Source: Deltaproteobacteria bacterium (GTDB lineage: Bacteria > Desulfobacterota > Syntrophia > Syntrophales > Smithellaceae). From it: 64,000 nucleotides of DNA. Below, one piece after another: positions 1 to 64,000 of the stretch. How positions within the stretch are numbered: position 1 is the first letter of the stretch; every line of letters starts with the position of its first letter. The notes beneath the pieces are model-generated. The model did not search any database. It worked only from the letters and a program-made list of their open reading frames with translations, and was not told the DNA's origin. Location: the NCBI GenBank assembly GCA_012729055.1, contig JAAYDW010000056.1:5691-69690 (forward strand). The letters are read 5' to 3'. The translations under genes were made by a program, and so were the position numbers.

Positions 1-720
1 TTTACATCGCATGAAATGATGAAGCGCCTCAACGCCAAGATTTACGCGGAGGCGAAACGCCTGGGCGTCAAATGGATTCTGGGCGGCGAATGCGGCCACA
101 TGTGGCGGGTTATCCACCAGTACATGGATACGATGAACGGCCCTGCGGACTTCCTTGAAGAGCCGGTCTCCCCGATCACGGGTACGCGTTTTGAAAATGC
201 GCGCTCGACCAAAATGGTGCACATCGTCGAGTTCACGGCGGACCTGATTCAAAACGGCCGCCTGAAGCTCGACCCGTCCCGCAACGACCACATCAGGCTG
301 ACGTTTCACGATTCGTGCAACCCGGCCCGGGCCATGGGGCTTTTCGAAGAGCCGCGCTACATCATTGCAAACACCTGCAACCATTTTTACGAAATGGCCG
401 AAGACACGATCCGGGAAAAAACTTTCTGCTGCGGCGCGGGCGCGGGACTGGGCAATGACGAAAATATGGAGATGCGGATGCGCGGCGGCATGCCGCGGGC
501 GATGGCCGTGCGCGACGTCGTGCAAAAGCACGGGGTCAACCGCCTGGGCTGCATCTGCGCCATCGATCGGGCGACGCTGCCGCCGCTCATGGACTACTGG
601 GTGCCGGGCGTTGCGGTGACGGGCGTTCATGAACTTCTGGGCAACGCCCTGGTCATGAAAGGCGAGAAAGAAAGAACGACGGATTTGCGGGGCGACGAGA
701 TATCAGCCCCCTCACCCTGA
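1..720 (+). CDS. dsrK: DsrK-like (HdrD-type) Fe-S/CCG-domain subunit of the DsrMKJOP complex; C-terminal part, open at the window 5' edge
   Basis: The frame is open from nt 1, with no stop before the ATG at 16. It carries the CCG-domain motif TFCCGAGAG plus HDSCNP. It is followed by dsrJ, dsrO and dsrP in the canonical order. Confidence 0.8.
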   Translation, partial: FTSHEMMKRLNAKIYAEAKRLGVKWILGGECGHMWRVIHQYMDTMNGPADFLEEPVSPITGTRFENARSTKMVHIVEFTADLIQNGRLKLDPSRNDHIRLTFHDSCNPARAMGLFEEPRYIIANTCNHFYEMAEDTIREKTFCCGAGAGLGNDENMEMRMRGGMPRAMAVRDVVQKHGVNRLGCICAIDRATLPPLMDYWVPGVAVTGVHELLGNALVMKGEKERTTDLRGDEISAPSP

Positions 721-742
721 CCCTCTCCCACGTGGGAAGAGG

Positions 743-784
743 GTGAATGGTGAATGGTGAATAGTGGATGGTGGATGGTGGATG
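743..784. repeat. Tandem heptanucleotide repeat, six copies (GTGAATG x2, GTGAATA, GTGGATG x3), in the dsrK-dsrJ spacer
   Basis: Read directly: gtgaatg gtgaatg gtgaata gtggatg gtggatg gtggatg. It is preceded by the near-palindrome ccctctcccacgtgggaagaggg (721-743). Confidence 0.9.
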
Positions 785-832
785 GGGTGCAGCTCGTAGC
801 TCGTCGCTGAACGTAGGCATATTACGGAATGT

Positions 833-1240
833 ATGAAGATGAAACAACATAAATGGGGCTTGATATTTCTGGGATTGGCGATTTTCGTCATCGGGGTGAC
901 GTTTCCCTTCTGGTACGGCAAGGGGAAGTCGACGCCGCCCGTGCTCAGTCTGGAGACGCCTGAAATCGCCGGACTGGCCCGGAAAGAATGCGTCGAGGAC
1001 AAGGCCTTCATGCGCTCCGACCACATGAAGATGCTCAAGGCCTGGCGCGACGAAGCCGTCCGCGAGGGAAAGCGCGTGTACACGGCCAAAGACGGCCGGA
1101 CGTTCGAAAAGAGCCTCACCGGCAGTTGTCTTCAGTGCCACAGCAATAAGGAACAGTTCTGCGACCGCTGCCACACCTATGTGGGCGCGGCGCCCTCCTG
1201 CTTTGACTGCCACATCGTTCCCGGGGAGGTAAAAAAATGA
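833..1240 (+). CDS. dsrJ: DsrJ, periplasmic triheme cytochrome c of DsrMKJOP
   Basis: 135 aa with an N-terminal membrane anchor. Three CxxCH motifs are present (CLQCH, CDRCH, CFDCH), plus a conserved upstream Cys (KECVED). Its stop overlaps the dsrO start (ATGA). Confidence 0.85.
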   Translation: MKMKQHKWGLIFLGLAIFVIGVTFPFWYGKGKSTPPVLSLETPEIAGLARKECVEDKAFMRSDHMKMLKAWRDEAVREGKRVYTAKDGRTFEKSLTGSCLQCHSNKEQFCDRCHTYVGAAPSCFDCHIVPGEVKK

Positions 1241-2019
1241 CGACAAAACGCAGAGACTTTTTGAAAATCGCGGGAGCCTCCGCCCTGACGCTGCTGGCGC
1301 CGTCGCTTTTTGGTCCTGCCTGGGCCGAAGACGCGATTGTGATTCCGCCGGGCCGGGCTTCCGGGCCGACGCCGGCGCTTTCGGCCAGGCGCTGGGCCAT
1401 GGCGATTGATGCATCCCGGTGTAAGGAGGGATGCACGGACTGCATTACCGCCTGCCACGCGGTTCACAATGTGCCCGACTTCAGCAACCCCAAAGACGAA
1501 GTCAAGTGGATCTGGAACGAGCCTTTTTCTTCTGTGTTTCCGGCGGAGGATCACCCCCACCAGGGAAAGGCGATTCAAAATCTCAGAATTCCCGTCTTGT
1601 GCAATCACTGCGACAATCCGCCCTGCGTCCGGGTGTGTCCGACCGGCGCCACCTTTTCGCGGCCCGACGGCATCGTCATGATGGACTATCACCGCTGTAT
1701 CGGCTGCCGGCTGTGCATGGCTGCCTGCCCCTACGGCGCACGGAGTATGAACTTCCGCAACCCGCGGCCGTTTATCGCGAAGATCAATCCGGATTTTCCG
1801 ACGCGCGCGAAAGGCGTCGTGGAGAAGTGCAACTTCTGCGAAGAGCGTCTGGCCAAGGGCATGATTCCGGCCTGTGTTCTGGCCTGCAAAGAAAAAGCCA
1901 TTGTGTTTGGCGATATGGAAGATCCGCGCTCGGAGATTCGCCTGCTCATGGAAACTCGATTTAGCCTGCGAAGACGGGCCCATCTGGGCACCGCGCCGCA
2001 GATTTATTATATCCTGTGA
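1237..2019 (+). CDS. dsrO: DsrO, periplasmic 4Fe-4S ferredoxin-like subunit with a Tat signal
   Basis: Twin-arginine signal MTTKRRDFLKIAGASALT...AWA. Several CxxCxxCxxxCP-type cluster motifs are present (CNHCDNPPCVRVCP, CIGCRLCMAACP). A GGGGAGG RBS lies upstream. Confidence 0.85.
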   Translation: MTTKRRDFLKIAGASALTLLAPSLFGPAWAEDAIVIPPGRASGPTPALSARRWAMAIDASRCKEGCTDCITACHAVHNVPDFSNPKDEVKWIWNEPFSSVFPAEDHPHQGKAIQNLRIPVLCNHCDNPPCVRVCPTGATFSRPDGIVMMDYHRCIGCRLCMAACPYGARSMNFRNPRPFIAKINPDFPTRAKGVVEKCNFCEERLAKGMIPACVLACKEKAIVFGDMEDPRSEIRLLMETRFSLRRRAHLGTAPQIYYIL

Positions 2020-2026
2020 GGATGCC

Positions 2027-3211
2027 ATGCTGGAAAAAGCTTTACACGGCCGCCGCGGATACTGGATTTGGATCGCCTGTTTGATCCTCGTTGCCGCCGT
2101 CGGATTTTTCTTTTATCTGCGCCAGCTGGATTACGGCCTGGGCATCACGGGCATGAGCCGCGACGTATCCTGGGGGCTTTACATCGCCCAGTTCACCTTC
2201 CTGGTCGGCGTGGCCGCCTCGGCCGTGATGCTGGTGCTGCCTTACTATCTGCACGACTACAAGGCGTTCGGCAAAATCACCGTTCTGGGCGAATTTCTGG
2301 CCGTGGCGGCCGTCGTCATGTGCATCCTCTTCGTTTTCGTCGATCTCGGCCGGCCCGCCCGCGTGCTGAATGTACTCCTGCATCCGCAGCCGGCTTCCAT
2401 TCTCTTTTGGGACATGGTCGTTCTTTCCGGCTACCTGCTCATCAACATCGTAACCGGCTGGGTCATTTTGTCCTGCACGAAAAAGGAAATTCCGCCGCCT
2501 TCCTGGGTCAAGCCGATCATCTACCTGTCGATTCCCTGGGCGATCAGCATTCATACGGTCACCGCCTTCATTTACGCCGGTCTGCCCGGCCGCAGCTTCT
2601 GGCTGACCGCGATCATGGCGCCCCGGTTCCTCGCGTCCGCTTTTGCCTCGGGGCCGGCGCTGCTCATCCTCGTTTGCCTGATTCTCCGGCGCTGGGGAGG
2701 CTTCGACGCGGGGGAAAAAGCGATCCAGGCGTTGGCGAAAATCGTCGCCTACGCGCTTGCCGTGAGCCTCTTCTTCGTCGGCGTGGAACTGTTTACCGCT
2801 TTCTACAGCGGCATTCCGGAGCACGAGGCGCAGTTTATTTATCTGTTTGCCGGGCTGCACGGCCACTCCGGCCTGGTCGGCTGGATGTGGGCCTTTGCGG
2901 TGCTGGCCGCAGGAGCGCTGGCGGCGCTGTTGATTCCAGGCCTTCGCAAACAGGAAAAATGGCTGGCGCCGGCCTGCGTGGCCGTGTTTGCATCGCTCTG
3001 GATCGAAAAAGGTCTGGGCCTGGTCATTCCCGGCTTCATTCCGTCGCCGCTGGAGGCCATGACCGAATACCATCCGACGGGACCGGAAATCGCGATTACC
3101 CTGGGCGTGTGGGCGGTCGGATTTTTGATCCTGACGGCGTTTTATAAAATTTTCACGGCGGTCCGCGGCGCTGCATCCATGCCTGCCGGACCGACTGCCG
3201 GCGGGAGATGA
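2027..3211 (+). CDS. dsrP: DsrP, NrfD/PsrC-family integral membrane quinone-interacting subunit
   Basis: Polytopic hydrophobic protein of about 394 aa, starting at the ATG at 2027 just after the dsrO stop. Its position and family fit dsrP. Confidence 0.8.
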   Translation: MLEKALHGRRGYWIWIACLILVAAVGFFFYLRQLDYGLGITGMSRDVSWGLYIAQFTFLVGVAASAVMLVLPYYLHDYKAFGKITVLGEFLAVAAVVMCILFVFVDLGRPARVLNVLLHPQPASILFWDMVVLSGYLLINIVTGWVILSCTKKEIPPPSWVKPIIYLSIPWAISIHTVTAFIYAGLPGRSFWLTAIMAPRFLASAFASGPALLILVCLILRRWGGFDAGEKAIQALAKIVAYALAVSLFFVGVELFTAFYSGIPEHEAQFIYLFAGLHGHSGLVGWMWAFAVLAAGALAALLIPGLRKQEKWLAPACVAVFASLWIEKGLGLVIPGFIPSPLEAMTEYHPTGPEIAITLGVWAVGFLILTAFYKIFTAVRGAASMPAGPTAGGR

Positions 3212-3224
3212 AAAGAGCGTTCTT

Positions 3225-4418
3225 ATGAATATACTGGTTTTGAATTGCGGCAGCTCCTCGCTCAAATACAAGCTTTTTGAGATGACGACGTACGAGGTTC
3301 TGGCGAAAGGCCAGGCGGACCGCATCGGTTTGCCCGGGGCGCTCTTTACGCACGAGACGCCGGGATTGGCGCCTGTTCAATGCGAGACGCCTCTGGCCGA
3401 TCATGCCGCGGCGGTAAGTGCCCTGCTCACCCATCTGGCCGATGCCAGGCAGGGCATTCCGGCGGACCGCAGCGACATCGCCGGTGTCGGGCACCGCGTG
3501 GTGCACGGCGGAGAGCATTTCCGCTCGTCCGTGGTCGTGGATCCGGCCGTGCGCGGCCTTCTGGAGAAAACCAAAGCGCTCGCGCCGCTGCACAATCCGC
3601 CGAACCTCATGGGCATCGACGTCTGCGCGCGGCTGATGCCGGACGTGCCGCAGGTGGCGGTTTTCGATACAGCCTTTCACCAGACGATGGAGCCGCGCGC
3701 CTTTACGTACGCGATTCCCTACCGGTACTACGCCGAGGATGCGGTCCGCCGCTACGGATTCCACGGCACGTCCCACCGCTACGTCGCCGCCCGGACCGCG
3801 GAGCTTCTGGCCGGCCGCAGCGGGGATCCGAGAATCATCACCTGCCATCTCGGAGCCGGCTCCAGCCTCTGCGCCGTGGCGAAAGGAAAATCCCGGGACA
3901 CCTCCATGGGCTTCACGCCGCTTTCGGGACTCGTCATGGGCACGCGTTCGGGCGATCTCGATCCGGCGGTGGTCTCCTTCCTGATGGAAAAAGAGCGCTG
4001 CTCGATTGCGGAAGCGCTGGACATTTTAAACCGGCAAAGCGGCGTTTTCGGCATTTCCGGCGTCTCTCCCGATTTTCGCGATCTGGAGCAGGAAGCGGCC
4101 CGGGGGCACGAGCGGGCGCGCCTGGCGCTGGATGTCTTCGCCTACAGCGCGGCGCGGGGCATTGCGTCTTTGATTCCGGCCGCGGGCGGTCTGGACGCCC
4201 TGGCCTTTACCGCGGGCATCGGCGAAAACTCGCCGGTGATGCGCCTGCGCATCTGCGCGTATTTCTCGTGGCTGGGGCTTAAGCTGGATGAGGACAAAAA
4301 CAACGCCGGCGGCGAAGGAGATATTGCGGCCGGCGAATCGGCCGTCCGCGTGTTCGTCGTGCCGACGGACGAGGAAAAAATGATCGCCCGGGAGACTGAG
4401 GCGGTTTTGAAAAAATAA
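3225..4418 (+). CDS. ackA: Acetate kinase
   Basis: N-terminus MNILVLNCGSSSLKYKLF, plus the HRVVHGG, APLHNP, FDTAFHQTM and RRYGFHGTSH motifs. Length is 397 aa. Confidence 0.95.
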   Translation: MNILVLNCGSSSLKYKLFEMTTYEVLAKGQADRIGLPGALFTHETPGLAPVQCETPLADHAAAVSALLTHLADARQGIPADRSDIAGVGHRVVHGGEHFRSSVVVDPAVRGLLEKTKALAPLHNPPNLMGIDVCARLMPDVPQVAVFDTAFHQTMEPRAFTYAIPYRYYAEDAVRRYGFHGTSHRYVAARTAELLAGRSGDPRIITCHLGAGSSLCAVAKGKSRDTSMGFTPLSGLVMGTRSGDLDPAVVSFLMEKERCSIAEALDILNRQSGVFGISGVSPDFRDLEQEAARGHERARLALDVFAYSAARGIASLIPAAGGLDALAFTAGIGENSPVMRLRICAYFSWLGLKLDEDKNNAGGEGDIAAGESAVRVFVVPTDEEKMIARETEAVLKK

Positions 4419-4423
4419 ATATG

Positions 4424-4452
4424 AAAAGGCCTCTGCGGAGGAGAAGCCTTTT
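4424..4452 (+). terminator. Possible intrinsic terminator after ackA
   Basis: AAAAGGC...GCCTTTT stem with an inner CTC/GAG pairing, ending in a T-run 6 nt after the ackA stop. Confidence 0.45.
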
Positions 4453-4493
4453 GCCTGACAATAACGAACGACTGAAGATTTTGGAGGTTAAAT

Positions 4494-6257
4494 ATGGAAA
4501 AAGTAAAAATGACGCCCAGTGAGGCGATTGTCGAAACCCTGCTGGCCGAAGGCGTGGACCATGTCTGCGGCATTGTCGGCTCGGCCTTTATGGACATGCT
4601 GGATCTCTTTCCGACGGCCGGGATCAAATTCATTCCTGTGCGCCACGAGCAAAGCGCCGCGCACATGGAAGACGCCTACTGCCGCGTGTCCGGGCGCTGC
4701 GGCGTCGTCACGGGCCAGAACGGACCCGGCATCACCAACATGGTCACCTCCGTGGCGGCGGCCAACATGGGCCACACGCCGCTGGTGATCATCTCTCCGT
4801 CGGCGGGAACGCCGACCATCGGCTGGGACGGCTTTCAGGAATGCGACCAGATGTCCGTCTTCCGCTCCATTACGAAAGCGGTCGTTCGCGTTCCGCATCC
4901 GAAGCGGGCGGCAGACTGTCTGCGCACCGCCTTCCGCATCGCCTACGCGGATCGGGGCGCCGTCCTGTACGACATTCCGCGGGACTATTTCTACGGCGAG
5001 CTCGAGGAGAAAATCCTCAAGCCCTCGCAGTACCGCGTGGACGCGCGGGGCTGCGGCTCCATCGAACAGCTGGACCGGGCCGCCGAACTTCTCGCGAAGG
5101 CGAAAAATCCCGTCATCGTTTCCGGAAGGGGCGTGGTCGATTCCGACGCGCTGGAGATCGTCAAAGCCATTGCCGAGCATCTGACGGCGCCGGTGGCCGT
5201 GACCTACCTGCACAACGACGCGTTTTACGGCGACCATCCCCTGTTTGTCGGCCCCATCGGCTACATGGGGTCCAAGGCGGCCATGAAAACGCTGGCCAAG
5301 GCCGACGTCATGCTGGCCATCGGCACACGGCTTTCCGTCTTCGGCACGCTGCCGCAGTACGACATCAACTACTTCCCGGAAAATGCGAAGATCATCCAGG
5401 TGGACGTGAATCCCAAGCATATCGCCCGCACCCACCCCATCGAAGTCGGCATCATCGGCGACGCCAGGGAAGCCTCCGCGGAAATTCTGAAGCGGCTCAA
5501 GGCCAAGGACGGCAAGCGCAAGCCGGATGAGAAGCGCCTGGCGGCGGTGGCCAGGGAGAACAAGAAATGGCAAAAGGAAATCGTCGATCTGGCGATGGCG
5601 GACGGCAATCCCGTCAATCCCCGCCGCGTGCTCCTCGAGCTGTCCCGGGCGCTGCCCCAGGACGCCATCGTAACGACGGACATCGGCAATGTCTCCTCGA
5701 CGGCCAACAGCTACCTGACGTTCAACCGTCCGCGCCAGCATATCGCGGCGCTCACGTTCGGCAACACGGGCTTTGCCTATCCCGCGGCGCTGGGCGCGCA
5801 GCTGGCGCGCCCCGAGGCGCCGGTGGTCGCCATCATCGGCGACGGCGCCTGGGGAATGAGCCTGCATGAAGTGAGCACGGCCGTGGAGCACAACCTGCCC
5901 GTCGTGGCCTGCGTCTTCCGCAACATGTGGTGGGGCGCCGAGGCCAAAAACCAGGTGGACTTTTACAACAACCGTTTTGTCGGCGTCGATATTCCCAATC
6001 CGGAAAGTTTCGTTCCCGTCGCCAAGGCGATGGGCGCCAACGCCATGCAGGTCAGCCGGCCGCAGGATATCCGCGAGGCCTTTGACGCCTGCCTGAAGAG
6101 CCGCCGGCCTACCGTCCTCGAATTTTTGGTGGACGGCAAGCAGCTGGCGCCGCCTTTCCGCAAGGACGCGCTGGCCCTGCCGACGCGCTTCCTGCCCAAG
6201 TACGCCCATCTGGACCATCGCCGCTGGTATCATGAAGGAGGAGCTGATGATTTATAA
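4494..6257 (+). CDS. xsc: Sulfoacetaldehyde acetyltransferase-like ThDP enzyme (Xsc family)
   Basis: 587 aa. The N-terminus [42 protein letters not shown] and the blocks [54 protein letters not shown] and [23 protein letters not shown] resemble Xsc as I recall it, more than AHAS or Gcl. A GGAGG RBS lies 7 nt upstream. Confidence 0.75.
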
Positions 6258-7086
6258 TGATCTGAAAGAAAAAACGGCCGTCGTGACCGGCGCCGGCAAG
6301 AAAACCGGCATCGGCTTTGCCATTGCAAAGAAGCTTGCCGCTTCGGGCTGCAACATTGTCGTCGCGGATCTGGGCAAGCCCCCCGTGCCGGGGGAATCCC
6401 TGAAATCGGCGACCAGCGAAGAAATGAAGGAGATCGCCGGCGAACTGGCACGGACCTGCGGCGTGCGGACGCTGGCCGTGGCCGTGGACGTCACGGATAA
6501 TTCGGCGATAGCGGCGATGGTGGAAATCATCAAGGGCACTTTCGACCATATCGACATTCTCTGCAACAATGCGGGCGCGTCTTTCGGCGTTCCGAACACC
6601 GTGCTGGGATATGACGAAGCGGCCTGGCTCAAGACTATCGACGTGAACCTCTTTTCGGTTTTCCGCATGTCGCGGGCCGTCATTCCGCTCATGGCGGGGA
6701 AGCCGGCGGCCATCGTCAACACGGCGTCACGGGCGGGCAAGGTGCCGCCCATCTTCAACAGCGCCTACGCGGTCGCCAAGGCGGGCGTGATCATGCTCAC
6801 CAAGACGATGGCCAAAGAGCTCGGAGGAAGCGGCATCCGCGTGAACGCCATCTGTCCGGGGCAGATTGCTACGGACCTGGAAAAATGGCGGTTCGGCCTC
6901 GAGGCGTCCTTCCTGGGAACGACTGTCGAGGCGCAGGAAAAGGAAATGTGCAAAACCATTCCGCTGGGCTACATCGGCCCGCCCGCCGAAGCCGCGGAGC
7001 TCGCCGTCTTTCTGGCGTCCGACGCCTCGCGCTACATCACGGGGCAGGCGATCAACGTGGACGGCGGACAGTGCATGGAATTGTAA
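6247..7086 (+). CDS. Short-chain dehydrogenase/reductase (SDR), substrate unknown
   Basis: [10 protein letters not shown] cofactor motif, NNAG, and the YAVAK (YxxxK) catalytic motif. The ATG at 6247 is preferred over 6232 because AGGAGG lies 5 nt upstream of it. Confidence 0.85.
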
Positions 7087-7123
7087 AATAATAACGCTTT
7101 TTGAAATAGAGGAGGATATATTC

Positions 7124-8821
7124 ATGGATAACATTATCGGCGGCAAGCTCGTTGCGGATGCCCTGGTCGATCGGGGCGTCGATTACATCTTTTCGCTGAG
7201 CGGCGGGCACATCACGCCCATCTATCAGTTTCTGGAAAATACACCGGTTACGCTGTTTGACGTGCGCCACGAACAGGCGGCCGTTTTCATGGCCGAAGCG
7301 CAGGCCCGGATGACGCGCAAACCGGCGGTGGCCATGGTCACGGCCGGTCCCGGCTTCACCAATGCCCTAACCGGCATCGCCAGCGCCCGGCTTTCCAATG
7401 CGCCGGTCGTTCTCATTGCCGGCTGCGTGGGAACCGAGGCGACGGAAAAACTGGACCTGCAGGACATGACCCAGCTTCCCGTCATCGAACCGATGGTGAA
7501 GAAAGCCTTTGTCTGCTACGTGCCGGAGCGAATCCCCGAGTACGTGGACATGGCCTTCCGCGCCGCCATGAGCGGCCGGCCCGGCCCCGTTTACCTGGAA
7601 TTTCCCTGCAACGTCCTGAACGCCAAGGTGGATATGGCTGCGGTCAAGAAGCCCTGCACAACCCTCGCCTCCAAGCCCGTTGACCGGGAGAACACCCGCA
7701 AGGTTGTCGATTTGCTGAAGGCGGCGAAAAACCCGATTGTCATCGGCGGCAGCGGCCTGTGGTATTCCGACGCCGAAAAAGAAGTCATCGAATTCGTGGA
7801 AAAAATCGGTATCCCGATTTACACGGCGGGCGCGGGGCGCGGCGTTATTCCCGATACCCATCCCCTTTGCTTTGAAGGCTCTCTGGCGATCCGTCCCGGT
7901 TCGGCCATGATCACGCTTATGACCACCGACCTGGTTCTTTTCCTGGGCGGCCGTCTGAGCCTGTTCTACATCTTCGGCGAAATTTTTCCGCCGACCGCCA
8001 AATTTATTCAGGTCGACATCGCCCCCGATGAAATCGGACGCAACCGGACCATTGATCTGGGCATCGTCAGCGATGTGAAGTCGTTCCTCAAGGAACTGAA
8101 TGGTCTTCTGGATGAACAAAAAATCAGCGATGCGTTGAAGGCGCAGTATGCGCCCTGGGTGGACACCGTCCGCGCGGCCCATGAGGCCGGCAAACAAGAT
8201 GCCAAAGCCATGTGGGAGTGCGAAACCCTGCCCATGCATCCGATGCGTCTGGCCAATGAGGTCAATAAATTCATGAACCGCGAAGACGATATTGTCGTTG
8301 CCGACGGCGGCGATACCTCGACCTGGATGGGCATGACACGGACCGTTAAAAAGGGCGGCACTTTCCTGGACTATGGCCTTTATGGCTGCCTGGCTGTCGG
8401 TATTCCCTACGCCAACGCGGCCAAGCTGAAGCATCCGGACAAGCGCGTCCTGCTCATCATGGGCGACGGGTCCGCCGGCTTCAACTTCATGGAGTTCCAC
8501 ACGGCGATCCGCAAGAACCTGCCCATCGTGGTGGTCATCGCCAATGACGCCTCCTGGGGCATGATCGCGCACAGCCAGCAGCTTCGACTGGGGCACAACA
8601 TTCCCAACGGCACAGAGCTGGGCTGGGTGGATTATCACAAAATGGTGGAGGTGCTGGGCGGATTCGGCGTGATGGTGGAAAAACCCGAAGACGTCGCGCC
8701 GGCCCTGGAAGCGGCTTTTGCCTCCGGAAAGACGGCTTGTATTAATGTTAAAGTGGATCCCTCTGTGATCAGCCCCGGCAGCGTCGCTCTGGCCAATCTG
8801 GGAGGGTACAAATGTAACTGA
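7124..8821 (+). CDS. ThDP-dependent enzyme of the acetolactate synthase / oxalyl-CoA decarboxylase / 2-hydroxyacyl-CoA lyase superfamily
   Basis: 565 aa. It has RHEQAAVFMAEA, TAGPGFTNALTGIA and the ThDP/Mg motif GDGSAGFNFMEFHTAIRKNLPIVVVIAND. The C-terminus resembles the OXC/HACL type. A GAGGAGGA RBS lies before the ATG at 7124. Confidence 0.85.
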   Translation: MDNIIGGKLVADALVDRGVDYIFSLSGGHITPIYQFLENTPVTLFDVRHEQAAVFMAEAQARMTRKPAVAMVTAGPGFTNALTGIASARLSNAPVVLIAGCVGTEATEKLDLQDMTQLPVIEPMVKKAFVCYVPERIPEYVDMAFRAAMSGRPGPVYLEFPCNVLNAKVDMAAVKKPCTTLASKPVDRENTRKVVDLLKAAKNPIVIGGSGLWYSDAEKEVIEFVEKIGIPIYTAGAGRGVIPDTHPLCFEGSLAIRPGSAMITLMTTDLVLFLGGRLSLFYIFGEIFPPTAKFIQVDIAPDEIGRNRTIDLGIVSDVKSFLKELNGLLDEQKISDALKAQYAPWVDTVRAAHEAGKQDAKAMWECETLPMHPMRLANEVNKFMNREDDIVVADGGDTSTWMGMTRTVKKGGTFLDYGLYGCLAVGIPYANAAKLKHPDKRVLLIMGDGSAGFNFMEFHTAIRKNLPIVVVIANDASWGMIAHSQQLRLGHNIPNGTELGWVDYHKMVEVLGGFGVMVEKPEDVAPALEAAFASGKTACINVKVDPSVISPGSVALANLGGYKCN

Positions 8822-8895
8822 GGTACAATTTATTATGCCGCGACTTTAGGAACGGCCTGACAAGTTGGCCCCTTTTTCCATGACAAGGAGTTCCT

Positions 8896-10194
8896 ATGAA
8901 TAATGTTACCGAACCCAAGGAATACAAGTTGTCTCCGCGAAGCGCCTACTACATCTTCGCCCTCTTGTTTCTCCTGTATTTTTTCGACTACGTCGACCGG
9001 ATGATCGTGACCTCCCTTTTCCCCTTCATCCAAAAGGAGTGGGGGCTGACCGACACCCAGTCCGGATTCCTCGTGTCGATGGTTTACTGGTCCATTGTCG
9101 CTTTTGTGCTTCCTGTTTCGATTTTAGTGGATCGCTGGAGCCGGAAGAAGACCATCGGCATCATGGCCTTTTTATGGAGCATGGCCACGCTGGCCTGCGC
9201 CTTTACCAAAACCTTTCCGCAACTGCTCGCAACCCGGGCGGCCATCGGAATCGGCGAGGCCGGATACGCGCCGGCCGGGACGGCGATGCTTTCGGGGTTG
9301 TTCCCCGAGGAAAAACGGTCGCGTATGATGGGGCTATGGAATATGTCCATCCCTCTCGGAACAGCCGTCGGAATCGGGCTGGGAGGATTCATCGCCGCGC
9401 ACTGGGGATGGCGTCACGCTTTCGGCGTGGTGGCCATTCCCGGGGCGATCGTGGCCCTCCTTTTTTTCTTCGTCAAGGACTACAAGACCGTGGACCTGGT
9501 GAAGACCGATACCGCCTGCACAACCGGTCCCGGTAAAATTAAAATGGGCAAGATGGATATTGTCCGGGAGTTTCTCCGAACCCCTTCCCTGATTTTTACC
9601 AATCTCGGGTTTATCGGCTGCGTCTTCGCCAACAATGCCATCATGGTCTGGCTTCCCACCTATTTTCACCGGACGACGGGCATCCCCATGAGTGAAGCGG
9701 GCATGAAGGTAAGCATGCTCATGGTTCTGGCCATTATCGGGTTGCCTTTGGGAGGGTGGCTGGCAGATATGTGGTTTAAGAAGCGGGCGAATGCGCGGCT
9801 TTTGTTTCCCGCAATTACGTCCATCCTCAATGCCCTCGTTATCTTTATTGCTTTTTCCTTCCTGGAGGGGAAAACGCAGTATTTTACGCTTCTGGGCATG
9901 GGCGTTCTGGCCTCCGCATTTGCCCCGGCTGCGATTATCGCCACCCAGGAGGTTATCCATCCCGGCCTTCGGGCGATCTCGTATTCAGTTTGCGTGATTG
10001 TTCAGAATCTTTTTGGAGCATCGCTGGCGCCCATTGCGATCGGGAAGATCTCCGATCTTTATGGCATCCAGGCAGCCATGTCGATCGTGCCTGTCTTTCT
10101 GGTGATTTCGTCCCTGTTGTTCGTTGCCGGCTCCTTTTTCTACAAGAAGGATCTGGATAATGTGGAAAAGATTGCCCTGGAATGTGAAGATTAA
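8896..10194 (+). CDS. MFS transporter (anion:cation symporter-like)
   Basis: 432 aa with about 12 predicted hydrophobic spans. The MFS loop motif DRWSRKKT lies between TM2 and TM3. An AAGGAG RBS is present. Confidence 0.85.
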   Translation: MNNVTEPKEYKLSPRSAYYIFALLFLLYFFDYVDRMIVTSLFPFIQKEWGLTDTQSGFLVSMVYWSIVAFVLPVSILVDRWSRKKTIGIMAFLWSMATLACAFTKTFPQLLATRAAIGIGEAGYAPAGTAMLSGLFPEEKRSRMMGLWNMSIPLGTAVGIGLGGFIAAHWGWRHAFGVVAIPGAIVALLFFFVKDYKTVDLVKTDTACTTGPGKIKMGKMDIVREFLRTPSLIFTNLGFIGCVFANNAIMVWLPTYFHRTTGIPMSEAGMKVSMLMVLAIIGLPLGGWLADMWFKKRANARLLFPAITSILNALVIFIAFSFLEGKTQYFTLLGMGVLASAFAPAAIIATQEVIHPGLRAISYSVCVIVQNLFGASLAPIAIGKISDLYGIQAAMSIVPVFLVISSLLFVAGSFFYKKDLDNVEKIALECED

Positions 10195-10200
10195 AAAAGA

Positions 10201-10232
10201 CTGTAGGGAACGGTCGCGACCGTTCCCTACAG
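10201..10232. repeat. Perfect 32-nt palindrome (stem-loop or operator) between the MFS and Zn-ADH genes
   Basis: ctgtagggaacggtcg|cgaccgttccctacag reads identically on both strands. It lies 7 nt after the MFS stop and 19 nt before the ADH start. Confidence 0.9.
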
Positions 10233-10250
10233 CGAAGGAAAAAAGGAATC

Positions 10251-11273
10251 ATGAAAGCAGTGGTATTTCGCAAAGGCCGGGGGCTGGTCTACGAAGACGT
10301 CCCCGATTATAAAATAGCCCATGATGAAGTGCTGGTCCGTGTGGCCAATACGGGCTTCTGCGGCTCCGACCATTCGCTGGTGGCCGGCGGACACCTGTCC
10401 GACGGATATATTCTCGGCCATGAAATCAGCGCCGTCGTCGTCGAAAAAGGCGCGGCAGCCTCCGGCCCGCCGGTGGGGACGAGAGTTTGCATCCGACCCA
10501 GCTACTGCGGCCGGTGCATCAACTGCCGGTCCGGTCGGCCGCACCTGTGCCGCGTAGAGAGGCGGACAACGGGCATCGGCGATCTGCCGGGCGGCTTTGC
10601 CCAGTTCGTGAAGGCCTTCGGGCAGATGCTGATTCCCATTCCCGACGGCGTCGATTCGCAAAATGCCGCTCTGGCGGAAACGTTTGCGGCTGCCCTGCAC
10701 GGCATTCACTGCACCAGCGACCGGGCAGGACCGGCGCTGGTCATGGGCGGGGGGCCGATCGGCCTTTGCACCGTGCGCCTTTTGAAAATTCTCGGCTACA
10801 GTCCGGTCGTTCTTTTCGAACCGGTTGCGGTCAAGCGTAACATCGGCGTTTTGTACGGGGCCGATCACGTCTTCGACCCGCTGGAAAAAAACGCGGATCA
10901 GCAGGCGCTTGCGGTTGCTCCCGGAGGCTACCGGAAAATTTTCGAGTGCTCCGGCGTCAAGGCCAACATCAGCCGCGCCGTGCTGCTGGCGGAAGATGCG
11001 GGGGAAATCTGCATCGTCAGCATGATTTTCTCTGCGGTCAGCCTGGAGGCGCCTTTTCTTATCAATCTCAAGGAAATCCGGCTGACGGCTTCCAACTCCA
11101 ACACGCACGAGGAAAACATCCAGTGTCTGCAGTGGATGGCCGAAGGGAAAATCGACGCCCGGCCGCTCATTTCCGATTACGCGCCGCTTTCGCATCTCCC
11201 CGCGCTTTACCGCGAAAGGATCGACACCGGCCTGGCCGTGAAGGTGCTTTTGCAGATCGGCGAGGAATTTTAG
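10251..11273 (+). CDS. Zinc-binding medium-chain alcohol/polyol dehydrogenase (MDR family)
   Basis: GFCGSDH and GHEISAVV zinc-ligand motifs, the structural-zinc Cys cluster CGRCINCRSGRPHLC, and the GGGPIG Rossmann motif. Confidence 0.85.
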   Translation: MKAVVFRKGRGLVYEDVPDYKIAHDEVLVRVANTGFCGSDHSLVAGGHLSDGYILGHEISAVVVEKGAAASGPPVGTRVCIRPSYCGRCINCRSGRPHLCRVERRTTGIGDLPGGFAQFVKAFGQMLIPIPDGVDSQNAALAETFAAALHGIHCTSDRAGPALVMGGGPIGLCTVRLLKILGYSPVVLFEPVAVKRNIGVLYGADHVFDPLEKNADQQALAVAPGGYRKIFECSGVKANISRAVLLAEDAGEICIVSMIFSAVSLEAPFLINLKEIRLTASNSNTHEENIQCLQWMAEGKIDARPLISDYAPLSHLPALYRERIDTGLAVKVLLQIGEEF

Positions 11274-11285
11274 CAGGCGAAGGAA

Positions 11286-11534
11286 ATGTCCGAAAGATAT
11301 GAATTAATTTACGGGTTTGTTCATTGCCGCGGCAAGACCGTGTATTCTGCGGGTTTCGTGGAGACGCGCGAGGAAGCCGAGGCGTGGCTTTTGAAAAACC
11401 GGGAGGCCCGCACGAGAACCGTGAAGGCGCCTCCCGGGGACCCTGTCCGCTCCTGCAGGGCCGCCTTGTGCCCGCTGAAGCGGCAGATGCCCTGGTTTGA
11501 CATCCGCCCCGCCGGCGAAACCGATCCGGCGTAA
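11286..11534 (+). CDS. Hypothetical small protein (82 aa)
   Basis: ORF with a GAAGGAA RBS before the ATG. I recognise no family. It sits between the ADH and TetR genes. Confidence 0.3.
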   Translation: MSERYELIYGFVHCRGKTVYSAGFVETREEAEAWLLKNREARTRTVKAPPGDPVRSCRAALCPLKRQMPWFDIRPAGETDPA

Positions 11535-11682
11535 CGCGGCGCTTTTAAGACGCGGCCCGGGAGGAGAGGTTCGGCGGTCAAATCCGGGAGATGGAAGATT
11601 TTTTTGCTTTAATGGCGTTTGGGTGGTAGATAGCGGGCCATCCCCCGAACGGCAAAACTTACACTGAGGATCGACAGAAATT

Positions 11683-12303
11683 ATGGGCTCCAAGGAAAGA
11701 CGCGAAAGAGAAAGAGAACAACGCAAAAGCAACATCCTGGATACGGCCAGAGAGCTGCTTTTGGAAAAGGGATTGAACTCCACCTCCATCAACCAGATCG
11801 CCAAGCGGGCCGAACTGAGCGTCGGCGCCATCTATTTCTACTACAAGGATAAGGAAGAGCTTTTTGCGGCGCTTCAGCTCGAAGGCCTGGAGCTGCTGCA
11901 TGAAGCCATCCGCAAGGCCGTGGCCAAAAAGGCCGCGCCGGACAAGAAGATCCGGGCCATCGCCATGGCGTATCTGCAGTTCAGCGAGGAGCACAAGAAC
12001 TATTTCGACATCATTAACTACTTTCTCACCTCGCCGGAAACGATCTTTTCTCCCGAATTGAAAAGTGAAATCGACGAACACGGCGACGCCAGCATCGCCA
12101 TGATGACGCTCGCGGTCCAGGAAGGCATCGATGCCGGACTCTTCAAGCCCGTCGATCCGAAAAGGCAGGCGATCATCCTGTGGGCCGCCTTCAACGGCAT
12201 GATCCAGCTCAAGAAGCTGCAAAAGACCATTCTGGCCAAAAACGAATATATTTCTCTCTACGGCGAGATTGTGGACCGCTTCCTCGACGGTCTGCGCGTT
12301 TGA
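11683..12303 (+). CDS. TetR/AcrR-family transcriptional regulator
   Basis: N-terminal HTH (ILDTARELLLEKGLNSTSINQIAKRAELSVGAIYFYYKDKEELF) followed by an all-helical C-terminal domain. Length is 206 aa. Confidence 0.85.
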   Translation: MGSKERREREREQRKSNILDTARELLLEKGLNSTSINQIAKRAELSVGAIYFYYKDKEELFAALQLEGLELLHEAIRKAVAKKAAPDKKIRAIAMAYLQFSEEHKNYFDIINYFLTSPETIFSPELKSEIDEHGDASIAMMTLAVQEGIDAGLFKPVDPKRQAIILWAAFNGMIQLKKLQKTILAKNEYISLYGEIVDRFLDGLRV

Positions 12304-12424
12304 CCGTCCGGGGGCTTTTCTTTCCTGGTTGGTCCCTCTCGGAGGCGCCGGTCCGCGCGACAATTCTTAACAAAACCGATTTTTTCTCTGAAAGACAAAA
12401 AACAGCCGTCGCTGAAATCCGGCA

Positions 12425-12454
12425 TAAAAAAAGAGCGACCGTTTTTCCGGTCGC
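12425..12454 (-). terminator. Rho-independent terminator of tRNA-Leu
   Basis: On the minus strand: GCGACCG-gaaaaa-CGGTCGC followed by TCTTTTTTT, about 17 nt after the tRNA CCA end. Confidence 0.75.
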
Positions 12455-12471
12455 CCCCCCGCATAAGAGCA

Positions 12472-12560
12472 TGGTGCCGAAGACTGGACTCGAACCAGCA
12501 CAGGCGTACACCCACTAGACCCTGAACCTAGCGCGTCTACCAATTCCGCCACTTCGGCAC
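12472..12560 (-). tRNA. tRNA-Leu (anticodon CAG), class II with a long variable arm and encoded CCA
   Basis: Reverse complement: GTGCCGAAGTGGCGGAATTGGTAGACGCGCTAGGTTCAGGGTCTAGTGGGTGTACGCCTGTGCTGGTTCGAGTCCAGTCTTCGGCACCA. The 7-bp acceptor stem pairs. The anticodon stem is CTAGG/TCTAG with loop TTCAGGG. The T-loop GGTTCGAGTCC is present. Confidence 0.95.
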
Positions 12561-12570
12561 GCGAAGAGTG

Positions 12571-12598
12571 ACTATACCGAAGCGGGCGGTCTTGTCAA
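12571..12598 (-). promoter_or_regulatory. Sigma70-type promoter for tRNA-Leu
   Basis: Minus strand reads TTGACA-16 nt-TATAGT, with the -10 element ending about 10 nt before the first tRNA base. Confidence 0.6.
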
Positions 12599-12674
12599 GC
12601 TAAAATGACTTGAATTTAATATCCAAAATGCTATGGTGCGTCGTTAACTGACTTAATGTGGTGGAAAAGGAATC

Positions 12675-13607
12675 ATGATTGTTTTTGAAGGCATTGAAGC
12701 GATAACCCAGGATTTTCGGGGGGCGTACGTCACCATCGGCAATTTCGACGGCGTGCATTTGAGTCACCAGCATATCTGCCGCAAACTGGCTTCGGAAGCC
12801 GGGCACGCGGGGCGCAAGTCGCTGGTCATCACGTTCGACCCGCATCCCAAGATGATCCTGCATCCGAATATCAAACCATTTTACCTCATTACGACGCGGG
12901 CCGAGAAGATGGAGCGTCTGGCCGGCTGCGGTGTGGACGCGACGGTCATCATCGTGTTCGACCATCACTACTCGAAGACCACCGCCGAGCAGTTTGTGCA
13001 GGAATTTCTCTGGAAAAAACTGGCGATCAGCAAGATCATCATCGGGCACGACTACGTTTTCGGCCAGGGGCGGCAGGGCAACGACGCTTTTCTCAAGTCC
13101 CAGGGGCGCAAGCTCGGTTTTTCCGTGGAAGTGATTCCGGCGTTTAAAATCGACGAGGAGATCGTCAGCAGTACGCTGATCCGCAACAGCCTTCTGGAAG
13201 GCGACGTGCGCAAGGCGGCGAAGATGATGGGGCGTTATTATAACGTGGCAGGGCCGGTCGGCAGCGGCGCGGGACGCGGCGCGGGGCTGGGCTATCCCAC
13301 CGCCAATATCGAACCGGAGAAAGAGTTGTTGCCGTCTCCGGGGATTTATGCGGCATTTGTCGATGTGGACGGCGCGCGGTACTCGGGCGCCCTCAACATC
13401 GGCGCCAAACCCACGTTCGGCGACTACACGTCGACGCTGGAAGTTTTTTTGCTGGATTTTGCGGGCGATTTGCGCGGAAAAAAAATAAACGTCTTGTTTG
13501 TGGAGAAACTGCGGGACATTGTCAAATTTGACGGTCCCGAAAGCTTGAAGCGCCAGATTGCCGCGGATGTGGAGAAAACCAAACAGATATTGAAACTGGA
13601 AAAATGA
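12675..13607 (+). CDS. ribF: Bifunctional riboflavin kinase / FMN adenylyltransferase
   Basis: 310 aa. GNFDGVHLSHQ nucleotidyltransferase motif, and a C-terminal riboflavin kinase domain (GYPTANI, LEVFLLDF). Confidence 0.9.
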   Translation: MIVFEGIEAITQDFRGAYVTIGNFDGVHLSHQHICRKLASEAGHAGRKSLVITFDPHPKMILHPNIKPFYLITTRAEKMERLAGCGVDATVIIVFDHHYSKTTAEQFVQEFLWKKLAISKIIIGHDYVFGQGRQGNDAFLKSQGRKLGFSVEVIPAFKIDEEIVSSTLIRNSLLEGDVRKAAKMMGRYYNVAGPVGSGAGRGAGLGYPTANIEPEKELLPSPGIYAAFVDVDGARYSGALNIGAKPTFGDYTSTLEVFLLDFAGDLRGKKINVLFVEKLRDIVKFDGPESLKRQIAADVEKTKQILKLEK

Positions 13608-13624
13608 TTTGGAGGAAAAGTTTT

Positions 13625-14704
13625 ATGTTAAAAATTGCCATTGTGGGCGCGACCGGCATTGTCGGTCAGCAGGCGATCGTCAGCCTTCTGGGACACCCCT
13701 GGTTTAAAATCACCAAGCTTGTCGCCTCGGAGCGCTCGGCTACCAAAAAATATATTGACGCATTGCGCGACGCCAACGGTTCCATCCGCTGGTGGTGTCC
13801 CGAAGAACTGCCGGCGGACATCGCCGGCATGATCGTGGAGGAAGCGGCGAGCTTTGATCCGACTTCCGTCGACGTCATTTTCTCGACCATGGATGCAGGC
13901 CCCGCCAAGGAGCTGGAGCCCAAGTATGCCAAAACGACCCCGGTGATCAGCACCGCCTCGGCGTTCCGGTATGAACCGGATACTCCCATTTTAGTGGGCG
14001 GCGTCAACATGGAGCATGCGGCGCTGCTGGCCGTCCAGCAGAAAAACCACGGCTGGAAGGGATTCATTTCTCCCAAGTCCAACTGCACTATTGCAGGACT
14101 GGTGGTCTCGCTCAAGCCGATCCTCGACGTCTTCGGCGTGAAGCAGGTGGTCGCCACCTCGCTGCAGGCCATGTCGGGAGCGGGGCGGACCCCCGGCCTT
14201 TCCGCCATGGACATGACGGAAAACGTTGTGCCCTACATCGCGGGCGAAGAGCCGAAAGTCGAAACCGAGCCGCAGAAAATTCTGGGCCGTCTGGCAGGGG
14301 ATAAAATCGTGAACGCGCCGTTCGGCATTACCGCCACCTGCACCCGCGTGCCCGTCATCGACGGACACCTGGTGTGTGCGTTTGTGCAGACCGAAAAGCC
14401 CTGCACGCCGGAAGACGTCAAAAAGGCGATGACCGAATACGGCCGGGACTTTGCCGAACTGCACCTGCCCAGCTCGCCCGCGCAGCTCATCGACGTTACG
14501 GACGATCCGTTCCGTCCGCAGCCCCGGATGGACCGCGACAAGGGAGGCGGCATGACCGTTACCGTCGGGCGCATCCGCAAGGACCCGATTCTGGAAAACG
14601 GCATCAAGTACGTCTGCCTGGCGCACAACACCAAGCTGGGCGCGGCCAAGGGCGCGCTGCAGACTGCGGAGTATCTGGTGAAGCATTTTCTCAAACTCGT
14701 CTAG
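13625..14704 (+). CDS. asd: Aspartate-semialdehyde dehydrogenase
   Basis: MLKIAIVGATGIVGQQ Rossmann N-terminus, active-site SNCTIAG, and SLQAMSGAG. A GGAGGA RBS lies before the ATG at 13625. Confidence 0.9.
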   Translation: MLKIAIVGATGIVGQQAIVSLLGHPWFKITKLVASERSATKKYIDALRDANGSIRWWCPEELPADIAGMIVEEAASFDPTSVDVIFSTMDAGPAKELEPKYAKTTPVISTASAFRYEPDTPILVGGVNMEHAALLAVQQKNHGWKGFISPKSNCTIAGLVVSLKPILDVFGVKQVVATSLQAMSGAGRTPGLSAMDMTENVVPYIAGEEPKVETEPQKILGRLAGDKIVNAPFGITATCTRVPVIDGHLVCAFVQTEKPCTPEDVKKAMTEYGRDFAELHLPSSPAQLIDVTDDPFRPQPRMDRDKGGGMTVTVGRIRKDPILENGIKYVCLAHNTKLGAAKGALQTAEYLVKHFLKLV

Positions 14705-14716
14705 CCCGCTTTCACC

Positions 14717-14759
14717 GGCTGCGGTGCGGAAATACCCCGCGCCGCAGCCTTTTATTCTT
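14717..14759 (+). terminator. Rho-independent terminator after asd
   Basis: 13-bp GC-rich stem GGCTGCGGTGCGG / CCGCGCCGCAGCC with a 7-nt loop, followed by TTTTATTCTT. Confidence 0.8.
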
Positions 14760-14809
14760 ACCAAGACCGTCCGCCGGACGGCGTCCTTACAACCGCAAGG
14801 AGAGGACCG

Positions 14810-16462
14810 ATGCCCACCGCAACGCCCAAAACGTACGCCCCCGGCGAATGCTACGATTACCAGTTGCTCGTCAAGCACCTGCTGGAGAGCCCGCGCATTT
14901 TTGCGTCCGACCAGGAAATTCTCTACCGCGACCGGTTTCGGATGACCTACCGCGACCTGTTTGCGCGCCTGCGGCGGCTGGCCAACGTCCTGGCCGGCCT
15001 GGGCGTGAAATTCGGCGACACGGTCTGCATGTTCGACTACGATTCCCACCGCTACCTGGAGACTTTCCTGGGCGTTCCGATGATGGGCGCCGTCTTGCAC
15101 ACGCAGAACTGGCGGCTTTCCCCCGAGCAGATCCTCTACACGATGAATCACGCCGAAGATAAGGTTGTCCTCGTCCACGCCGATTTCGTGCCGCTTCTGG
15201 AGCCTTTGTGGCGCAAGCTGACGACGGTGAAAAAATTCATCCTGCTTGCGGACGACTTCAAGACACCGGCCGCGACAATTCCCTTCGCCGGCGAATATGA
15301 AAGCCTGCTTGCCGCGGCCGATCCCGAATACGACTTTCCGGATTTCGACGAACGCACCAAGGCCACCACCTTCTACACCACGGGAACGACGGGATTGCCC
15401 AAGGGCGTTTATTTTTCGCACCGGCAGATCGTTTTGCACACGCAGTCCGGCGTCATCATCCAGGGCGCGTTTGAATCCGTCTGCCGCTTCCGCTCCAACG
15501 ACGTTTACATGCCGCTCACGCCCATGTTCCACGTGCACGCCTGGGGCGTGCCCTACGGCGCGACGCTTCTGGGCGCCAAGCAGGTGTATCCCGGCCGCTA
15601 CGAGCCGGAAACGATTCTCCGGCTGGTGGAAACCGAGCGCGTCACTTACTCGCATTGCGTGCCCACCGTTTTGCAGATGATTCTGAACCATCCGGCCGCC
15701 GCGAAGGCGGATCTCTCGCGCTGGAAGGTCGTCGTCGGCGGAGCGCGCCTCAACAAGGGGCTGGCAGAGGCCGCCGTGAAAAAAGGCATCGAGATTTACG
15801 CGTCCTACGGCATGTCGGAGACCTGTCCGCTGGCCTGCCGCGCCAACCTTAAAACCCCGCTGCTCGGCAAGCCGATGGAGGAGGTGCTGGACTACCTCAT
15901 CATGACGGGGCTTCCCGCGCCGTTTGTTTATGTTCGCCTGTTCGACAAGGAAGGTCGCGAAGTGCCGTCCGACGGCAGATCCCCGGGCGAGGTCTGCCTC
16001 CGCTCCCCCTGGCTTGCCGAAAGCTACTTCAAGGATCCGGAGCGGACGCGCGACCTCTGGCGCGCGGGATGGCTGCACACGGGCGACATCGGTGTCATGA
16101 ATGCCGAGGGCTACCTGCAGGTGACCGACCGGATCAAAGACGTCATCAAAACCGGCGGCGAGTGGATTTCGTCTTTAGACCTCGAAAATCTGCTGAGCCA
16201 GCACGACGCGGTGCTGGAATCCGCGGCCATCGGCGTTTCCGACGCCAAATGGGGCGAGCGGCCCCTGATGCTTGCCGTGCTCAAATCCGCGTACGCGGGT
16301 CGCGTCGGCGAAGCCGAACTGCGTCAGTTTCTGGTGGAAGCCGCGCAACAGGGAAAAATTCCCAAATACGGCGTGCCGGACAAAGTGCGGATTGTCGAAG
16401 CGCTTCCCAAAACCAGCGTGGGCAAAATCAACAAGATCGCCCTCCGGAAAGAGTACCCCTGA
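14810..16462 (+). CDS. AMP-forming acyl-CoA synthetase (fatty-acid--CoA ligase family)
   Basis: 550 aa. AMP-binding motif FYTTGTTGLPKG, plus YGMSE, GDIG and the C-terminal KTSVGKINK. An AAGGAGAGG RBS is present. Confidence 0.9.
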   Translation: MPTATPKTYAPGECYDYQLLVKHLLESPRIFASDQEILYRDRFRMTYRDLFARLRRLANVLAGLGVKFGDTVCMFDYDSHRYLETFLGVPMMGAVLHTQNWRLSPEQILYTMNHAEDKVVLVHADFVPLLEPLWRKLTTVKKFILLADDFKTPAATIPFAGEYESLLAAADPEYDFPDFDERTKATTFYTTGTTGLPKGVYFSHRQIVLHTQSGVIIQGAFESVCRFRSNDVYMPLTPMFHVHAWGVPYGATLLGAKQVYPGRYEPETILRLVETERVTYSHCVPTVLQMILNHPAAAKADLSRWKVVVGGARLNKGLAEAAVKKGIEIYASYGMSETCPLACRANLKTPLLGKPMEEVLDYLIMTGLPAPFVYVRLFDKEGREVPSDGRSPGEVCLRSPWLAESYFKDPERTRDLWRAGWLHTGDIGVMNAEGYLQVTDRIKDVIKTGGEWISSLDLENLLSQHDAVLESAAIGVSDAKWGERPLMLAVLKSAYAGRVGEAELRQFLVEAAQQGKIPKYGVPDKVRIVEALPKTSVGKINKIALRKEYP

Positions 16463-16494
16463 AGAATCGCGCCGTTTTCCCGCGGGAGAACACG

Positions 16495-16770
16495 ATGGAC
16501 GACGAAACAAAACGCCCGCCGCAGGAATATGATGAGCGCGCCACGGTCGAATGCTACAGCGGCTACAAAGCCGGTGAGCGGCCGCTGGCCTTTGCTTACC
16601 GGGGCTGCCGTCTGGAAATAAGCGAAATTCTGGATCGCTGGTATGAAGGCACAAGCGACTCCGCCCGACCGAAAACCGACTACTTTAAAGTCAGAACAAA
16701 AGACGGCAAGGTGTATCTCCTCCGCTATCTTTCCCTGTTCGATGCCTGGACCGCCCGCAGACTAAAATAA
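16495..16770 (+). CDS. Hypothetical small protein (91 aa)
   Basis: This is the only non-Arg-rich, protein-like part of ORF 16069..16770. It starts at an ATG 33 nt after the ligase stop. I recognise no family. Confidence 0.5.
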   Translation: MDDETKRPPQEYDERATVECYSGYKAGERPLAFAYRGCRLEISEILDRWYEGTSDSARPKTDYFKVRTKDGKVYLLRYLSLFDAWTARRLK

Positions 16771-16863
16771 TTTCCGCCCGTGTCCTGTGTCTTGCGCCGA
16801 CAGGAAAAAAAGCTGCATGACGGCCGCGCCTGTGGTAAAAACATCTCGGGGGGTTGATTTGCC

Positions 16864-17280
16864 ATGATAATTTCTTTGATGGACCGGAGTCTCTACTACA
16901 AGGGCCTTTTGCTGCTCATCGGCAAGGATCGCGAGATCCACAAACAGGAAAAGAAGATGATGATGGGGATCGGCAAGATGCTCGGGTTTGACGCCAAATT
17001 CTGCGCGAAGAGCATTGAGCAAATTCTGGGAAACCACTACATCGTTGACGAACCGCCGGTTTTCTCGCAAAAAGACATCGCGCTTTGTTTCCTCCGCGAC
17101 GGTCTTTTGCTGGCCGTTTCGGACGGGCGGATTTCCGGCGCGGAGACGTCCTGGCTGCAATCCGTCGCCGAAAAAAACGGTCTTGCCGGGGTCTGGGCCG
17201 CAGAACTTGCGAAAATGCCGTCTGCGGCGCAAGACCTTTCGCTTGCCGCCCTGGAATTGAAAAATTTTGAATGGGAATAG
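16864..17280 (+). CDS. Hypothetical protein, possibly a TerB-like helical domain
   Basis: 138 aa, with coding-like composition. The TerB-like guess rests only on a helical pattern and acidic motifs. Confidence 0.55.
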   Translation: MIISLMDRSLYYKGLLLLIGKDREIHKQEKKMMMGIGKMLGFDAKFCAKSIEQILGNHYIVDEPPVFSQKDIALCFLRDGLLLAVSDGRISGAETSWLQSVAEKNGLAGVWAAELAKMPSAAQDLSLAALELKNFEWE

Positions 17281-17322
17281 TTTTTTTCTTACCTTCCGAT
17301 AAAAAGAAAGGGGGTAAAGGAC

Positions 17323-18747
17323 ATGTTTAAAAAACTGCTCATTGCCGTCGGCGCTCTCATTGCGGTCATCGTCGCCGGAGTATTTGTCGCGGGCGTCATT
17401 GTTTACATGAAGGTCGATAAAGCCTTCATGGCGGCAAAAATGTCACAGGCGCTGAACCGGCAGGTCTCCATCGGAGACATCGATGCCGGCATCTTTTCCG
17501 TTGTGTCCGGCGTCGAAATCAAGAAGGTGACGATTTCCAATTTCAAAACGCCTCAGGAACTGGCCGGCTTGCAGGGGAAACCGGCGGCGGGCGACCTCTT
17601 CGCCGCAATGGAAGCGCTGCGCTTCAAGGTGAAGATTCTTCCGCTCTTCCAGCGGCAGGTCGAACTCAAGGAGCTGGTTCTGTACAGCCCGGTCATCAAC
17701 CTGTCCCGCAACAAACAGGGCGTTTTGAATATCGACGATCTCATCACATCCGGAGAGACGGCCGGCGATAAACGGCCTGCGCCGCAGGAACCGGCCCCAC
17801 CCATTTCCGCCGATGTGCTTCCGGTGGCGATTGCCGTGGGGGAAATCGGCATGAAAAACGGCACGATCAATTACCACGACGGCGAATACGACCAGAAAAT
17901 TCAGATCTACAAGCTAAACGCGCTCTTGCACGATATCCGCATCGACCCCGGGGCTCTCGAGCAGAAAAACGAAATGCAGCTTACGCTCGACATGGGCGTG
18001 AAGACGATCGGCGCTCTGAAAAACGGCAGCGTTGAAAATTTTGACGTCACGATCGACGCGGTGGGCAAGGTCATTCCCTTCGCCATCAAGACGCGGCTTC
18101 TGGACCCGGAAGTTCTTTTGCATGTTTCTCTCCCCGAGGGTGAAATCACCGGTCTGCAGATTTTCAACGCCTTTGCGTCTGTGCCTGTTTTGGGGGATTA
18201 CCTGGGCCGGCATCTTGCTTTTCTGAAGGAGAAGCAGCAGTGGAAAGGTTCAAAACTAAACAGCCTGGATCTGCGCTACAAGGCGCCGCAGGTAGCCGTT
18301 CAAAACGGCAAACTGGAGCTTAAAGACGCAGGAATATCTTTTGACGGCATCATGAACACGAAGACGCAGGCCGTTGATATGAACCTGGGCGTTTTGCTGA
18401 AGAAGGAAATCAACGACGCCGTCAGGGCGTCGCTTGCCAAACAAATTGAAGCGGCCATTCAAAACCCCGAGGTCAGAAAATACGCCGATTCGGGAAAGCT
18501 TGCCGATCTGGCGATGCAGCCTCTTTTCAACAAAGACGGCCAAATCGATTTAAAAGCAAAAATCGGCGGCACCGCCAAAAAGCCGGAAGTGAAACTGACG
18601 CGCCCGCAACTGGGATCTCTCGGCAATTTCGCTAAGGACAATGCCGGGGGCCTGGCGCTCGAAGCGGGCAAAGACGCAGCCAAAAAACTCCTCCGGGAAG
18701 ACCGGCAAAAACTTCTGGAAGATGTCGGCAGCCTGTTGAAAAAGTAA
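17323..18747 (+). CDS. AsmA-family envelope protein
   Basis: N-terminal transmembrane anchor (LLIAVGALIAVIVAGVFVAGVIV) followed by a long beta-rich periplasmic region with AsmA-like N-terminal wording (LNRQVSIGDIDAGIFS). An AAAGGGGG RBS is present. Confidence 0.65.
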   Translation: MFKKLLIAVGALIAVIVAGVFVAGVIVYMKVDKAFMAAKMSQALNRQVSIGDIDAGIFSVVSGVEIKKVTISNFKTPQELAGLQGKPAAGDLFAAMEALRFKVKILPLFQRQVELKELVLYSPVINLSRNKQGVLNIDDLITSGETAGDKRPAPQEPAPPISADVLPVAIAVGEIGMKNGTINYHDGEYDQKIQIYKLNALLHDIRIDPGALEQKNEMQLTLDMGVKTIGALKNGSVENFDVTIDAVGKVIPFAIKTRLLDPEVLLHVSLPEGEITGLQIFNAFASVPVLGDYLGRHLAFLKEKQQWKGSKLNSLDLRYKAPQVAVQNGKLELKDAGISFDGIMNTKTQAVDMNLGVLLKKEINDAVRASLAKQIEAAIQNPEVRKYADSGKLADLAMQPLFNKDGQIDLKAKIGGTAKKPEVKLTRPQLGSLGNFAKDNAGGLALEAGKDAAKKLLREDRQKLLEDVGSLLKK

Positions 18748-18821
18748 GGCCAGTCGCCCGGCAGGACGCCTGTGCGGAGAGCTGCTGCGCGTCTTGGGTT
18801 CTCGACGGCAAACGGCCTTTG

Positions 18822-18859
18822 CCCCGGCACTGTGCCGGTAAGCCGGTATAGTGCCGGGG
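18822..18859. terminator. Strong hairpin between convergent genes (possible bidirectional terminator)
   Basis: CCCCGGCACT ... AGTGCCGGGG forms a 10-bp stem. There is no clear U-tract on either side. Confidence 0.4.
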
Positions 18860-18958
18860 GAGCCTCAACAAAAACGAGAACGCAAGTTACATCTGAAGCA
18901 TCCGTAAGCGGAAAGTCTCTTCTGCAAGGATTGGTTCAGAATCGCGCAGGAAGGTGTT

Positions 18959-20446
18959 TTATTCACCCCAATTGGTTTTGCCGCTGCAGCGGTCCAGCTC
19001 CTGATCCATCCAGGGAAGAATCTTTGCCGCGGGAATCTTGTAAGTGGGGCCGATGTAGGAACAGTCGTTGAACCAGTAATACGGCGGAATCGTCATGGAG
19101 ATTTTCTGTTCCGCCGGAGGAACGTATACGCTGACGCCCAGGTCCATGATCGCTTTATGGTCGCAGGCTCTTATCTTCACAACTTTTCCATTGACATAGC
19201 GGTAAGTGTCTCCTTCCCAGATTTTGATGATCTTTTCCGGATCGGTGCTCTTGGCCCGTTCCATGACGCTCAAGAGCCAGTAGGTTTGCATCAAGACGGA
19301 AACGCCGTTGCCGAAGGCTCCGACATTCCGGACGGATTCTGTGTCGTAAGGCGCCTTCCAGTTTGCCGACACCTTTTTCCAGATTTGATAGTACTTGGCA
19401 TAGGATGGTGAGGACTTAAAGGGATCGGGCATATCGAAGGAATCGACCCGAACGAATCCCTTGGTGCCTTCCACGCCGATATTCCGCAGCATCGCGACAT
19501 CGTTCATGAAGATGTTGGCAAAAGGAATATTCAGCTTCATTTCATAAGCCTGTTTCGCAAGATTGGCTCCATCAGGAAGAAAGTCGCCTGACAATATAAT
19601 GTCGGCGCCTGAAGCTTTGACCTTGGTCAGATATGGCGCAAAATCCGTCAGGAAGAGCTTATGGTAGTCTTCGCCGACAATCTGACCCTCGGGATGATAT
19701 TCCTGGAGGCCTTTTTTGAAAGCGGCGGCAAGAGCGCGGCCGTAACTGTAATCCTGGTTGAGGATATAGAACTTCTTTTCCTTTTTGCTGATCTGGCCGA
19801 AATAGTAAGCTAGGGCGCGCCCGGATTGTTCGACGGAGTAATAGGAATGGAAAGCATAACGCGAGAAGTTTTTTGCATCCTGCAACTCATCCACCATGGA
19901 GCCGAGATTGACGGAGATAATCTTATACTTATTCGCCGTTTCATTCATGATCTTGACATGGTGGCTGCCGTCGCTGCCGATAAAGGCATGGACCTTTTCC
20001 TGTAAAGCCATCCGTTCGCATACCTTTTTGCAGGTATCCGGCTTGCCCAGATGATCGGCCTTGATGACCTGGATGAGTTTTTTCTTGCCGTCGACCCAGA
20101 TGCCGCCGCGCTTGTTGATATCGTGCGCCACCCATTGGACCAGCGTGTAATACCACAGACCCTGAATCGAAGCCGGTCCTGAAAATGAAACGACGACGGC
20201 CAGTTTGATGGTGTCTCCCGTGGGGACGACGGAGGTGCCGGGATCGTAATCGGACATATCGCTCATCTTATTCACGTCAAAAGCGTCGTTGGGTTTGGCC
20301 GCCCACTGGTCGAGCGGATCCGTTTTTGCAGGCTTTGCCTTCTTGTCCGCTTTGGCTGCGTCGACCGTAAAAGGGCAGTAGGCAACGATCAGGAAAAAAG
20401 CGAGAACGCACGAAAAAATAAACCTTCCTTTTGCAAACTTTTCCAT
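18959..20446 (-). CDS. Periplasmic substrate-binding protein, type-1 PBP (LivJ/branched-chain or aromatic-acid binding family)
   Basis: 495 aa with a signal peptide. The body is typical of Leu/Ile/Val-type binding proteins. A GAAGGAGGAAG RBS is present. No permease or ATPase genes lie adjacent. Confidence 0.8.
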   Translation of the reverse strand: MEKFAKGRFIFSCVLAFFLIVAYCPFTVDAAKADKKAKPAKTDPLDQWAAKPNDAFDVNKMSDMSDYDPGTSVVPTGDTIKLAVVVSFSGPASIQGLWYYTLVQWVAHDINKRGGIWVDGKKKLIQVIKADHLGKPDTCKKVCERMALQEKVHAFIGSDGSHHVKIMNETANKYKIISVNLGSMVDELQDAKNFSRYAFHSYYSVEQSGRALAYYFGQISKKEKKFYILNQDYSYGRALAAAFKKGLQEYHPEGQIVGEDYHKLFLTDFAPYLTKVKASGADIILSGDFLPDGANLAKQAYEMKLNIPFANIFMNDVAMLRNIGVEGTKGFVRVDSFDMPDPFKSSPSYAKYYQIWKKVSANWKAPYDTESVRNVGAFGNGVSVLMQTYWLLSVMERAKSTDPEKIIKIWEGDTYRYVNGKVVKIRACDHKAIMDLGVSVYVPPAEQKISMTIPPYYWFNDCSYIGPTYKIPAAKILPWMDQELDRCSGKTNWGE

Positions 20447-20492
20447 TTTCTTCCTCCTTCTCTATTTTTAAAAAACGGTTCTGTGTCGTTAT

Positions 20493-22157
20493 TCATTTAC
20501 GCTTGCGGAGTTCCATCTCTTCGTCGCGCAGCATCCGCCGCAAAACCTTGCCGACGGCCGACTGGGGAAGGGCCGGCCGAAATTCAATCGTTTTGGGCAC
20601 TTTGTACGCCGCAAGCTTTTCCCGGCAAAACGCGATGATCTCTTCCGGCGCGGCTTGCTCCCCGCTTTTCAGAACAACAAAAGCCTTCACGGTTTCTCCC
20701 CGGTAATCGTCAGGAACGCCGACGGCGATGGCATCCCGGACTTTGGGATGCTGGTGCAGCACTTCGTCGATTTCCCGCGGATAAATGTTGAAGCCGCCGG
20801 CGATGATCATGTCTTTCTTGCGGTCGATGATAAAAAAGTATCCGTCCTCATCCTGGGTTGCAATATCCCCCGTATGCAGCCAGCCGTCCCGGATCTGCAA
20901 CGCCGTTTCTTCGGGCATATTCCAGTAGCCTCCGGTTACGGTGGGGCCTTTGATCACCATTTCGCCCGGCTGGCCCTGAGGGACTTCTTCTGTTCCGGAA
21001 TCAAGATCGACCAGACGCACATCCGTGTCGATGACGGGAATTCCGATGCTGCCGACTTTGGAAAGACCCAGGATGGGATTTTGCGTTCCCGCGCAGCACG
21101 TTTCGCTCATCGACCATCCTTCGCCGAAATAGATGCCCATATCTTTGATGCGATGAATCGTTTCCACGGGGATGGGAGCGCCGCCCGAGTTGAGCATGCC
21201 TAGTTTCTTATCGAGTCTCAACGCCTCCGCCCGGGGGTGGGAAATGACCGCGTTGATCATGGTCGGAACGGTGGGGAATAATAAAATCTCCCTGTACTTC
21301 GCGAGCGTGTCCATCATTTCGTCGGGTTGAAACTGGGGGACTAAAATTTGCGTGGCGCAATTGAAAACAGACATGTTGATGATCGCGATATTGCCGTAAA
21401 TATGGAAGAAAGGAATCGCCCCGAGAAAGCAGCGGCGCTCCGGCGGCGTCAATTGGGCGATGGGACTGATCCAGAGGGACTGTCCGATCGTCGCCGAGAT
21501 CACGTTGCCGTGGCTGAGGACGGCTCCCTTGGGCACGCCGGTCGTTCCGCCGGTGAACTGAATCAGGGCCGGATCGGTTGGAGCAATGGCCACGCGGGGA
21601 CGCCGGGTGGCGGTGCAGCCGGCCAGCACCGCTGAAAAATAAAGCCAGCCTTTTTCCAGCTCCGGCGGTTTGGCCGCCGTTTCTTTTGCTCCGGCATAGT
21701 CGTTCAACCGGGTGACAATGACGCGCTTGATCTCCACACGCTGGCAGAGTTTTGCGACAGTGGATGCGGCCGTGTCGATCGTGAAGAGCAGCGAAATGCC
21801 GGTGCTGTTGAAAACCCCTTCCAATTCGTCGGGTTTATAAATGGGATTGAGATTGACGACAATGGCCCCCAGGGAGAGCGCGGCATAATACGCGATGATG
21901 TACTGAGGGCAGGTGGGCAGGTGCAGTCCGATGCGATCGCCTTTTTGCACGCCCAGGCCGGTCAGGGCATTGGCCATGCGCAGCACCTGCTGGCGCAATT
22001 CCCAGAACGTTATCTCTCTTTCCAGGAAGTGGATCGCCGCTTTGTCGGGATAGGCATTCGATGGGATCTGCAGAAGATCCGCCACGGATATTTGCGGCGG
22101 CCGTAAGGACGTCGGAACATTATAATCGTAAAATCGATGCCAGGGTTTCTGGGCCAT
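20493..22157 (-). CDS. AMP-forming acyl-CoA synthetase
   Basis: Motifs QFTGGTTGVPKG, GEGWSMSE, TGDIA and PQSAVGKVLRR. The start is placed at MAQKPWHRFYDYNVP, which has a GGGAGGGAAAG RBS. Confidence 0.9.
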   Translation of the reverse strand: MAQKPWHRFYDYNVPTSLRPPQISVADLLQIPSNAYPDKAAIHFLEREITFWELRQQVLRMANALTGLGVQKGDRIGLHLPTCPQYIIAYYAALSLGAIVVNLNPIYKPDELEGVFNSTGISLLFTIDTAASTVAKLCQRVEIKRVIVTRLNDYAGAKETAAKPPELEKGWLYFSAVLAGCTATRRPRVAIAPTDPALIQFTGGTTGVPKGAVLSHGNVISATIGQSLWISPIAQLTPPERRCFLGAIPFFHIYGNIAIINMSVFNCATQILVPQFQPDEMMDTLAKYREILLFPTVPTMINAVISHPRAEALRLDKKLGMLNSGGAPIPVETIHRIKDMGIYFGEGWSMSETCCAGTQNPILGLSKVGSIGIPVIDTDVRLVDLDSGTEEVPQGQPGEMVIKGPTVTGGYWNMPEETALQIRDGWLHTGDIATQDEDGYFFIIDRKKDMIIAGGFNIYPREIDEVLHQHPKVRDAIAVGVPDDYRGETVKAFVVLKSGEQAAPEEIIAFCREKLAAYKVPKTIEFRPALPQSAVGKVLRRMLRDEEMELRKRK

Positions 22158-22251
22158 TGCTTTCCCTCCCGATTTTTTCCCAGAACACCATAGAGGAGAA
22201 AAAGACGCAACAGTCAAAGACCGGTCATGTAATGGTCATTGAAATAGACCA

Positions 22252-23586
22252 CTATTTAAACGACAGCAAATGGGCCCGCAAATTTTTATTCTTGTGCTCG
22301 AGGGAAAACTTTTTTCTGAGGCGCTTGCGGTAGTTGTTGGCTGTGTGTACGGCGATGTTTAAAATCTGCGAAATTTCTTTGGCGGATTTCCCCTCCTTGA
22401 CCAGGTCGGCGATCTGGATTTCCCGCGGAGTCAGATTAATCCGGCCGGCGGTGAGATTGGTTAAGAAAGGGGAAACGATTTCATTCAGGTGGTTCTCCAG
22501 AATATCGATATATGCCTGCTGAACCTTGTCCAGACCGGAGATTTTGAGTTTGTTTAAATACGGCGTGATCAGGTTTTTGACGTTTCCGGCGATTTTCTCC
22601 TCCATTTCGTTTCGATCATTCGTGCGGTGCTCGAGCAGCACCTTGAGCGCGGTATTGGCTTCTTCAAGGTGCAGGGATTTATCTTTCAGTTCCGAAACCG
22701 CATTGCGAAATTCTGTAATATCCTGCATGGATTCGATTGCGCCGATCAGGCGGTTGTTGTGATCGTAAATCGGGCTGGCCTTGCACCACAGCCAGCGGGT
22801 TTCTCCGTGCAACTGGAAACTGTGCTCCGCGTAGAGAAAATTATTCTCTTTGCGAAAAAAAGAATAGCGCGTCAGATCTCTCTTGCGCGGATTTCGCACC
22901 ATGTCGATCAGCATCGGTATTCTCCTGCCGTAGAAAGGCAGAGCATGCTCATAATTGCTCTTGCCGATCATGTGCTCGGATTTCACGCCCATCATCTTTT
23001 CCATTTCGCGGTTCCAGATGATAATCCTGCCTTCCCTGTCGACGGCAAAGGTGGGTTCCGGCAGGAAACTTACGATATCCGCCAGGATGCGTTCGGATTT
23101 TTTAAGCGCTTCTTCGGCTTCAACCTGTTTCGTGACGTCGGTGACAAAATTGATTACGGCGGGGCGTCCTTCCCAGAGAACGGCGGTTCCGATAATCTCC
23201 AGCCAGATCACCTCTCCCTTTTTGTTGACGCCGCGATAACGATATTTATCGACCGGTTTCCCGGCCAGTTTTTTTTGATAGCTTTGCAGCGCGACCCTGT
23301 AATCGTCGGGATGCGTCGTTTCCCGCATGTGCTTTCCGATCAACTCCTCGATCGGACGGCCGTCAATTTCCGAAGCCCGTTTGTTGACGTACTTGTGAAT
23401 TTTATCCTGCATAATGACAATCGCCTCCTGGGCATTGTCCAGCATGGAGGTGATGTACTGGATGGGGATGCTGCTGAGACGGTCGTCCTTGCGGCCAGGA
23501 GGCGTTGAATCGGAATGGTCCGATCCGCGGTTTGGGCCGGCGTCTTTTTTAGCGGCGTTCTTTTTTAAGCTTTTTCCGGGCGGCAT
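22252..23586 (-). CDS. PAS-domain sensor fused to a LuxR/FixJ-type HTH transcriptional regulator
   Basis: Two PAS-like blocks are followed by the C-terminal LTPREIQIADLVKEGKSAKEISQILNIAVHTANNYRKRLRKK. There is no receiver domain. Confidence 0.85.
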   Translation of the reverse strand: MPPGKSLKKNAAKKDAGPNRGSDHSDSTPPGRKDDRLSSIPIQYITSMLDNAQEAIVIMQDKIHKYVNKRASEIDGRPIEELIGKHMRETTHPDDYRVALQSYQKKLAGKPVDKYRYRGVNKKGEVIWLEIIGTAVLWEGRPAVINFVTDVTKQVEAEEALKKSERILADIVSFLPEPTFAVDREGRIIIWNREMEKMMGVKSEHMIGKSNYEHALPFYGRRIPMLIDMVRNPRKRDLTRYSFFRKENNFLYAEHSFQLHGETRWLWCKASPIYDHNNRLIGAIESMQDITEFRNAVSELKDKSLHLEEANTALKVLLEHRTNDRNEMEEKIAGNVKNLITPYLNKLKISGLDKVQQAYIDILENHLNEIVSPFLTNLTAGRINLTPREIQIADLVKEGKSAKEISQILNIAVHTANNYRKRLRKKFSLEHKNKNLRAHLLSFK

Positions 23587-23672
23587 GGGCTCACTCTCCT
23601 GTCTTGGATGAAAAAAGAATAAGAATGCGGCGATGTCCTGTCAACGAGATCCGCAAAATACCAGGGGAGGCA

Positions 23673-24506
23673 TCACCCCTGGGCAAAGAAATCGAGAAGA
23701 ATTTTATTAACCCGGTCCGGTTCATCCAGTTGCAGCCAATGGCTGGCGCCGTCGATTCTCTGATACTGCCATTCCCCCGTAACAAAGGCCTCGGAAGCCA
23801 GCATCGGCTTTTCCGTGAGGTAGGCGTCGCCGCTGCTCCATATTCCCAGCGTGGGAAGCTTGACGGCTGGAATCAAAACCGGTTTAGCCAGTTCTCTTTC
23901 CGGTCCCATATTGGCCCGATACCAGTTCAGCGCCGCCGTCAAGGCGCCCGGCCGGGATAAATCTTTGATCCAGTTTTCCACTTCGCTGTGGTTTCTCAGG
24001 ATTTCCCGGAAGAGTTTCCAATCGTCGCGCTTAAGCAGGGCTTCGGCCGTATCCCTGAACTGGAAAAACAGCATGTACCAGGCTTTTTCCCGTTGTTCGA
24101 TGCTGCGCTTTTCCCGGTTGGCCATCGGATGCCCGACGGAAAGGACGGCCAGGCGGCCGATCCGCTGCGGGTAGAAGCATCCCATGACCCAGGCGATCAC
24201 GGCGCCCATATCGTGGCCGACAACGTGGGCCTTTTCGATGCCCAGCGTATCCAGCAGGTTGATCATATCGCCAACCAGAACGGTCAATTCATAGTCCTGC
24301 GTCTGCGCCGGTTTATCCGACTTGCCGAATCCCCGGACATCAGGCGCGACCACGCGATACCCGGCCTTCACCATCGCGGGAATCTGATATCGCCAGACGG
24401 CCGACGTGTCCGGAAACCCGTGAATGAACAACACCGCCGGACCGGATCCGGCGTCGATGATGTTGAGCCGAATTCCTTTGACATCGATTATTTCACTTTT
24501 CATCAT
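23673..24506 (-). CDS. Alpha/beta hydrolase, epoxide hydrolase / haloalkane dehalogenase-like
   Basis: HGFPD oxyanion motif, and the nucleophile elbow GHDMGA, which has an Asp nucleophile as in epoxide hydrolases. Length is 277 aa. Confidence 0.85.
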   Translation of the reverse strand: MMKSEIIDVKGIRLNIIDAGSGPAVLFIHGFPDTSAVWRYQIPAMVKAGYRVVAPDVRGFGKSDKPAQTQDYELTVLVGDMINLLDTLGIEKAHVVGHDMGAVIAWVMGCFYPQRIGRLAVLSVGHPMANREKRSIEQREKAWYMLFFQFRDTAEALLKRDDWKLFREILRNHSEVENWIKDLSRPGALTAALNWYRANMGPERELAKPVLIPAVKLPTLGIWSSGDAYLTEKPMLASEAFVTGEWQYQRIDGASHWLQLDEPDRVNKILLDFFAQG

Positions 24507-24867
24507 ATCCTCCCAGACAGCTGTTTCATAGCGATAAAGGCCGGAACGCCGGCTCTCTTTTTAAATCCCTGCTTTCTTAACTTACAATGAAACGCAGGAC
24601 AGATTCAAGCAGAGTCTCTTTCCCCATCCGGGGCTTTCCACCATCCGGCGTATTTGGCGCCGCTTTTGAGCGTCTGCGAAGTTCATGGCGGCTGCCGATG
24701 AATTTGGAATTTGTCATTTCCTGCTGATGATGGTATGGGCTGCTTGAGCTTCCGGGAGAATCCGGTCAGCCAGGAATTTCCAACGGCAGCTTTTGCCCTG
24801 CGCCGCCTTTAAGAGTCGCGTTCGGGGCATGAATGACAAAATGTTCCGATAACCATGGGAAAATAAA

Positions 24868-25431
24868 ATGAAAGAAATCGATTTTGCCCTGATGCTGATG
24901 AAAGACGGAAAGATTTCCGCAGCCAAAGATATGCTGGCCGATCTTCTCGAGTCCGACCCGCAAAATCCCGACATCCTTTTTCATCTGGGCATGTGCTACA
25001 GCCAGCTCGACAATCCCGAAAAAGCCGTCCAGGTGCTTTCTGCTTGTGTGAAGCATCATTCCGGTTATGCGGACGCTTATGTGGCGCTCGGTTACGCTTA
25101 TGCACTGCTCCGGGAGAACGGGCCGGCGCGGGAACATTTCCAAAAGGCGCTGGAAATCGATCCGGAGAATTCCTTTGCCCTGCAAAACCTGGGGAATCTG
25201 TACGGAATGGAAAACGATTTTGCGCAGGCGATTGAATGCTTCGAAAAATCGCTCGCGGTCAATCCGGCGGATCAGCAGACCGCCTACTCCGCCGGTTATG
25301 CCTGCTTTCAAACCGGGAAACTCGACAAGGCCGAAAAGTACTTCGGTGTGGCGGTCGATCTGGACAGATCGACACAGCTTGCCGAAGCCGCGATGGAAAT
25401 GATGCGCAGTATTGCTGAACGCAGCCGCTGA
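24868..25431 (+). CDS. TPR-repeat protein
   Basis: Repeated 34-residue TPR pattern (AxxxLxxALxxDPxN... several times). Confidence 0.8.
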   Translation: MKEIDFALMLMKDGKISAAKDMLADLLESDPQNPDILFHLGMCYSQLDNPEKAVQVLSACVKHHSGYADAYVALGYAYALLRENGPAREHFQKALEIDPENSFALQNLGNLYGMENDFAQAIECFEKSLAVNPADQQTAYSAGYACFQTGKLDKAEKYFGVAVDLDRSTQLAEAAMEMMRSIAERSR

Positions 25432-25511
25432 ACACAGGCGCCGGGCGGAACTGGCCCGGTTAACGACGAAAACGGCAGAAAAACAAACCATATCGGTCGG
25501 AGCGGCATTCC

Positions 25512-26342
25512 ATGAAACAGGTTGACGGCAGCCAGGCGGTCCGGATGCGCTATGATCCTTGCCAAATTTTTGCACAGAGCAAATCACCGGCCGGTTTGTA
25601 TGCGCGCAAAAAATGGCTTGGCGAGGCTCTGCGTCCGGTCTGGCAAAATGACTTCAATGAAACCGTCCAGTCTCTGTTGGACGGGCAGTCCGCCGACGGT
25701 TCCTGGTCTCAAGACCCCGTGGAGACCATCAGGCGTCTGTTTGGCTTGCATCTGACCGTCCGGGAAAAAACGGGAGAAATCCTGAAGGCCATGGAGTGGC
25801 TGGTCCGCGAAACGCTAAATTACGATCTGTCGGGAACGTATTTTGACGACATCCCTGCCGCCGCGCTGCGCGAACTGCCTTTTGTGAACGCCCGGCAGTC
25901 GTTGCTTTTGGTTTGCGCGACGCTTTTTCTGGCATCCGTCTTTGGGCTGGAAAACAATGAACGAACAGAGGCGCATTACCGGCTGCTTTCCAGCTGGCTT
26001 GTCACCGGGAAGGATAATGAAGAGGTTTGGTCGGAAAAGAGCAACATTTTACGGGCTCTGGTCGTTTCCCCGGCGTATTCGCAAAATCCGGATACGCACG
26101 GCCTGGTCGCTGACCTGGAAAATCACCAGAAGCCGTCGGGCCTCTGGCCTGCTCCCATCCCTTTTTTCCTGACTGTGAATGCCCTGGCCCATCTGGATGC
26201 CGAATCGGCACAGCGCCAATGGCGCAAGGCCTGGCCCCTTTTAGCGGGCGCGCAGCAGAAGGACGGCGGATGGGGCAGCGACGAACGGGAATGGAACACC
26301 TTCCTGGTGGTCCACGCCCTGAAAAACAAACAGGTTCTGTGA
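25512..26342 (+). CDS. Hypothetical protein with prenyltransferase/terpene-cyclase-like (alpha-alpha toroid) repeats
   Basis: Repeated Q..DGSW / QKPSGLW / QQKDGGWG motifs spaced about 50-100 aa apart. Confidence 0.55.
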   Translation: MKQVDGSQAVRMRYDPCQIFAQSKSPAGLYARKKWLGEALRPVWQNDFNETVQSLLDGQSADGSWSQDPVETIRRLFGLHLTVREKTGEILKAMEWLVRETLNYDLSGTYFDDIPAAALRELPFVNARQSLLLVCATLFLASVFGLENNERTEAHYRLLSSWLVTGKDNEEVWSEKSNILRALVVSPAYSQNPDTHGLVADLENHQKPSGLWPAPIPFFLTVNALAHLDAESAQRQWRKAWPLLAGAQQKDGGWGSDEREWNTFLVVHALKNKQVL

Positions 26343-26390
26343 AGACATTGCATCCGTTTTCAAAAATAATTTATGAAGGAGAGGGGCAAA

Positions 26391-27224
26391 ATGGCGAAAA
26401 AAAATCTGGTTTACCGGGGTAAGTCAAAGGACGTTTATAAAATTTCAGGCGGCGCGTACAAAGGCAAATATCGGTTCGTCTTTACGGATCGGGCGACCGG
26501 CTATCTGGAAAACGGCAAGCCCGTTTTTGATCCCGGCTACGATATCGTCGTCGGCGAAATTCCCGGCAAGGGCGTGATCGCGTGCCGGTTTGCGACCCAC
26601 TTTTTCAAGCTGCTCAAATCCAAGGGCGTTCCGACGCACTTCATCGAGACCGTGAGCGATAATGAAATGATCGTGGAGCCGGCCCTGCCCCTGGGCATGA
26701 AAGCGGCCGCGCCGGGAATCGCAGGAGCGGAGCCGCTGGCGAACCTGGAATTCACCTGGCGCAACAACGCGACCGGCAGCTTCTGGCGGCGCTATCCCTT
26801 TATCCGTCCGTGTCAAAATGTCCATCAGGTCGTCGAGGCCTGGACCAAGGGCGAAAGCGACATTCTGATCACGCTGGAAGCGCTTCAGGAAACCGGAGCG
26901 CTCGGCGCGAAAGAGATTGGCCAAAGCGTCAGGCTGGTCAAGAAAATCGCCGCCATCGTTTCCCGGGAATTCACCTCGAAAGGACTGCATGTCATCGACG
27001 GCAAGTTCGAACTGGGCCGTCTGAAATACGGAGACGGCAAGATTGTGCTCATCGATGAAATTTCTCCCGACGTCCTGCGCGTCTGCCGCGGCTATCGGCC
27101 GGACAAGGACGGGCATTGCACGATTTTCAAAAAATGCGCCGTGACAAGCGCGACGGACGGCAAGCGGACCATCAAGAACAGGAACCAGGTGCCCGCGGCC
27201 GAGTTTATCGGCGTTTTTCTGTAA
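26391..27224 (+). CDS. Divergent SAICAR-synthase (PurC) family protein
   Basis: LVYRGKSKDVYKI N-terminus, EFTWRNNATGSF, and DGKFELGR...IVLIDEISPDVLRV all match the PurC fold motifs. The protein carries insertions and lies in a non-purine context. A GAAGGAGAGGGG RBS precedes the ATG at 26391. Confidence 0.7.
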   Translation: MAKKNLVYRGKSKDVYKISGGAYKGKYRFVFTDRATGYLENGKPVFDPGYDIVVGEIPGKGVIACRFATHFFKLLKSKGVPTHFIETVSDNEMIVEPALPLGMKAAAPGIAGAEPLANLEFTWRNNATGSFWRRYPFIRPCQNVHQVVEAWTKGESDILITLEALQETGALGAKEIGQSVRLVKKIAAIVSREFTSKGLHVIDGKFELGRLKYGDGKIVLIDEISPDVLRVCRGYRPDKDGHCTIFKKCAVTSATDGKRTIKNRNQVPAAEFIGVFL

Positions 27225-27232
27225 GGAAAACA

Positions 27233-27260
27233 GGCGCGGCCGGAAACCGCGCCCGTTTGA
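27233..27260 (+). terminator. Possible terminator after the PurC-like gene
   Basis: GGCGCGG-ccggaaa-CCGCGCC followed by CGTTTGAT, which is a weak U-tract. Confidence 0.4.
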
Positions 27261-27275
27261 TCCGAAGGTCCGGTC

Positions 27276-27303
27276 TTGACAAATTCCGGTCCGAACCTAT
27301 AAT
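27276..27303 (+). promoter_or_regulatory. Consensus sigma70 promoter upstream of the radical SAM gene
   Basis: TTGACA-16 nt-TATAAT, with both hexamers perfect, about 35 nt upstream of the ATG at 27338. Confidence 0.6.
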
Positions 27304-27337
27304 GTAGTAAATATTCAACAAGTTGTAAGGTGAGTTT

Positions 27338-28270
27338 ATGGCATTTGTCAGACCGGAAATCATCAGACCTCCCAGCGAACACGACAGCTACTATCTTCCG
27401 TTAACCTCGGGATGTTCGAACAATTCCTGTACCTTCTGTAACTTTTCCTTCACAAATCTCGGCCTTCGTGATTTGGAGGACGTGAAACAGGAAATCGACG
27501 CGATGTCCCTGTTCATGAATTCCCGCATGTGGGTGGCGGGACAGCCGCGGATTGTCTACGCGATTTTGCAGGGCTGGGACGGCCGGAAGGTTTTCCTGCA
27601 GGACGGCGACGCCCTGGTGTATCCGTACCCCAAACTGCTCGAAGCCTTGCAGCATCTCAATCAAAAGTTTCCGCGCCTCCAGCGCATTGCCAGTTATGCC
27701 ACGCCGCAGGACATCCTGCGGCGCTCGGTGGACGAACTCGGCGCGCTCAAGGAGCAAAAACTGGGAATTTTATATATGGGTGTGGAAAGCGGCGACGATG
27801 CGGTTCTGCAAAAGATCCGGAAAAATGCCACGCACGATCAGATGGTCGAAGCCGCCCGCAAAGTCAAAGCGGCCGGCATTCTCCTGTCCGTAACGGTTAT
27901 TCTCGGCCTGGGCGGCGCCGCCGGCAGCGAAAAGCATGTGGCGGAAACGGCGAGAATTCTCACTGAAATGGACCCGGACTTCGCGGGGGCGCTGACGCTC
28001 ACGCTGATTCCCGGAACGGCCCTGTACGAGGAAATGGAGCGCGGCCGGTTTGAACTCATCACGCCTTTCGATTCCCTGCGGGAATTGAAAGGGCTTGTCG
28101 AGCAATCGACCTTCACCAACTGTTTTTTCAGCTCGATGCACGCGTCCAACTACTTTGCGATCCGGGGCGCGATGCCCAAAGACAAGGACAAGGTGCTAAA
28201 GCAGCTTTCGACCCTCCTGTCCCGGAAAGATCCCCGCCTGCTGCGTCCGGAATACATGCGCGGATTGTAG
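27338..28270 (+). CDS. Radical SAM protein with non-canonical Cx4Cx2C cluster spacing
   Basis: The GCSNNSCTFCNF motif sits near the N-terminus. A GGDALV-like SAM-binding segment (QDGDALV) is present, in a TIM-barrel-sized protein of 310 aa. Confidence 0.85.
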   Translation: MAFVRPEIIRPPSEHDSYYLPLTSGCSNNSCTFCNFSFTNLGLRDLEDVKQEIDAMSLFMNSRMWVAGQPRIVYAILQGWDGRKVFLQDGDALVYPYPKLLEALQHLNQKFPRLQRIASYATPQDILRRSVDELGALKEQKLGILYMGVESGDDAVLQKIRKNATHDQMVEAARKVKAAGILLSVTVILGLGGAAGSEKHVAETARILTEMDPDFAGALTLTLIPGTALYEEMERGRFELITPFDSLRELKGLVEQSTFTNCFFSSMHASNYFAIRGAMPKDKDKVLKQLSTLLSRKDPRLLRPEYMRGL

Positions 28271-28416
28271 GGGCCGGCGTCAGCGGTTCGGAAATCCCGG
28301 TGTCCTTGACGCTTCGCCGGGAGGGGGACCGTGCGCCCGGTACCTTTTGACAAATCCCTCGTCAGATATTATGCTGCCCGCCGGATTTCTTCCGGAAAGG
28401 TTTTGGAAAATACGAA

Positions 28417-29898
28417 ATGACACACGATTTTTCTCCTCCTGGAAACAGCGAACGGTTTCATCCCCTGTTTAAAGCCCGCCATGTCGCTCTCATCGGCGCT
28501 TCCGGCAACCCCAAAAAGTGGGGTTACGTCATGCTCAGAAATCTGATCACCGGCGGTTTTGCGGGAAACATCTACCCCATCAATCCCGATGCGGATGAAC
28601 TGCTGGGGAAAAAGGCCTACAAGACGCTTTACGACGTTCCGGAAACGCCCGATCTGGCCGTCATTGCCGTCCCTCCGCAGGCGGCGCCTTCCGCCGTCCG
28701 GGACTGCGCCGAGAAGGGCGTTCGGGCGGCGGTCGTCATCACGGCCGGTTTTGCGGAGTTGGGCGCTGAAGGCGGCAGGCTTCAGGACGAAATGGTCACG
28801 GCGGCCCGCGCGGCGGGCATGGTTCTGGTGGGACCGAACTGCAACGGCATCATGAGCCCGTGGGAGAAGCTCTACGTTGATTTTCCCAGCTACCACGTTC
28901 CGCCGGGAAACCTGGCCGTCGTGTGCCAGAGCGGCGGCATTGTGGACGGCCTGGCGCGGCGGTCGATGATTCGCGGCCTGGGGTGCAGCCTGTGCGTGGC
29001 GAGCGGCAACGAGGCGGACCTGCACATGGAGGATTACCTGGCCTATCTCGCCGATGATCCGCGCACAAACGTTATTCTCTGCTACATTGAAGGCTTCAAG
29101 GACGCCGACCGGTTTTACCGGATCGCCCGCGAGGTGACGAAGAAGAAACCGGTGGTGGCCTACAAGGCGGGGAAGACGCCTGCCGGCGCAAAGGCGGCTC
29201 TGTCCCACACGGCGTCCGTCGCCGGCAGCGATGCGGTGTTTGACGGCATCTGCCGGCAAACGGGCATTCTCCGGGCGAAAAATCTGCATCACCTCTTCAA
29301 TCTCGGCGCCGCCTTCATCCATCAGCCGCTTCCCCGGGGAAAAAGGATCGGCATCGTCACGGCGGGCGGCGGCTGGGGCGTCATGGCCGCCGATGAATGC
29401 GTGTCGCTGGGCCTCGAAATGGCCGTGCTGCCCGATGAAACGATCCGGCGCCTGGATGCTTTTCTGCCGGCCTGGTGGAACCGGGGCAATCCGGTGGACC
29501 TGGTGGCGGGAAGCGCTCCCGACGACGTCCTGCGCGTCGTCGAAACGCTGCTCGCCGGTCCGGATGTCGACGGGCTTCTTTTTATCGGCCTCATGCCGGC
29601 ATTGAAATTCACGCCGGAAGAGCTTTTGCACCGGGGAGCGCCCGACGACTTCTGGGGGCAGGCGATTGTCCGGGCCGCGGTCGAACTGGTGCGGCGCCTG
29701 AACGGCCTGGCCCGGCAATACGACAAGCCGGTTGTGGTGGCGTCCGAACACCTGATCTCCTCCGCCGAGCAGGAAGCGCGCACCCTGCATGCCATCGGGC
29801 AAAGCGGAAATGTCTGCTATGAAATGCCCTATGAAGCCGCCCTGGTCATGGCGGCGCTGGTAACTTACGGACAATGGGTAAGTGATTGCAGGGCGTGA
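28417..29898 (+). CDS. ADP-forming acyl-CoA synthetase, alpha-type (CoA-binding plus CoA-ligase domains) with no adjacent ATP-grasp partner
   Basis: VALIGASGNPKKWG, INP...G...Y, VITAGFAE, GPNCNG and SHTASVAG (phosphohistidine-loop type) motifs. Confidence 0.85.
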   Translation: MTHDFSPPGNSERFHPLFKARHVALIGASGNPKKWGYVMLRNLITGGFAGNIYPINPDADELLGKKAYKTLYDVPETPDLAVIAVPPQAAPSAVRDCAEKGVRAAVVITAGFAELGAEGGRLQDEMVTAARAAGMVLVGPNCNGIMSPWEKLYVDFPSYHVPPGNLAVVCQSGGIVDGLARRSMIRGLGCSLCVASGNEADLHMEDYLAYLADDPRTNVILCYIEGFKDADRFYRIAREVTKKKPVVAYKAGKTPAGAKAALSHTASVAGSDAVFDGICRQTGILRAKNLHHLFNLGAAFIHQPLPRGKRIGIVTAGGGWGVMAADECVSLGLEMAVLPDETIRRLDAFLPAWWNRGNPVDLVAGSAPDDVLRVVETLLAGPDVDGLLFIGLMPALKFTPEELLHRGAPDDFWGQAIVRAAVELVRRLNGLARQYDKPVVVASEHLISSAEQEARTLHAIGQSGNVCYEMPYEAALVMAALVTYGQWVSDCRA

Positions 29899-29961
29899 GG
29901 CGGCGCGCCTGATCGAATGACTGCCCGGGAAGACATCCCGGAGCGCGCAAAGGAGACCTTG

Positions 29962-31062
29962 ATGAAAGACGTTTATCAGCGGCTGGCGGAATTTCTCGAT
30001 ACTTTTCCGCAGCGTTTTCCCGTGAACACGGAATCGGGAATCGAACGTAAAATCCTCAAACATATTTTTTCGCCCGATGAGGCGGAAATGTTTCTGAAGC
30101 TCACGCCGCAGCCGGAAACGGCCGCCCAGATCGCCGGGCGGATCGGCCTGGCGCCCGACGAGGTGGAGCGCAGGCTTTTTGACATGTCACGGAAGGGGCA
30201 GGTTTTCCGCACGGGGCGGGAGGGCGGCCGCCGGTACATGGCCACGGCCTTCCTGGTCGGCATCATCGAGTTTCAGATGAACCGGATGACGCCCGAGTTT
30301 GCCAAAGATTTTCAGGAATTCGAGCCGATTCTCTATTCGTCCACCTGGATGAAGGGGACGACGCGGGATTTGCGCACGATTCCGATCCAGGAAGCGGTGG
30401 ACGCCCAGGCGACGGTCATGCCCTACGAGCGCGTGGAGGAAACGATCCGCGCTGCGAAGTACATCTCGATTTCCGACTGCATGTGTCGGCGGCTCAAGGG
30501 ACTGGTCGGACAACCGTGCAGCCATCCGCTGGAGGTCTGCTTTCACTTCGGCGGCGGCACGCACTATTTCGTGGAAAACGGCCTGGCGCGGTATATTTCG
30601 GCCGCGGAGGCGCTGGAGATTTTACACAAAGGCAAAGCATCCGGTCTGGTCTGCCAGCTTTCCGCTTCGCAGGATCCCAACGCCCTGTGCATGTGCTGCG
30701 CCTGCTGCTGCGGTCCGCTGCGGGCCGCCAAAACGTCTGCCCGGCCCTCCGAGGTCGTCAACAGCAGTTTCTTTGCGCGGGTTTCCGAAAACGACTGCAC
30801 CGGGTGCGAAGCGTGCGTGGAGCGCTGCCCGATGGATGCGCTGACCATGGACGGCGCGGCGCGCGTCGATCCGGCGCGCTGCATCGGCTGCGGCGTCTGC
30901 GCGGTGACCTGTCCGGTGGAAGCCGTGAAAGTTTTCCGCAAGGAAAAAGAAAATGAATTTATTCCGGAAAAGGATTCGGCCGCTGCCGCGGCGGCGATCT
31001 ACCGGCAGCGCCGCGCCGGCCCGGCGCTGTCATTTTCCGAGTACGAAAAAATTAATGAATAG
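29962..31062 (+). CDS. Fe-S protein: N-terminal winged-helix-like domain, Cys-rich centre (CMCCACCC), C-terminal 2x[4Fe-4S] ferredoxin domain
   Basis: CTGCEACVERCP and CIGCGVCAVTCP motifs. An AAGGAGA RBS precedes the ATG at 29962. Confidence 0.8.
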   Translation: MKDVYQRLAEFLDTFPQRFPVNTESGIERKILKHIFSPDEAEMFLKLTPQPETAAQIAGRIGLAPDEVERRLFDMSRKGQVFRTGREGGRRYMATAFLVGIIEFQMNRMTPEFAKDFQEFEPILYSSTWMKGTTRDLRTIPIQEAVDAQATVMPYERVEETIRAAKYISISDCMCRRLKGLVGQPCSHPLEVCFHFGGGTHYFVENGLARYISAAEALEILHKGKASGLVCQLSASQDPNALCMCCACCCGPLRAAKTSARPSEVVNSSFFARVSENDCTGCEACVERCPMDALTMDGAARVDPARCIGCGVCAVTCPVEAVKVFRKEKENEFIPEKDSAAAAAAIYRQRRAGPALSFSEYEKINE

Positions 31063-31069
31063 GCAAGTG

Positions 31070-31732
31070 ATGGAAAAAACGCGTTTCGAAAAAAGAAGGG
31101 TGGATGTCGTCCTGTTTGATTTCGGCGGCGTCCTGGCGGAGGAAGGGTGGAAAAACGGCTTTACGGCGATTGCCGCGGCATCCGGTTTGGACGGGGAGGG
31201 CCTCGTTTCCGCCGCGACCGACGCGGTGTACGCGTCCGGATATATCACGGGAAAAGGGACGCGGAGTGATTTCTGGCGGCTCCTCCGGGAAAAAACCGGC
31301 CTTCAGGGCGAGGCGGATTTGCTGTGGCGGGAAATCTTTGCCCGTTTTGTTTTACGCGCCCCGATGATGGGCTGGGTGAAAAAACTGAAAGCGGAGGGTC
31401 TGGTGGTCGGCATTCTCAGCGATCAGATCGACATGCTCGACGCGCTCGACGCCCGGGACAATTTTTTTTCGGAGTTCGATCATGTCTTCAACAGTTACCA
31501 TCTGGGCAAAGGCAAGCGCGATGCCAGCCTGTTCGACGACCTTGCCGGATTTCTGAAGACGGAGCCCGGCCGGATTTTGTTCATTGACGATGCTCCGGGC
31601 AACGTCGAGCGCGCCAGGCAAAAGGGCTGGAACGCCATCCTGTACCGCAATGCGGAAACGTTTGACTCCGACATGGCGGAGTTTTTCGGGACGGCCCCGC
31701 CGGCCGTTGCCGGGAAAGGAGATTGTTCATGA
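31070..31732 (+). CDS. HAD-superfamily hydrolase
   Basis: The DFGGV motif I (DxD-type variant LFDFGGVL) and a late IDD motif. Length is 220 aa. Confidence 0.8.
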   Translation: MEKTRFEKRRVDVVLFDFGGVLAEEGWKNGFTAIAAASGLDGEGLVSAATDAVYASGYITGKGTRSDFWRLLREKTGLQGEADLLWREIFARFVLRAPMMGWVKKLKAEGLVVGILSDQIDMLDALDARDNFFSEFDHVFNSYHLGKGKRDASLFDDLAGFLKTEPGRILFIDDAPGNVERARQKGWNAILYRNAETFDSDMAEFFGTAPPAVAGKGDCS

Positions 31733-32043
31733 TTGTGACGGTAGTCTCTGTCGTCGTTAAACCGGAGGACGTCGATCGGTTTATCGAGGCGACGCTGGAA
31801 AACCACCGGCAGTCGCGTGAGGAAAAAGGCAATCTGCGTTTTGACGTCCTGCAGCACCGGGACGATCCGACGGCCTTTACGCTGTACGAAGCCTACGAAA
31901 CGGAGGAGGCGGCCGCCGCGCATAAAACAACCGAGCATTATCTGCAATGGCGAAAAGCCGTTGAACCCTGGATGGCCGGTCCGCGCCGGGGAATCGCCCA
32001 TCACGTTCTTGCGCCGGCGGATCTGTCGGTATGGAAACGCTAA
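31729..32043 (+). CDS. Antibiotic-biosynthesis-monooxygenase (ABM/YgiN-like) domain protein
   Basis: About 100-aa ferredoxin-like fold wording (FDVLQHRDDPTAFTLYEAYETEEAAAAHKTTEHY). An ATGA start/stop overlap links it to the HAD gene. Confidence 0.75.
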   Translation: MIVTVVSVVVKPEDVDRFIEATLENHRQSREEKGNLRFDVLQHRDDPTAFTLYEAYETEEAAAAHKTTEHYLQWRKAVEPWMAGPRRGIAHHVLAPADLSVWKR

Positions 32044-33206
32044 ACGATCTTCATCTGTCCGGTTTGCCGAAGATATTTTTCGGCGCCGGCGCGGTTTTGC
32101 GCCTGCCGGCAATCGCCCGCTCCTACGGACGCCAGGCGCTGGTGCTGATCGGCGGGCAATCGCTTGCCGCGTCCGGTCGCTGGCAGGCGATTGCCGCCGG
32201 GCTTGCCGGGGCCGGGCTTTCGTACCGGGTCTTTTCCATCCGGAGCGAACCGACGGCGGCCCTCATCGACGGCATTACCGCCGAGCTTGGCCGGGCGCCC
32301 GTCGACGTGGTGGCGGCTGTCGGCGGCGGCAGCGTCATCGACTGCGGCAAGGCGGTTTCGGCCATGCTGGCCCAGGAGGGGTCCGTGAAGGATTACCTCG
32401 AAGGCGTCGGAACCCAAAAGCCTTCCGGCGCGAAAGTTCCGTTCATCGCGGTTCCGACGACCGCGGGCACGGGAAGCGAAGCGACGACCAACGCCGTCGT
32501 GTGCGACCGCAGCACGGGCTATAAAAAATCGCTCCGCCACGACGCGTATCTGCCGGATGTCGCCCTTGTCGATCCGGAACTCACGCTCGGCACGCCTGAG
32601 CCTGTGACCCTGGCCTGCGGGCTCGACGCCGTCGCGCAGCTTGTCGAATCCTTCACGTCCACGAAAGCGGAGGCCGCCCTCGATGCGCCGGCGTTGAAAG
32701 CCCTTTGCTTTGCCGCGGAAAGTCTGCTGCCGCTGGCGCTCGGACAGAGCGACACCGTCGCGCTGCGCGGGAAAATGTCCTATGCGGCGCTGGTGTCGGG
32801 CATCATGCTCAGCCGGGCCGGTCTCGGCGCCGTCCACGGCCTGGCGGGTCCCCTGGGCGGCCTCTGCCCCGTGCCGCATGGCCTGGCCTGCGGCCGGCTT
32901 CTGTTTCCGGTGATGACGTTCGTGGTCAAAAAGGTGATCGATGAAAACAACGGACCGGCCATTCGCCGCTTTGCCGCGATCGGCAACGCCTTTGCCGGTT
33001 TGGGCGGCGGCGACGATCTGTCGGGCTGCCGGCGGTTTCTGGAGGCGCTGGGCCGCTGGACGCGGTCTTTCCGCCTGCCGCCTCTTTCGCAATTCGGCAT
33101 GACGGCCGAGGTCATGGCGAAAGCGGTTTTACTGGCCGACAACAAAAACAGCCCGGCCAGGCTTTCCCCCGCGGAAATGAAGGTCGTTTTGGAAACCGTC
33201 CGCTGA
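32031..33206 (+). CDS. Iron-containing (group III) alcohol dehydrogenase
   Basis: GGGSVIDCGKA, VPTTAGTGSE and the His-rich metal site (LRHD..., HGLACG). It overlaps the ABM gene by 13 nt. Confidence 0.85.
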   Translation: METLNDLHLSGLPKIFFGAGAVLRLPAIARSYGRQALVLIGGQSLAASGRWQAIAAGLAGAGLSYRVFSIRSEPTAALIDGITAELGRAPVDVVAAVGGGSVIDCGKAVSAMLAQEGSVKDYLEGVGTQKPSGAKVPFIAVPTTAGTGSEATTNAVVCDRSTGYKKSLRHDAYLPDVALVDPELTLGTPEPVTLACGLDAVAQLVESFTSTKAEAALDAPALKALCFAAESLLPLALGQSDTVALRGKMSYAALVSGIMLSRAGLGAVHGLAGPLGGLCPVPHGLACGRLLFPVMTFVVKKVIDENNGPAIRRFAAIGNAFAGLGGGDDLSGCRRFLEALGRWTRSFRLPPLSQFGMTAEVMAKAVLLADNKNSPARLSPAEMKVVLETVR

Positions 33207-33293
33207 GCGCGCGGCCGTTTCACGGTTTGGCATCCTTGCAATCATCTTTGCAATAAAGGGAGCGCAATTCCTTTTTGGCCTGCTCCAGAAGGA

Positions 33294-33710
33294 TCACCCG
33301 CCCAGAATTTGTACGATGATTTTCCGCGCGCGTTCGCGGTTGTCGAAATCGATGAAGACGATCTGCTGCCAGGTCCCCAGCGTGAGCTTTCCTCCCGTCA
33401 GGGGAACGGATAAGGACGGCTTCATGAGCGCGGCGCGGACATGAGAAAAGCCGTTGCCGTCCCCCCATCTTTCATTATGGGCGTAGGGAATGTTCGACGG
33501 GGCGATCCTTTCGAGGGCATACCGCAGGTCTTCCAGGGCGCCGGCTTCGTATTCAATGGTCGTGATCGATCCCGTGGAGCCGGGGCAAAAGAGCGTGACC
33601 AGCCCCTCGGCAATCGGCGCGCGCGAAAGAATGGCCAAAACGTGCGGCGTGATGTCGATCACGTCACAGAAGCCTTTGGTGTTAAGCGCAATGGTCTCCG
33701 TAAGCGTCAT
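33294..33710 (-). CDS. YjbQ/UPF0047 family protein (secondary thiamine-phosphate synthase-like)
   Basis: 138 aa. It has the ITxxV...G(L/I)(V/C)..F..H(T/S)T.. pattern and GTWQQIVFIDFD. An AGGAGGA RBS is present. Confidence 0.8.
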   Translation of the reverse strand: MTLTETIALNTKGFCDVIDITPHVLAILSRAPIAEGLVTLFCPGSTGSITTIEYEAGALEDLRYALERIAPSNIPYAHNERWGDGNGFSHVRAALMKPSLSVPLTGGKLTLGTWQQIVFIDFDNRERARKIIVQILGG

Positions 33711-33737
33711 AAATCCTCCTGAAATGAAACGGTTGCC

Positions 33738-34775
33738 TTACTGATCCGAATCGCCGGCCGGCGGACCGGCAGGCTTCCGGCTGGAAAACGCGCTTTGCGC
33801 CTCGTTTTGCAGGAGATCTTCCCGGCCCTTGTACTTGGGCGAAAAGTGAAAAAGGCACAAGCGCTTCACATTCGCCAACGCCGCGAGCCGGCCTGCCTGG
33901 CGCGCGGTCAGGTGATGTTTTCTCGCGGCCGTCGCCTCGTCCTCATGCAGAAACGGCGCCTCGACAAACAGCAGCTCCGCTCCCCGGGCCAGTTCAATCA
34001 TCCTGGCGGCGTTTTGTTCGCTCCAGACAGCGTCGGTAATATAGCACACCTTTTGTCCGGATGTCATTTTTACCGCTCTGTCCCGCAGGAGCCCCAGCGG
34101 CGCGAACGTTTCCTGCGTTTCGCCCGCCTCGTTTTTCCAGAAGATGCGCACCGGCGTCTCCTCTGGGTCCCTGTTCAAAATCTGCTCCTTGAGCCGGGTG
34201 AGCCATGCGCCGGTCGGCAGCCCCATTTCCTCAAGGACATTCTTCTTGACGTTCAGGCGCGTCTTTTCCTCAAAGCAAAAGGCCAGGCAGGGAATGCTGT
34301 GGTCGAGGAAAACGGCGCGGACGACATAAGCTTCCCCTTCCACAAGCGTTCCCGGGCCGGTTGCGCGCGTTTCTTCATTTTCCGGCACAAAGCCGCTGCG
34401 GCAGCGGTAGGCGCGGGTGACGCTGCAGGTCTCGTGTACTTCCGTCACGGTCAGAGCAAAATCGTTGGTGTAATTGCGTACCAGGTTCCAGGTGTAGGCG
34501 CCCAGTTTGCCCTCTACGTTGGCCAGGAAGCCGGGCGGACCGAAAAGGGAGATGTGCTGGTCCCGTCCCAGGCAGATGCGCAGCAGATGGTCGAAGCCGA
34601 TGAAATGATCCATGTGGGTGTGCGAAACAAAGATGTATCTGATCTTGCGAATCTGCCGGGGCGGCAGATGCTGCATGTCGCCCAGGTCGAATAAAAAAGC
34701 ATCGCGGCGGTACTTGAGCTCCAGATAGACGCCCGGATCGGACGAGGGCTGATTGATGAGAAACGCTGTGTACAT
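33738..34775 (-). CDS. MBL-fold metallo-hydrolase (RNase Z / beta-lactamase-like)
   Basis: The HTHMDH motif is present. The start is placed at MYTAFLINQ (ATG at 34775, with GGAG upstream). The longer ORF to 34850 would place a C10 run inside the coding sequence. Confidence 0.8.
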   Translation of the reverse strand: MYTAFLINQPSSDPGVYLELKYRRDAFLFDLGDMQHLPPRQIRKIRYIFVSHTHMDHFIGFDHLLRICLGRDQHISLFGPPGFLANVEGKLGAYTWNLVRNYTNDFALTVTEVHETCSVTRAYRCRSGFVPENEETRATGPGTLVEGEAYVVRAVFLDHSIPCLAFCFEEKTRLNVKKNVLEEMGLPTGAWLTRLKEQILNRDPEETPVRIFWKNEAGETQETFAPLGLLRDRAVKMTSGQKVCYITDAVWSEQNAARMIELARGAELLFVEAPFLHEDEATAARKHHLTARQAGRLAALANVKRLCLFHFSPKYKGREDLLQNEAQSAFSSRKPAGPPAGDSDQ

Positions 34776-34811
34776 GGCTTTTACTCCGCCGATTTCCGTT
34801 TGCCGCCTGCA

Positions 34812-34821
34812 GGGGGGGGGG
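34812..34821. repeat. Homopolymeric G10 tract inside a GCAGGGGG/CCCCCTGC hairpin, in the divergent intergenic region
   Basis: Read directly from tgcaggggggggggatgccggccccctgccgtattttt. Confidence 0.9.
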
Positions 34822-34900
34822 ATGCCGGCCCCCTGCCGTATTTTTACCACAGGCGGCGCAGAAGGTCAGCCATTTTTAAACGCCGCCGCGGCAAGAAAAG

Positions 34901-36010
34901 ATGACAGCGATTTTGACTTGTGATAAGTACAGCGTCATGAACGTCAATATGAATATGAACAAGGACAAGCTCATCCTGTTTTTCCTGGCGGTCCTGGCCG
35001 TGATTGCCGCCGGTTTCGTGCTGAAGCTCGCCAAGCCGGTGATTCTGCCGCTCGCGATCGCCTGGCTTTTGACCTTTGTGGTGGGGCCCGCGGTCAATGC
35101 GATGACGCAGCGGAAGATTCCCCTGCCGATCGCCATCGCGGTCGTCATGCTTTTTCTGTGCGGCGTCGTTTTCCTCGGCGTCTTTTTTCTGTACGGCCGG
35201 GTAGTCACCATTGTGACCGAGTTTCCCAAGTATGAAGCCAGATTCGTTCAGATCGGCAACGAACTGAATGCTCTGTTTCCCTTTCAGTACAACTTCCTCG
35301 CCGATTTTTCCTGGAGGGACTCGGTGCACGATACGCTGGCCGGCCTGCCGGGGTCGTTCTTCACCATCCTGTCGAACCTGGTGATGGTCATGATTTTCCT
35401 GGCCTTCCTGCTGGCGGGAAAACCGTACGTCAAGCACAAGATGGATCACGCGCTCTCCGAAAGGCGGGCGGCGCAGATGAAAAAAATCGTCGGTTCCATC
35501 TCCTTCGAAATCAGCCGGTATCTCTGGGTCATGGTGATCATCAGCCTGACCACGGGCGTCCTGATCTGGTTCGCCTTGTCCCTCATCGGCGTGGACTTTC
35601 CCGTGACGTGGGGCGCGCTCGCCTTTTTCTTCAACTTCATTCCCACGATCGGTTCCATTGTCGCCTCTCTTCCGCCGATTCTTCTGGCCCTGGTCCAGTT
35701 TTACCCTGCGATCTGGCCGGGCATAATTACGCTGGTCGTCATTGCCGCCATTCAGATGACGATTGGAAACTTCATTGCGCCGAAAGTTCTGGGCGACCGT
35801 CTGCATTTGAGCCCGGTGGTCATTTTGATTTCTCTTTTGTTCTGGGGTTGGCTGTGGGGCATTGTCGGAGCGCTCCTGGCCGTGCCGATTGCCTCGGCCA
35901 TCAAGATTGCCTGCGAAAACATCGAAGAGCTGCATCCGATTGCCATCATGATGGGATCGGGCCGGCGCTTCTGGAAGGAACACCGGAAAGCTAAAAAGAG
36001 CGACCATTGA
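34901..36010 (+). CDS. AI-2E family transporter (PerM/YhhT-like permease)
   Basis: Polytopic membrane protein. The conserved C-terminal block FWGWLWGIVGALLAVPI is typical of the family. The start is uncertain: 34901, or ATGs at 34937-34952. Confidence 0.8.
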   Translation: MTAILTCDKYSVMNVNMNMNKDKLILFFLAVLAVIAAGFVLKLAKPVILPLAIAWLLTFVVGPAVNAMTQRKIPLPIAIAVVMLFLCGVVFLGVFFLYGRVVTIVTEFPKYEARFVQIGNELNALFPFQYNFLADFSWRDSVHDTLAGLPGSFFTILSNLVMVMIFLAFLLAGKPYVKHKMDHALSERRAAQMKKIVGSISFEISRYLWVMVIISLTTGVLIWFALSLIGVDFPVTWGALAFFFNFIPTIGSIVASLPPILLALVQFYPAIWPGIITLVVIAAIQMTIGNFIAPKVLGDRLHLSPVVILISLLFWGWLWGIVGALLAVPIASAIKIACENIEELHPIAIMMGSGRRFWKEHRKAKKSDH

Positions 36011-36072
36011 CCGGACCATCCGGCAACAACCGGTATGAGGAAGTGCCGCCGGAGGCGAAAAGGAGAAGTTCC

Positions 36073-36498
36073 ATGAAAGAAAAAATCATTTGCTTTGCGC
36101 TGGGGCTGTCCGGCGGAGATATCGAAAAAGGCAAGGCGTCTTTCGGGCAGATGAACGAAGGAACGCACGAGCTCGACGTGATTGCCGTAAGCGATGCCAT
36201 GCTGGCCGCGACGGTTGAGGAAGCGCTCGGTCAAGCGGACAGAACGAAAGGCGGGCAGACCCCGGTTCTTTCCGGAAATCGGGTGGTCATGGTGAACACG
36301 CAGGAGCGTCCGCTGGTTTTGCAGGTGCTTAGAAGCTTCAAGGCCGTGCTGTCCGACCCGCAGGACCTGATCTTTGCCGTCATCACCGATACGGCCCGGA
36401 CCTGGACATTTGGCGAGTATCTCGGGCATCTCAAAAGGGAGCATGAATATCTGAAAACCCACCGCCCGGAAAACGAGCCGGATATGAAACGGATGTAA
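36073..36498 (+). CDS. Hypothetical protein (possibly DUF3783-like)
   Basis: An AGGAGA RBS precedes the ATG at 36073. 141 aa with coding-like composition. The family guess is weak. Confidence 0.55.
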   Translation: MKEKIICFALGLSGGDIEKGKASFGQMNEGTHELDVIAVSDAMLAATVEEALGQADRTKGGQTPVLSGNRVVMVNTQERPLVLQVLRSFKAVLSDPQDLIFAVITDTARTWTFGEYLGHLKREHEYLKTHRPENEPDMKRM

Positions 36499-36607
36499 CG
36501 CATGCGGACGTTTTTCGAGGCCCTTGACAAGAGCCGAAACGTTTTCATTTTATAAACCATGGGACAAAAGATGCCGGTTTCGCCGGACCGTCCGGGAGGT
36601 TTTGAAA

Positions 36608-37096
36608 ATGAAGAGTCGGAGTTTGAGAAACACTTTGCGCTGTGGACTCGCGGGCGCGGTTCTTTTTTCGCTTGTGGGCTGCGCCGGCTTCAATATCATC
36701 AAAGAACAGGCGGTGCCCGACATTCCCCCCGGACCGTACCGGCACATCATCAGGCTCTATAATCCTGAAGGCGAGCCGGAAAGGTCGCTGGCCGGTCTGG
36801 TGATTTCAACGGGGAGTGCGACCGTCTGTTCGGATTATCCGCGCGAAATTATCATTAAAAGTCTGGACGAACTGCCGTTGATGGAAAAGAAAGCTTTTCC
36901 CTATTTCAACAACTACGTGATTCGGGACAAGGAAGAGATCGTGGGATACGTTTCCCTGGAGATCGGATACCGGACGGTTGTCTGGCGCACGGCAAAAGAC
37001 CCCGAGTGCGCTTATCGGGCGCAAATCGTTCTGCCCGATCATGTCTGGCTGAGCGGCAAACATCACGACGCCGACCAAAGCGGGATCAACTGGTAG
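36608..37096 (+). CDS. Hypothetical lipoprotein
   Basis: Signal peptide with the lipobox LVGC (MKSRSLRNTLRCGLAGAVLFSLVGCAG). Confidence 0.6.
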   Translation: MKSRSLRNTLRCGLAGAVLFSLVGCAGFNIIKEQAVPDIPPGPYRHIIRLYNPEGEPERSLAGLVISTGSATVCSDYPREIIIKSLDELPLMEKKAFPYFNNYVIRDKEEIVGYVSLEIGYRTVVWRTAKDPECAYRAQIVLPDHVWLSGKHHDADQSGINW

Positions 37097-37254
37097 CCGC
37101 GCAGCATCTTCCGGCGGCCCACCGCTGCGGGCGCTCACCTTTTTTTCAACTTAAATTCTTGAAACATCAGAACAGTTTTGATACGCTTCGCCGCACAATT
37201 TTGTGCCCTGTACAAAATCGTGCTTCAACAGCTTGAACAGAAAGGACGATTTCC

Positions 37255-39375
37255 ATGCAATTTACTGAGCGCGTTTTTTGCGGCCGGCTTGCGCCCCAGG
37301 ACGTCGGCCGCCGCGTGCTTTTGGCCGGGTGGGTGGACGCCTTCCGGGATCACGGCGGCCTGCTTTTTCTTCATCTGCGCGACCGCAGCGGCATCATGCA
37401 GATTGTCTTCAGTCCCGAAGTCGCCTCCCCGGAGGTCTGCCGGCAGGCGACGGCCCTGCGCGCCGAGTACTGCATCGCGGCGGCGGGCGTTGTTCGGCAG
37501 CGTCTCGCCGGAACGGAAAACCCCAACATCGAAACGGGATCCATCGAGGTGTTCGTGACGGAGCTTGAGGTGCTTTCCGAATCCGACGCCCTGCCCTTTT
37601 CCGTTTCCGACAAGGCGATGGTGGCGGGCGCTCCGTCGGCCGGCTCCGACGCGGTGGCCGAGGATCTGCGCCTTCAGTACCGGTATCTGGACATCCGCCG
37701 TCCCGCCATGCGCGACAATCTGGTGGCGCGCCACCGCATTTTTCAGTGCGTCCGCGAATTTCTCGACTCCCGGGGCTTTGTGGAAGTCGAAACGCCGATG
37801 CTCACGGCCAGCACGCCCGAAGGCGCGCGCGACTACCTGGTGCCCAGCCGCGTCCATCCGGGAAATTTCTACGCCCTGCCCCAGTCGCCGCAACTGTTCA
37901 AGCAACTGCTGATGATCGGCGGTCTGGAGCGCTACTTTCAGCTCGCGCGCTGCTTCCGAGACGAGGACCTGCGCCCCAACCGCCAGCCGGAATTCACGCA
38001 GCTCGATATCGAAGCGTCGTTCATCGATGAAGAGTTCCTCTTCGAACTGATCGAAGAGCTGACCGTCCGGATGTTCGCAATCGGCGGCATCGAACTGGCG
38101 CGGCCCTTCGTGCGGATGACGTACGCGGAAGCGATGGACACGACCGGCTCCGACCGGCCCGATTTGCGCTTTGGGCTGCGCTTTGTCGACGTCACGGATG
38201 TCTTTGCCGAAACCCGTTACGCGATCTTCCGCCAGATTCTGCAGCGCGGCGGCTGCATCAAGGGCATCAACATCCAGGGCCAGTCCGAAAAACTGAGCAA
38301 GAACGTTTTGCAAAACGAATACGCCCGGGAAATCGCGCCGTCGTTCGGCGCCAAAGGCATGACCTGGATGCGCGCCGAAGGCGGAAAGCTCGAATCCAAC
38401 ATCGTCCAGTTTTTCAGCGAGAAGGAACTGGAGGAATTGCAGCGCCGCTTTGCGGTTGCCGACGGAGACGTACTCATCCTGATTGCCGATCCTTCCTATG
38501 CGGTGGTGACCTCCGCGCTGGGCCAGCTTCGTCTGCACCTGGCGGGCCGTCTGGGGCTCATTGCCGAAAACAGCTTTTACCCGGTCTGGATCACCGAGTT
38601 TCCGCTTTTTGAGCCCACGGATGAAGGAGGCGTCACCTCGAGCCATCATCCGTTCACCGCGCCGGACCGCGAGGACTTCGATCCGAAAAATATTGAGGAA
38701 CTGCTTTCGCTCAAGTCCCGCGCCTACGATCTGGTCATGAACGGCGAGGAGCTGGGCGGCGGCAGCATCCGCATCAACAACCGCGACCTGCAGCGCAGAA
38801 TTTTTGCCGCGCTGGGGCTTTCGGAAGAAGAGACGCGGGAGCGATTCGGCTTCTTTCTGCGGGCGTTCGATTTCGGCGCGCCGCCGCATGGCGGACTGGC
38901 GCTGGGCATGGACCGCACCGTGTCGATGATCCTGCAGACGCCGTCGATCCGCGAAGTGATCGCGTTTCCGAAAAACCGCAGCGCGGCCTGCCCCCTGACC
39001 GGGGCGCCCTCGACGGTCAAGCGCGAGCAGCTGGCCGAACTGGGGCTGCTCGATTTGGGCGGCAAAGAAGCGCTGCCGGGAACGGCGGAAAAGGAAGACC
39101 CGATTGATTACCTCTCCTGGGTGTCGCGCATCGGCATCTCCGCCGCGGAGCGTCCCGTAATGGAGGAGATCCTCGCCGGGGCCGCTGCGCTGGCCCGTCT
39201 GGCTGAAGAAAATGCGGGGCCGGAAGAGCCGATCTACACCGTGGCGGCCGTGTCCAACCGCATGCGGCCGGGCACAAAGGAGCAGCGCTCGGAATTCGCC
39301 GCAAACGGCCGGTTCCTCAAAAGCGCTCCCGCGGTCAAGGGAGATTACTTCAAAGTCGCCAGCATTCTGGAATAA
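37255..39375 (+). CDS. aspS: Aspartyl-tRNA synthetase with a C-terminal GatC domain fusion
   Basis: Class II AspRS body: OB-fold N-terminus, FRDEDLR, GGGSIR, and the motif 3 region GLALGMDR. About 110 extra C-terminal residues read as GatC (see findings). Confidence 0.9.
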   Translation: MQFTERVFCGRLAPQDVGRRVLLAGWVDAFRDHGGLLFLHLRDRSGIMQIVFSPEVASPEVCRQATALRAEYCIAAAGVVRQRLAGTENPNIETGSIEVFVTELEVLSESDALPFSVSDKAMVAGAPSAGSDAVAEDLRLQYRYLDIRRPAMRDNLVARHRIFQCVREFLDSRGFVEVETPMLTASTPEGARDYLVPSRVHPGNFYALPQSPQLFKQLLMIGGLERYFQLARCFRDEDLRPNRQPEFTQLDIEASFIDEEFLFELIEELTVRMFAIGGIELARPFVRMTYAEAMDTTGSDRPDLRFGLRFVDVTDVFAETRYAIFRQILQRGGCIKGINIQGQSEKLSKNVLQNEYAREIAPSFGAKGMTWMRAEGGKLESNIVQFFSEKELEELQRRFAVADGDVLILIADPSYAVVTSALGQLRLHLAGRLGLIAENSFYPVWITEFPLFEPTDEGGVTSSHHPFTAPDREDFDPKNIEELLSLKSRAYDLVMNGEELGGGSIRINNRDLQRRIFAALGLSEEETRERFGFFLRAFDFGAPPHGGLALGMDRTVSMILQTPSIREVIAFPKNRSAACPLTGAPSTVKREQLAELGLLDLGGKEALPGTAEKEDPIDYLSWVSRIGISAAERPVMEEILAGAAALARLAEENAGPEEPIYTVAAVSNRMRPGTKEQRSEFAANGRFLKSAPAVKGDYFKVASILE
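39100..39372 (+). other. gatC: GatC-like domain (about 91 aa) at the C-terminus of the aspS ORF
   Basis: PIDYLSWVSRIGISAAERPVMEEILAGAAALARLAEENAGPEEPIYTVAAVSNRMRPGTKEQRSEFAANGRFLKSAPAVKGDYFKVASILE aligns by eye along its whole length with canonical GatC (e.g. ...VEHIANLARLQISPEE...GVEPTYHVLDLQNVLRED...LKNAKETEDGQFKVPTIM). Confidence 0.75.
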
Positions 39376-39391
39376 AGGGAGACGTCATTTC

Positions 39392-40585
39392 ATGGATTCC
39401 ATTTTTTTCTACCGCAACCCCGCCGCCGCCCCGACGGACGGCCCCCTGGCAGGGTTGAAAATCGCCGTTCAGCCCGCTGTCTCGGTGGCCGGCTGGCCCG
39501 CCGACGCGGGATCCAAAGCCCTGGCCAATTTTACGGCGCTTGAGGACGCAACCGTTGTGAGCCGGCTTGTCCAGTCCGGCGCTTTTATCTGCGGCTCGAC
39601 CCTCGGCAGTGAATTCGGCTTCGGCCTTGCCGAAAGCCGCGCGGGCGAAGCCGTCAAACACAACATCGCCGCTGCGGAGCTGATGCTCGACATGATGGGC
39701 GAAAGCCGCCTGGCCGCTTGCGGCGCGGGCGTCTGCGGCTTCAAGCCCGGCTACGGCCTGGTGTCGCACTTCGGTCTCATCGGCCTTATTCCGTCTATGG
39801 AAGTCTGCGGCCTCTTGGCCGGTTCGTGCCAGACGATCCGGCATCTGCTTCGGGCCCTGGCCGGTCCCGACGATAAGGATTTCTCGCTTCCCGACGAAAA
39901 GCCCGGAGAGTTTTCCGCGCCGGCGCCGGAGCCGTCGAAGACGACGATCGGCGTCATTGCCGAAGCGCAAAGCGCTCTTCCGGATGCGGAGAAAAGCAAA
40001 TTTCGCGCCTCCGTCGCGGCGCTGCAAAAAGCGGGCTTTGCCGTCCGGGAGGTCTCCTTTCCCGACTGGCCGTTGTTTTTGCCGGTGCATAAAATCGTCG
40101 GCTCGGTGGAGGCGTCTTCCGCCGCAGGGCGCTACGACTCGGTCCGCTACGGCGAGCGCGCGCCGGGCGCCAGAAACTGGAACGAGATGTACCTGGCGTC
40201 CCGCGGCGCGGCATTCGGCACGCTTTTGAAAAGCTATCTGATTCAGGGCGCGTATTTTCAGTTTCAGCGCTACGACGCTTATGAAAACGCCTGCCGCATC
40301 CGCGCGCGTCTGGTCGCAGACATGAAGAAGCTGACGGATGCGGTCGATTTTCTCGTCCTTCCGGTTTCCGGCGGCGCCTCCGAAGAGCGTCCGGGGACGC
40401 TCGACGAAACCTACGGGCGGTTTGCTGCGACGGCGTTTGCCAACGTCACGGGCCAGCCGGCGCTGGTTCTGCCGCCCGCCTCCGCGGCGGAAGCGCCCTT
40501 TCAGCTGGCGGGGCCGAGGCTGGGCGACGCGGCGCTTTTGGCGCTGGGCGATTTTCTGCTGTCTGTGCGCGAGAAAGGAAAATAG
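39392..40585 (+). CDS. gatA: GatA-like amidase-family subunit, N-terminally short and with a degenerate amidase signature
   Basis: The C-terminal two thirds are GatA-like (FKPGYGLVSHFGLI, VEASSAAGRYDSVRYG, NVTGQPALVLP). Its position between the gatC domain and gatB also fits. Length is 397 aa, versus about 485 aa as I recall for typical GatA. Confidence 0.75.
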   Translation: MDSIFFYRNPAAAPTDGPLAGLKIAVQPAVSVAGWPADAGSKALANFTALEDATVVSRLVQSGAFICGSTLGSEFGFGLAESRAGEAVKHNIAAAELMLDMMGESRLAACGAGVCGFKPGYGLVSHFGLIGLIPSMEVCGLLAGSCQTIRHLLRALAGPDDKDFSLPDEKPGEFSAPAPEPSKTTIGVIAEAQSALPDAEKSKFRASVAALQKAGFAVREVSFPDWPLFLPVHKIVGSVEASSAAGRYDSVRYGERAPGARNWNEMYLASRGAAFGTLLKSYLIQGAYFQFQRYDAYENACRIRARLVADMKKLTDAVDFLVLPVSGGASEERPGTLDETYGRFAATAFANVTGQPALVLPPASAAEAPFQLAGPRLGDAALLALGDFLLSVREKGK

Positions 40586-40587
40586 GA

Positions 40588-42015
40588 ATGGACTTTGAAG
40601 CGGTCATCGGATTGGAAATCCACATTGAACTCAACTGCAAAACCAAAATGTTTTGCGATTGCCCCAACCGTCCCGGCGACGATCCCAATCTCAACACCTG
40701 CCCGACCTGCCTGTGGCTGCCGGGCGCGATTCCCCGGTTCAGCGCCGAGGCGCTGGAAAAGGCGTCGCTTCTGTGCCTGGGGCTGGGCGCCGAGCTCCAG
40801 CCGCAAAGCGCCTTCGACCAGAAGGTATACTACTATCCGGATCTGCCGAAGGGCTACCAGTTGTCGCAGGCCCGCAGGCCTCTGTCGTGCGGCGGCGGCA
40901 TCGACATTACCGACGAAGACGGCAATCTGAAAAGGCTGCGCATCCACCACATTCACATGGAAGAGGACGTCGCGAAGCTGGTGCACGAGCTGGAAGGCCG
41001 CGTGCCGATCAGCCTGGTGGACTTCAACCGCGCCGGCGCCCCGCTGGTGGAAATCGTGACGGAGCCGGATTTGCGCACGCCGCATCACGCCATGGAGTTT
41101 CTGAAGGCGCTGCGTACGCAGGTGCGCTACGTCGGCTCTTCCGAGTGCAGCATGGAAAACGGATCGATGCGCGTCGACGCGAACATTTCCGTTCGGCCCC
41201 GGGGCACCAGCCAGATGAACACGAAAGTGGAAGTCAAGAACATGAATTCCGTCCGCCATGTGGGCGACGCCATCGCTTACGAAATCAGCCGCCAGAGCCA
41301 GGCGGTGCAGGCGGGCGAGGCGGTCGTGCTGCACACGCGCCTGTGGGATCCGGACAAGAAAGTCACTCTGCCGATGCGCGGCAAATTCGAAGGCCCGTGT
41401 GTTCCCGACCCGATGGTGCCGGTTATTGAACTGTCGCCCGCCTTTATCGACGAGATGCGCTCGCGCCTGCCGGAGATGCCGGCCGCGCGGGCCGAGCGCT
41501 TCGTGAACGACTACCGGCTCACCGGCGAGGAAGCGGCGTTTTTGAGCGCCGATCCGGACGTCGCCGGCTTTTTCGAGGCGCTCGTCAAAAAAGGCGTCGC
41601 GCCGCGCACGGCCATGCACTGGCTTGCCACGCAGCTCATTCCGGCCGTGAAAGAACGCAGGCTGGAGCTCGGCGCGTCGCGGGTGACGCCGGAGCGCCTG
41701 GCGGCGCTCCTTGCCCTGCTGGCCAAAGATGAAATCAACGCCAACGCGGCGCGCGAAGTTCTCGCGCATCTGTTTGAAAGCGACGAGACGCCGGAAGCGA
41801 TCGTGAACGCGCGGGGCTTCAAACAGGTGTCCGACGCAGGCGCGCTGGCGGCGATGATCGACAAAGTCCTTGCCGGGCAGCCGGCGGCTGTGGCCGATTT
41901 CCAAGCCGGCCAGGGAAAAGCCCTGGGCTTTCTCATCGGCCAGGTGATGCAGTCCTCCGGCGGCAAGGCCAATCCGAAAATTCTCCGGGAGCTGCTGATG
42001 AAAAAGCTGGGGTAA
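40588..42015 (+). CDS. gatB: Asp/Glu-tRNA amidotransferase subunit B
   Basis: MDFEAVIGLEIHIELNCKTKMFCDC, DFNRAGAPLVEIVTEPD and NMNS. The C-terminal YqeY-like tail is present. Length is 475 aa. Confidence 0.95.
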   Translation: MDFEAVIGLEIHIELNCKTKMFCDCPNRPGDDPNLNTCPTCLWLPGAIPRFSAEALEKASLLCLGLGAELQPQSAFDQKVYYYPDLPKGYQLSQARRPLSCGGGIDITDEDGNLKRLRIHHIHMEEDVAKLVHELEGRVPISLVDFNRAGAPLVEIVTEPDLRTPHHAMEFLKALRTQVRYVGSSECSMENGSMRVDANISVRPRGTSQMNTKVEVKNMNSVRHVGDAIAYEISRQSQAVQAGEAVVLHTRLWDPDKKVTLPMRGKFEGPCVPDPMVPVIELSPAFIDEMRSRLPEMPAARAERFVNDYRLTGEEAAFLSADPDVAGFFEALVKKGVAPRTAMHWLATQLIPAVKERRLELGASRVTPERLAALLALLAKDEINANAAREVLAHLFESDETPEAIVNARGFKQVSDAGALAAMIDKVLAGQPAAVADFQAGQGKALGFLIGQVMQSSGGKANPKILRELLMKKLG

Positions 42016-42084
42016 GGAATCGTCGGATCGGGGCAGGCGCAACCGGACACGCAGGATAAGCGCGGCGGTTCAGGAAACATCACG

Positions 42085-42120
42085 GGGCTTTCTCCGGTCG
42101 GAGAAGGCCCTGTTTGTTTT
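42085..42120 (+). terminator. Rho-independent terminator after gatB
   Basis: GGGCTTTCTCCG-gtc-GGAGAAGGCCC followed by TGTTTGTTTT. Confidence 0.75.
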
Positions 42121-42138
42121 AAAAAACGTCGCCGGCTT

Positions 42139-43014
42139 TTAACCGGCTGAGGCTTGCGCCTGGGCCGCGTGGTAGGAGCTGCGCACCAGGGGGCCGGCTT
42201 CGACGTGCTGAAATCCTCTGGCGCGGGCGATTTCCCCCCATTCGGCAAATTCGTCGGGCGTCCAGTAGCGGGCGACCGGCCAGTGCCGAAGCGTCGGCTG
42301 CTGGTACTGCCCGATGGTGAGGCGCGCGCAGGAGACGGATGCGAGATCGTCGATCAGGCGTAAAATATCCTCCCGGGTTTCACCGAATCCCACCATGAAA
42401 CCGCTCTTGGCGAGGACAGGCGAAAGGGCGACGCGCGAAAGCAGGTTTAGCGACCGGCGGTAGTCGCCCTGCGGCCGCAGACGGGGGAAAAGCGCCTCGG
42501 CCGCCTCCAGATTGTGATTGATCACGTCCGGCCGCGCCGCGATGACCGTCTCCAGGGCGGACGCGTCGCCGGCGAAGTCGGGAATCAAAACCTCAATGCG
42601 GCAGCCGGGAACGGACTGGCGCAGCCGTGCGATGGTGTCGGCAAAAAAACCCGCGCCTCCGTCGGGCAGATCGTCGCGCGTCACGGACGTGACGACGACG
42701 TAGCAGAGCTTCATCTGCAAAACGGCGGCAACGAGGCGGTCGGTTTCGCCGGCGTCGATCTCCTGCGGACGGCCGTGCGCGACATTGCAGTAGAGGCAAT
42801 GGCGCGTGCAGACCCGGCCGAGAATCAGAAACGTCGCGGTTCCGCTCGCAAAACACTCGGCCAGATTGGGACAGGCCGCCTCCTGGCAGACCGTGTGCAG
42901 GTGCAGGTCGCCAAGCGTCCGCCGGATTCGGCGGCAGCCGTCGGCGTAAGGCGGACGGACCTTGAGCCAGGGCGGTTTGCGCAACAGGGACTGCGGAGTT
43001 TGTTGATTTTCCAT
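42139..43014 (-). CDS. lipA: Lipoyl synthase
   Basis: CQEAACPNLAECF and the radical SAM motif CTRHCLYC. The start is placed at MENQQTPQSLLRKPPWLKV. The upstream part of the long ORF is Arg-rich and overlaps gcvPB. Confidence 0.9.
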   Translation of the reverse strand: MENQQTPQSLLRKPPWLKVRPPYADGCRRIRRTLGDLHLHTVCQEAACPNLAECFASGTATFLILGRVCTRHCLYCNVAHGRPQEIDAGETDRLVAAVLQMKLCYVVVTSVTRDDLPDGGAGFFADTIARLRQSVPGCRIEVLIPDFAGDASALETVIAARPDVINHNLEAAEALFPRLRPQGDYRRSLNLLSRVALSPVLAKSGFMVGFGETREDILRLIDDLASVSCARLTIGQYQQPTLRHWPVARYWTPDEFAEWGEIARARGFQHVEAGPLVRSSYHAAQAQASAG

Positions 43015-43061
43015 GGGAACACCGGCCGATTGACGAAAGCGCTTGCGCGCCTTGATTCTTT

Positions 43062-44510
43062 CTACGCTTTGGGTTTGCTCCAGCAGACGTCCGGCTTGCG
43101 GGCGGCCAGGACTTCGTCCAGGCGGCCGACCGGCGTGGAAAGAGGCGCGTCCTTCACGCGCTGCGGATTTTCCTCCGCCTCCCGGGCAATGGCCGCCATG
43201 GCGTCGCAAAAGGCGTCGAGCGTCTCTTTGCTTTCCGTTTCCGTAGGCTCGATCATGATGGCTTCCGCGACGATGAGCGGAAAGTAAATCGTCGGCGGGT
43301 GGTAGCCGAAATCGATCAGGCGCTTGGCGATGTCGGTGGTGTGCACGCCGCTCAGGGCGACCTGCCGGCTGCCGGAAAAGACGCATTCATGCATGCAGAT
43401 GCGGTCGTAGGGCAGATCGAAAGAGGGCTTAAGCTTCTCCTTGATGTAGTTGGCGTTGAGGACGGCCATTTCCGCGGCGCGGATCAGCCCGGCGGCGCCG
43501 AGCGACCGGAGATAGCTATAGGCTTTGACGATGACGGAAAAGTTTCCGTAAAAGGCGCGGACCCGTCCGATCGTATCCGGAAAGTCCGACGACCAGCGCA
43601 GTCCCGCCTCGCAGGGAACGATGCGGGGCACCGGAAGAAAGTCCGTCAGTTTTTCCCCTACGCCCACCGGGCCGCTGCCCGGGCCGCCGCCGCCGTGCGG
43701 CGTGGAAAAGGTTTTGTGCAAATTGAGCTGGATGACGTCGAACCCCAGGTCGCCGGGGCGCGTCTTGCCCAAAAAGGCGTTGGCGTTGGCGCCGTCGCCG
43801 TAGAGCAGTCCGCCCCTGTCGTGGACGACCCTGGCCACTTCTTCGATGTTGCGCTCGAAAAGGCCGAGCGTGTTGGGATTGGTGAGCATCAGGGCCGCGA
43901 CGTCTTCCGTCATCAGAGCGTCCAGGCGCCGAAGATCGACGCCGCCTTCAGCGTTCGAGCCGAGCGTGACCGTTTCGAATCCGCAAAGCGCGCCGGAAGC
44001 CGGATTGGTGCCGTGGGCCGCGTCGGGAATCAGAATCCGCCGGCGCTTTTCACCTTTTTTCTCGAAGTATTTCCGGATCATCATGACGCCGGTGAGCTCG
44101 CCGTGTGCGCCGGCCGCGGGCTGCAGCGTAAAATCAGCCATGCCGAAAATAGCGCACAAGAGCCTCTGCATGTCGAAGAGGAGCTCCAGATTGCCCCGGG
44201 CAAAAGCCTCCGGCGCGGCCGGGTGCAGGCCGGTGAAGCCCGGAAGCGCCGCGACGTTTTCGTTGATTTTGGGGTTGTATTTCATGGTGCAGGACCCGAG
44301 CGGATAAAAGCCGAGATCCACGCCGAAGTTCCGCCGCGACAGACTGGTGTAGTGGCGCACCAGGTCGGTTTCGGAGACTTCCGGCAGGTCCAGCTCTTCG
44401 CGCATAAACGACGCGCCAATGACGTCCTCAAGAGAGACGGCCGGAACGTCGCCCGCCGGAACATCGGCGGCGGCGCGGCCGGGTTTGCTTATTTCAAATA
44501 TCAGTTGCAT
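43062..44510 (-). CDS. gcvPB: Glycine dehydrogenase (decarboxylating) subunit 2
   Basis: 482 aa. The PLP-lysine region [16 protein letters not shown] is present. Confidence 0.95.
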
Positions 44511-44533
44511 GACTGTTCCTCAGGCCTGAATTC

Positions 44534-45862
<1,329 letters not shown>

Positions 45863-45864
45863 GA

Positions 45865-46263
45865 TCAGTGCTTTTCCTCTTGCAGGAGTGCGTCGTATTC
45901 GTCGGCGGAAAGCAGGCTTTTCAACTCGCCGGGATTATCCGGTTTTACAATGGCGATCCAACCTTCGCCGAAGGCGTCCGCATTGACGAGCTCGGGGTTG
46001 TCTTCGAGCCTGGTGTTGACATCCAGCACTTCGCCGCCGACCGGAGCGTACACATCGGAGACGGATTTCACGGATTCGACGACGGCCAGCGGCTCGCCCT
46101 TGACGACCTTCTTGCCGACGGCGGGCAGTTCCACGAAGACGATGTCGGTCAGCATTTCCTGCGCGTAATCGGTGATGCCGACGACAACGGAACCGTTGCC
46201 TGTATCTTTGACCCATTCATGATCTTTGGAATAAAACCGGTCGGAGGGATTGAGTTTGGACAT
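45865..46263 (-). CDS. gcvH: Glycine cleavage system H protein
   Basis: YSKDHEWV and the lipoyl-lysine motif ESVKSVSDVYAPV. The start is placed at MSKLNPSDRFY. Confidence 0.95.
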   Translation of the reverse strand: MSKLNPSDRFYSKDHEWVKDTGNGSVVVGITDYAQEMLTDIVFVELPAVGKKVVKGEPLAVVESVKSVSDVYAPVGGEVLDVNTRLEDNPELVNADAFGEGWIAIVKPDNPGELKSLLSADEYDALLQEEKH

Positions 46264-46285
46264 TACGAAATCTCCTTGAAAAAAA

Positions 46286-47377
46286 TTATTTTTGCCTTTT
46301 GTAGAAGGGAAGAGGAACAATTCTGGCCTGGCTCCTGATCTCCCGGATGGCCACTGCTATTTCCGTACCCGGTTCACTGTGCCGGATATCGACAAACGCC
46401 AGGCCCACCGCTTTCTGGAGCGTCGGGGAAAAAGTGCCGGAGGCGACCGAGCCTATCGGTGTTTGAGCTTTCAGGACCGGATAGCCGTGGCGCGCAATGC
46501 CGCGGCCGGTCATTTCGAAGCCGACGAGCTTGCGCCGGATGCCCGCGTCGCGAACGGCCGCCAGCGCGGCCTTGCCGGCGAAGTCCTTTTTCCAGTCCAC
46601 CAGCCAGCCGTACGGCACTTCCAGCGGGTTGGTCTCCTGGGTGATGTCCTGGCCGTTGAGCATCATGCCCGCCTCCAGGCGCAGCGTGTCCCGGGCGCCC
46701 AGGCCCGCGGGCTTGAGGCCGCGAGGCGCGCCCGCCGCCAGAAGCGCATCCCAGATTTCACCCGTGCTTGCCGCGTCCGCGTAAATTTCAAAACCGTCTT
46801 CGCCGGTGTAGCCGCTGCGCGAGATGACAGCCGGAATGCCCGCCACCTGCGACCGGATGAAGTGATAAAAGCGGAGCGCCGGTAAATCCGCGCCGGTAAG
46901 CTTTGCCAAGACGGCCGCCGCCGCCGGACCCTGCACGTCGAGCTTGCCCGTCTTGTCGCTGATGTCGGCAATCCGGAAGTCGAACCCTTTTGCTTTGCCC
47001 AGAGCCGTGATCCGCTCCAGATCCGCTTCGCGCGTCGTGGCGTTGGTGACGAGCCAGTAGGACTCCTCCGCCATCTTGTAAACGGTAAGATCGTCGATGA
47101 TGCCGCCGCGGTCGTTGAGGAGCGCGGAAAGCTTGACCTGGCCTGTCGTCTGCCCGGCCAGATCGCGCGTCAGGGCAAACTGGAGCAGATCGAAGGCCTG
47201 CGGGCCGCACACTTCGATTTCTCCCATGTGGCAGATGTCGAACAGCGCCGCGGCGCTCCGGGTCGTTTTATGTTCATCGATGACGCTGGTGTACTGGACC
47301 GGCATGGCCCAGCCGCCGAAGTCGATGATTTTCGCGCCACAGGCGACGTGTTTTTCGTACAGGGGCGTTTTTTTCAT
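46286..47377 (-). CDS. gcvT: Aminomethyltransferase (glycine cleavage T protein)
   Basis: MKKTPLYEKHVACGAKIIDFGGWAMPVQY, the canonical GcvT N-terminus. Length is 363 aa. Confidence 0.95.
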   Translation of the reverse strand: MKKTPLYEKHVACGAKIIDFGGWAMPVQYTSVIDEHKTTRSAAALFDICHMGEIEVCGPQAFDLLQFALTRDLAGQTTGQVKLSALLNDRGGIIDDLTVYKMAEESYWLVTNATTREADLERITALGKAKGFDFRIADISDKTGKLDVQGPAAAAVLAKLTGADLPALRFYHFIRSQVAGIPAVISRSGYTGEDGFEIYADAASTGEIWDALLAAGAPRGLKPAGLGARDTLRLEAGMMLNGQDITQETNPLEVPYGWLVDWKKDFAGKAALAAVRDAGIRRKLVGFEMTGRGIARHGYPVLKAQTPIGSVASGTFSPTLQKAVGLAFVDIRHSEPGTEIAVAIREIRSQARIVPLPFYKRQK

Positions 47378-47537
47378 GAAAGGCGTCCGGAATGGTTCAG
47401 AGACAAATAAGCAATGGCGGTCATGGTATCGCTTCCTCTTGCGGACTTAAAAAATGAAAAAAAGACTTACCGTTTTGATTATGGCCAAACGCGTACTATA
47501 ACTTTGCCGACATTTCAAGATTTAATCAAAAATCTTT

Positions 47538-48098
47538 TTACTGTTTAAAAAGCTTGTCGATTAAAGCCTGCTTGCTTTTCGGATAGTAGAGGGTTCCCTC
47601 GTGATCCACAATCAGTGTGCCGTCGAGGTGGTCCACTTCATGCTGCACGACCCGGGCGGTGTAATCCAGATACCGCTTGCTGATTTTTTCGCCCTTTTCG
47701 TTCAAGGCGCGGACTTTGATTTCCGGAAAGCGGCTGACGTCGATCTGGATGTCCGGACAGGAAAGGCAACCTTCCGCCGCCGTCACTTTCTCGCCGCGCG
47801 CCTGGGTGATGCGGGGATTGACCAGCACGTCGTAATCGTCCGGCGTCAGTTTCTTCTTTTTATCGCCGTCGGTTTTCGTGCGGAAGATGATAATCCTTTT
47901 ATTGATGCCGATCTGCGGCGCAGCCAGACCCGAAGCGTCGTCGCGGGAGGTGAACGAATCGATGAGCGCCTGGATTTCCGCCTGCTCTTCCTTGCCAAGC
48001 GGCGTTTGCAGCTCCGTCGATTTTTTTCTCAAGACGGACGTGTCTGCTTCATTGACACCGTCGTCATTCCAAAGGGTTAAGACTCTTTTAGGGGCCAT
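47538..48098 (-). CDS. def: Peptide deformylase
   Basis: GLAAPQIG, EGCLSCPD and HEVDHLDG motifs. The start is placed at MAPKRVL, which has an AGGAAGG RBS. Confidence 0.85.
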   Translation of the reverse strand: MAPKRVLTLWNDDGVNEADTSVLRKKSTELQTPLGKEEQAEIQALIDSFTSRDDASGLAAPQIGINKRIIIFRTKTDGDKKKKLTPDDYDVLVNPRITQARGEKVTAAEGCLSCPDIQIDVSRFPEIKVRALNEKGEKISKRYLDYTARVVQHEVDHLDGTLIVDHEGTLYYPKSKQALIDKLFKQ

Positions 48099-48145
48099 GG
48101 ACCATGCCTTCCTGCTCATTTTTATTTGGCTATAACACCGATCGG

Positions 48146-49501
48146 ATGTTATTTCAAGCAAACGAAGCTTGCAAAGTTCTTCGATCTTTTGTTAAACAGG
48201 TACGCGAATGCCAGGCCAATACGAAAGACGGGTTATGCGTTGTGATTAATTCCATAGTTACTCATACGGCGCGCAAACAGTTCGCCCGGGCGCTGCAGTT
48301 TGAAGACGGCGCTGCCCCCGATATTCCCTTCTGCGACGACGAGCAGCCGCGCCTTTTGTACCTCCATATTCCCTTTTGCGAGGAACTCTGCCCCTACTGC
48401 TCTTTTCACCGCGTCCGGCTCAACGAAGCGCTGGCCCGGAAGTATCACGGGGCGCTGCGTCTGGAAATGGCGCTGTACCGCCAGAGGGGCTACCGCTTTT
48501 CCGGCATTTACGTCGGCGGCGGCACGCCGACCGTCGTAATCGACGAACTGGCGGAAACCCTGGCGCTGGCCCGGGAGCTGTTTCCCGTGAAGTCCCTGTC
48601 GGTGGAAACCAATCCCAACCACCTGACGGACGACAACATCGCCGTTTTACGGCAGGCGGGCGTCAACCGGCTGTCCGTGGGCGTGCAGACATTCAACGAC
48701 GCTCTGCTCAAAAAAATCGCGCGCTACGACAAGTACGGATCCGGCGCGGACATCGCGGCGCGTCTTACCGCCACGCGGGGGAAATTCGACACGCTCAACG
48801 CGGACATGATTTTCAACTTTCCCGAGCAGACCCGGGAGCTTCTGGAGGCGGATCTGGCGGTTCTGCTCGACTTGAAAATGCCGCAGATCACCTACTATCC
48901 CCTGATGGTTTCCACGCTGACCCGGCGGCTGATGGCCGAGAAGCTGGGCGAGGTCGATTTCCGCCGCGAAAAGACGTTTTTCAATCTGATTTTGCGGCGG
49001 CTCGAGGCGCAGTACGACTCTTCCTCGGCCTGGTGCTTTGCGCGAAAGCAGGCCGGCCGGCAGCTGATCGACGAATACGTTGTGGACTTTGACGAATACG
49101 CGGGGCTGGGGAGCGGCGCCATCGGCTACGTGAACGGTGTCTGCTACGCCAACACCTTCGATATCGGCCGCTACATTGAAGAGCTGGCGTACCGCCGCCT
49201 GCCGGTTTCGGCCGTGCGCCGGTTTTCCGCGCCCGACCGGATGCGCTACGACTTTTTGATGAAGCTCTTCAGCACCCGGTTGAACGTCGGAGACATCGAA
49301 AAGAAATACGACGGGAAGTTTCTGAAAACATTGTGGAAAGAAATGGCCGCCTTCACGCTGGCCGGGTCGTTTCGCTACTTTCCTCCCCATCTGCATCTGA
49401 CACCGCGCGGCCGCTATCTGTGGGTGATCATGATGCGGGAATTTTTTATTGCAGTGAATAATTTTCGCGACTTCTGCCGCAAAGAGGCGGGAGTGACCTG
49501 A
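48146..49501 (+). CDS. HemN/HemW-like radical SAM protein (oxygen-independent coproporphyrinogen oxidase family)
   Basis: LYLHIPFCEELCPYCSF (CxxxCxxC). The start is uncertain: ATG 48104, ATG 48146, or in-frame GTG 48242 just before the conserved VINSIVTHTARK. Confidence 0.8.
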   Translation: MLFQANEACKVLRSFVKQVRECQANTKDGLCVVINSIVTHTARKQFARALQFEDGAAPDIPFCDDEQPRLLYLHIPFCEELCPYCSFHRVRLNEALARKYHGALRLEMALYRQRGYRFSGIYVGGGTPTVVIDELAETLALARELFPVKSLSVETNPNHLTDDNIAVLRQAGVNRLSVGVQTFNDALLKKIARYDKYGSGADIAARLTATRGKFDTLNADMIFNFPEQTRELLEADLAVLLDLKMPQITYYPLMVSTLTRRLMAEKLGEVDFRREKTFFNLILRRLEAQYDSSSAWCFARKQAGRQLIDEYVVDFDEYAGLGSGAIGYVNGVCYANTFDIGRYIEELAYRRLPVSAVRRFSAPDRMRYDFLMKLFSTRLNVGDIEKKYDGKFLKTLWKEMAAFTLAGSFRYFPPHLHLTPRGRYLWVIMMREFFIAVNNFRDFCRKEAGVT

Positions 49502-49516
49502 AATACGGAGTAGGTT

Positions 49517-50932
49517 ATGGATGAAAAACGAAGAGCATTGCTCAAGGGACTTCCGAAAATCGACGAGGTGATCGGCAATCTGGAAAAGAAAGGCATCTAC
49601 GAAAAAGCGTCGCGGGAAATCGTTCTGGAGACCTGCCGCGACGTGGTGCAGAAGCTGCGCAATGCGATTCTCACCGCGCCGGACAAGCAGCTGCCTGTTC
49701 TGTCTGCGGGCGTGGAGGCGGCGTCCCGCAGCGTCGGGGCGCGCATCGACGATCTGCGCCGCTGCAAGCTGCGCCGTCTCGTCAACGCCACGGGCGTGAT
49801 CCTGCACACCAACCTCGGCCGCGCGCCCCTGTGCGCCGAAGCGATGGAGCGCATTGCGGAAGTGGGACGGGGCTACTCCAACCTGGAGTTCGACCTCGTC
49901 CGCGGCGAGCGCGGCCTGCGCTACGACCACGTGAACCGGCTCCTGTGCGCGCTCTGCGGCGCCGAAGACGCGCTCATCGTCAACAACAACGCGGCCGCCG
50001 TCCTGCTGGTGCTGAACACGCTCGCCGAGCACAAGGAAGCGATCATTTCGCGCGGCGAGCTCATTGAAATCGGCGGCGAGTTCCGCATTCCGGAGGTCAT
50101 GTCCAAAAGCAACTCCATCCTGCGCGAGGTGGGCACCACCAACCGCACGCATCTTTCGGACTACGAAAAAGCCGTCGGTCCCGCGACCGGCGTCATTCTC
50201 AAGGTGCACACGAGCAACTACAAGATCATCGGCTTTACCGAGGACGTCGATCTGCTGCCGCTGGTGGCGCTGGGCAAGCGCCGCGGTGTTCCGGTTTACG
50301 ACGATCTGGGCAGCGGCTGCCTTATCGATCTGGACGCCTACGGCCTGGCGCATGAACCGACCGTCCGCGAAGTGCTTGCCACCGACGTCGATGTCGTGAC
50401 ATTCAGCGGCGACAAGCTTTTGGGCGGGCCGCAGGCGGGCATCATCGTCGGGAAAAAGGAGGTGATCACCCGCATCAAAAAAAATCCCCTCAATCGCGCC
50501 CTGCGCATCGACAAATTCACGCTGGCCGCCCTGGAGGCGACACTGCTGCATTACCTGATTCCCGAAAACGCCCCCCGCACCCTGCGCGCGCTCAAGGCGC
50601 TGACGGAGCCGCTGGCGGACGTCAAAAAGCGGGCGCGCCGGCTTTTGGCGAAGCTGAAAAAAGCGGGCCTTCCCAACCTGGCGTATGACATGTACGAGGA
50701 CGTGGCCGCCGCCGGCGGCGGATCACTTCCGACGGAGGATATTCCGACGGCGGTGGTGGCGGTCCGGCACGCCAAGATGACGGCCAGCCGAATGGAAGCG
50801 GCGCTGCGCCGCGCGCCCGTGCCGGTCATCGTCCGCGTGGATGAAAACGAAATCCTGATCGATCTGCGCACCGTCGCCGAAGATGAGTTTGACCTGGTCG
50901 TGGACGGCCTTGGCAGTCTTGCTGAAGCGTAA
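49517..50932 (+). CDS. selA: L-seryl-tRNA(Sec) selenium transferase
   Basis: LPKIDEVI N-terminus, VNATGVILHTNLGRA, and the PLP-lysine motif FSGDKLLGGPQAG. Length is 471 aa. Confidence 0.9.
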   Translation: MDEKRRALLKGLPKIDEVIGNLEKKGIYEKASREIVLETCRDVVQKLRNAILTAPDKQLPVLSAGVEAASRSVGARIDDLRRCKLRRLVNATGVILHTNLGRAPLCAEAMERIAEVGRGYSNLEFDLVRGERGLRYDHVNRLLCALCGAEDALIVNNNAAAVLLVLNTLAEHKEAIISRGELIEIGGEFRIPEVMSKSNSILREVGTTNRTHLSDYEKAVGPATGVILKVHTSNYKIIGFTEDVDLLPLVALGKRRGVPVYDDLGSGCLIDLDAYGLAHEPTVREVLATDVDVVTFSGDKLLGGPQAGIIVGKKEVITRIKKNPLNRALRIDKFTLAALEATLLHYLIPENAPRTLRALKALTEPLADVKKRARRLLAKLKKAGLPNLAYDMYEDVAAAGGGSLPTEDIPTAVVAVRHAKMTASRMEAALRRAPVPVIVRVDENEILIDLRTVAEDEFDLVVDGLGSLAEA

Positions 50933-51055
50933 TCTTGCCGCGCCCTCCACAGAGGCGCCCATGCGGCAAAGCGCGGCGGCCGGCTTCCTTGCCCTGCGGG
51001 AAAAGACCGGCTAAATGCCGCGGAACCCAAGTCACAGCCGATAGCGGAGCATGTC

Positions 51056-52075
51056 GTGTCGCTCGAAAATCAGGAACCTCGAGAGCTGTCTTTTCCGGTC
51101 GGTCCGGGCGAGGCGGGAGCAAGGCTTGACGTTTTTCTCGCGCAGGCGGACCCGTCATTTTCCCGCTCGCAGATCAGGTGCGCCATTGAGGAGGGCAGCG
51201 TGCGGGTGAACGGCAAGGAATCCAAGGCCAGCCGGCATTTGAAAGCCGGAGATGTCGTGACGCTCCAGGTGAAGCCGGCGGTGGAAACGGCGGCCGTACC
51301 GCAGGACATTCCTCTCGACATCGTGTACGAAGACGCGTCCGTTATCGTCGTCAACAAGCCGGCCGGCATGGTGGTGCATCCCGCGCCCGGCAATCCGGAC
51401 CGGACGCTGGTAAACGCCCTGCTGTTCCACTGCCGCGATCTTTCCGGCATCGGCGGCGTCCTGCGCCCCGGCATCGTGCACCGCCTGGACAAGGAAACCT
51501 CCGGACTCATTGTCGCCGCCAAAACCGACGACGCCCACCGCAAGCTCTCCGCGCAGTTTGAAAAACATGACGTGCATAAAAAATATGCCGCGCTGGTCTG
51601 GGGCGACGTAAAAGGGGCCGGCGGCGAAAGCGTGTTGCCGGTGGGACGGCACCCGGTGGACCGCAAGAAAATGTCCACGAAGAGCCGCCGCGGCAAAGCC
51701 GCCCTGACGCTGTGGAAGGTCCGCGAACGCTTCGGTACGGCGACGCTGCTCGATGTTGAAATTCAAACCGGCCGGACGCACCAGATCCGCGTGCATCTGT
51801 CCGAGCGCGGTTGGCCGGTGATCGGCGACGCGGTTTACGGCGGCGCGCCGCGCCTGGCCGCCGTTCGCGACGCGGCGCTGCGGAAGGCGATCAAAAACCT
51901 CGGCCGGCACGCGCTGCACGCCGGGATGCTGTCCTTCCTGCATCCGCAAAGCGCCGAAAGAATGGTGTTTACGGCGCCCGTTCCGGAAGAGCTGGAAAAT
52001 CTGCTCTGCCTGTTTCGCCGCTTTGCGCCGGGGCCGCCGGCAAATCCCGTTTACAAAACGGGCCGGATACGTTAA
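51056..52075 (+). CDS. rluD: 23S rRNA pseudouridine synthase, RluD family
   Basis: S4 domain followed by HRLDKETSGLIVAAKT and GRTHQIRVH. GTG start with GGAG upstream. Confidence 0.9.
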   Translation: MSLENQEPRELSFPVGPGEAGARLDVFLAQADPSFSRSQIRCAIEEGSVRVNGKESKASRHLKAGDVVTLQVKPAVETAAVPQDIPLDIVYEDASVIVVNKPAGMVVHPAPGNPDRTLVNALLFHCRDLSGIGGVLRPGIVHRLDKETSGLIVAAKTDDAHRKLSAQFEKHDVHKKYAALVWGDVKGAGGESVLPVGRHPVDRKKMSTKSRRGKAALTLWKVRERFGTATLLDVEIQTGRTHQIRVHLSERGWPVIGDAVYGGAPRLAAVRDAALRKAIKNLGRHALHAGMLSFLHPQSAERMVFTAPVPEELENLLCLFRRFAPGPPANPVYKTGRIR

Positions 52076-52085
52076 AAGATGAATC

Positions 52086-52937
52086 ATGTTCGTCCTGGAG
52101 AAGAAAAAATCCATCGCCTACTTGCAGGCGCCGGCGCTCGCGGCCTGCGACTTTCTGGTTCACGCGTTCGGCACGCGGCTGGGGGGCGCCTCGCAGGAGG
52201 AGTACCAAAGCCTCAACATGAGCTTCCGTGAGGGGGACGAGGAATTCCGTGTTCTGGCCAACTGGAGCAAGCTTTCCGCGGCTTTCGAGATTCCGCTGGA
52301 AAATTTTCTGGTGCTCAATCAGGTCCACGGCGACGATATTTTCATGATCCCGCCGCACGGCGAGTACTTCACCTCGCGCGACGCCCTCAACTGCGACGCG
52401 ATCGTCACCGACCGGACGGATGTGGCCATCTGCATCAAAACGGCGGACTGCGCGCCTGTCTTGCTGGCCGACCCCGTCCGGAAGGTCATCGCCGCCGTGC
52501 ACGCCGGCTGGCGCGGGACTGCGCTCGGCATCACCGCCAAGGTCGCCCGCCTTATGCAGACGTCCTATCGCTCGGAGCCCGCGGACCTTCTGGCGGCCAT
52601 CGGCCCGTCGATCGGAGACTGCTGCTACGAAGTGGATGCGGCGACGGCCGACGCCTTCAGCGGCCAGAAAAGCGACGCGATTTTGCGGCCGGGAAAAAAA
52701 GACGGCAAGTGGATGCTCGATCTGGTGGAGGCCAACCGCCGGCAGCTTCTGTGCTGCGGCCTTCCCGCCGCGAATATCGAGGCGGCCGGATTGTGCACCG
52801 TCTGCCATCCGGAAGCGTTTTTTTCGCATCGCGGCTCGGGCGGCGTCACCGGCCGCCAGGTTAATTTTGTGATGCTGCGGGGGACAACCCCGGGCCGGGC
52901 GTTTGTTCTGAAAGACGATTTTCAACGACTGCACTGA
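52086..52937 (+). CDS. pgeF: YfiH/PgeF (DUF152, laccase-domain / purine nucleoside phosphorylase-like) protein
   Basis: QVHG, TADCAPV, HAGWRGT and CTxC...FSHR motifs. Confidence 0.85.
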   Translation: MFVLEKKKSIAYLQAPALAACDFLVHAFGTRLGGASQEEYQSLNMSFREGDEEFRVLANWSKLSAAFEIPLENFLVLNQVHGDDIFMIPPHGEYFTSRDALNCDAIVTDRTDVAICIKTADCAPVLLADPVRKVIAAVHAGWRGTALGITAKVARLMQTSYRSEPADLLAAIGPSIGDCCYEVDAATADAFSGQKSDAILRPGKKDGKWMLDLVEANRRQLLCCGLPAANIEAAGLCTVCHPEAFFSHRGSGGVTGRQVNFVMLRGTTPGRAFVLKDDFQRLH

Positions 52938-52964
52938 CGCGGGCTTGTCCCGCAGGGAGGCGTT

Positions 52965-54332
52965 ATGAATCTCAAGCCCCTGTTTGAACCCCGGACGCTG
53001 GCCGTGATCGGCGTGTCTGCCGCGAACGAGAGACATCCGGCCAACGTGATTTTCGAAAAAAACAACCACCGCTATCCCGTCGAGGTTTTCGGCGTCAATC
53101 CCAAGGGCGGCAAGCTGCACGACGAACCGCTCTTCGAGAGGATCGGAGACGTTCCCAAAAAAATTGACCTGGCCGTCATCGCGGCGCGCGCGGATTTCGT
53201 GCCGGACATTCTGGCGCAGTGCATCGACGCGGGTGTGAAATCGGCGGCCGTCATTTCCGGCGGCTTTTCCGAGGGCGGCCGCGCGGATTTGCAGGACCGG
53301 ATGGTCGCCATCGCCCGGGAAGCGAAGTTTCCCTTCATCGGCCCCAACTGCCTGGGATTGTTTGTGCCGTTTCGCGTGGACACGTTTTTCCTGCCGATCG
53401 AGCGGATGATCAAGCCCAGTCCCGGCAACGTCGCCTTCATCAGTCAGAGCGGCGGCATTCTGGTCGATCAGATGATCAAGTTTACCCAGCAGGGCGTGGG
53501 CATGTCCAAGGCCGTGAGCATCGGCAACAAGGCGCTGGTGCGGGAAATCGATCTGCTGAAGTATCTGCTTTCCGATCCCGCGACGCGGGTCATCGCGTTT
53601 TACGTCGAAGGCTTCGGCGCGGGGGAAGGACGCGAATTCGTTCTGGCGGCGGACTGCTCGCCCAAACCCGTCATTCTGATGAAATCGGGGAAAAGCGAGG
53701 CGGGGCACCGCGCCGTTTCCAGCCACACCGCGTCGTTGGCCGGAGACTACGCCAGCTTTGCCGCGGCCATCGCGCAGCACAACATCATCGAGGCGGCCAA
53801 CGAACAGGAACTGGTGTCTTTTTGCGAAGTGCTGAGCTCCTACACTCAGCCCATCGAAGGGAAAATCGGCATCATCACGGGCAGCGGCGGCCACGGCGCC
53901 ATGGCGGTCGACGCCTGCGCGGCGGCGCATCTCACCGTGCCGGAATTTGCCGCCGAGCTGCAGAGCCGCCTGCGGGACGGGCTTACGGAAAATATCCGGT
54001 CCATCGCGTCCGTGGGGAATCCCGTGGACCTCACGGGCAGCGCCGTGGACGACGATTTCGTCGCCTGCGCCAAAATCCTGGCTGCGGCGCCGGAAGTGGA
54101 CTGCCTCGTCGTGTTGCTTTTGCCCTATCTGCCGGGGGTCACGCTCGACATCGGCGTCCGGCTGAGCCAGGTGCAAAAGCAGTTCAAGAAACCGCTCGTG
54201 GCCTACGTTCCGCACGTGGAAAAATACAACATGATGATCGACGGATTCGAACTCAACGGCACGCCCGTATCGCCGTCCATCGAAGGCGCGGTGCTGATGG
54301 CCAAAGCCCTCTCGAGGAAGAAACCATGCTGA
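52965..54332 (+). CDS. ADP-forming acetyl/acyl-CoA synthetase, alpha part (CoA-binding plus CoA-ligase domains)
   Basis: LAVIGVSAANERHPAN, ISGGFSEGG, GPNCLG and SHTASLAG motifs. Confidence 0.85.
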   Translation: MNLKPLFEPRTLAVIGVSAANERHPANVIFEKNNHRYPVEVFGVNPKGGKLHDEPLFERIGDVPKKIDLAVIAARADFVPDILAQCIDAGVKSAAVISGGFSEGGRADLQDRMVAIAREAKFPFIGPNCLGLFVPFRVDTFFLPIERMIKPSPGNVAFISQSGGILVDQMIKFTQQGVGMSKAVSIGNKALVREIDLLKYLLSDPATRVIAFYVEGFGAGEGREFVLAADCSPKPVILMKSGKSEAGHRAVSSHTASLAGDYASFAAAIAQHNIIEAANEQELVSFCEVLSSYTQPIEGKIGIITGSGGHGAMAVDACAAAHLTVPEFAAELQSRLRDGLTENIRSIASVGNPVDLTGSAVDDDFVACAKILAAAPEVDCLVVLLLPYLPGVTLDIGVRLSQVQKQFKKPLVAYVPHVEKYNMMIDGFELNGTPVSPSIEGAVLMAKALSRKKPC

Positions 54333-55003
54333 AAAAAGAAATTTCCGCCATCCTCAAAAAATCGGAATCGTGGGGCTGGGTGCTCGAACCCGACGCCCAG
54401 AAGATTTTTTCCCTCTACGGCTTTAAAATTCCCAAGTACGGGGTGGCGACGCGCGGCGAACAGGCGCTGGCGATCGCCCGCGCCATCGGCTATCCGGTCG
54501 CGGCGAAGATCGTGTCGCCGGCCATCGTTCACAAATCCGACGTCAAGGGCGTCGTCCTGAACATCCGCGACGACGCCGCGCTGCTTGCGACGCTCGCGCG
54601 GCTGCAAACGCTAGACGGTTTTGCCGGCATGCTCATCGCCGAAATGGTCAGGGGCCTGGAACTCATCATCGGCGCGAAAAACGACGTCCAGTTCGGCCCC
54701 ATGATCCTGGTCGGCCTGGGCGGCGTCGGCGTGGAAATTTACAAGGACGTGTCGCTGCGCATGGCCCCGCTGAAATCCCGCGACGTCGACAACATGCTGG
54801 GGGAGCTTGCCGCGCGCAAGCTGCTTGCGGGCTATCGCGGCGCGGAGCCGGTCAACCTGGCCGCGCTCAAAAAGACGCTTCTGAGTTTCTCGCGGCTGAT
54901 GATGGATTTGCAGGACCGGGTGGAGTCCGTCGATCTCAATCCCGTCATGTGCACCGCCAAATCCTGCACCGTCGTCGATTCCAGGATCATGCTGAAAAAG
55001 TAA
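54326..55003 (+). CDS. ADP-forming acetyl/acyl-CoA synthetase, beta part (ATP-grasp domain)
   Basis: YGFKIPKYGVA...IGYPVAAKIVSPAIVHKSDVKGVVLNI is the ATP-grasp_5 type. An ATGCTGA overlap links it to the alpha gene. Confidence 0.85.
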   Translation: MLKKEISAILKKSESWGWVLEPDAQKIFSLYGFKIPKYGVATRGEQALAIARAIGYPVAAKIVSPAIVHKSDVKGVVLNIRDDAALLATLARLQTLDGFAGMLIAEMVRGLELIIGAKNDVQFGPMILVGLGGVGVEIYKDVSLRMAPLKSRDVDNMLGELAARKLLAGYRGAEPVNLAALKKTLLSFSRLMMDLQDRVESVDLNPVMCTAKSCTVVDSRIMLKK

Positions 55004-55196
55004 ATTGCGCGCGGGAGGGCGGTGCGGCCCGAAGTGCGCCCGGAGCCGGCTCCGGAGGCGAAGATCGCTTTAATTCTTCAAAATGAAGCGCGGGGCAGGC
55101 ACATAAAGAAGTTTAAAAGGTTGCAGGCGTCTGACGCAATTGATTCAAATGATATGCCTGTTTCCGAAGGATGGACTTCGGTATAGATCCGGAATC

Positions 55197-55225
55197 AAAA
55201 AGGGCGGGCCGTTGCCGGTCCGCCC
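55197..55225 (-). terminator. Rho-independent terminator (minus strand) with no annotated gene upstream
   Basis: Minus strand: GGGCGGACCGG-caa-CGGCCCGCCC followed by TTTTTGATT. Confidence 0.55.
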
Positions 55226-55384
55226 GTGGTTAAAGGTTTGTTCGAATGGTTGACACTTGATCGCCTTTTTCCCTGTTTATTCCCAGTGGAGCCGTCGGAG
55301 GTTCCGAAGATTGCAACATCCGCCGCCAGCGACATGGTTTTCCGGGTCAATCTTCCAGTCCGGAGAACCAGTGTTTTTCATTGT
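55197..55384 (-). ncRNA. Candidate small RNA, or leaderless micro-ORF transcript, bounded by a consensus promoter and a terminator
   Basis: The promoter at 55390-55418 and the terminator at 55197-55225 delimit about 190 nt. The unit contains a 34-codon ORF (55277..55381, MKNTGSPDWKIDPENHVAGGGCCNLRNLRRLHWE) that starts 2-3 nt after the predicted TSS and has no RBS. Confidence 0.35.
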
Positions 55385-55389
55385 GCAGA

Positions 55390-55418
55390 ACTCTACCACT
55401 ACATATGGACGCTGTCAA
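55390..55418 (-). promoter_or_regulatory. Sigma70-type promoter on the minus strand
   Basis: Minus strand reads TTGACA-17 nt-TAGAGT. Confidence 0.5.
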
Positions 55419-55528
55419 GAAATTAAATACCATATGTCGTAGTCGGTGGGCCGAAGCGATCATTTGTCGCCGCCGCCGGTCTGTGTTAAGATAGCCCCGT
55501 TTTCCAATTCCTTTCAGGTTGAAAAAAA

Positions 55529-57166
55529 ATGAACGCGAAACCCTGGGCAGCGCAGTATCCCGAGCATGTTCCGCAGGCGCTGGCGTATCCGCGGATACCG
55601 GTCTTCCGGTTTCTCACGGACACGGCGGCCGCGCATCCGGACGACGTGGCGATGACCTTCAACGATGTTTCCACGACGTACCGGGAACTAAACGACAAGG
55701 TCAACCGATTTGCCTCAGTCCTCGAGCAGGCGGGCGTCCGGAAGGGCGATCGGGTAGCCCTGATTCTGGTGAATTCGCCGACCTATGTGATCGCCTTTTT
55801 TGCCGTCCTCAAACTGGGCGCTCTGGCCGCCAATCTGAGCGTCGGCATCGCGGGGGAGGAACTGGCCTCCTGCCTGCAAAACGCGGGCGCCCGGGTGGTG
55901 GTGACGTTGGACGTGTTTGCCCAGAACCTTTACCGGATCATCCGCCAAACCGGCGTGAGAACGGTGATTGTCCATTCGGTCTTCGGCCTCGAAAAAAAAA
56001 TCGACACAAGTTCGGAATTGCCGACCGTTCAGATTTTCAACGATCTTCTGGCGGCGGTCGACCGGGCGGGTGAACCGCAAATCGACGTTTTACCCGAAGA
56101 CGCGGCGGTGCTCCAGTACACCAGCGGCTCGACGGGAACGCCCAAGGCGGCGACGCTCACCCACGCCAATATGGTCGCGAGCGTTTTGCAGACCGACGCC
56201 TGGATCGGCATTGACAACGCCGGCAACGCGGCCGTCATGTGCCTGATTCCCTTTTTCCATGTCTTCGGCCTCTTGTCCTGTCTGTGCGTCTGCGTGCATA
56301 AAGGCTACCGGATGATTCTTCTGCCGCGGATGGATCTGCTGGACGTTTTGTCTCTCACCCGTCTGCTCGAGACGTACCGGCCCATCTTTTTTCCGGCGGT
56401 TCCCAGCCTGTGGAACGCGCTTTTGTCCTTTCCCGAAGAAAAAATTAAAGGGCCGCTCGGTTCGCTGCAGGTGGCAATTTGCGGGGGCGGACCCTTTCCC
56501 AAAACGGTGCACGAGCGGTTTACGGCGCTCACCGGCCGCAGGATGATGGAGGCCTACGGGCTTTCCGAGGCGTGTTCGGCGACGCACATAACGCCTTATC
56601 CCGCAGGCGGGCCGGCCGGATCGATCGGTTTGCCGCTGCCTGATACGGACGCGAAGATTGTGGATCTGGAAACGGGAAAGCGGGAATGCGCCGCAGACGA
56701 AGTGGGCGAACTGGTCGTACGGGGGCCGCAAATCATGCGCGGCTACTGGAATAATGGAGAGCTCACCGCCGGGGCGCTCCGGGGCGGCTGGTTTTACACC
56801 GGCGACATGGCCCGGATGGACAAGGAAGGATTTTTTTACATCGTAGACCGCAAGGACGATCTGATCATCTCCCACGGATTCAACGTTTATCCGGGACAGG
56901 TGGAAGAGGTTCTGAAAAGGCATCCCGCCGTGAAAGACGCGGCCGTCATCGGCGTTTCGGACCGCAGCCGGGGCCAGGCGGTGGTCGCCGTGGTCGCGCT
57001 TGCGGAAGGCGGCCGGGCGGACGCGGCGGAAATTTTGAAGTATTGTGGGAAAAACATGCCCGACTACCGGGTTCCCAAAAGCATTGTCTTTCGCGAGGTC
57101 ATTCCGCGCGATCCGGCCGGCAAGCTCCTGCGGCGCGCGCTGAAGGCGGAAGTGAAAAACGCCTGA
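55529..57166 (+). CDS. AMP-forming long/medium-chain acyl-CoA synthetase
   Basis: YTSGSTGTPKAA, YGLSEA, TGDMA and PRDPAGKLLRR motifs. Length is 545 aa. Confidence 0.9.
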   Translation: MNAKPWAAQYPEHVPQALAYPRIPVFRFLTDTAAAHPDDVAMTFNDVSTTYRELNDKVNRFASVLEQAGVRKGDRVALILVNSPTYVIAFFAVLKLGALAANLSVGIAGEELASCLQNAGARVVVTLDVFAQNLYRIIRQTGVRTVIVHSVFGLEKKIDTSSELPTVQIFNDLLAAVDRAGEPQIDVLPEDAAVLQYTSGSTGTPKAATLTHANMVASVLQTDAWIGIDNAGNAAVMCLIPFFHVFGLLSCLCVCVHKGYRMILLPRMDLLDVLSLTRLLETYRPIFFPAVPSLWNALLSFPEEKIKGPLGSLQVAICGGGPFPKTVHERFTALTGRRMMEAYGLSEACSATHITPYPAGGPAGSIGLPLPDTDAKIVDLETGKRECAADEVGELVVRGPQIMRGYWNNGELTAGALRGGWFYTGDMARMDKEGFFYIVDRKDDLIISHGFNVYPGQVEEVLKRHPAVKDAAVIGVSDRSRGQAVVAVVALAEGGRADAAEILKYCGKNMPDYRVPKSIVFREVIPRDPAGKLLRRALKAEVKNA

Positions 57167-57327
57167 GGCCGAAAAACGCTGCATTTCCCTGTTGACAGCC
57201 TCTTCGTTCGGTATTACGACGTCAACAGAAAACAATGCCGGTTCCGGCGGATCTGACGCGCCCACAGCGGGGCGCCGGCCATCGCCGATTGAACGGGGAA
57301 GCATTTCAAAAAAGAGGAGCGATCAGA

Positions 57328-58305
57328 ATGATTGTCGTTACGGGCGGCGCTGGATTCATCGGCAGCGCCTTTGTGTGGAAGCTCAACCGGGAAGGCGTGG
57401 ACGATATCGTCATCGTCGACCATCTGGGGACGTCGGACAAATGGAAAAATCTGGTGAACCTGCGGTTTGCCGACTACATTCATAAAGACGAATTTTATAC
57501 CATGGTCTGCGACGACGATGTGCCGTTCGACGTCCGCGCCGTGGTGCACATGGGCGCCTGCTCCTCGACGACCGAGCGGGACGCGGATTACCTGTGGGAA
57601 AACAATTTTCTCTACACGCGCACGCTGGCCGAATGGGCGCTCGACCACGAGGTCCGTTTCCTTTACGCCAGCTCCGCCGCAACTTACGGAGACGGGACGC
57701 AAGGCTTTTCCGATGACCATGCCGGCATTGCCGCGCTGCGGCCGATCAACATGTACGGCTACTCCAAGCAGGCATTCGACCTGTGGGCGCTGAGGCAAAA
57801 GCTTGCCGACCGGATGGCGGGGATCAAGTTTTTCAATGTTTTCGGCCCCAACGAATACCACAAGGGCGACATGACCAGCGTCATCTTCAAGGCCTTCCAC
57901 CAGATTCGGGAAACGGGGCGGGTTCGGTTGTTCAAATCCTACCGGCCCGAGTACGCCGACGGCAGCCAGCTGCGGGATTTCGTGTATGTCAAAGACTGCG
58001 TGAACGCGCTGTGGTGGCTTTTGCAGCATCCGAAGATAAACGGCATTTTCAACCTCGGCACGGGCAAGGCCCGCACCTGGAACGACCTGATCAAGGCGGT
58101 CTTTGCCGCCATGAATCTTGCGCCAAATATCGAATACATCGAGATGCCCGAAGGATTGCGCAATCAGTACCAGTATTTTACTGAGGCGGAGATGACCAAG
58201 CTCAAAAAGGCCGGCTGCCCGGCGGATTTTTCCGCGCTGGAGGATTCCGTCCGCGATTACGTGACAAACTATCTGCAGAAGGCCGATCCGCACATGGGGG
58301 AATAA
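57328..58305 (+). CDS. hldD: ADP-L-glycero-D-manno-heptose 6-epimerase
   Basis: MIVVTGGAGFIGS, HMGACSSTTE, LYASSAATYG, YGYSK and RDFVYV are closely parallel to E. coli HldD as I recall it. An AGAGGAG RBS is present. Confidence 0.9.
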   Translation: MIVVTGGAGFIGSAFVWKLNREGVDDIVIVDHLGTSDKWKNLVNLRFADYIHKDEFYTMVCDDDVPFDVRAVVHMGACSSTTERDADYLWENNFLYTRTLAEWALDHEVRFLYASSAATYGDGTQGFSDDHAGIAALRPINMYGYSKQAFDLWALRQKLADRMAGIKFFNVFGPNEYHKGDMTSVIFKAFHQIRETGRVRLFKSYRPEYADGSQLRDFVYVKDCVNALWWLLQHPKINGIFNLGTGKARTWNDLIKAVFAAMNLAPNIEYIEMPEGLRNQYQYFTEAEMTKLKKAGCPADFSALEDSVRDYVTNYLQKADPHMGE

Positions 58306-58306
58306 A

Positions 58307-59062
58307 ATGAAAAGAGACATTATCTGCATCATCCCCGCGCGCTATGAATCGAGCCGGTTTCCCGGCAAGCCCCTGGCTGATCTGCTGGGAAAACCGATGA
58401 TCCAGCACGTGTATGAAAGGGTCGCGCAGGCCAAAGCCATTCCCTATGTCGCGGTGGCGACAGACGATGAAAGAATTTACAATGCTGTGAAAGCGTTCGG
58501 CGGATACGCGATTATGACGGCCGCGACGCACCGCTCCGGTACGGACCGGATTGCCGAAGCCGTCCGGTCGCTCAATCTTTCTCCGGCGGCGATCGTCGTC
58601 AATATTCAGGGCGATCAGCCCATCTTCGAGCCGGCGCAGGTCGATGAAGTGATCGCGCCGCTCGTCGCCGATCCCGCAGCGGTCATGTCCACGCTTGTCT
58701 ATAAAATCGTTTTGCCGGAAGAAATTTCGCACCCGCACGCGGTCAAGGTGGTGTGTGACACTGAAGGCAACGCCCTGTATTTTTCTCGGGCAACCATTCC
58801 TTTCGTGCGCGATAAAAAGCTTGTGGCCGATTATTACAAGCACCACGGCATTTACGCGTACCGCCGGGATTTTCTCGACACCTTCACAAAATTACCCGAG
58901 GGCAAGCTGGAAAAACTCGAGGCGCTTGAGCAGCTGCGCGCTCTGGAATACGGCTACAAAATCAAAGTCGTCATCACCCCGCACGATTCCGTGGAAGTGG
59001 ACAACGCCGAGGAGCTCGACCGCGTGCGCCGGATCCTCCTGGAAGGACGCTCCACCCCGTAG
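58307..59062 (+). CDS. kdsB: 3-deoxy-manno-octulosonate cytidylyltransferase (CMP-KDO synthetase)
   Basis: IIPARYESSRFPGKPL, GTDR, NIQGDQP and LEQLRALEYGYKI motifs. Confidence 0.95.
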   Translation: MKRDIICIIPARYESSRFPGKPLADLLGKPMIQHVYERVAQAKAIPYVAVATDDERIYNAVKAFGGYAIMTAATHRSGTDRIAEAVRSLNLSPAAIVVNIQGDQPIFEPAQVDEVIAPLVADPAAVMSTLVYKIVLPEEISHPHAVKVVCDTEGNALYFSRATIPFVRDKKLVADYYKHHGIYAYRRDFLDTFTKLPEGKLEKLEALEQLRALEYGYKIKVVITPHDSVEVDNAEELDRVRRILLEGRSTP

Positions 59063-59083
59063 ACGCGTCTCCCAGCCCCCGAT

Positions 59084-59635
59084 TTACTTCCGTTCTTCCG
59101 TCAATTGCCCTTTCAACAGGCGAAACGTTCTTGCGGTCCGTGTTTTGGGACAGCAGGAGGGATCCTTCGGTCCGTGGGTGTCGTAATCGACCAGGATTTT
59201 TCCAGACCGGATCCGCAGGGCATGAATTTTTATCCGGTCGCCCAGCACGATGGAATTGCTCTGGCGGATCGTCGGGTCCGAGGGCTTTGTGTAGAGCGCG
59301 GTCAGTTCAAAAAAACTGCCGCTGCCCATGGGAGAGGCGGCCAGGACCACGGCGGCGTCGTTTAGACGGTCTTTGTTCAGGTCTCCCACGCAATACTTCA
59401 TCAGCCGAACGCTCAGAAAATCCTCGGGCGTTTTTCCCGTCTGAAAAAAACCGTTTTTCAACGGCGCCTGCCTTTTGGCAAACGCCAGGTCGTAGCGGTA
59501 ATTTTTCAGTGTCCCGGCCGCGACGCCGGATCCGGCGTCCGCCCGCGCCGCACAAAAAACCAGCGACAGCAGACAGCCCAAACACAGCAGCGCGCAAAAC
59601 GTCCGCTGCTCATTCGACGGAGGCGATGCAGACAT
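59084..59635 (-). CDS. Hypothetical secreted protein
   Basis: Signal-peptide-like N-terminus (FCALLCLGCLLSLVFCAARA). I recognise no family. The start is placed at MSASPPS, overlapping the upstream gene end by 26 nt. Confidence 0.5.
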   Translation of the reverse strand: MSASPPSNEQRTFCALLCLGCLLSLVFCAARADAGSGVAAGTLKNYRYDLAFAKRQAPLKNGFFQTGKTPEDFLSVRLMKYCVGDLNKDRLNDAAVVLAASPMGSGSFFELTALYTKPSDPTIRQSNSIVLGDRIKIHALRIRSGKILVDYDTHGPKDPSCCPKTRTARTFRLLKGQLTEERK

Positions 59636-61058
59636 AAGCGCTTTCCATGGATCCGTAACGGCGCGGGTAAACGGAATAAAAGACGACGCTTTTCCGGACA
59701 TTCGGCTGGAGCAGGCCGTAGTCGCCGCCGACGATGCCGGCAAGGTGATACCAGGGTCCGGACCGGCTCATCCGGTCGATGTACAAAATGGCGTTGTCTG
59801 CCGCCTGCGACTGGACCCACGCCGTCATTTCCCTTTGGGGCGGCAGCGCATAGTCTTCCGGTTTCATGGCCTGATATTTTTGCAGATCTTCTTTGAGCCG
59901 GGCCAGAGTCGCTTCGAGCGCCGGCAGATCCCCGGCCGCCACCTGTCCGCTTTTGCGCAGATCGATCCATCCCGCGTAGCGGCGGATTTCCAGCGCGATG
60001 GCGGTCTGCGTCGCGGCCAGGCAGGCTTTTTGGACGGTGGTCTGTTCCTCGCAGACGCTTTTGCAGGCCGCGAGGCTTTCAAACGGATCTTCGCCGCCGC
60101 AGCCGCCGTAGCTGAATTCCCGGCAGGTATTCGTTTTCGGGTCGTAGTAGGCGCGCCGAAAGTTCGCCTTGCATTGTCCGGGATCGGGCGTCAACCGGCA
60201 GCGGCGTTTGAGATCGACGGTTTCCTTCTTTTCATCGCTGAGGAGCCGGTTCAGATAAACAGCCGCCTCCCGATGACCGTTATACAGGCAAAAATCCACA
60301 TCCGCGGCGGAAGGCCTCAGCCCCTTTTGGGCGAGTAAACGCACAATGCCCATCGCGCCGGATTCGCAAACCGCCTGAAAAGTGACGCGCTGCGGATCGG
60401 CGCCCGCGGCGAGAAGCGCGCTCACAATATCTTCGTATCCCCGGCGCGCCGCTTCATGGAGCGCTTTGTCGTCGGTGCGGACGCCGTTTTGCAGGAGGAT
60501 AAGAGCCGCGTCTTTTTTCCCGCGGGCCAGGGCGTCGTTCAACAGGGCCGCGCTCCGGGGATTTTGCAGGTCGAAGCCCTTCCGGATAAACAGCTTTACC
60601 ACCGGCACGGCTTTTGCCGCGTCATCCCAGTAAACGATGCTGGCCAGCGGAGACCGGCCTTCCTTGTCGGCCCGGTTGACGTCCGCGCCGTTTTCCACCA
60701 AGAGCGAAACGGCTTCAAAGGCAAAATAGCTCATCGCTTCGTGCAGGGGCGTTCTTCCGTCCGCGTCCGCGGCGTTGACCGTCGCGCCTTTTTGAAGCAG
60801 GAGCGCGACGTTTCCCGCGTCGTTGCGAAACGCGGCGTAGTGCAGGAGAGTTTTTCCGCCGGCAAAGCGGGTGTTTGCGTCTTTTTGCGACAGGATGAAC
60901 TTTTCCATCCGCCCGGGATCGGCCGAGATTTTTTCCACCTCCGGGCGTGTGTCGCGGAAAAAATCGTCAAGCAGCCGGTCGCTCGCGGCTGCAACCGATG
61001 CGACCGCCAGTAAAAGAACGAAAACGATCCCGTTTACCAAAAGCATTTTTTTCTTCAT
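59610..61058 (-). CDS. Secreted ankyrin-repeat protein with an internal Kunitz/BPTI domain
   Basis: Signal peptide MKKKMLLVNGIVFVLLLAVASVAAAS. Ankyrin repeats are present (GKTLLHYAA..GN..VALLLQKGATVNAADADGRTPLHEA ...). The six-Cys Kunitz module follows. An AGGAAGGAGAG RBS is present. Confidence 0.85.
   Translation of the reverse strand: MKKKMLLVNGIVFVLLLAVASVAAASDRLLDDFFRDTRPEVEKISADPGRMEKFILSQKDANTRFAGGKTLLHYAAFRNDAGNVALLLQKGATVNAADADGRTPLHEAMSYFAFEAVSLLVENGADVNRADKEGRSPLASIVYWDDAAKAVPVVKLFIRKGFDLQNPRSAALLNDALARGKKDAALILLQNGVRTDDKALHEAARRGYEDIVSALLAAGADPQRVTFQAVCESGAMGIVRLLAQKGLRPSAADVDFCLYNGHREAAVYLNRLLSDEKKETVDLKRRCRLTPDPGQCKANFRRAYYDPKTNTCREFSYGGCGGEDPFESLAACKSVCEEQTTVQKACLAATQTAIALEIRRYAGWIDLRKSGQVAAGDLPALEATLARLKEDLQKYQAMKPEDYALPPQREMTAWVQSQAADNAILYIDRMSRSGPWYHLAGIVGGDYGLLQPNVRKSVVFYSVYPRRYGSMESAYVCIASVE
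60051..60200 (-). other. Kunitz/BPTI-type serine protease inhibitor domain
   Basis: CRLTPDPGQCKANFRRAYYDPKTNTCREFSYGGCGGEDPFESLAACKSVC. Cys spacing is C-8-C-15-C-7-C-11-C-3-C. The YGGCGG core is present. Lys follows Cys2, at the P1 position. Confidence 0.8.
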
Positions 61059-61108
61059 GCGTAAGCTCTCCTTCCTGCGGGCGGCGCGAGCGTCACCCTT
61101 TCTGCTCC

Positions 61109-63001
61109 TCATTTTAAAATGAGACGCAGGGGCACGGTCGGCACAAATTCGCCGGGCGTGGCCTTGACCCGCGTTTTAAAAGGCTCGCAGCCGTCGGCCG
61201 TGATCGTCAGATCATAGTCTCCCGCCTGCAGATCAAAAAAGGCGAAGTAGTTTTTATAGGCGAAATCCCGGGACGCGAGGAAGGCGGCCAGAACTTCCCG
61301 GTCCGTCATCTTCTCGACGGGAGCCAGAATCCGGGAAACGCCCGGTCCCGTTAAAGCAATCGAGCGGATCTTCACCTTTTCCGGCAATTCCTTGTAAAAG
61401 CCCCAGAAACTGTCGACCGCGGCCGTCGTCGCGTACATGAGATTGGCCACCATACCCCGTGGAATGAGCGTAAACCGCGCATCGGTAATCTGGCCGGCCT
61501 TGACGTCCAGCGTGATGTGGTCCGGAAGCGTTTTAAAACCGAGCGCGACGAGGCTGACATCGTACGTTTTCGGGACAATCGGCCCCGTTTCCTGCCGGGA
61601 CACAAAAGGATTGATCTTCAGTTGTTTTTCCTTTTCCTGTGTACCGGAAGGCGCCAGGACCAGCGACATCTGGGAAGGAATTTTCGTACCCGGCGGATCG
61701 AAGGCGTGTTCAATGTTCAGATAGCCCCGAGAGCGGACGTACGTTTTGTCCTTGTGCGTTTCGGTGCCGGCCAGAACGGCGTTAAAGTGCTTTATCATTT
61801 CCGGGCTGGACAGAATGCTGACGTGGTCTTCGTTGAGCCCGGTCACTTTCAGGGCGTCGGCCTGCGCCCGCGGGTCCAGCATGCTTTCGAGCGTGACGGT
61901 ATTGTCGTTGTTGGGGCGGAAAAGACTGCCGCCCCCCTTATGGCCGAAAAACAAATAGTAACGGATCGACGAATCGAGTTTTTTGGCAAAGAGGCGTTGA
62001 ATGTACGGGCTTTGCGGTTCCACGTCTTTCCAGCTGGGAATCACCGCAGGCGAGCTTTCCACGCCCGATTTCGCCCGCGGCTCGCCGCCCCAGGGCGTGG
62101 AGATCGACACGAAAAGTTTAACGGACTCGGTGAAGTTGCTGTCTTCGAGAAGGGTGGCGCGGGAAACAAGCCCTCCCATGCTGTGCGCGACTACATACAG
62201 CGTTTCGAATTCAAACTTCCGGTGTAGTTCATAGAGCTTTGTCTGCAGGAGAAAATAAACGGTATCGAGTCTTGCGCCGGAGGGATAATAAAAGATCCAG
62301 GGCTGATAGCGGGAGCGGTCCAGCTGATGAATGAAATAACGCCAGTCCTGGGGTGAACCGGCGGCGCCGTGCACGAACAGGATCGGGATTTTCTTTGCGT
62401 CGTAGGGTTCCAGAAAGCCGATGTTGCAGCCGGTTTTTTTGAAAAACTCCAGGGGAGCCCAGAAGCCGCTCAGTCCGTTTTCTGCCGAAAAGACCGGATC
62501 GTTGAGCGCAATGAGAGCGCCGGCCGATGTCGGAGGCTTCCTTTTGCCGCCGGAAAATTGGGCCAGCGGACGGGTCAGAAAGGAAGCCGGCTTCCGGATT
62601 TGTTCTGCCAGAATGATATCCAGGCCAAAGACCGCTCCTCCCATCTGCGTTTTTATTTTATCGGGTTTTCCGTAGAATCCCATCCATTCGCTCCGGTCGG
62701 GAGAAAGGGAGGCGTTGCCGTCTTCAAACGCGAAAATTTCATACCGGCCTTCCTGGACCAGCAATTCGTATTGTCCCGGTTCCGCGAGTACGGCGTAATC
62801 GGCAATTTTGATCACCCCGTCCGTGTTGCTGTAGGCGACGACAATAATTGGCTTTTGAAGCGGCGACTTGCTGATGACCTCGCCGAAAAGTAGGCAGGAA
62901 TCCTGGGAGATTTTGACATCTTCCCGCAGTTTGAGCAGAGCGCAGCCGCCCAGACTCGTCAGGATCAGGAAACAGATAATCAAGGCAACGGTCTTTTTCA
63001 T
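61109..63001 (-). CDS. Lipoprotein with a central alpha/beta-hydrolase (lipase/esterase, PGAP1-like) domain flanked by beta-sandwich-like domains
   Basis: Lipobox LGGC after a signal peptide. The motifs ILFVHGAAGSPQDW and the nucleophile elbow AHSMGG are present. Length is about 630 aa. Confidence 0.8.
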   Translation of the reverse strand: MKKTVALIICFLILTSLGGCALLKLREDVKISQDSCLLFGEVISKSPLQKPIIVVAYSNTDGVIKIADYAVLAEPGQYELLVQEGRYEIFAFEDGNASLSPDRSEWMGFYGKPDKIKTQMGGAVFGLDIILAEQIRKPASFLTRPLAQFSGGKRKPPTSAGALIALNDPVFSAENGLSGFWAPLEFFKKTGCNIGFLEPYDAKKIPILFVHGAAGSPQDWRYFIHQLDRSRYQPWIFYYPSGARLDTVYFLLQTKLYELHRKFEFETLYVVAHSMGGLVSRATLLEDSNFTESVKLFVSISTPWGGEPRAKSGVESSPAVIPSWKDVEPQSPYIQRLFAKKLDSSIRYYLFFGHKGGGSLFRPNNDNTVTLESMLDPRAQADALKVTGLNEDHVSILSSPEMIKHFNAVLAGTETHKDKTYVRSRGYLNIEHAFDPPGTKIPSQMSLVLAPSGTQEKEKQLKINPFVSRQETGPIVPKTYDVSLVALGFKTLPDHITLDVKAGQITDARFTLIPRGMVANLMYATTAAVDSFWGFYKELPEKVKIRSIALTGPGVSRILAPVEKMTDREVLAAFLASRDFAYKNYFAFFDLQAGDYDLTITADGCEPFKTRVKATPGEFVPTVPLRLILK

Positions 63002-63166
63002 AAACATCCTCCCGGCGGGAATGGTTCAGGACAATAACCATATTGCATTATTCTCCGTCATCTGCTTAAAAAAGCAGTGTCAAGCTACCAGAAGCTAAGC
63101 CGGGATTCAATATGAAAAGACGGGGGGCTTCCGTCCGCGGAGCTCTCCCTCCAGAGAGGAGTCAAG

Positions 63167-64000
63167 ATGATGGGACGGACAGGACGGTCATCCGGATGCT
63201 GGTCGGCGGGTCTTTTGCTGGCGGCGCTGGTGTGCGCGGCGGTTGCGGCCGCGGCGGAACCGGATCTTGAAAAGCGTCTGGCCGCGTGCGCCGGCCTTGG
63301 CGATCCGGCCGAGCGCCTGCGCTGTTATGACGGTCTGGCGGCCGGGCAGGCCCCGCCGGCCGATGGAAAGACTGAACATGTCTCGACAGAGCCGCCCGGA
63401 GGCGAAACCGCGGCGGAAAAAAGCGCCGAGCCGTCCGTTATGACCCGGCACTGGGATTTGGATCCGGCAAACCGCCGGCGTTCCTTTGTGCTGCGGCCTT
63501 ACCGGATGAATTATTTTCTGCCGGTGGCCTACAACGCGTCGCCCAATGACGAAACGAACCTGGAATACGATCCGGCGGCGAAGGCGCAGTTTAACGAGGC
63601 GAAGTTTCAGCTGAGCTTCAAGGCCAAGGTGTGGGAAGACGTATTTCAGGAGCCGCTTTCGGGTGTGTACGACAGCATCAAGGTCGTGAAGGGCATCGAT
63701 GTCTGGGTCACCTATACACAGCTCAGCTTCTGGCAGCTTTACAATTCCGCCTTTTCCTCGCCGTTTCGGGACACGAACTACGAGCCGGAACTGCTCGTCA
63801 ACCTGCGCACCGATTACGAGCTTCTGGGATTTAAGGGCCGCTATGTCCAGGTCGGCTTCAACCACCAGTCCAACGGCCGTTCGCGGCCCCTCTCCCGGAG
63901 CTGGAACCGCATCGTGGCCAACATCGGCCTGGAGAGAAAAAATCTCGGTGTGCAGCTCAAAACCTGGTACCGCCTGCCCGAAGATGCGGAAAAGGACGAT
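63167..64000 (+). CDS. pldA: Outer-membrane phospholipase A (OMPLA), 3' end beyond the window
   Basis: This ORF is not in the supplied track because it runs off the window. My own translation gives a signal peptide, RPYRMNYFLPVAYN, EAKFQLSFK, and the OMPLA catalytic block FNHQSNGRSRPLSRSWNR. An AGAGAGGAG RBS is present. Confidence 0.85.
   Translation, partial: MMGRTGRSSGCWSAGLLLAALVCAAVAAAAEPDLEKRLAACAGLGDPAERLRCYDGLAAGQAPPADGKTEHVSTEPPGGETAAEKSAEPSVMTRHWDLDPANRRRSFVLRPYRMNYFLPVAYNASPNDETNLEYDPAAKAQFNEAKFQLSFKAKVWEDVFQEPLSGVYDSIKVVKGIDVWVTYTQLSFWQLYNSAFSSPFRDTNYEPELLVNLRTDYELLGFKGRYVQVGFNHQSNGRSRPLSRSWNRIVANIGLERKNLGVQLKTWYRLPEDAEKDD

Follow-up and report, generated by a model that had tools for sequence, protein, structure and literature searches.

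A sulfoacetaldehyde acetyltransferase module contiguous with dsr genes, a probable organosulfonate respiration array in Smithellaceae-type bacteria

A co-directional gene array

The window, the whole 64,000-nucleotide stretch of DNA that was analyzed, comes from a Smithellaceae-type bacterium, a member of a group known for fermentative syntrophs, and opens within a run of dsr genes. A preliminary description had listed ackA, an Xsc-like gene, an SDR, a second ThDP enzyme, an MFS transporter, a Zn-dependent dehydrogenase (Zn-ADH), a small ORF and a TetR regulator downstream of dsrP, and we confirmed these eight module genes gene for gene at the same coordinates, all on the plus strand and starting right after dsrP, with 13 nt separating the ackA ATG from the stop codon of dsrP. 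The features are:

1..720, + strand: 3' part of dsrK, the gene start lying upstream of the window (NF045796 DsrK, 321 bits, profile positions 245-445)
833..1240, + strand: dsrJ (NF038038, 151 bits, cut-off 100)
1237..2019, + strand: dsrO (NF045797, 301 bits, cut-off 200)
2027..3211, + strand: dsrP (NF045798, 474 bits, cut-off 350), 394 aa as called on contig L086
3225..4418, + strand: ackA, acetate kinase (TIGR00016, 446 bits, cut-off 293; PF00871)
4424..4452, + strand: hairpin in the ackA/xsc gap, 11-nt arms, 91% complementary, then a short T run
4494..6257, + strand: xsc, sulfoacetaldehyde acetyltransferase, 587 aa (TIGR03457, 844.9 bits, cut-off 676.4)
6232 or 6247..7086, + strand: classical SDR dehydrogenase (PF13561, PF00106), its start overlapping the xsc stop
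7124..8821, + strand: ThDP2, 565 aa, of the benzaldehyde-lyase (BAL)/HACL/OXC clade, three TPP_enzyme domains
8896..10194, + strand: MFS permease resembling organic-anion transporters (PF07690, 188 bits; best NCBIfam match TIGR00893, below cut-off)
10201..10232, no strand: perfect 32-nt palindrome in the MFS/Zn-ADH gap, unique within the window
10251..11273, + strand: Zn-dependent polyol/threonine-type dehydrogenase, the second dehydrogenase (PF08240, PF00107)
11286..11534, + strand: orf82, a small His/Cys protein of 82 aa, its protein sequence conserved across 45 loci, where it lies in either orientation
11683..12303, + strand: TetR-family regulator (PF00440 and TetR_C_33), in 22 of 27 related loci with full flanks

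DsrJ, DsrO and DsrP exceed their NCBIfam equivalog cut-offs, and the window edge cuts through the array to which they belong. In the public contig L086, 99.98% identical to window positions 1-11240, dsrABDNC, dsrM'K' and dsrMK directly precede these genes in the same orientation, intergenic distances range from -26 to 112 nt, and dsrK is complete at 536 aa. On this basis the full array comprises 20 co-directional genes over 21 kb, in the order dsrA-B-D-N-C, dsrM'K', dsrM-K-J-O-P, ackA, xsc, SDR, ThDP2, MFS, Zn-ADH, orf82 and tetR, all on the same strand in the genome of origin. A dissimilatory sulfite reductase had been presumed to be encoded elsewhere in the genome; the enzyme is present but lies within the same array, as dsrABDNC upstream on the same strand of L086. 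The dsr layout of L086 is also that of L083, L090 and L085, the last of which overlaps L043. Gene overlaps and short gaps imply co-transcription, and the ackA/xsc hairpin, judged from its arms and T run, is a possible weak terminator or attenuator.

Enzyme families of the module

Curated cut-offs identify the 587-aa protein as an Xsc, as had been proposed: it passes NF005713 (842.8 bits, cut-off 620) as well as TIGR03457, and its scores against the best acetolactate-synthase model and the glyoxylate carboligase model are 405 and 270 bits. It clusters with neither AHAS nor Gcl, and both assignments were rejected. It also has the two residues tabulated for Xsc at these sites (PMC13327070), the conserved Gln and a Glu at the BAL-T481 position. 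AckA, described as its neighbor, is indeed adjacent.

The true start of ThDP2 is at 7124, where it is preceded by a GAGGAGG ribosome-binding site. The protein scores under every NCBIfam cut-off, those of the HACL (340 versus 600) and OXC (301 versus 557) models included, and in the PDB it matches HACS/OXC (284 bits) and BAL (264 bits) best, with identities of ~30% to HACS and ~31% to BAL. It shares the three-domain POX-family fold with BAL of Pseudomonas fluorescens (PDB 2AG0) and with 2-hydroxyacyl-CoA lyases/synthases (PDB 8VZA, 7PT1), and its alignment with BAL is almost gap-free over residues 3-557, with BAL His29, Gln113 and the cofactor Glu50 conserved. At the BAL-T481 position, where Xsc has Glu, ThDP2 has Ile, and Met and Ser take the places of Ala480 and Phe484 in the aromatic pocket of BAL. 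Assignment of ThDP2 as an Xsc or acetolactate synthase was rejected; it lies between benzaldehyde lyase and the 2-hydroxyacyl-CoA lyases and forms a tight family of its own, with at least 66% identity across two phyla and an SDR partner in nearly every locus. We take it not to be homologous to the known sulfopyruvate decarboxylase ComDE.

The two dehydrogenases and the transporter, seen in the preliminary description as suitable enzyme types for importing and oxidizing a sulfonate, are present, but it is the SDR-ThDP2 pair, and not both dehydrogenases, that forms the module's conserved core. Neither the SDR nor the Zn-ADH matches a characterized sulfonate dehydrogenase family. Family matches of the SDR include meso-2,3-butanediol dehydrogenase, and the nearest solved relatives of the Zn-ADH are threonine, iditol, idonate and butanediol dehydrogenases, with (R,R)-butanediol and polyol dehydrogenases among its solved relatives.

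Related loci and gene-order variants

These genes did not come together by chance: the arrangement is found again in dozens of species-representative genomes. Synteny, put forward earlier as a check, is conserved in relatives in that the linkage of module and dsr genes persists while being reassembled in different orders. The host genomes are environmental MAGs of Smithellaceae/Syntrophales and Spirochaetota. Genes were counted in 27 relatives at the species level for which the flanks extend at least 9 kb to either side of the locus; many of the genomes are related, so the numbers do not represent independent events. All 27 have a transporter and the SDR-ThDP2 pair, 24 have the second dehydrogenase, 21 xsc and 19 ackA, and 20 have a dsr gene within 10 kb. 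The 6 loci that lack xsc include those directly beside dsrAB. The SDR-ThDP2 pairing extends, with one exception, to all related loci with enough flank; xsc sits between the two in L059 and L053-L055, and L043 has ackA-SDR-ThDP2 with no intervening xsc.

There are at least four architectures: dsrMKJOP upstream of the module; dsrABNC directly downstream of tetR (L021, L032, L034, L037 and L038); dsrAB divergent via a LysR gene (L029); and, in Spirochaetota loci, dsrMKJOP on the opposite side in either orientation. Functional slots are kept despite non-orthologous replacement, the transporter being MFS or, in ~12 related loci, SBF/BASS, and the second dehydrogenase being the Zn-ADH or, in spirochaete and some Syntrophales loci, an unrelated SDR. 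The spirochaete Xsc proteins are true Xsc (770 and 757 bits), and because they are only ~50% identical to the window Xsc while ThDP2 is 70-74% identical, we read xsc as having been recruited separately.

Several smaller features also recur. The palindrome core motif is found in the MFS/Zn-ADH gap of L014, L047 and L079, and orf82 homologues fall into 33 unannotated clusters in which H13, C14, C57 and C62 are invariant; a fold comparison of orf82 gave no match. A TauE/SafE sulfite exporter gene adjoins xsc in L028.

In paralogous clusters, here termed group B, SDR-ThDP2 is accompanied by a TRAP transporter and by a 2-hydroxyacid racemase, LarAH10 (606 bits, cut-off 540), and there are no xsc or dsr neighbors. 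The conserved SDR-ThDP2 residues of group B are nearly the same as in the module, only five ThDP2 positions being group-specific (one of them Y417S), and because of this near-identity in the absence of xsc and dsr neighbors the substrate of the pair may be a compound that carries no sulfonate group. The mandelate pathway runs through a racemase, a dehydrogenase and the ThDP enzyme benzoylformate decarboxylase. Group B resembles it in logic, though the enzyme families are unrelated, and the window cluster has a second dehydrogenase instead of the racemase; by analogy this suggests that the substrate is a 2-hydroxyacid, the class to which sulfolactate belongs.

A model for the array and its alternatives

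The region probably makes up the catabolic half of one array that respires organosulfonates to sulfide. The MFS permease (SBF/BASS in other species) would import a hydroxylated sulfonate anion, the SDR would oxidize its 2-hydroxyl to the 2-oxo group, with the second dehydrogenase as an accessory probably for the other enantiomer, and the BAL/HACL-like ThDP2 would cut the carbon next to the carbonyl to give sulfoacetaldehyde. Xsc, by the chemistry established for its family, would convert sulfoacetaldehyde and phosphate to acetyl phosphate and sulfite, from which AckA would form ATP and acetate. The sulfite would be reduced by DsrAB together with DsrC, which DsrMKJOP and DsrM'K' would link to the quinone pool. 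The signal for TetR is probably the sulfonate or an intermediate. If the model is true, one unbroken gene run covers sulfonate import, sulfite release with ATP, and sulfite respiration to sulfide. The Dsr genes may also serve ordinary sulfate reduction. Within the model, we tentatively favor 3-sulfolactate as the likeliest substrate, proceeding via 3-sulfopyruvate and its decarboxylation.

The substrate could instead be a vicinal-diol sulfonate such as DHPS, with the SDR and Zn-ADH as stereo-complementary butanediol-type 2-dehydrogenases forming 3-hydroxy-2-oxopropanesulfonate and ThDP2 as a BAL-type acyloin lyase releasing sulfoacetaldehyde and a C1 unit, formaldehyde. The near gap-free BAL alignment with its retained His29-Gln113 catalytic pair and the butanediol/polyol dehydrogenases among the relatives of both dehydrogenases speak for this, as does the fact that HpsO and HpsP of aerobic DHPS degraders give the same ketone; we nevertheless consider it unlikely, since a formaldehyde-handling gene recurs in none of the examined loci, the LarA-type racemase of group B needs an alpha-hydroxy acid, which DHPS is not, and BAL Ala480 and Phe484 are Met and Ser in ThDP2. 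That ThDP2 is a CoA-dependent 2-hydroxyacyl-CoA lyase, splitting sulfolactyl-CoA into formyl-CoA and sulfoacetaldehyde, would suit its best PDB sequence and fold matches (HACS, HACL and OXC) and the two acetyl-CoA hydrolase/transferase genes upstream of the SDR in L034. This is highly improbable, however: ThDP2 falls far under the HACL and OXC cut-offs, no CoA ligase or transferase recurs across the examined loci, the aligned HACS sequence lacks His29, which is a feature of BAL, and the invariant SDR would be left without a role.

ThDP2 might itself be a desulfonating enzyme, attacking a 2-oxo-3-sulfonate such as sulfopyruvate (in that case with decarboxylation) so that the enamine expels sulfite in the manner of Xsc and leaves acetyl-ThDP, Xsc then being a parallel entry for C2 sulfonates and not a downstream step. 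Loci with SDR-ThDP2-transporter-TetR beside dsrABNC and no xsc in the fetched upstream DNA (10 kb for L021, L032, L034 and L038; 2 kb for L037) are consistent with this, as is the gene order of L043, but with xsc adjacent in 21 of the 27 full-flank loci and overlapping the SDR start, with Ile at the Xsc Glu position, and with the possibility that xsc lies elsewhere in the genomes of loci that have none nearby, we regard it as decidedly unlikely. Alternatively, SDR-ThDP2-transporter-ADH-TetR could degrade a non-sulfur hydroxy acid or polyol, its proximity to xsc, ackA and dsr being inherited synteny without functional coupling, in keeping with the almost identical SDR-ThDP2 active sites of group B, which has no sulfur genes, and with the absence of a sulfonate-specific family match for the SDR, ADH and MFS. 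Such a reading is very unlikely given that xsc and/or dsr linkage has been rebuilt in at least four gene orders, in two phyla and with a different Xsc lineage, that gene spacing implies co-transcription, and that by our own estimate a dsr locus would fall within a 20-kb neighborhood by chance at ~1%.

The organosulfonate-to-sulfide model has a precedent in Taurinivorans muris, a Desulfobacterota anaerobe in which respiration by Xsc, AckA and DsrAB is experimentally established: taurine is processed by Tpa-Ald-Xsc-AckA feeding DsrAB-DsrC, with an oxygen-insensitive Xsc desulfonating sulfoacetaldehyde, AckA taking ATP from acetyl phosphate and Dsr respiring sulfite (PMC10507020). The wiring of Xsc and AckA to dsr, thought in the preliminary description to be different, appears to be new as an operon-level fusion and in its hosts, while Xsc-fed sulfite respiration as a concept is already known. 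Unlike T. muris, the array has no aminotransferase or alanine dehydrogenase, so that sulfoacetaldehyde would have to come from the SDR and the BAL/HACL-like ThDP enzyme; its genes are fused into a dsr array, and its hosts are environmental Smithellaceae/Syntrophales and Spirochaetota MAGs. No earlier description appears to exist of the operon fusion, of these hosts or of the SDR-ThDP2 step.

Roseovarius nubinhibens is reported (Denger et al. 2009) to degrade sulfolactate via the sulfopyruvate decarboxylase ComDE and Xsc. The route from sulfolactate to sulfopyruvate, to sulfoacetaldehyde and CO2, and to acetyl phosphate and sulfite is that of the proposed chemistry. The organism is an aerobe that relies on Pta, on SlcD/ComC dehydrogenases and on ComDE, which belongs to a different ThDP family, and it excretes or oxidizes the sulfite, whereas here the dehydrogenases and the candidate decarboxylase are from unrelated families and the sulfite would be respired. 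Organosulfonate respiration in which DsrAB reduces the released sulfite would be shared with Bilophila wadsworthia, whose IslAB is a glycyl-radical isethionate sulfite-lyase. In contrast, the array described here has no glycyl-radical enzyme or activase; C-S cleavage would fall to the ThDP-dependent Xsc and, because this yields acetyl phosphate, substrate-level ATP would be gained.

The xsc module and a sulfite reductase in one gene array

All eight genes that the preliminary description placed directly downstream of dsrP were recovered on the plus strand by ORF mapping and family scans, and they are followed directly by a tRNA gene.

Genes from ackA to the tRNA in the window
3225-4418, plus strand: ackA (TIGR00016, 446 bits against a cut-off of 293, residues 1-392 covered)
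4494-6257, plus strand: xsc, 587-aa ThDP protein
6232 or 6247 (start) to 7086, plus strand: SDR
7124-8821, plus strand: ThDP2, the second ThDP enzyme (actual start codon ATG at 7124, preceded by GAGGAGG)
8896-10194, plus strand: MFS permease
10251-11273, plus strand: Zn-dependent dehydrogenase (Zn-ADH)
11286-11534, plus strand: orf82, 82 codons
11683-12303, plus strand: TetR regulator
12472-12558, minus strand: tRNA-Leu(CAG), directly past tetR

Only 13 nt separate the dsrP stop from the ackA start, and 5' of ackA the window holds the 3' part of dsrK followed by dsrJ, dsrO and dsrP. DsrJ, DsrO and DsrP exceed their NCBIfam equivalog cut-offs, DsrK being partial in the window, and AckA passes TIGR00016 across its full length. 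At the far boundary the minus-strand tRNA-Leu gives way to ribF and asd, and the window from 12.6 to 64 kb carries housekeeping genes but no other genes of sulfur metabolism.

The 587-aa protein scores 844.9 bits against TIGR03457 (Xsc, EC 2.3.3.15; cut-off 676.4) and 842.8 bits against NF005713, while the best acetolactate synthase (AHAS) model reaches 405 bits and the glyoxylate carboligase (Gcl) model 270, both below their cut-offs. The earlier call of an Xsc-like protein therefore stands, the protein passing the Xsc cut-off and not grouping with AHAS or Gcl; by family it is a true Xsc, predicted from its sequence to turn sulfoacetaldehyde, with phosphate, into sulfite and acetyl phosphate. 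A residue table for the pyruvate-oxidase family gives Glu510 (E510 of Q84H41) and Gln125 for Xsc (PMC13327070), and in our alignment the window Xsc carries both, the conserved Gln being located in the motif GFQE.

A dissimilatory sulfite reductase had been presumed to be encoded elsewhere in the genome. An exact-sequence look-up of the window DsrJ led to a public contig of 425,760 bp (L086) that is 99.98% identical to window positions 1-11240, and on its same strand, 5' of the window start, lie dsrA, dsrB, dsrD, dsrN, dsrC and a second dsrM'K', then dsrM and dsrK. The reductase is thus present as presumed, but its genes sit upstream in the same array. L086 and the window combined give 20 co-directional genes over ~21 kb from dsrA to tetR, the gaps from dsrA through the Zn-ADH gene all measuring -26 to 112 nt, and with DsrM and full-length DsrK supplied by L086 the genes for the five DsrMKJOP subunits are contiguous. 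The L086 proteins match Pfam NIR_SIR, DsrD and DsrC and are 86-94% identical to DsrA, DsrB and DsrC of the related locus L029, which pass TIGR02064, TIGR02066 and TIGR03342; DsrA and DsrC of another locus, L034, are confirmed by curated models, and the C-terminal CX10C motif of DsrC is present in five related loci. The presence of DsrD is a mark of reductive-type sulfite reductases, and the Dsr system may serve sulfate reduction as well.

The layout dsrABDNC-dsrM'K'-dsrMKJOP recurs in three related loci (L083, L090 and L085), one of which, L085, overlaps the module-bearing L043 by 2026 identical bases, placing dsrAB and the module on one contig of MAG HGW-Deltaproteobacteria-12. Among the best 120 DsrA homologues listed, none came from a contig matching the complete Smithellaceae chromosomes OY821638 and OY820932 in length. 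The second dsrM'K' pair (L086 4713-7258, between dsrC and dsrMKJOP and just 5' of the window start) is divergent, DsrK' being ~31% identical to DsrK, and is kept in at least 15 related loci. Just 5' of dsrA, some loci encode a PF03601 membrane protein (YeiH/putative sulfate-exporter family; L090 3213-4658 and L084/L085 7194-8297), and in L084/L085 this gene is separated from dsrA by one for a YeiE-like LysR regulator.

Recurrence of the module-dsr linkage

A scan with the ThDP2 alignment, taking one genome per species, returned 80 loci, mostly from Smithellaceae or Syntrophaceae MAGs with nine labelled Spirochaetota or Leptospirales, onto which the window proteins and dsrA, dsrB, dsrN, dsrC and dsrM were mapped. 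Among the loci grouped with that of the window (group A) and flanked by 9 kb or more on both sides (n=27), SDR, ThDP2 and transporter genes are found in 27/27, the second dehydrogenase in 24/27, TetR and orf82 in 22/27 each, xsc in 21/27, ackA in 19/27 and one or more dsr genes in 20/27, counts that overstate independence since the source genomes are MAGs and many are related.

The synteny comparison suggested in the preliminary description shows that the module-dsr linkage recurs in differing gene orders. dsrMKJOP can lie upstream, as in the window; dsrA-B-N-C can follow straight after tetR (L021, L032, L034, L037 and L038); or dsrAB can be divergent from ackA-xsc with a LysR gene between them (L029). 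The spirochaete loci have the order xsc-ackA-(orf82)-SDR-ThDP2-MFS-SDR-TetR, and dsrMKJOP, which may point either way, lies on the other side of the module. Their Xsc proteins score above the Xsc cut-off, at 770 and 757 bits, and are only ~50% identical to that of the window, as against 70-74% for ThDP2 and 70-76% for DsrK. An SBF/BASS transporter replaces the MFS permease in about 12 loci, an unrelated SDR replaces the Zn-ADH in some others, and in L028 a TauE/SafE sulfite exporter gene adjoins xsc. We put the chance that a 20-kb neighbourhood taken at random holds a dsr locus at roughly 1%. Because the unit has been reassembled repeatedly, with unrelated proteins of the same type substituted and with a different Xsc lineage, we argue from these gene neighbourhoods that the linkage is probably under selection as a functional unit, rather than being an inherited neighbourhood.

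We also considered a genomic island inserted at the tRNA-Leu (12472-12558) and rejected it, since the family as a whole conserves both flanks, the ribF-asd boundary downstream and the dsr genes upstream. Relatives differ in the length of DNA that separates tetR from ribF, which holds from 0 to ~3 kb of extra genes (flotillin/NfeD in L001, for example). Between dsrP and ackA, L001 encodes a pyridine-nucleotide-disulfide oxidoreductase of 564 aa that carries a rhodanese domain at its C-terminus (4405-6099); this insert, of the CoA-disulfide or persulfide-reductase type, is also found in L010, L013, L014, L023 and L024 and is absent from the window. Two loci have defects in xsc, which is missing between ackA and the SDR gene in L043 (7903-9116) and lacks its middle domain in L011 (7763-9109), through either gene decay or assembly error.

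ThDP2 and the candidate sulfonate route

ThDP2 falls under every NCBIfam cut-off, its best match being PRK05858 (413 against 587). It scores 339.8 bits against the HACL model NF058623 (cut-off 600), 301.4 against the OXC model NF006721 (cut-off 557), 283.6 against TIGR03254, a further HACL/OXC model (cut-off 739), and 246 against the Xsc model (cut-off 676). The solved structures it matches are 2-hydroxyacyl-CoA lyase/synthases and OXC (284 bits) and benzaldehyde lyase (BAL; 264 bits). Its alignment with BAL is near gap-free over residues 3-557 at ~31% identity, and the catalytic BAL residues His29 and Gln113 are kept in ThDP2 and invariant in its family alignment (A1), HACS having Pro at the His29 position. 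The aromatic-pocket residues Ala480 and Phe484 of BAL are Met480 and Ser484 in ThDP2, and where WWGAE of Xsc aligns with SWGMI of ThDP2, the Xsc Glu falls on the BAL T481 position and ThDP2 has Ile. An AlphaFold model from a shallow alignment is of low confidence (pLDDT 64), and Foldseek with this model placed HACS, HACL, BAL and OXC all at TM ~0.45, with no discrimination between them.

ThDP2 identity is at least 66% across all 80 loci, and the SDR gene adjoins it in nearly every one, xsc lying between the two in four spirochaete loci. No CoA ligase or transferase partner recurs among 81 related loci, acetyl-CoA transferase-family genes being nearby in L034 only. Given its scores, its BAL residues and this lack of a recurring CoA partner, we treat ThDP2 as a sister of BAL, HACL and OXC that is predicted to act on the free 2-oxo compound formed by the SDR; it may work like BAL, yet it is not classed as BAL. 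Beyond family membership, we infer all functions discussed here.

A second set of 16 loci (group B, L065-L080), with ThDP2 ~66% identical, carries the SDR-ThDP2 pair with neither xsc nor dsr, which shows that the chemistry of the pair is not intrinsically tied to sulfonates. Its neighbours include a LarAH10-family 2-hydroxyacid racemase (606 bits against a cut-off of 540), a TRAP transporter, more SDRs, and PanB-like and HpaB-like proteins; the example L068 (2036-14069) has the TRAP transporter, LarAH10 racemase, PanB-like enzyme, three SDRs and ThDP2, together with an HpaB/4-hydroxybutyryl-CoA-dehydratase-like protein and a PycB/OadA-like subunit. By gene content, group B appears to be a hydroxy-acid pathway that has the SDR-ThDP2 step in common with group A. 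The two groups differ consistently at five ThDP2 positions, among them Y417S, which aligns with BAL His415, and at two SDR positions, none of these specificity positions showing a sulfonate-binding Arg/Lys signature.

The mandelate pathway works through a racemase, then a dehydrogenase, then a ThDP enzyme, and group B has the matching set. By this analogy the substrate class would be a chiral 2-hydroxyacid, oxidised to a 2-oxoacid and then decarboxylated. Chromohalobacter handles sulfolactate with two dehydrogenases, and the second dehydrogenase of the xsc-linked clusters could likewise take the racemase's part. Combining that role with the racemase-dehydrogenase-ThDP logic, the most economical reading would be that the SDR and ThDP2 convert 3-sulfolactate to sulfopyruvate and then to sulfoacetaldehyde, chemistry that matches the sulfolactate route of Roseovarius with its ComDE replaced. 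In searches of the PDB and NCBIfam, the SDR, Zn-ADH and MFS permease found generic relatives only. As to a relationship of the SDR or Zn-ADH with the characterised sulfonate dehydrogenases (IsfD, HpsO/HpsP, HpsN, SlcC/ComC and SlcD), no sulfonate-specific model or solved structure was among their top matches in these searches; HpsN belongs to the histidinol-dehydrogenase type, from which the Zn-ADH is clearly distinct.

The main alternative to sulfolactate is DHPS, oxidised at C2 and then cleaved by ThDP2 in the manner of BAL, but such cleavage would yield a C1 aldehyde, and no partner gene to deal with it was seen. A CoA-dependent reaction of the HACL type is less likely, as ThDP2 falls short of the HACL and OXC models and no CoA ligase or transferase recurs nearby, and direct desulfonation by ThDP2 itself is also a less likely role. 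Taurine was rejected as the substrate, an aminotransferase or alanine dehydrogenase recurring in no locus, and so was a route from isethionate only, in which the invariant ThDP2 would be without a role.

Xsc and AckA are established as feeding DsrAB-DsrC respiration in Taurinivorans muris (PMC10507020), in a paper that also cites Xsc-supported taurine fermentation in Desulfonispora, and xsc has been noted to occur together with dsrAB in MAGs (PMC12019592). Searches of a limited literature collection turned up neither xsc in Smithella or Syntrophales, nor its fusion to dsr operons, nor any BAL/HACL-like enzyme that takes part in breaking down sulfonates. Smithellaceae are textbook obligate syntrophs; in freshwater sediments, peat and digesters, which are poor in sulfate, sulfolactate, DHPS and isethionate from plant sulfolipid make up a large pool of sulfur that is poorly tracked. 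We give even chances to the proposal that the SDR-ThDP2 pair is a new route to sulfoacetaldehyde and that the array makes Smithellaceae and some Spirochaetota dedicated organosulfonate respirers. ThDP2 would then be a sulfopyruvate decarboxylase of the BAL/HACL clade replacing ComDE, or else a lyase that cleaves a C-C bond in an oxidised C3 sulfonate, and the SDR, ThDP2 and orf82 would be well-defined candidates for a ThDP-dependent step new to sulfonate catabolism.

If the proposal holds, C3 sulfonates derived from sulfoquinovose would be mineralised to sulfide by these hosts in habitats that are methanogenic and poor in sulfate, and Smithellaceae/Syntrophales with some Spirochaetota would be widespread uncultured converters of sulfonates to sulfide, feeding a cryptic sulfur cycle in competition with methanogenesis. 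Supposed obligate syntrophs would have a respiratory option, and the array would show very clearly how the operon of a respiratory reductase can be fused to the pathway that supplies the reductase with its electron acceptor.

orf82, a palindrome and other window features

The product of orf82 (11286-11534, plus strand) is a conserved small protein with invariant H13, C14, C57 and C62 that may bind metal. It has no Pfam or NCBIfam match, and its homologues form only 33 unannotated clusters among 5.8 billion proteins; its predicted structure is confident (pLDDT 82) and has no fold match in the PDB. In related loci the gene occurs in either orientation, always within the module. The gap between the MFS and Zn-ADH genes holds a perfect 32-nt palindrome (10201-10232; CTGTAGGGAACGGTCG followed by CGACCGTTCCCTACAG), unique within the window, whose core motif is found in the matching gap of L014, L047 and L079 and which could be a putative operator or an RNA-stabilising hairpin.

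Elsewhere in the window, genes of the acyl-CoA and ADP-forming acetyl-CoA synthetase types (28417-29898, 52965-54332, 14810-16462 and 55529-57166 on the plus strand; 20493-22217 on the minus strand), glycine-cleavage genes (43062-47377) and selA (49517-50932) fit a fatty-acid-degrading syntroph with selenoproteins. A 500-aa protein encoded on the minus strand at 59610-61112 has both ankyrin repeats and a Kunitz/BPTI protease-inhibitor domain, a eukaryote-like pairing that is unusual for a bacterium.

Follow-up and report, generated by a model that had tools for sequence, protein, structure and literature searches.

Work on transamidosomes has dealt with assemblies that are non-covalent and depend on tRNA; those of thermophiles are stable, those of mesophiles transient. 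The known Asn-transamidosomes, stable as well as dynamic and non-covalent, bring together an aspartyl-tRNA synthetase that is non-discriminating (ND-AspRS), an amidotransferase of the GatC/A/B type and tRNAAsn, Asp-tRNAAsn remaining unreleased (PMC3367201). They are exemplified by the assemblies of T. thermophilus (3KFU, stable), P. aeruginosa (4WJ3) and H. pylori (dynamic), consist of separate polypeptides held together largely via the tRNA and contain GatA as an active glutaminase. Catalysis by GatA relies on a Ser-cisSer-Lys triad with Ser178 as the nucleophile, and GatC is required if GatA is to fold and the complex with GatB is to form (PMC2330236). Free-standing GatC is the rule for canonical GatCAB (S. 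aureus 2DF4/2F2A, Aquifex 3H0L), while yeast mitochondrial GatFAB possesses a non-standard GatC-type subunit with an extra domain that modulates GatA, and its transamidation can bypass the glutaminase if NH4Cl is given (PMC4027206). Covalent joins involving amidotransferase parts are represented by GlnRS of Deinococcus radiodurans with its C-terminal YqeY/GatB-like domain and by a mutational gatC-gatA fusion in M. smegmatis (PMC1865053, PMC7541841). The first places a GatB-derived tRNA-binding domain on a direct-pathway enzyme, the second is a laboratory/clinical mutation impairing fidelity, and neither joins an indirect-pathway synthetase to its amidotransferase.

The locus described here lies in a 64-kb stretch of DNA analysed as a whole (the window) and shares with the known Asn-transamidosomes the same components and, presumably, the same logic; for its GatA-derived protein (GatA'), its GatB and its AspRS alike, the nearest chains belong to those complexes. 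In contrast to them, AspRS and GatC form one chain and GatA' is devoid of the triad. It resembles GatFAB in having an unusual GatC-type subunit with an extra domain, but the extension of GatF is an N-terminal scaffolding peptide rather than an aminoacyl-tRNA synthetase, and GatA of GatFAB is catalytically active. We consider it probable, at a level of about two thirds (0.68), that aspS::gatC, gatA' and gatB constitute one operon building a constitutive asparagine transamidosome that serves Asn-tRNAAsn alone and for which the amide nitrogen is probably supplied by free ammonia.

All features given below are on the + strand. An uninterrupted frame starting with ATG (37255..39375) encodes 706 aa plus stop. 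Solved bacterial AspRS structures (PDB chains) align with residues 7-599, so that the fusion protein exceeds a normal AspRS by ~107 aa; both the length of 706 aa with an excess of ~110 aa and the in-frame junction of AspRS with GatC, assumed in the original prediction, are borne out by this uninterrupted frame and by the GatC homology of the tail. Its AspRS part represents a complete class IIb enzyme of the bacterial type. Domain borders, the clarification of which had been proposed earlier, were set by Pfam for the OB-fold anticodon-binding domain (aa 21-107, 37315..37575; PF01336, tRNA_anti-codon, E 1.4e-13), the class II catalytic core (aa 136-575, 37660..38979; PF00152, tRNA-synt_2, E 2.7e-116) and the bacterial GAD insertion (aa 325-421, 38227-38517; PF02938, E 2.4e-17), and by hhalign for the GatC domain (aa 613-706). 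Over residues ~4-598 equivalog thresholds are passed with both NF001750 (aspartate--tRNA ligase; 750.1 bits against a cutoff of 443) and TIGR00459 (679.7 bits against 373.85). Mean column conservation of the AspRS body reaches 0.82 across 72 loci, as appropriate for a highly conserved housekeeping enzyme. The AF2 model of the whole 706-aa fusion was too poor for use (pLDDT 52.5, pTM 0.37).

The linker LLDLGGKEALPGTAE (aa 598-612, 39046..39090) separates the stretch aligned with AspRS from the GatC match given by hhalign. Over its ~15 residues a conserved L-P-G motif is seen, L607, P608 and G609 being 70-90 % conserved, and its mean conservation is 0.65 (72 loci). The GatC domain following it (94 residues, 39091..39372) was delimited by hhalign against bona fide GatC. 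Direct models matched the isolated tail only below threshold, namely PF02686 (Pfam GatC) with 19.8 bits under the gathering score of 23 and TIGR00135 with 13.2 bits under the cutoff of 47.1, so profile-to-profile comparison and an exhaustive search were needed to settle its homology; against PDB sequences the tail profile gave weak GatC matches (E 0.07 and 0.58). Comparison of the tail profile with that of free-standing GatC by hhalign resulted in a probability of 99.4 % and E 2.8e-21 over 93 collinear columns (tail residues 13-106). In an exhaustive search of 1.8 billion proteins the profile of tail homologues found, end to end, free-standing proteins of 93-101 aa (library-wide E 1.8e-7 to 9e-4), which Pfam calls GatC with E 1e-10 to 1e-21. 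GatC of S. aureus (2df4_C) aligns with the tail over residues 6-94, and the correspondence with canonical GatC spans the whole length, including N-terminal helices and the C-terminal motif 'AP..G.YFKV..IL'. Judged by these alignments, the tail is a full-length, collinear homologue of GatC. Thus, the earlier expectation that a GatC HMM should hit residues ~616-706 came true for profile comparison, which finds GatC at 613-706, but not for the direct Pfam and TIGR models. Unlike canonical GatC, the tail is never free-standing, being fused in frame to AspRS in 72 of the 72 complete loci. The closest free-standing GatC (P0161) was considered as an unfused intermediate and rejected, as it resides in an ordinary ligA-gatC-gatA context.

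The same domain order is described by the curated model NF009460 (PRK12820), named 'bifunctional aspartyl-tRNA synthetase/aspartyl/glutamyl-tRNA amidotransferase subunit C', and in practice the window protein belongs to this family, the name of which is itself inferred. Profile positions 18-723 correspond end to end to residues 1-706 of the fusion with 1345.7 bits, that is 33 below the curated cutoff of 1379, a marginal miss. The existence of this model means that the AspRS-GatC architecture has already been captured in databases, and the original remark that it is not known to have been described does not hold in this respect. Experimental characterisation of the NF009460 family was not found in the literature, and full-text literature searches turned up neither a natural AspRS-GatC fusion nor a GatA lacking the triad.

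Since a long open frame might also result from a stop codon lost, or a frameshift introduced, by assembly or sequencing error between separate aspS and gatC, the spread of the junction deserves attention. Within Syntrophales, Syntrophobacterales and Desulfobacterales the tail was found in the genomes of at least 111 species, and more than 120 protein clusters contain full-length homologues of 705-707 aa with 100 % coverage. AspRS body and tail share a single stop-free frame in 72 genome loci, the length of the fusion being 704-708 aa in 68 of them. Each of the best 80 loci shows the tail attached to a complete AspRS, with gatA' and gatB immediately behind (80/80). The exhaustive representative search with the tail itself returned 39 matches with one fusion of ~700 aa and is unusable for counting fusions, because these cluster with ordinary AspRS at 50 % identity; the word-index search gave 11 fragments only. 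The explanation of the long frame as an artefact is practically negligible, given that the in-frame junction and the length are identical in independent assemblies, including the complete isolate genome of S. buswellii DM-2, and that the clusters carrying the fusion (more than 120) come from NCBI, JGI, ENA and Logan. The fusion, the reality of which was to be checked against a missed stop or frameshift, therefore stands.

The arrangement of the genes is consistent with a compact transcription unit. As originally proposed, a gatA-like gene and gatB come next, at 39392..40585 and 40588..42015, respectively. The intergenic gaps are 16 nt (aspS::gatC to gatA') and 2 nt (gatA' to gatB), the previously reported 17 and 3 nt being stop-to-start offsets. 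A Shine-Dalgarno-like AGGGAG (39376..39381), read from the sequence, precedes the ATG of gatA' by 10 nt, and the promoter/terminator scan detected a terminator-like hairpin of 14 pairs with a T-run (42082..42113), which closes the three-gene operon, while no sigma-70-like promoter was found by the promoter scan upstream of the fusion gene. Flanking genes are conserved only in the near-identical locus L001, so the unit comprises exactly aspS::gatC, gatA' and gatB. Two upstream ORFs of unknown function (36007-36498 and 36524-37096) were tried as members of the system and rejected for the same restriction to L001. The gatB product (475 aa) is a kinase/transamidase subunit of canonical type that ends in a YqeY-like tail. 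It passes the equivalog threshold of NF004012 (555.4 bits against 338), contains PF02934 (GatB_N) at 6-287 and PF02637 (GatB_Yqey) at 328-474, and matches Aquifex GatB (3h0l_B) with 408 bits over residues 3-470.

The second gene of the unit turned out to hold a greater surprise than the fusion itself. Its earlier designation as gatA-like was correct in that the product (397 aa) is GatA-derived, but the loss of the whole glutaminase triad had been overlooked. GatA' scores 198.7 bits with TIGR00132, the GatA equivalog, and misses the cutoff of 481.1. It is ~85 residues shorter than canonical GatA and lacks roughly the first 50 residues. Alignment to GatA chains from PDB places Gln27 (39470-39472) at the position of the triad Lys and reveals deletion of the GGSSGGS segment with the cis-Ser, 'PWSLDRVPGGSSGG'; 'TDTGGSIR' of GatA is changed to 'LDMMGESR', so that Glu104 (39701-39703) takes the place of the nucleophilic Ser. 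Thus, Lys, cis-Ser and Ser of canonical GatA correspond in GatA' to Gln, a deletion and Glu, respectively, and without the triad GatA' should not hydrolyse glutamine by the amidase-signature mechanism. The AF2 model of GatA' (pTM 0.79) has as its top Foldseek matches 3kfu_E, 3h0l_A, 4n0i_A, 2df4_A and 4wj3_A with TM 0.67-0.72; going by this model, GatA' is a protein that retains the GatA (amidase-signature) fold. Its locus shares with canonical GatCAB a canonical GatB and the fold of GatA. Among 74 orthologues of GatA', position 27 is occupied by Q in 67, E in 4, D in 2 and S in 1, Lys being found in none (0/74), and Glu104 is invariant (74/74). Because Gln27, Asp100, Gly103, Glu104 and Arg106 are invariant or nearly so, the site appears to be under selection rather than decaying, and from this pattern of residues Glu104, Asp100 and Arg106 could serve new chemistry instead of marking a dead site.

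Divergence of this kind has precedents. The AtzE-AtzG pair participates in s-triazine catabolism. Composed of a GatA-like amidase and a GatC-like small partner, it diverged from GatCAB and is a structural neighbour of GatA' (6C62). One may accordingly ask whether the GatC tail, GatA' and GatB are vestigial or repurposed away from Asn-tRNAAsn synthesis, the AspRS fusion serving something else, for instance regulation or another tRNA-dependent amidation. Such an interpretation, for which the subthreshold score and the lost triad of GatA' speak together with the known complexes derived from GatA and GatC that acquired new functions (6c62/6c6g among the structural neighbours of GatA'), is nonetheless very improbable. 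GatB passes its equivalog threshold and retains the catalytic and tRNA-binding YqeY domains, the AspRS body is complete and highly conserved (0.82), and S. aciditrophicus is reported to combine one aspS with the lack of asnS, whereby Asp-AdT is essential there. AtzE, moreover, has kept amidase activity, directed at a new substrate, and has neither GatB nor an aaRS as a partner; GatA', by contrast, no longer possesses the catalytic residues and remains with GatB.

Gene content bears on the source of the amide group. In the 64-kb window, tblastn and an NCBIfam-based annotation of the other ORFs detected no free gatC, second gatA, asnS, glnS or asnA/B, which agrees, within this window, with the original remark on the absence of a separate gatC. 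A published survey lists 1 aspS, 0 asnS, 1 glnS and 1 gatCAB set for S. aciditrophicus SB (PMC4206432, Table S1). This row belongs to S. aciditrophicus and not to the organism of the window. With such gene counts the amidotransferase is needed in S. aciditrophicus for Asn-tRNAAsn only, which fits GatC being tied to AspRS. Some Desulfobacterales have asnS according to the same survey (PMC4206432), so that in them the fusion system is not the sole route to Asn-tRNAAsn. As for the synthetase, its anticodon domain scores 87-101 bits against ND-AspRS structures (4o2d, 4rmf, 5w25, 4wj3_M and 5gro) compared with 79 and 71 bits against the D-AspRS of E. coli and T. thermophilus, respectively. His33 in 'RDHGG' (nt 37351-37353) is present in 72 of 72 loci and Gly86 in 70 of 72, both as in the aligned ND enzyme of P. 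aeruginosa; these two residues may be specificity determinants. Assignment of the enzyme as ND rather than D from its anticodon domain is suggestive only.

It might be argued that AspRS is indeed tethered but a canonical GatA encoded elsewhere supplies the glutaminase, so that Gln stays the amide donor and GatA' is an auxiliary or regulatory paralogue or a part of an alternative complex with low activity. We regard this as unlikely but not negligible, at the order of one chance in four. In its favour stands the universal rule of glutamine-dependent GatCAB (PMC2330236). IMG labels GatA' as 'subunit A', and this makes the single gatCAB set of the survey no proof against a second gatA. Nevertheless, that set is single in a survey recording two sets where they are present, as in Clostridium acetobutylicum (PMC4206432), and searches of the 64-kb window and of ~800 kb of sequence flanking the loci of 80 genomes found no canonical gatA. 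Besides, all loci examined show strict synteny of gatA' with the fused gatC and with gatB, and GatA' is subject to strong purifying selection and is placed where the belt of GatC needs a GatA partner.

For the constitutive transamidosome the following course of events may be proposed. The fusion AspRS, probably the only AspRS of the cell and non-discriminating, would load aspartate onto both tRNAAsp and tRNAAsn. Fused GatC would act like the free one, wrapping the GatA-GatB interface and holding both together, and since it is joined to AspRS by a linker of ~15 residues, one GatA'-GatB unit would be tethered per AspRS protomer. Asp-tRNAAsn would be handed unreleased to the active site of GatB, phosphorylated there with ATP and then amidated to Asn-tRNAAsn. 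Most likely, GatA' persists in a structural role beside GatB and GatC and forms the entrance to the ammonia tunnel, and the amide nitrogen enters as free NH3/NH4+, the latter being the least certain step. Transamidation by a heterotrimeric AdT with 20 mM NH4Cl replacing Gln has been demonstrated (PMC4027206). Conservation of the three-gene unit in 80 of 80 loci is what a covalently tethered transamidosome predicts, complex formation and channelling themselves being inferred. A bolder proposal, which we put forward tentatively and at somewhat less than even odds, is that the locus encodes the first glutaminase-less tRNA-dependent amidotransferase, a covalently tethered particle (AspRS-GatC)2(GatA')2(GatB)2 providing the sole route to Asn-tRNAAsn in Syntrophales and related Thermodesulfobacteriota, with GatA' as a conserved pseudoenzyme feeding NH4+. 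Its remodelled site (Gln27, Asp100, Gly103, Glu104 and Arg106) would then capture NH4+ and direct it into the old ammonia tunnel.

Fixation of the fusion across several orders of anaerobic Thermodesulfobacteriota offers independent evolutionary evidence that proximity of AspRS and amidotransferase is selected in vivo, and supplies structural studies with a particle that is tethered by nature. In RefSeq the fusion protein and most of its relatives are called only 'aspartate--tRNA ligase' as a consequence of the score lying below the NF009460 cutoff, and GatA' is called 'amidase family protein'. With these names automated pathway reconstruction will list gatC among the missing genes, in many cases together with gatA, and may wrongly deny Asn-tRNAAsn synthesis to Smithella, Syntrophus and related syntrophs. 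GatA' makes the question of the donor, Gln or NH4+, directly testable, and if it is the sole GatA in these genomes, the assumption that heterotrimeric amidotransferases take nitrogen only from Gln or Asn would be overturned. Should the glutaminase-less variant be true, Asn codons would be served from environmental ammonium, sparing the ATP of glutamine synthetase, and this saving would be a plausible adaptation for life near the thermodynamic limit.

The aspS::gatC reading frame (37255-39375, forward strand) runs through 706 aa with no interruption, and Pfam places in it an OB-fold anticodon domain (residues 21-107), a class II catalytic core (residues 136-575) and the bacterial GAD insertion (residues 325-421), the NCBIfam equivalogs for aspartate--tRNA ligase being exceeded widely (NF001750, 750 bits vs a cutoff of 443). 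Residues 7-599 can be aligned with solved bacterial AspRS structures, and since this alignment stops at residue 599, about 107 residues are extra, in accord with the original prediction of a synthetase longer than normal. A linker with a conserved L-P-G motif (residues ~598-612) leads into the domain delimited by hhalign as GatC (residues 613-706, nt 39091-39372, forward strand). The assignment of this tail to GatC was not reproduced by the ordinary family models, PF02686 (19.8 bits, gathering score 23) and TIGR00135 (13 bits) both remaining sub-threshold, whereas three stronger tests concur and bear it out. NF009460, named 'bifunctional aspartyl-tRNA synthetase/aspartyl/glutamyl-tRNA amidotransferase subunit C', covers residues 1-706 end to end with 1345.7 bits. 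The profile of tail homologues, run exhaustively against 1.84 billion representative proteins, matches free-standing proteins of 93-101 aa across their full length (E 1.8e-7 to 9e-4), which are GatC by Pfam (E 1e-10 to 1e-21). Finally, hhalign of the tail profile with these free-standing GatCs gives 99.4 % probability (E 2.8e-21) over 93 collinear columns; the helical region near the N-terminus ('I(D/E)xLSxxSRIxIxxxE') and the motif 'APxxxGxYFKVxxIL' at the C-terminus both fall within the match. By these profile comparisons the tail is GatC. The closest free-standing GatC sits in an ordinary ligA-gatC-gatA context and is not an unfused intermediate; the AF2 model of the full-length fusion was of too low quality for interpretation.

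An artefact of assembly or sequencing, such as a missed stop or frameshift, is excluded by more than 120 homologue clusters from NCBI, JGI, ENA and Logan assemblies (705-707 aa, 79-99 % identity, 100 % coverage) and by the best 80 loci, where tail and full AspRS share one stop-free frame across the junction. At least 111 species carry the tail in a scan of one genome per species, and the fusion is 704-708 aa long in 68 of the 72 complete loci. Carriers are Smithella, Syntrophus and Syntrophaceae (including the complete genome of S. buswellii DM-2), Syntrophobacter and Desulforhabdus, Desulfobacter, Desulfocicer and other Desulfobacterales, and Desulfatiglans. Fusions 77-83 % identical to that of the window, as close as those of bona fide Smithella, also occur in MAGs labelled as Dehalococcoidia, Chloroflexota, Verrucomicrobia, Pirellulaceae, Thermoleophilia, Kiritimatiellia, Competibacteraceae and others (loci L006, L009, L010, L016, L025, L026, L028, L031, L037, L039, L047, L048, L052 and others); the likely explanation is faulty binning of Syntrophales contigs or mislabelling of the MAGs, not true cross-phylum spread.

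Wherever a locus extends far enough, the gene immediately after the fusion is a short GatA-like one (393-427 aa, 37-97 % identity) and the gene after that is gatB (57-98 % identity). In the window gatA' (39392-40585, forward strand) starts 16 nt after the fusion stop, preceded by an AGGGAG motif, and gatB (40588-42015, forward strand) follows after 2 nt, with a 14-bp hairpin and T-run downstream; the promoter scan revealed no promoter-like site for the operon. The flanking genes (RNase Z, AI-2E transporter, two ORFs without known function, lipA and glycine-cleavage genes) are common only to the window and the near-identical L001, a Syntrophaceae MAG locus with 96-97 % identity, and therefore the functional unit is exactly three genes. 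The two ORFs directly upstream (36007-36498, 163 aa; 36524-37096, 190 aa with a lipoprotein-like N-terminus) have no NCBIfam match, are conserved only in L001 and are unlinked to the operon in other genomes. Long antisense ORFs of 391-554 aa over real genes (37225-38889, 40501-42042 and 34844-36019, all reverse strand) are by-products of 59 % G+C, not genes. Genes for lipoyl synthase and the complete glycine-cleavage set gcvPB, gcvPA, gcvH and gcvT converge on the operon from the opposite strand (42139-47377, reverse strand); read from its first start, the lipA ORF (415 aa) shares ~325 nt with gcvPB and its LipA match begins only at residue ~125, so that the true start is probably further downstream.

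Elsewhere, the window starts inside a dsrMKJOP-type cluster (16-3211; DsrK cut by the window edge, DsrJ 833-1240, DsrP 1874-3211), directly followed by acetate kinase (3225-4418) and by the sulfoacetaldehyde acetyltransferase Xsc (4494-6257, 845 bits vs a cutoff of 676), which together resemble a module for organosulfonate-to-sulfite respiration, here carried by a member of the Syntrophales. Four large ORFs of 474-632 aa with coding-like GC3 (17323-18747; 18959-20446, 59610-61112 and 61109-63007, reverse strand) have no NCBIfam match at E <= 1e-20. A second tRNA-dependent amino-acid conversion is encoded less than 8 kb from the operon by selA, L-seryl-tRNA(Sec) selenium transferase (49517-50932, 600 bits vs a cutoff of 268), and thus the organism uses selenocysteine.

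GatB is fully canonical by sequence (NF004012, 555 bits vs a cutoff of 338; 408 bits to Aquifex GatB over residues 3-470, signature motifs present). GatA acts through a Ser-cisSer-Lys triad with nucleophile Ser178 (PMC2330236). Aligned with solved GatA chains (3h0l_A, 3kfu_E, 4wj3_A), GatA' is devoid of the first ~50 residues, the catalytic Lys of 'IA(V/H)KD' is replaced by Gln27 ('IAVQPA'), the cis-Ser-bearing segment 'PWSLDRVPGGSSGG' is deleted, and the nucleophile motif 'TDTGGSIR' reads 'LDMMGESR' with Glu104 at the Ser position. Since that mechanism needs the triad, GatA' cannot exert glutaminase activity by it. At position 27, 67 of the 74 orthologues carry Gln, four Glu, two Asp and one Ser, and none has Lys, while Glu104, Asp100, Gly103 and Arg106 are invariant; judged from such invariant or near-invariant replacements, the site is remodelled and held by selection, not eroding. 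The nearest structures to the AF2 model of GatA' (pLDDT 72.7, pTM 0.79) are GatA chains of solved GatCAB/transamidosome complexes (TM 0.67-0.72).

A survey of 547 genera lists for S. aciditrophicus SB asnA 0, asnB 1, gatCAB 1, aspS 1, asnS 0, glnS 1 and a U1-A72 tRNAAsn (PMC4206432 Table S1). This strain likely shares the operon of its congener S. buswellii, and if so, the fused enzyme would be its sole AspRS and therefore must be non-discriminating, the tRNA-dependent amidotransferase (AdT) being needed for Asn-tRNAAsn alone because GlnRS covers glutamine, and its genome would hold one gatCAB set. The anticodon-binding domain scores 87-101 bits against non-discriminating AspRS structures (mycobacterial, P. 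aeruginosa, H. pylori) and 79 and 71 bits against the discriminating ones of E. coli and T. thermophilus, respectively, which is suggestive of the non-discriminating type, not diagnostic. A GatC serving the Asn pathway alone could be welded to AspRS without harming a Gln pathway, and this would explain fixation of the fusion in the lineage. The only tRNA gene in the 64-kb window is tRNA-Leu(CAG) (12472-12558, reverse strand); neither tRNAAsn nor tRNAAsp lies near the operon.

GatA depends on GatC both to fold and to form its complex with GatB (PMC2330236). Attached to the C-terminus of AspRS, which is a dimer, GatC should bring in one GatA'-GatB unit for each protomer, which would yield a constitutive (AspRS-GatC)2(GatA')2(GatB)2 particle. 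In this particle Asp-tRNAAsn would move by a flip out of the AspRS site and into GatB, to be phosphorylated and amidated. Known non-covalent transamidosomes, in contrast, are tRNA-dependent, stable in Thermus and transient in Helicobacter (PMC3367201). Because GatA' is triad-less, free ammonia would be the simplest nitrogen source. The host organisms inhabit anoxic, ammonium-rich environments, and direct use of NH4+ would, in our own estimation, spare the ATP of glutamine synthetase. Heterotrimeric AdT can transamidate with NH4Cl replacing glutamine (PMC4027206). The main rival explanation places a canonical gatA at another site of the genome. We rate the locus as a putative covalently tethered Asn-transamidosome with GatA turned pseudo-glutaminase.

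The architecture is not categorically new because NCBIfam/CDD already model it, yet full-text search, with some key reviews outside its coverage, found no description of a natural AspRS-GatC fusion or of a triad-less GatA. The fusion misses the curated NF009460 cutoff (1379 bits), as evidently do most relatives, RefSeq-named 'aspartate--tRNA ligase' only, and GatA' scores 198.7 bits against the GatA equivalog TIGR00132 (cutoff 481), being 'amidase family protein' or 'hypothetical protein' in RefSeq and 'subunit A' in IMG. Since both cutoffs are missed, the RefSeq names hide the system in S. buswellii (WP_367360460.1, WP_367360459.1) as in the window, and pathway tools would call gatC and gatA absent in carrier taxa.

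Follow-up and report, generated by a model that had tools for sequence, protein, structure and literature searches.

A GatA-fold protein without glutaminase residues in an accessory aspS::gatC–gatA'–gatB' module of Syntrophales

In textbook accounts of tRNA-dependent amidotransferases, the tRNA kinase/transamidase (GatB or GatE) is obligatorily paired with a glutaminase, either GatA or GatD, and an ammonia tunnel runs between the two. In the window (the whole stretch of DNA analyzed here, 64,000 nucleotides of a Syntrophales genome), a gene downstream of an AspRS–GatC fusion encodes a GatA-like protein in which the initial annotation saw a truncated N-terminus and an eroded amidase signature. 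We designate this protein GatA' and its neighbor GatB', and ask what a GatA fold that can no longer act as a glutaminase might do between a synthetase-fused GatC and a GatB.

The three-gene module and its genome

The module comprises the following features:

37255–39375, plus strand: aspS::gatC fusion, 706 residues
39376–39381, plus strand: Shine–Dalgarno sequence AGGGAG, 10 nt 5' of the gatA' ATG, read directly from the sequence
39392–40585, plus strand: gatA', 397 residues, a GatA-fold protein without glutaminase residues
40588–42015, plus strand: gatB', 475 residues, an intact GatB paralog with 40% identity to the canonical GatB on contig C9
42082–42113, plus strand: terminator-like hairpin (14-bp stem, then a T-rich tail), which closes the operon

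The aspS::gatC product includes a bacterial-type AspRS core (about residues 1–598), in which the Pfam domains tRNA-synt_2, GAD, and tRNA_anti-codon were found, and a C-terminal GatC-like tail (about residues 600–706, nt 39052–39372). The product scored 750 bits with the aspS model NF001750. The fusion as a whole (residues 1–706) aligned with positions 18–723 of NF009460, "bifunctional AspRS/GatC" (1345.7 bits, cut-off 1379). Because it matches NF009460/PRK12820 end to end, the AspRS–GatC fusion is already named in annotation; this model covers the fusion and is silent on the partner GatA. The tail is very divergent (19.6 bits with Pfam GatC vs 88 bits for free GatC), Pfam GatC matched it in 28 of 32 orthologs, and its profile aligned to residues 5–95 of S. 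aureus GatC; on these sequence grounds, the tail is a genuine GatC. GatB' scored 555 bits with the NCBIfam GatB model NF004012 (cut-off 338), aligned end to end with GatB structures, and keeps the IGLEIH, HMEED, EIVTEPD, and KNMNS motifs, so that its kinase/transamidase site is predicted to be intact.

The gatA' start lies 16 nt 3' of the aspS::gatC stop, and the gatB' ATG is located 2 nt past the gatA' end. A longer in-frame ORF from the ATG at 39212 was rejected: it overlaps aspS::gatC, and it is unsupported because the orthologs share a start point equivalent to 39392, behind a Shine–Dalgarno sequence. The 12 closest orthologs begin with MDSIFFYR, and farther ones have a similar short motif at the equivalent position.

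The order aspS::gatC, gatA', gatB' was found in all 33 related loci examined, with gatA' always between the gatC tail and gatB', whereas the flanking genes vary and are shared only with a 97%-identical relative. About 26% of the sampled Syntrophales genomes carry the module. A search of the flanks for a module-linked alternative ammonia donor (a glutaminase, asparaginase, or GATase gene) revealed none, nor was a linked transferase gene found. In 25 loci, no dedicated tRNA lay within the module or close to it. Upstream of the module, the window and 17 ortholog loci yielded neither a T-box nor any other Rfam leader, and there was no sigma-70-like promoter match.

A second, full-length gatA, for which a genome search had been proposed, is located at C9:128417-129874 within a normal gatC–gatA–gatB operon, and its product scored 642.5 bits on the GatA equivalog TIGR00132, above the cut-off of 481.1. 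A housekeeping AspRS on contig C81, second to that of the module, is 47% identical to the AspRS of the fusion; both copies bear the His/Gly markers that we take to be those of the P. aeruginosa ND-AspRS. GatA exceeded the equivalog cut-off in 29 of the 30 other carrier genomes (30 of 31 with this one), and a housekeeping AspRS is present in all carrier genomes but one, an 87%-complete MAG. The module is thus an add-on to canonical gatCAB and a housekeeping AspRS in this genome and in 29 of the 30 other carriers, that is to say, a complete, accessory second set beside an intact canonical pathway. The suggestion of a remodeled indirect aminoacylation machine, made from the fusion and the degenerate GatA, needs correction in that the set does not remodel the organism's only indirect pathway. 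GC3 ranges from 0.75 to 0.81 for all 6 genes of the module and canonical sets, and so gives no support to the idea that either set arose by contamination or was recently acquired by horizontal transfer.

This genome has no AsnRS (none over the cut-off), AsnA, or AsnB, and tRNA-dependent synthesis is its only visible asparagine route. Of 121 genomes, 8 encode AsnRS, and the module is missing from all 8, a trend too weak to call. The genome encodes one tRNA-Asn, with a U1-A72 pair, and one tRNA-Asp, with G1-C72.

The gene is real, selected, and transcribed. A contig from an independent study (X1) showed 0 differences over 38901–40617, and a single 8.4-kb contig from another (X4) spans gatA'; contigs from independent studies thus carry the same gene, and an assembly truncation was rejected. 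The dN/dS of gatA' is about 0.2–0.25 (0.11 for AspRS and 0.16 for GatB'), and gatA' is under purifying selection. Metatranscriptome contigs bridge aspS::gatC to gatA' and gatA' to gatB', contig depth being a weak measure and DNA carry-over possible; the gatA'-bearing runs sampled digesters, sludge, and fermenters for biogas. The shortness of gatA' and its lost motifs would fit a decaying pseudogene or a truncated gatA. We give this reading practically no credence: length and start position agree among the orthologs, dN/dS is about 0.2, independent assemblies are identical, the gene is transcribed, and about 12–16 clusters at 50% identity bear the same degenerate signature.

Fold and former active site of GatA'

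GatA' keeps the amidase-signature fold. It scored 161.9 bits with Pfam Amidase (PF01425) and, at 198.7 bits, fell far below the TIGR00132 cut-off. The best Foldseek matches of its AlphaFold model (pLDDT 83, pTM 0.88) are the GatA chains of 3KFU, the top match, and 4WJ3 (both transamidosomes) and of 3H0L (GatCAB), with TMq of 0.83–0.87. The view of GatA' as a GatA-like protein of 397 residues in the gatA position is therefore borne out by the Pfam score, the fold match, and synteny across 33 loci. GatA' is 28% identical to the canonical GatA of the genome. Its ortholog alignment has 63 invariant columns; 51 invariant residues are common to GatA' and canonical GatA, and 31 are new in GatA'. At NCBI the orthologs go by "amidase family protein" or else "hypothetical protein", and at JGI by plain GatA.

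GatA sites are numbered here as in S. aureus GatA, in which K79, S154, and S178 form the Ser-cisSer-Lys triad. These positions could be fixed because the canonical GatA of the same genome and that of S. aureus correspond nearly residue for residue (numbering offset +1). The corresponding sites of GatA' are as follows:

39470–39472, plus strand: Gln27, at the K79 position
about 39641, plus strand: deletion junction, near residue 84
39701–39703, plus strand: Glu104, at the S178 position
40088–40090, plus strand: His233, at the Y309 position
40235–40237, plus strand: Tyr282, at the R358 position
40421–40423, plus strand: Phe344, at the D425 position

HMMER alignment of GatA' with the solved GatA structures and comparison of 32 orthologs revealed that (i) IAVKDNI reads IAVQPAV, the catalytic Lys being replaced by Gln, and K79 is Gln in 31 of the 32; (ii) DTGGSIRQPA reads DMMGESRLAA, the nucleophile Ser being replaced by Glu, in 32 of 32; (iii) residues 80–93 of GatA' cover residues 125–160 of the structure chains, a net deletion of 22 residues over the GGSSGGS/cis-Ser region that removes or erodes the GGSSGGS loop, whose leftover residues vary across orthologs; (iv) Y309 is His in all 32; (v) the glutamine-binding residues are replaced, R358 by Tyr or Phe in all 32 and D425 by Phe in 26; and (vi) about 45–55 N-terminal residues are absent. 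The glutamine-binding Arg/Asp pair corresponds to R334/D418 in yeast (PMC4027206). The initial annotation had claimed the Gln at the catalytic Lys position, the absence of about 20 residues before the signature, and an N-terminal loss of about 60 residues; the first 2 are confirmed, and the N-terminal loss is real though smaller than stated. The degenerate motif, whose conservation it had left to be compared among orthologs, is nearly invariant.

Two residues that might compensate were rejected: Lys23, the "displaced" Lys, is not conserved among orthologs, and a Ser aligned with the cis-Ser in the 12 closest orthologs is lost in the 46–50% identity tier. The only Lys or Ser that has become invariant in GatA' relative to canonical GatA is Ser165, which lies in a DFS motif at the T239 position of canonical numbering, outside the catalytic motifs. 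Across the 32 orthologs, the residues that now occupy the former catalytic and substrate positions vary little or not at all. Such Gln, Glu, His, and aromatic residues, held in the pocket without drift, may point to new chemistry or a new ligand as against passive ammonia entry. A Glu at the nucleophile position is also seen in further degenerate lineages of GatA that are only distantly related (e.g., P0165, P0166, P0180, and P0192).

GatA' thus fits the concept of a pseudoenzyme scaffold: the catalytic residues are lost, whereas the protein retains its fold and the gene is still expressed and under purifying selection. The suggested structural pseudo-glutaminase agrees with this picture, as GatA' has lost the triad, the Gly/Ser loop, and the Arg/Asp pair that binds glutamine, and the 51 common invariant residues remain.

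Comparison with known systems

Like canonical GatCAB (S. aureus 2DF4/2F2A, Aquifex aeolicus 3H0L, and the C9 copy), the module combines 3 families in the gene order C, A, B, and the likeness extends to the GatA fold (TMq 0.84–0.87), the GatB' motifs, and the full-length GatC alignment of the tail. By contrast, GatA' lacks the triad, the GGSSGGS loop, the glutamine-binding Arg/Asp, and about 52 N-terminal residues, and GatC, free in the canonical complex, is fused to AspRS. The Asn transamidosome (T. thermophilus 3KFU; P. aeruginosa 4WJ3) is a non-covalent assembly of ND-AspRS, GatCAB, and tRNA-Asn. The module has equal components and a presumably equal reaction, in a genome without AsnRS and with a U1-A72 tRNA-Asn; it differs in the covalent synthetase–GatC joint, the dead glutaminase, and its status as a second copy.

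The matches of the GatC tail include chain C of 3AL0, which we take to be the engineered GatC-linker-GluRS fusion used to crystallize the T. maritima glutamine transamidosome. In both fusions, GatC is covalently tethered to the synthetase of the pathway, non-discriminating in 3AL0 and presumably so here; the 3AL0 fusion, however, is artificial, with GatC at the N-terminus (the opposite order), GluRS instead of AspRS, and an active GatA. A precedent for pathway duplication is the T-box-controlled aspS2-gatCAB2 operon of Clostridium acetobutylicum, reportedly described by Saad et al. in 2012, in which a second AspRS and amidotransferase are redundant with the first; the module differs in having no T-box or Rfam leader in the loci searched. 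Tse8 of P. aeruginosa, an amidase-signature, GatA-like type VI effector, is proposed to work not by catalysis but by taking the place of GatA in the transamidosome. It matches GatA' weakly in sequence (PDB 6TE4, E 3e-5) and, unlike GatA', serves as a toxin against other cells and has no operon linkage with gatB or aspS. No account of a degenerate GatA, or of an aspS::gatC–gatA'–gatB' operon, turned up in a literature search.

A candidate ammonia-fed transamidosome

On balance, GatA' is probably the glutaminase-dead, GatA-fold scaffold of a second tRNA-dependent amidotransferase, with free ammonia as the most likely nitrogen source. We infer that the module products form a complex, that tRNA-Asn is the substrate, and that ammonia is the donor. 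The module AspRS, fused to the GatC "belt", would charge tRNA-Asn with Asp, while the GatC tail would hold GatA' and GatB' on the synthetase; GatB' would then phosphorylate Asp-tRNA-Asn and amidate the phosphorylated intermediate to Asn-tRNA-Asn. With glutamine presumably neither bound nor hydrolyzed by GatA', the amide nitrogen would come from elsewhere, most likely from the free NH3/NH4+ of the ammonium-rich digester habitat, and would enter through the opened, rebuilt former active-site pocket of GatA' and then the tunnel. The module would be an accessory, co-transcribed unit of 3 genes beside the glutamine-dependent GatCAB and the housekeeping AspRS. In yeast mitochondrial GatFAB, 20 mM NH4Cl bypasses the glutaminase step, and destabilization of the glutaminase site raised NH4Cl-dependent transamidation (PMC4027206). 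This enzyme, whose GatF has a shortened N-terminal domain, demonstrates that members of the amidotransferase family can run on NH4Cl with the glutaminase bypassed (PMC4027206); it is, however, a laboratory mutant of a glutamine-dependent enzyme with an intact triad, which GatA' lacks.

A more specific form of this ammonia-fed scaffold, which we regard as tentative, is that the GatA' pocket has been rebuilt as a dedicated ammonium-capture site feeding the existing tunnel to GatB'. The Glu at S178, the His at Y309, the Gln at K79, and the aromatics at R358 and D425 would be its parts, and the 22-residue loop deletion its opening.

The same pocket could instead have been neo-functionalized, either to release ammonia from another donor by non-serine chemistry or to bind an effector that gates GatB', through Gln27, Glu104, His233, Tyr/Phe282, Phe344, Trp35, NWN262-264, and Gln285/290. 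The near-invariance of the replacements, the 31 new invariant residues, and the Glu that recurs at the nucleophile position in P0165, P0166, P0180, and P0192 would agree with such a site, but the oxyanion/cis-Ser loop is deleted, the aromatics at Arg358 and Asp425 look like pocket filling, and we know of no amidase chemistry that uses this residue set, so that we consider it unlikely. In another reading, subunits mix: the canonical GatA of C9 would pair with GatB' and the fused GatC as the real ammonia source, and GatA' would be a regulatory decoy or placeholder that competes for that site, for example to tune or silence the module. Canonical GatA is available in 30 of 31 carrier genomes, the 51 common invariant residues could include the GatB/GatC interface, and Tse8 would reportedly be a precedent for a GatA-like protein docking into a transamidosome in place of GatA. 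Yet a 2-nt spacer couples gatA' translationally to gatB', the two genes are never apart in 33 loci, and 63 invariant columns are more than a pure decoy would require; moreover, the low similarity between GatA and GatA' (28%), GatB and GatB' (40%), and the 2 GatC forms (19.6 vs 88 bits) argues for separately co-evolved interfaces. Such mixing seems to us quite improbable.

A function outside translation would place the module in free asparagine supply from Asp-/Asn-tRNA, in aminoacyl transfer, or on a different tRNA substrate. It would account for a module that is patchy (about 26% of the order) in genomes where the canonical pathway is already enough for Asn-tRNA-Asn, and tRNA-dependent Asn synthesis is the only visible asparagine route. 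Against this, no dedicated tRNA accompanies the module in 25 loci, the genome has a single tRNA-Asn and a single tRNA-Asp, no transferase gene is linked, and the flanking genes are not conserved, which leaves this function with a slight chance.

If the ammonium-capture form of the ammonia-fed scaffold is true, AspRS–GatC/GatA'/GatB' would be a glutamine-independent Asn-tRNA-Asn (and asparagine) synthase that saves the ATP for glutamine regeneration, which matters for energy-starved syntrophs in ammonium-rich digesters, and the Glu recurring in other degenerate GatA lineages would make it part of a general, unrecognized class of ammonia-dependent tRNA amidotransferases. As the JGI label for GatA' is simply GatA, a dead subunit can be taken for a glutamine-dependent amidotransferase when pathways are reconstructed. 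A synthetase-fused amidotransferase with a dead glutaminase would be a natural experiment on how ammonia enters the tunnel and is gated, on the roles of GatA beyond catalysis, and on why cells keep 2 routes to Asn-tRNA-Asn.

Loss of the glutaminase residues in GatA'

The gene gatA', which encodes a GatA-like subunit without the catalytic triad (GatA'), lies in a three-gene operon (hereafter the module) between a fusion gene, aspS::gatC, and a gatB paralog, gatB'. Its features are as follows:

39392-40585, + strand: gatA', 397-aa open reading frame
10 nt 5' of the gatA' ATG, + strand: Shine-Dalgarno sequence AGGGAG, read from the sequence
42082-42113, 3' of gatB': strong terminator-like hairpin

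GatA' matched the Pfam Amidase profile with 162 bits and the GatA equivalog TIGR00132 with 198.7 bits, under the cut-off of 481.1. In the HMMER alignment, IAVKDNI and DTGGSIRQPA of the solved GatA chains correspond to IAVQPAV and DMMGESRLAA in GatA', and 13 residues of GatA' stand in place of 35 in the solved structures. The canonical GatA of the same genome aligned with S. aureus GatA nearly residue for residue with an offset of +1, which places the catalytic positions at K79, at S154 as the first Ser of GGSSGGS, and at S178 (S. aureus numbering). When 32 gatA' orthologs were aligned with this canonical GatA in MAFFT, it emerged that (i) K79 was replaced by Gln in 31 of the 32 orthologs; (ii) the S154 region fell in a 22-residue gap; (iii) S178 was replaced by Glu, Y309 by His, and R358 by Tyr or Phe in every ortholog; and (iv) D425 was replaced by Phe in 26. 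R358 and D425 are the counterparts of R334 and D418 of yeast GatFAB, which bind the substrate glutamine (PMC4027206). A Ser matching the cis-Ser is present in the 12 closest orthologs and is not retained in the more distant tier. Judged from these alignments, GatA' can have no glutaminase activity of the Ser-cisSer-Lys type, and the glutamine-binding residues are absent.

The initial annotation had aligned the Lys and signature segments by eye, and the agreement of the HMMER and MAFFT results indicates that its register was essentially right, including the Gln at the catalytic Lys position and the absence of ~20 residues before the signature; the degenerate motif is moreover conserved in relatives. 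The Lys described there as displaced, Lys23, is not conserved among orthologs. The truncation of the N-terminus is real, although it amounts to ~45-55 residues rather than the ~60 claimed, and all orthologs share a common start point (MDSIFFYR in the 12 closest, a similar short motif in the more distant ones). The 32-sequence alignment gave an AlphaFold2 model (pLDDT 83, pTM 0.88) whose best PDB matches are GatA chains, from 3KFU and 4WJ3 (both transamidosomes) and from the GatCAB complex 3H0L (TMq 0.83-0.87). The GatA fold is kept, and the reading of GatA' as a structural pseudo-glutaminase is supported.

The gatA' alignment contains 63 invariant columns. While 51 invariant residues are common to GatA' and canonical GatA, the replacements at the former active-site positions (Gln27, Glu104, and His233) are also invariant, as are 28 further "new" residues, including Trp35, NWN262-264, Gln285, Gln290, and Phe291. 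In a site that is no longer used, drift would be expected, yet these replacements do not vary; the GatA' pocket may thus have taken on another function, for instance to capture ammonium, to bind an effector, or to lock an activated conformation.

The operon and its expression

The aspS::gatC stop codon is separated from gatA' by 16 nt, and gatA' from the gatB' ATG by 2 nt. The upstream 706-aa protein is a bacterial-type AspRS with GatC at its C-terminus, which matched NCBIfam NF009460 end to end with 1345.7 bits (cut-off 1379) and the aspS family NF001750 with 750 bits. Of the 32 orthologs, 28 have a tail that matched Pfam GatC; the tail profile aligned with residues 5-95 of S. aureus GatC. 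The 475-aa gatB' product is a bona fide GatB (555 bits versus a cut-off of 338) that keeps the motifs IGLEIH, HMEED, EIVTEPD, and KNMNS. No T-box or other Rfam leader was found upstream in the window or in 17 ortholog loci, and no sigma-70-like promoter matched for the operon. Directly 5' of the operon, two small ORFs (36007-36498, 163 aa; 36524-37096, 190 aa) are conserved only in a 97%-identical relative and had no match in an NCBIfam search. Beyond the hairpin, the lipoyl-synthase ORF (42139-43386, - strand, listed at 415 aa) has an Arg-rich N-terminal stretch of ~130 aa that resembles an over-extension; its true start is probably near MENQQTPQ.

The gene is present on contigs of several independent studies, one with 0 differences over 38901-40617 and another crossing gatA' on a single 8.4-kb contig. 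At unsaturated distances, gatA' had a pairwise dN/dS of 0.21-0.25. The AspRS part had 0.10-0.12, gatB' 0.11-0.18, and the GatC tail ~0.2. Thus gatA' is under purifying selection, though about twofold relaxed. Metatranscriptome contigs of at least 99% identity cover the operon in the source organism, and one of them (39273-39756) spans the aspS::gatC/gatA' junction. The S. buswellii-type ortholog is likewise covered in three studies, with one contig bridging aspS::gatC to gatA' and another gatA' to gatB'. Expression can be judged only poorly from contig depth, and the RNA runs may contain carried-over DNA. A pseudogene or artefact is refuted by the independent identical contigs, the dN/dS values, and the transcription.

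Two further observations were made. A 1-nt deletion at window position 39384, in the 16-nt spacer 5' of gatA' (runs X11 and X49), is a strain variant in which the Shine-Dalgarno sequence and the ATG lie one nucleotide closer together. In the S. buswellii-type locus, gatA' (L030:3992-5219) had a word depth ~2-5 times that of aspS::gatC and most of gatB' in 3 metatranscriptome runs of different studies. Unequal mRNA stability or contigs of other strains could account for this difference, and contig depth is a weak measure.

A second set beside the canonical pathway

The window belongs to a genome of the order Syntrophales (Smithella/Syntrophaceae type). The second full-length gatA that had been envisaged elsewhere in the genome was found in a canonical operon of gatC (88 bits), gatA (485 aa, 642.5 bits on TIGR00132), and gatB on contig C9. 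Contig C81 carries a second AspRS, 47% identical to the fused one, and the genome encodes a GlnRS (772 bits). Neither AsnRS nor AsnB or AsnA was found above cut-off in the whole assembly, where the sole other class II-like match was EpmA. There is one tRNA-Asn (U1-A72) and one tRNA-Asp (G1-C72), and GC3 is similar for the module and canonical genes. Both AspRS copies have the RDHGG His and loop Gly, which we take to be markers of the P. aeruginosa ND-AspRS. Also present are two full-length amidase-signature genes not linked to gat genes (C4:34725-36002 and C32:1881-3224; Pfam Amidase 334 and 330 bits, TIGR00132 ~155 bits, below cut-off), two full-length GluRS-like ORFs (C41:12617-13207 and C4:19122-19742; ~500 and ~490 aa), and three tRNA-Gln genes.

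The order aspS::gatC, gatA', gatB' is the same in 33 of 33 related loci, with varying flanking genes. Of 121 genomes sampled evenly across the order, 31 carry gatA' (at least 46% identity). GatA above the equivalog cut-off is found in 29 of the 30 other carriers (the exception is 77% complete), and a housekeeping AspRS (~48% identity) in all but one, an 87%-complete MAG. Outside the order, gatA' was found in 8 of ~385 sampled genomes of the phylum. The module is an accessory second set that does not replace the canonical pathway; the remodelled indirect aminoacylation machine initially proposed would be a complete second module beside an intact canonical set.

A third kind of AspRS, 64-67% identical to that of the module and without the GatC tail (ORFs of 594-626 aa), occurs in other genomes of the order:

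G116:C54:56414-58204, unfused AspRS, with AsnRS in the same genome
G025:C1:1264984-1266774, unfused AspRS, with AsnRS in the same genome
G114:C179:4070-5860, unfused AspRS
G106:C27:19922-21712, unfused AspRS, alongside both fused and housekeeping AspRS
G040:C1:11321-13114, unfused AspRS
G020:C1:114327-115913, unfused AspRS, alongside both fused and housekeeping AspRS

These paralogs may be a precursor or a remnant of the fusion.

The triad-less GatA family and its proposed working

Searched with a profile, 1.84 billion representative proteins yielded ~12-16 clusters at 50% identity (390-412 aa) that share the Q/-/E/H/aromatic/F signature, with a clear gap between their scores (at least 375 bits) and those of canonical GatA (at most 256 bits). 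The K-S-S triad is missing in 42 of the best 136 full-length matches, including more distant degenerate lineages with Glu again at the nucleophile position. One of these, P0165 (402 aa; L060:2-3374), comes from a distant relative of low GC; it has Glu at both the Lys and nucleophile positions and follows the module architecture, with a partial upstream gene (AspRS C-terminus and GatC) before it and GatB after it. P0180 (405 aa; L061:3675-6656, a metagenome contig of a distant low-GC lineage), with Ala at the Lys and Glu at the nucleophile position, lies in a gatC-gatA-gatB operon that is otherwise ordinary and whose 96-aa GatC is free; triad-less GatA is thus not restricted to AspRS-GatC fusion modules. 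Public labels are "amidase family protein" or "hypothetical protein" at NCBI and plain GatA at JGI, and no description or biochemical characterisation of the family or its operon came to light in the literature searched. On sequence grounds, we class the module as an amidotransferase of the GatCAB type whose A subunit is glutaminase-dead and whose C subunit is fused to the synthetase.

In the examined loci, GatA' always occurs together with the fused AspRS-GatC and with a GatB paralog that is intact. We propose that the three proteins would form a covalently tethered Asn-transamidosome, in which the AspRS would charge tRNA-Asn with Asp and GatB' would phosphorylate and then amidate Asp-tRNA-Asn, the amide nitrogen entering as free ammonia and not from glutamine. 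Digester, sludge, and biogas habitats are generally ammonium-rich, and gatA' occurs in samples of all three. Together with this setting, the ammonia step is made plausible by the activity of GatCAB-family amidotransferases with 20 mM NH4Cl once the glutaminase step is bypassed, and by the higher NH4Cl-dependent activity of yeast GatFAB with a looser glutaminase site (PMC4027206).

Alternatively, the canonical GatA could pair with GatB' and feed it ammonia, leaving GatA' as a decoy; this is unlikely given the tight coupling of gatA' and gatB' across their 2-nt spacer, and given how far all three module proteins have diverged from their canonical counterparts. It is also unlikely that the pocket hosts new catalytic chemistry, and less likely still that the module acts outside translation. 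If the tethered transamidosome does use ammonia directly, it would spare the ATP for glutamine regeneration, which would be attractive for syntrophs.
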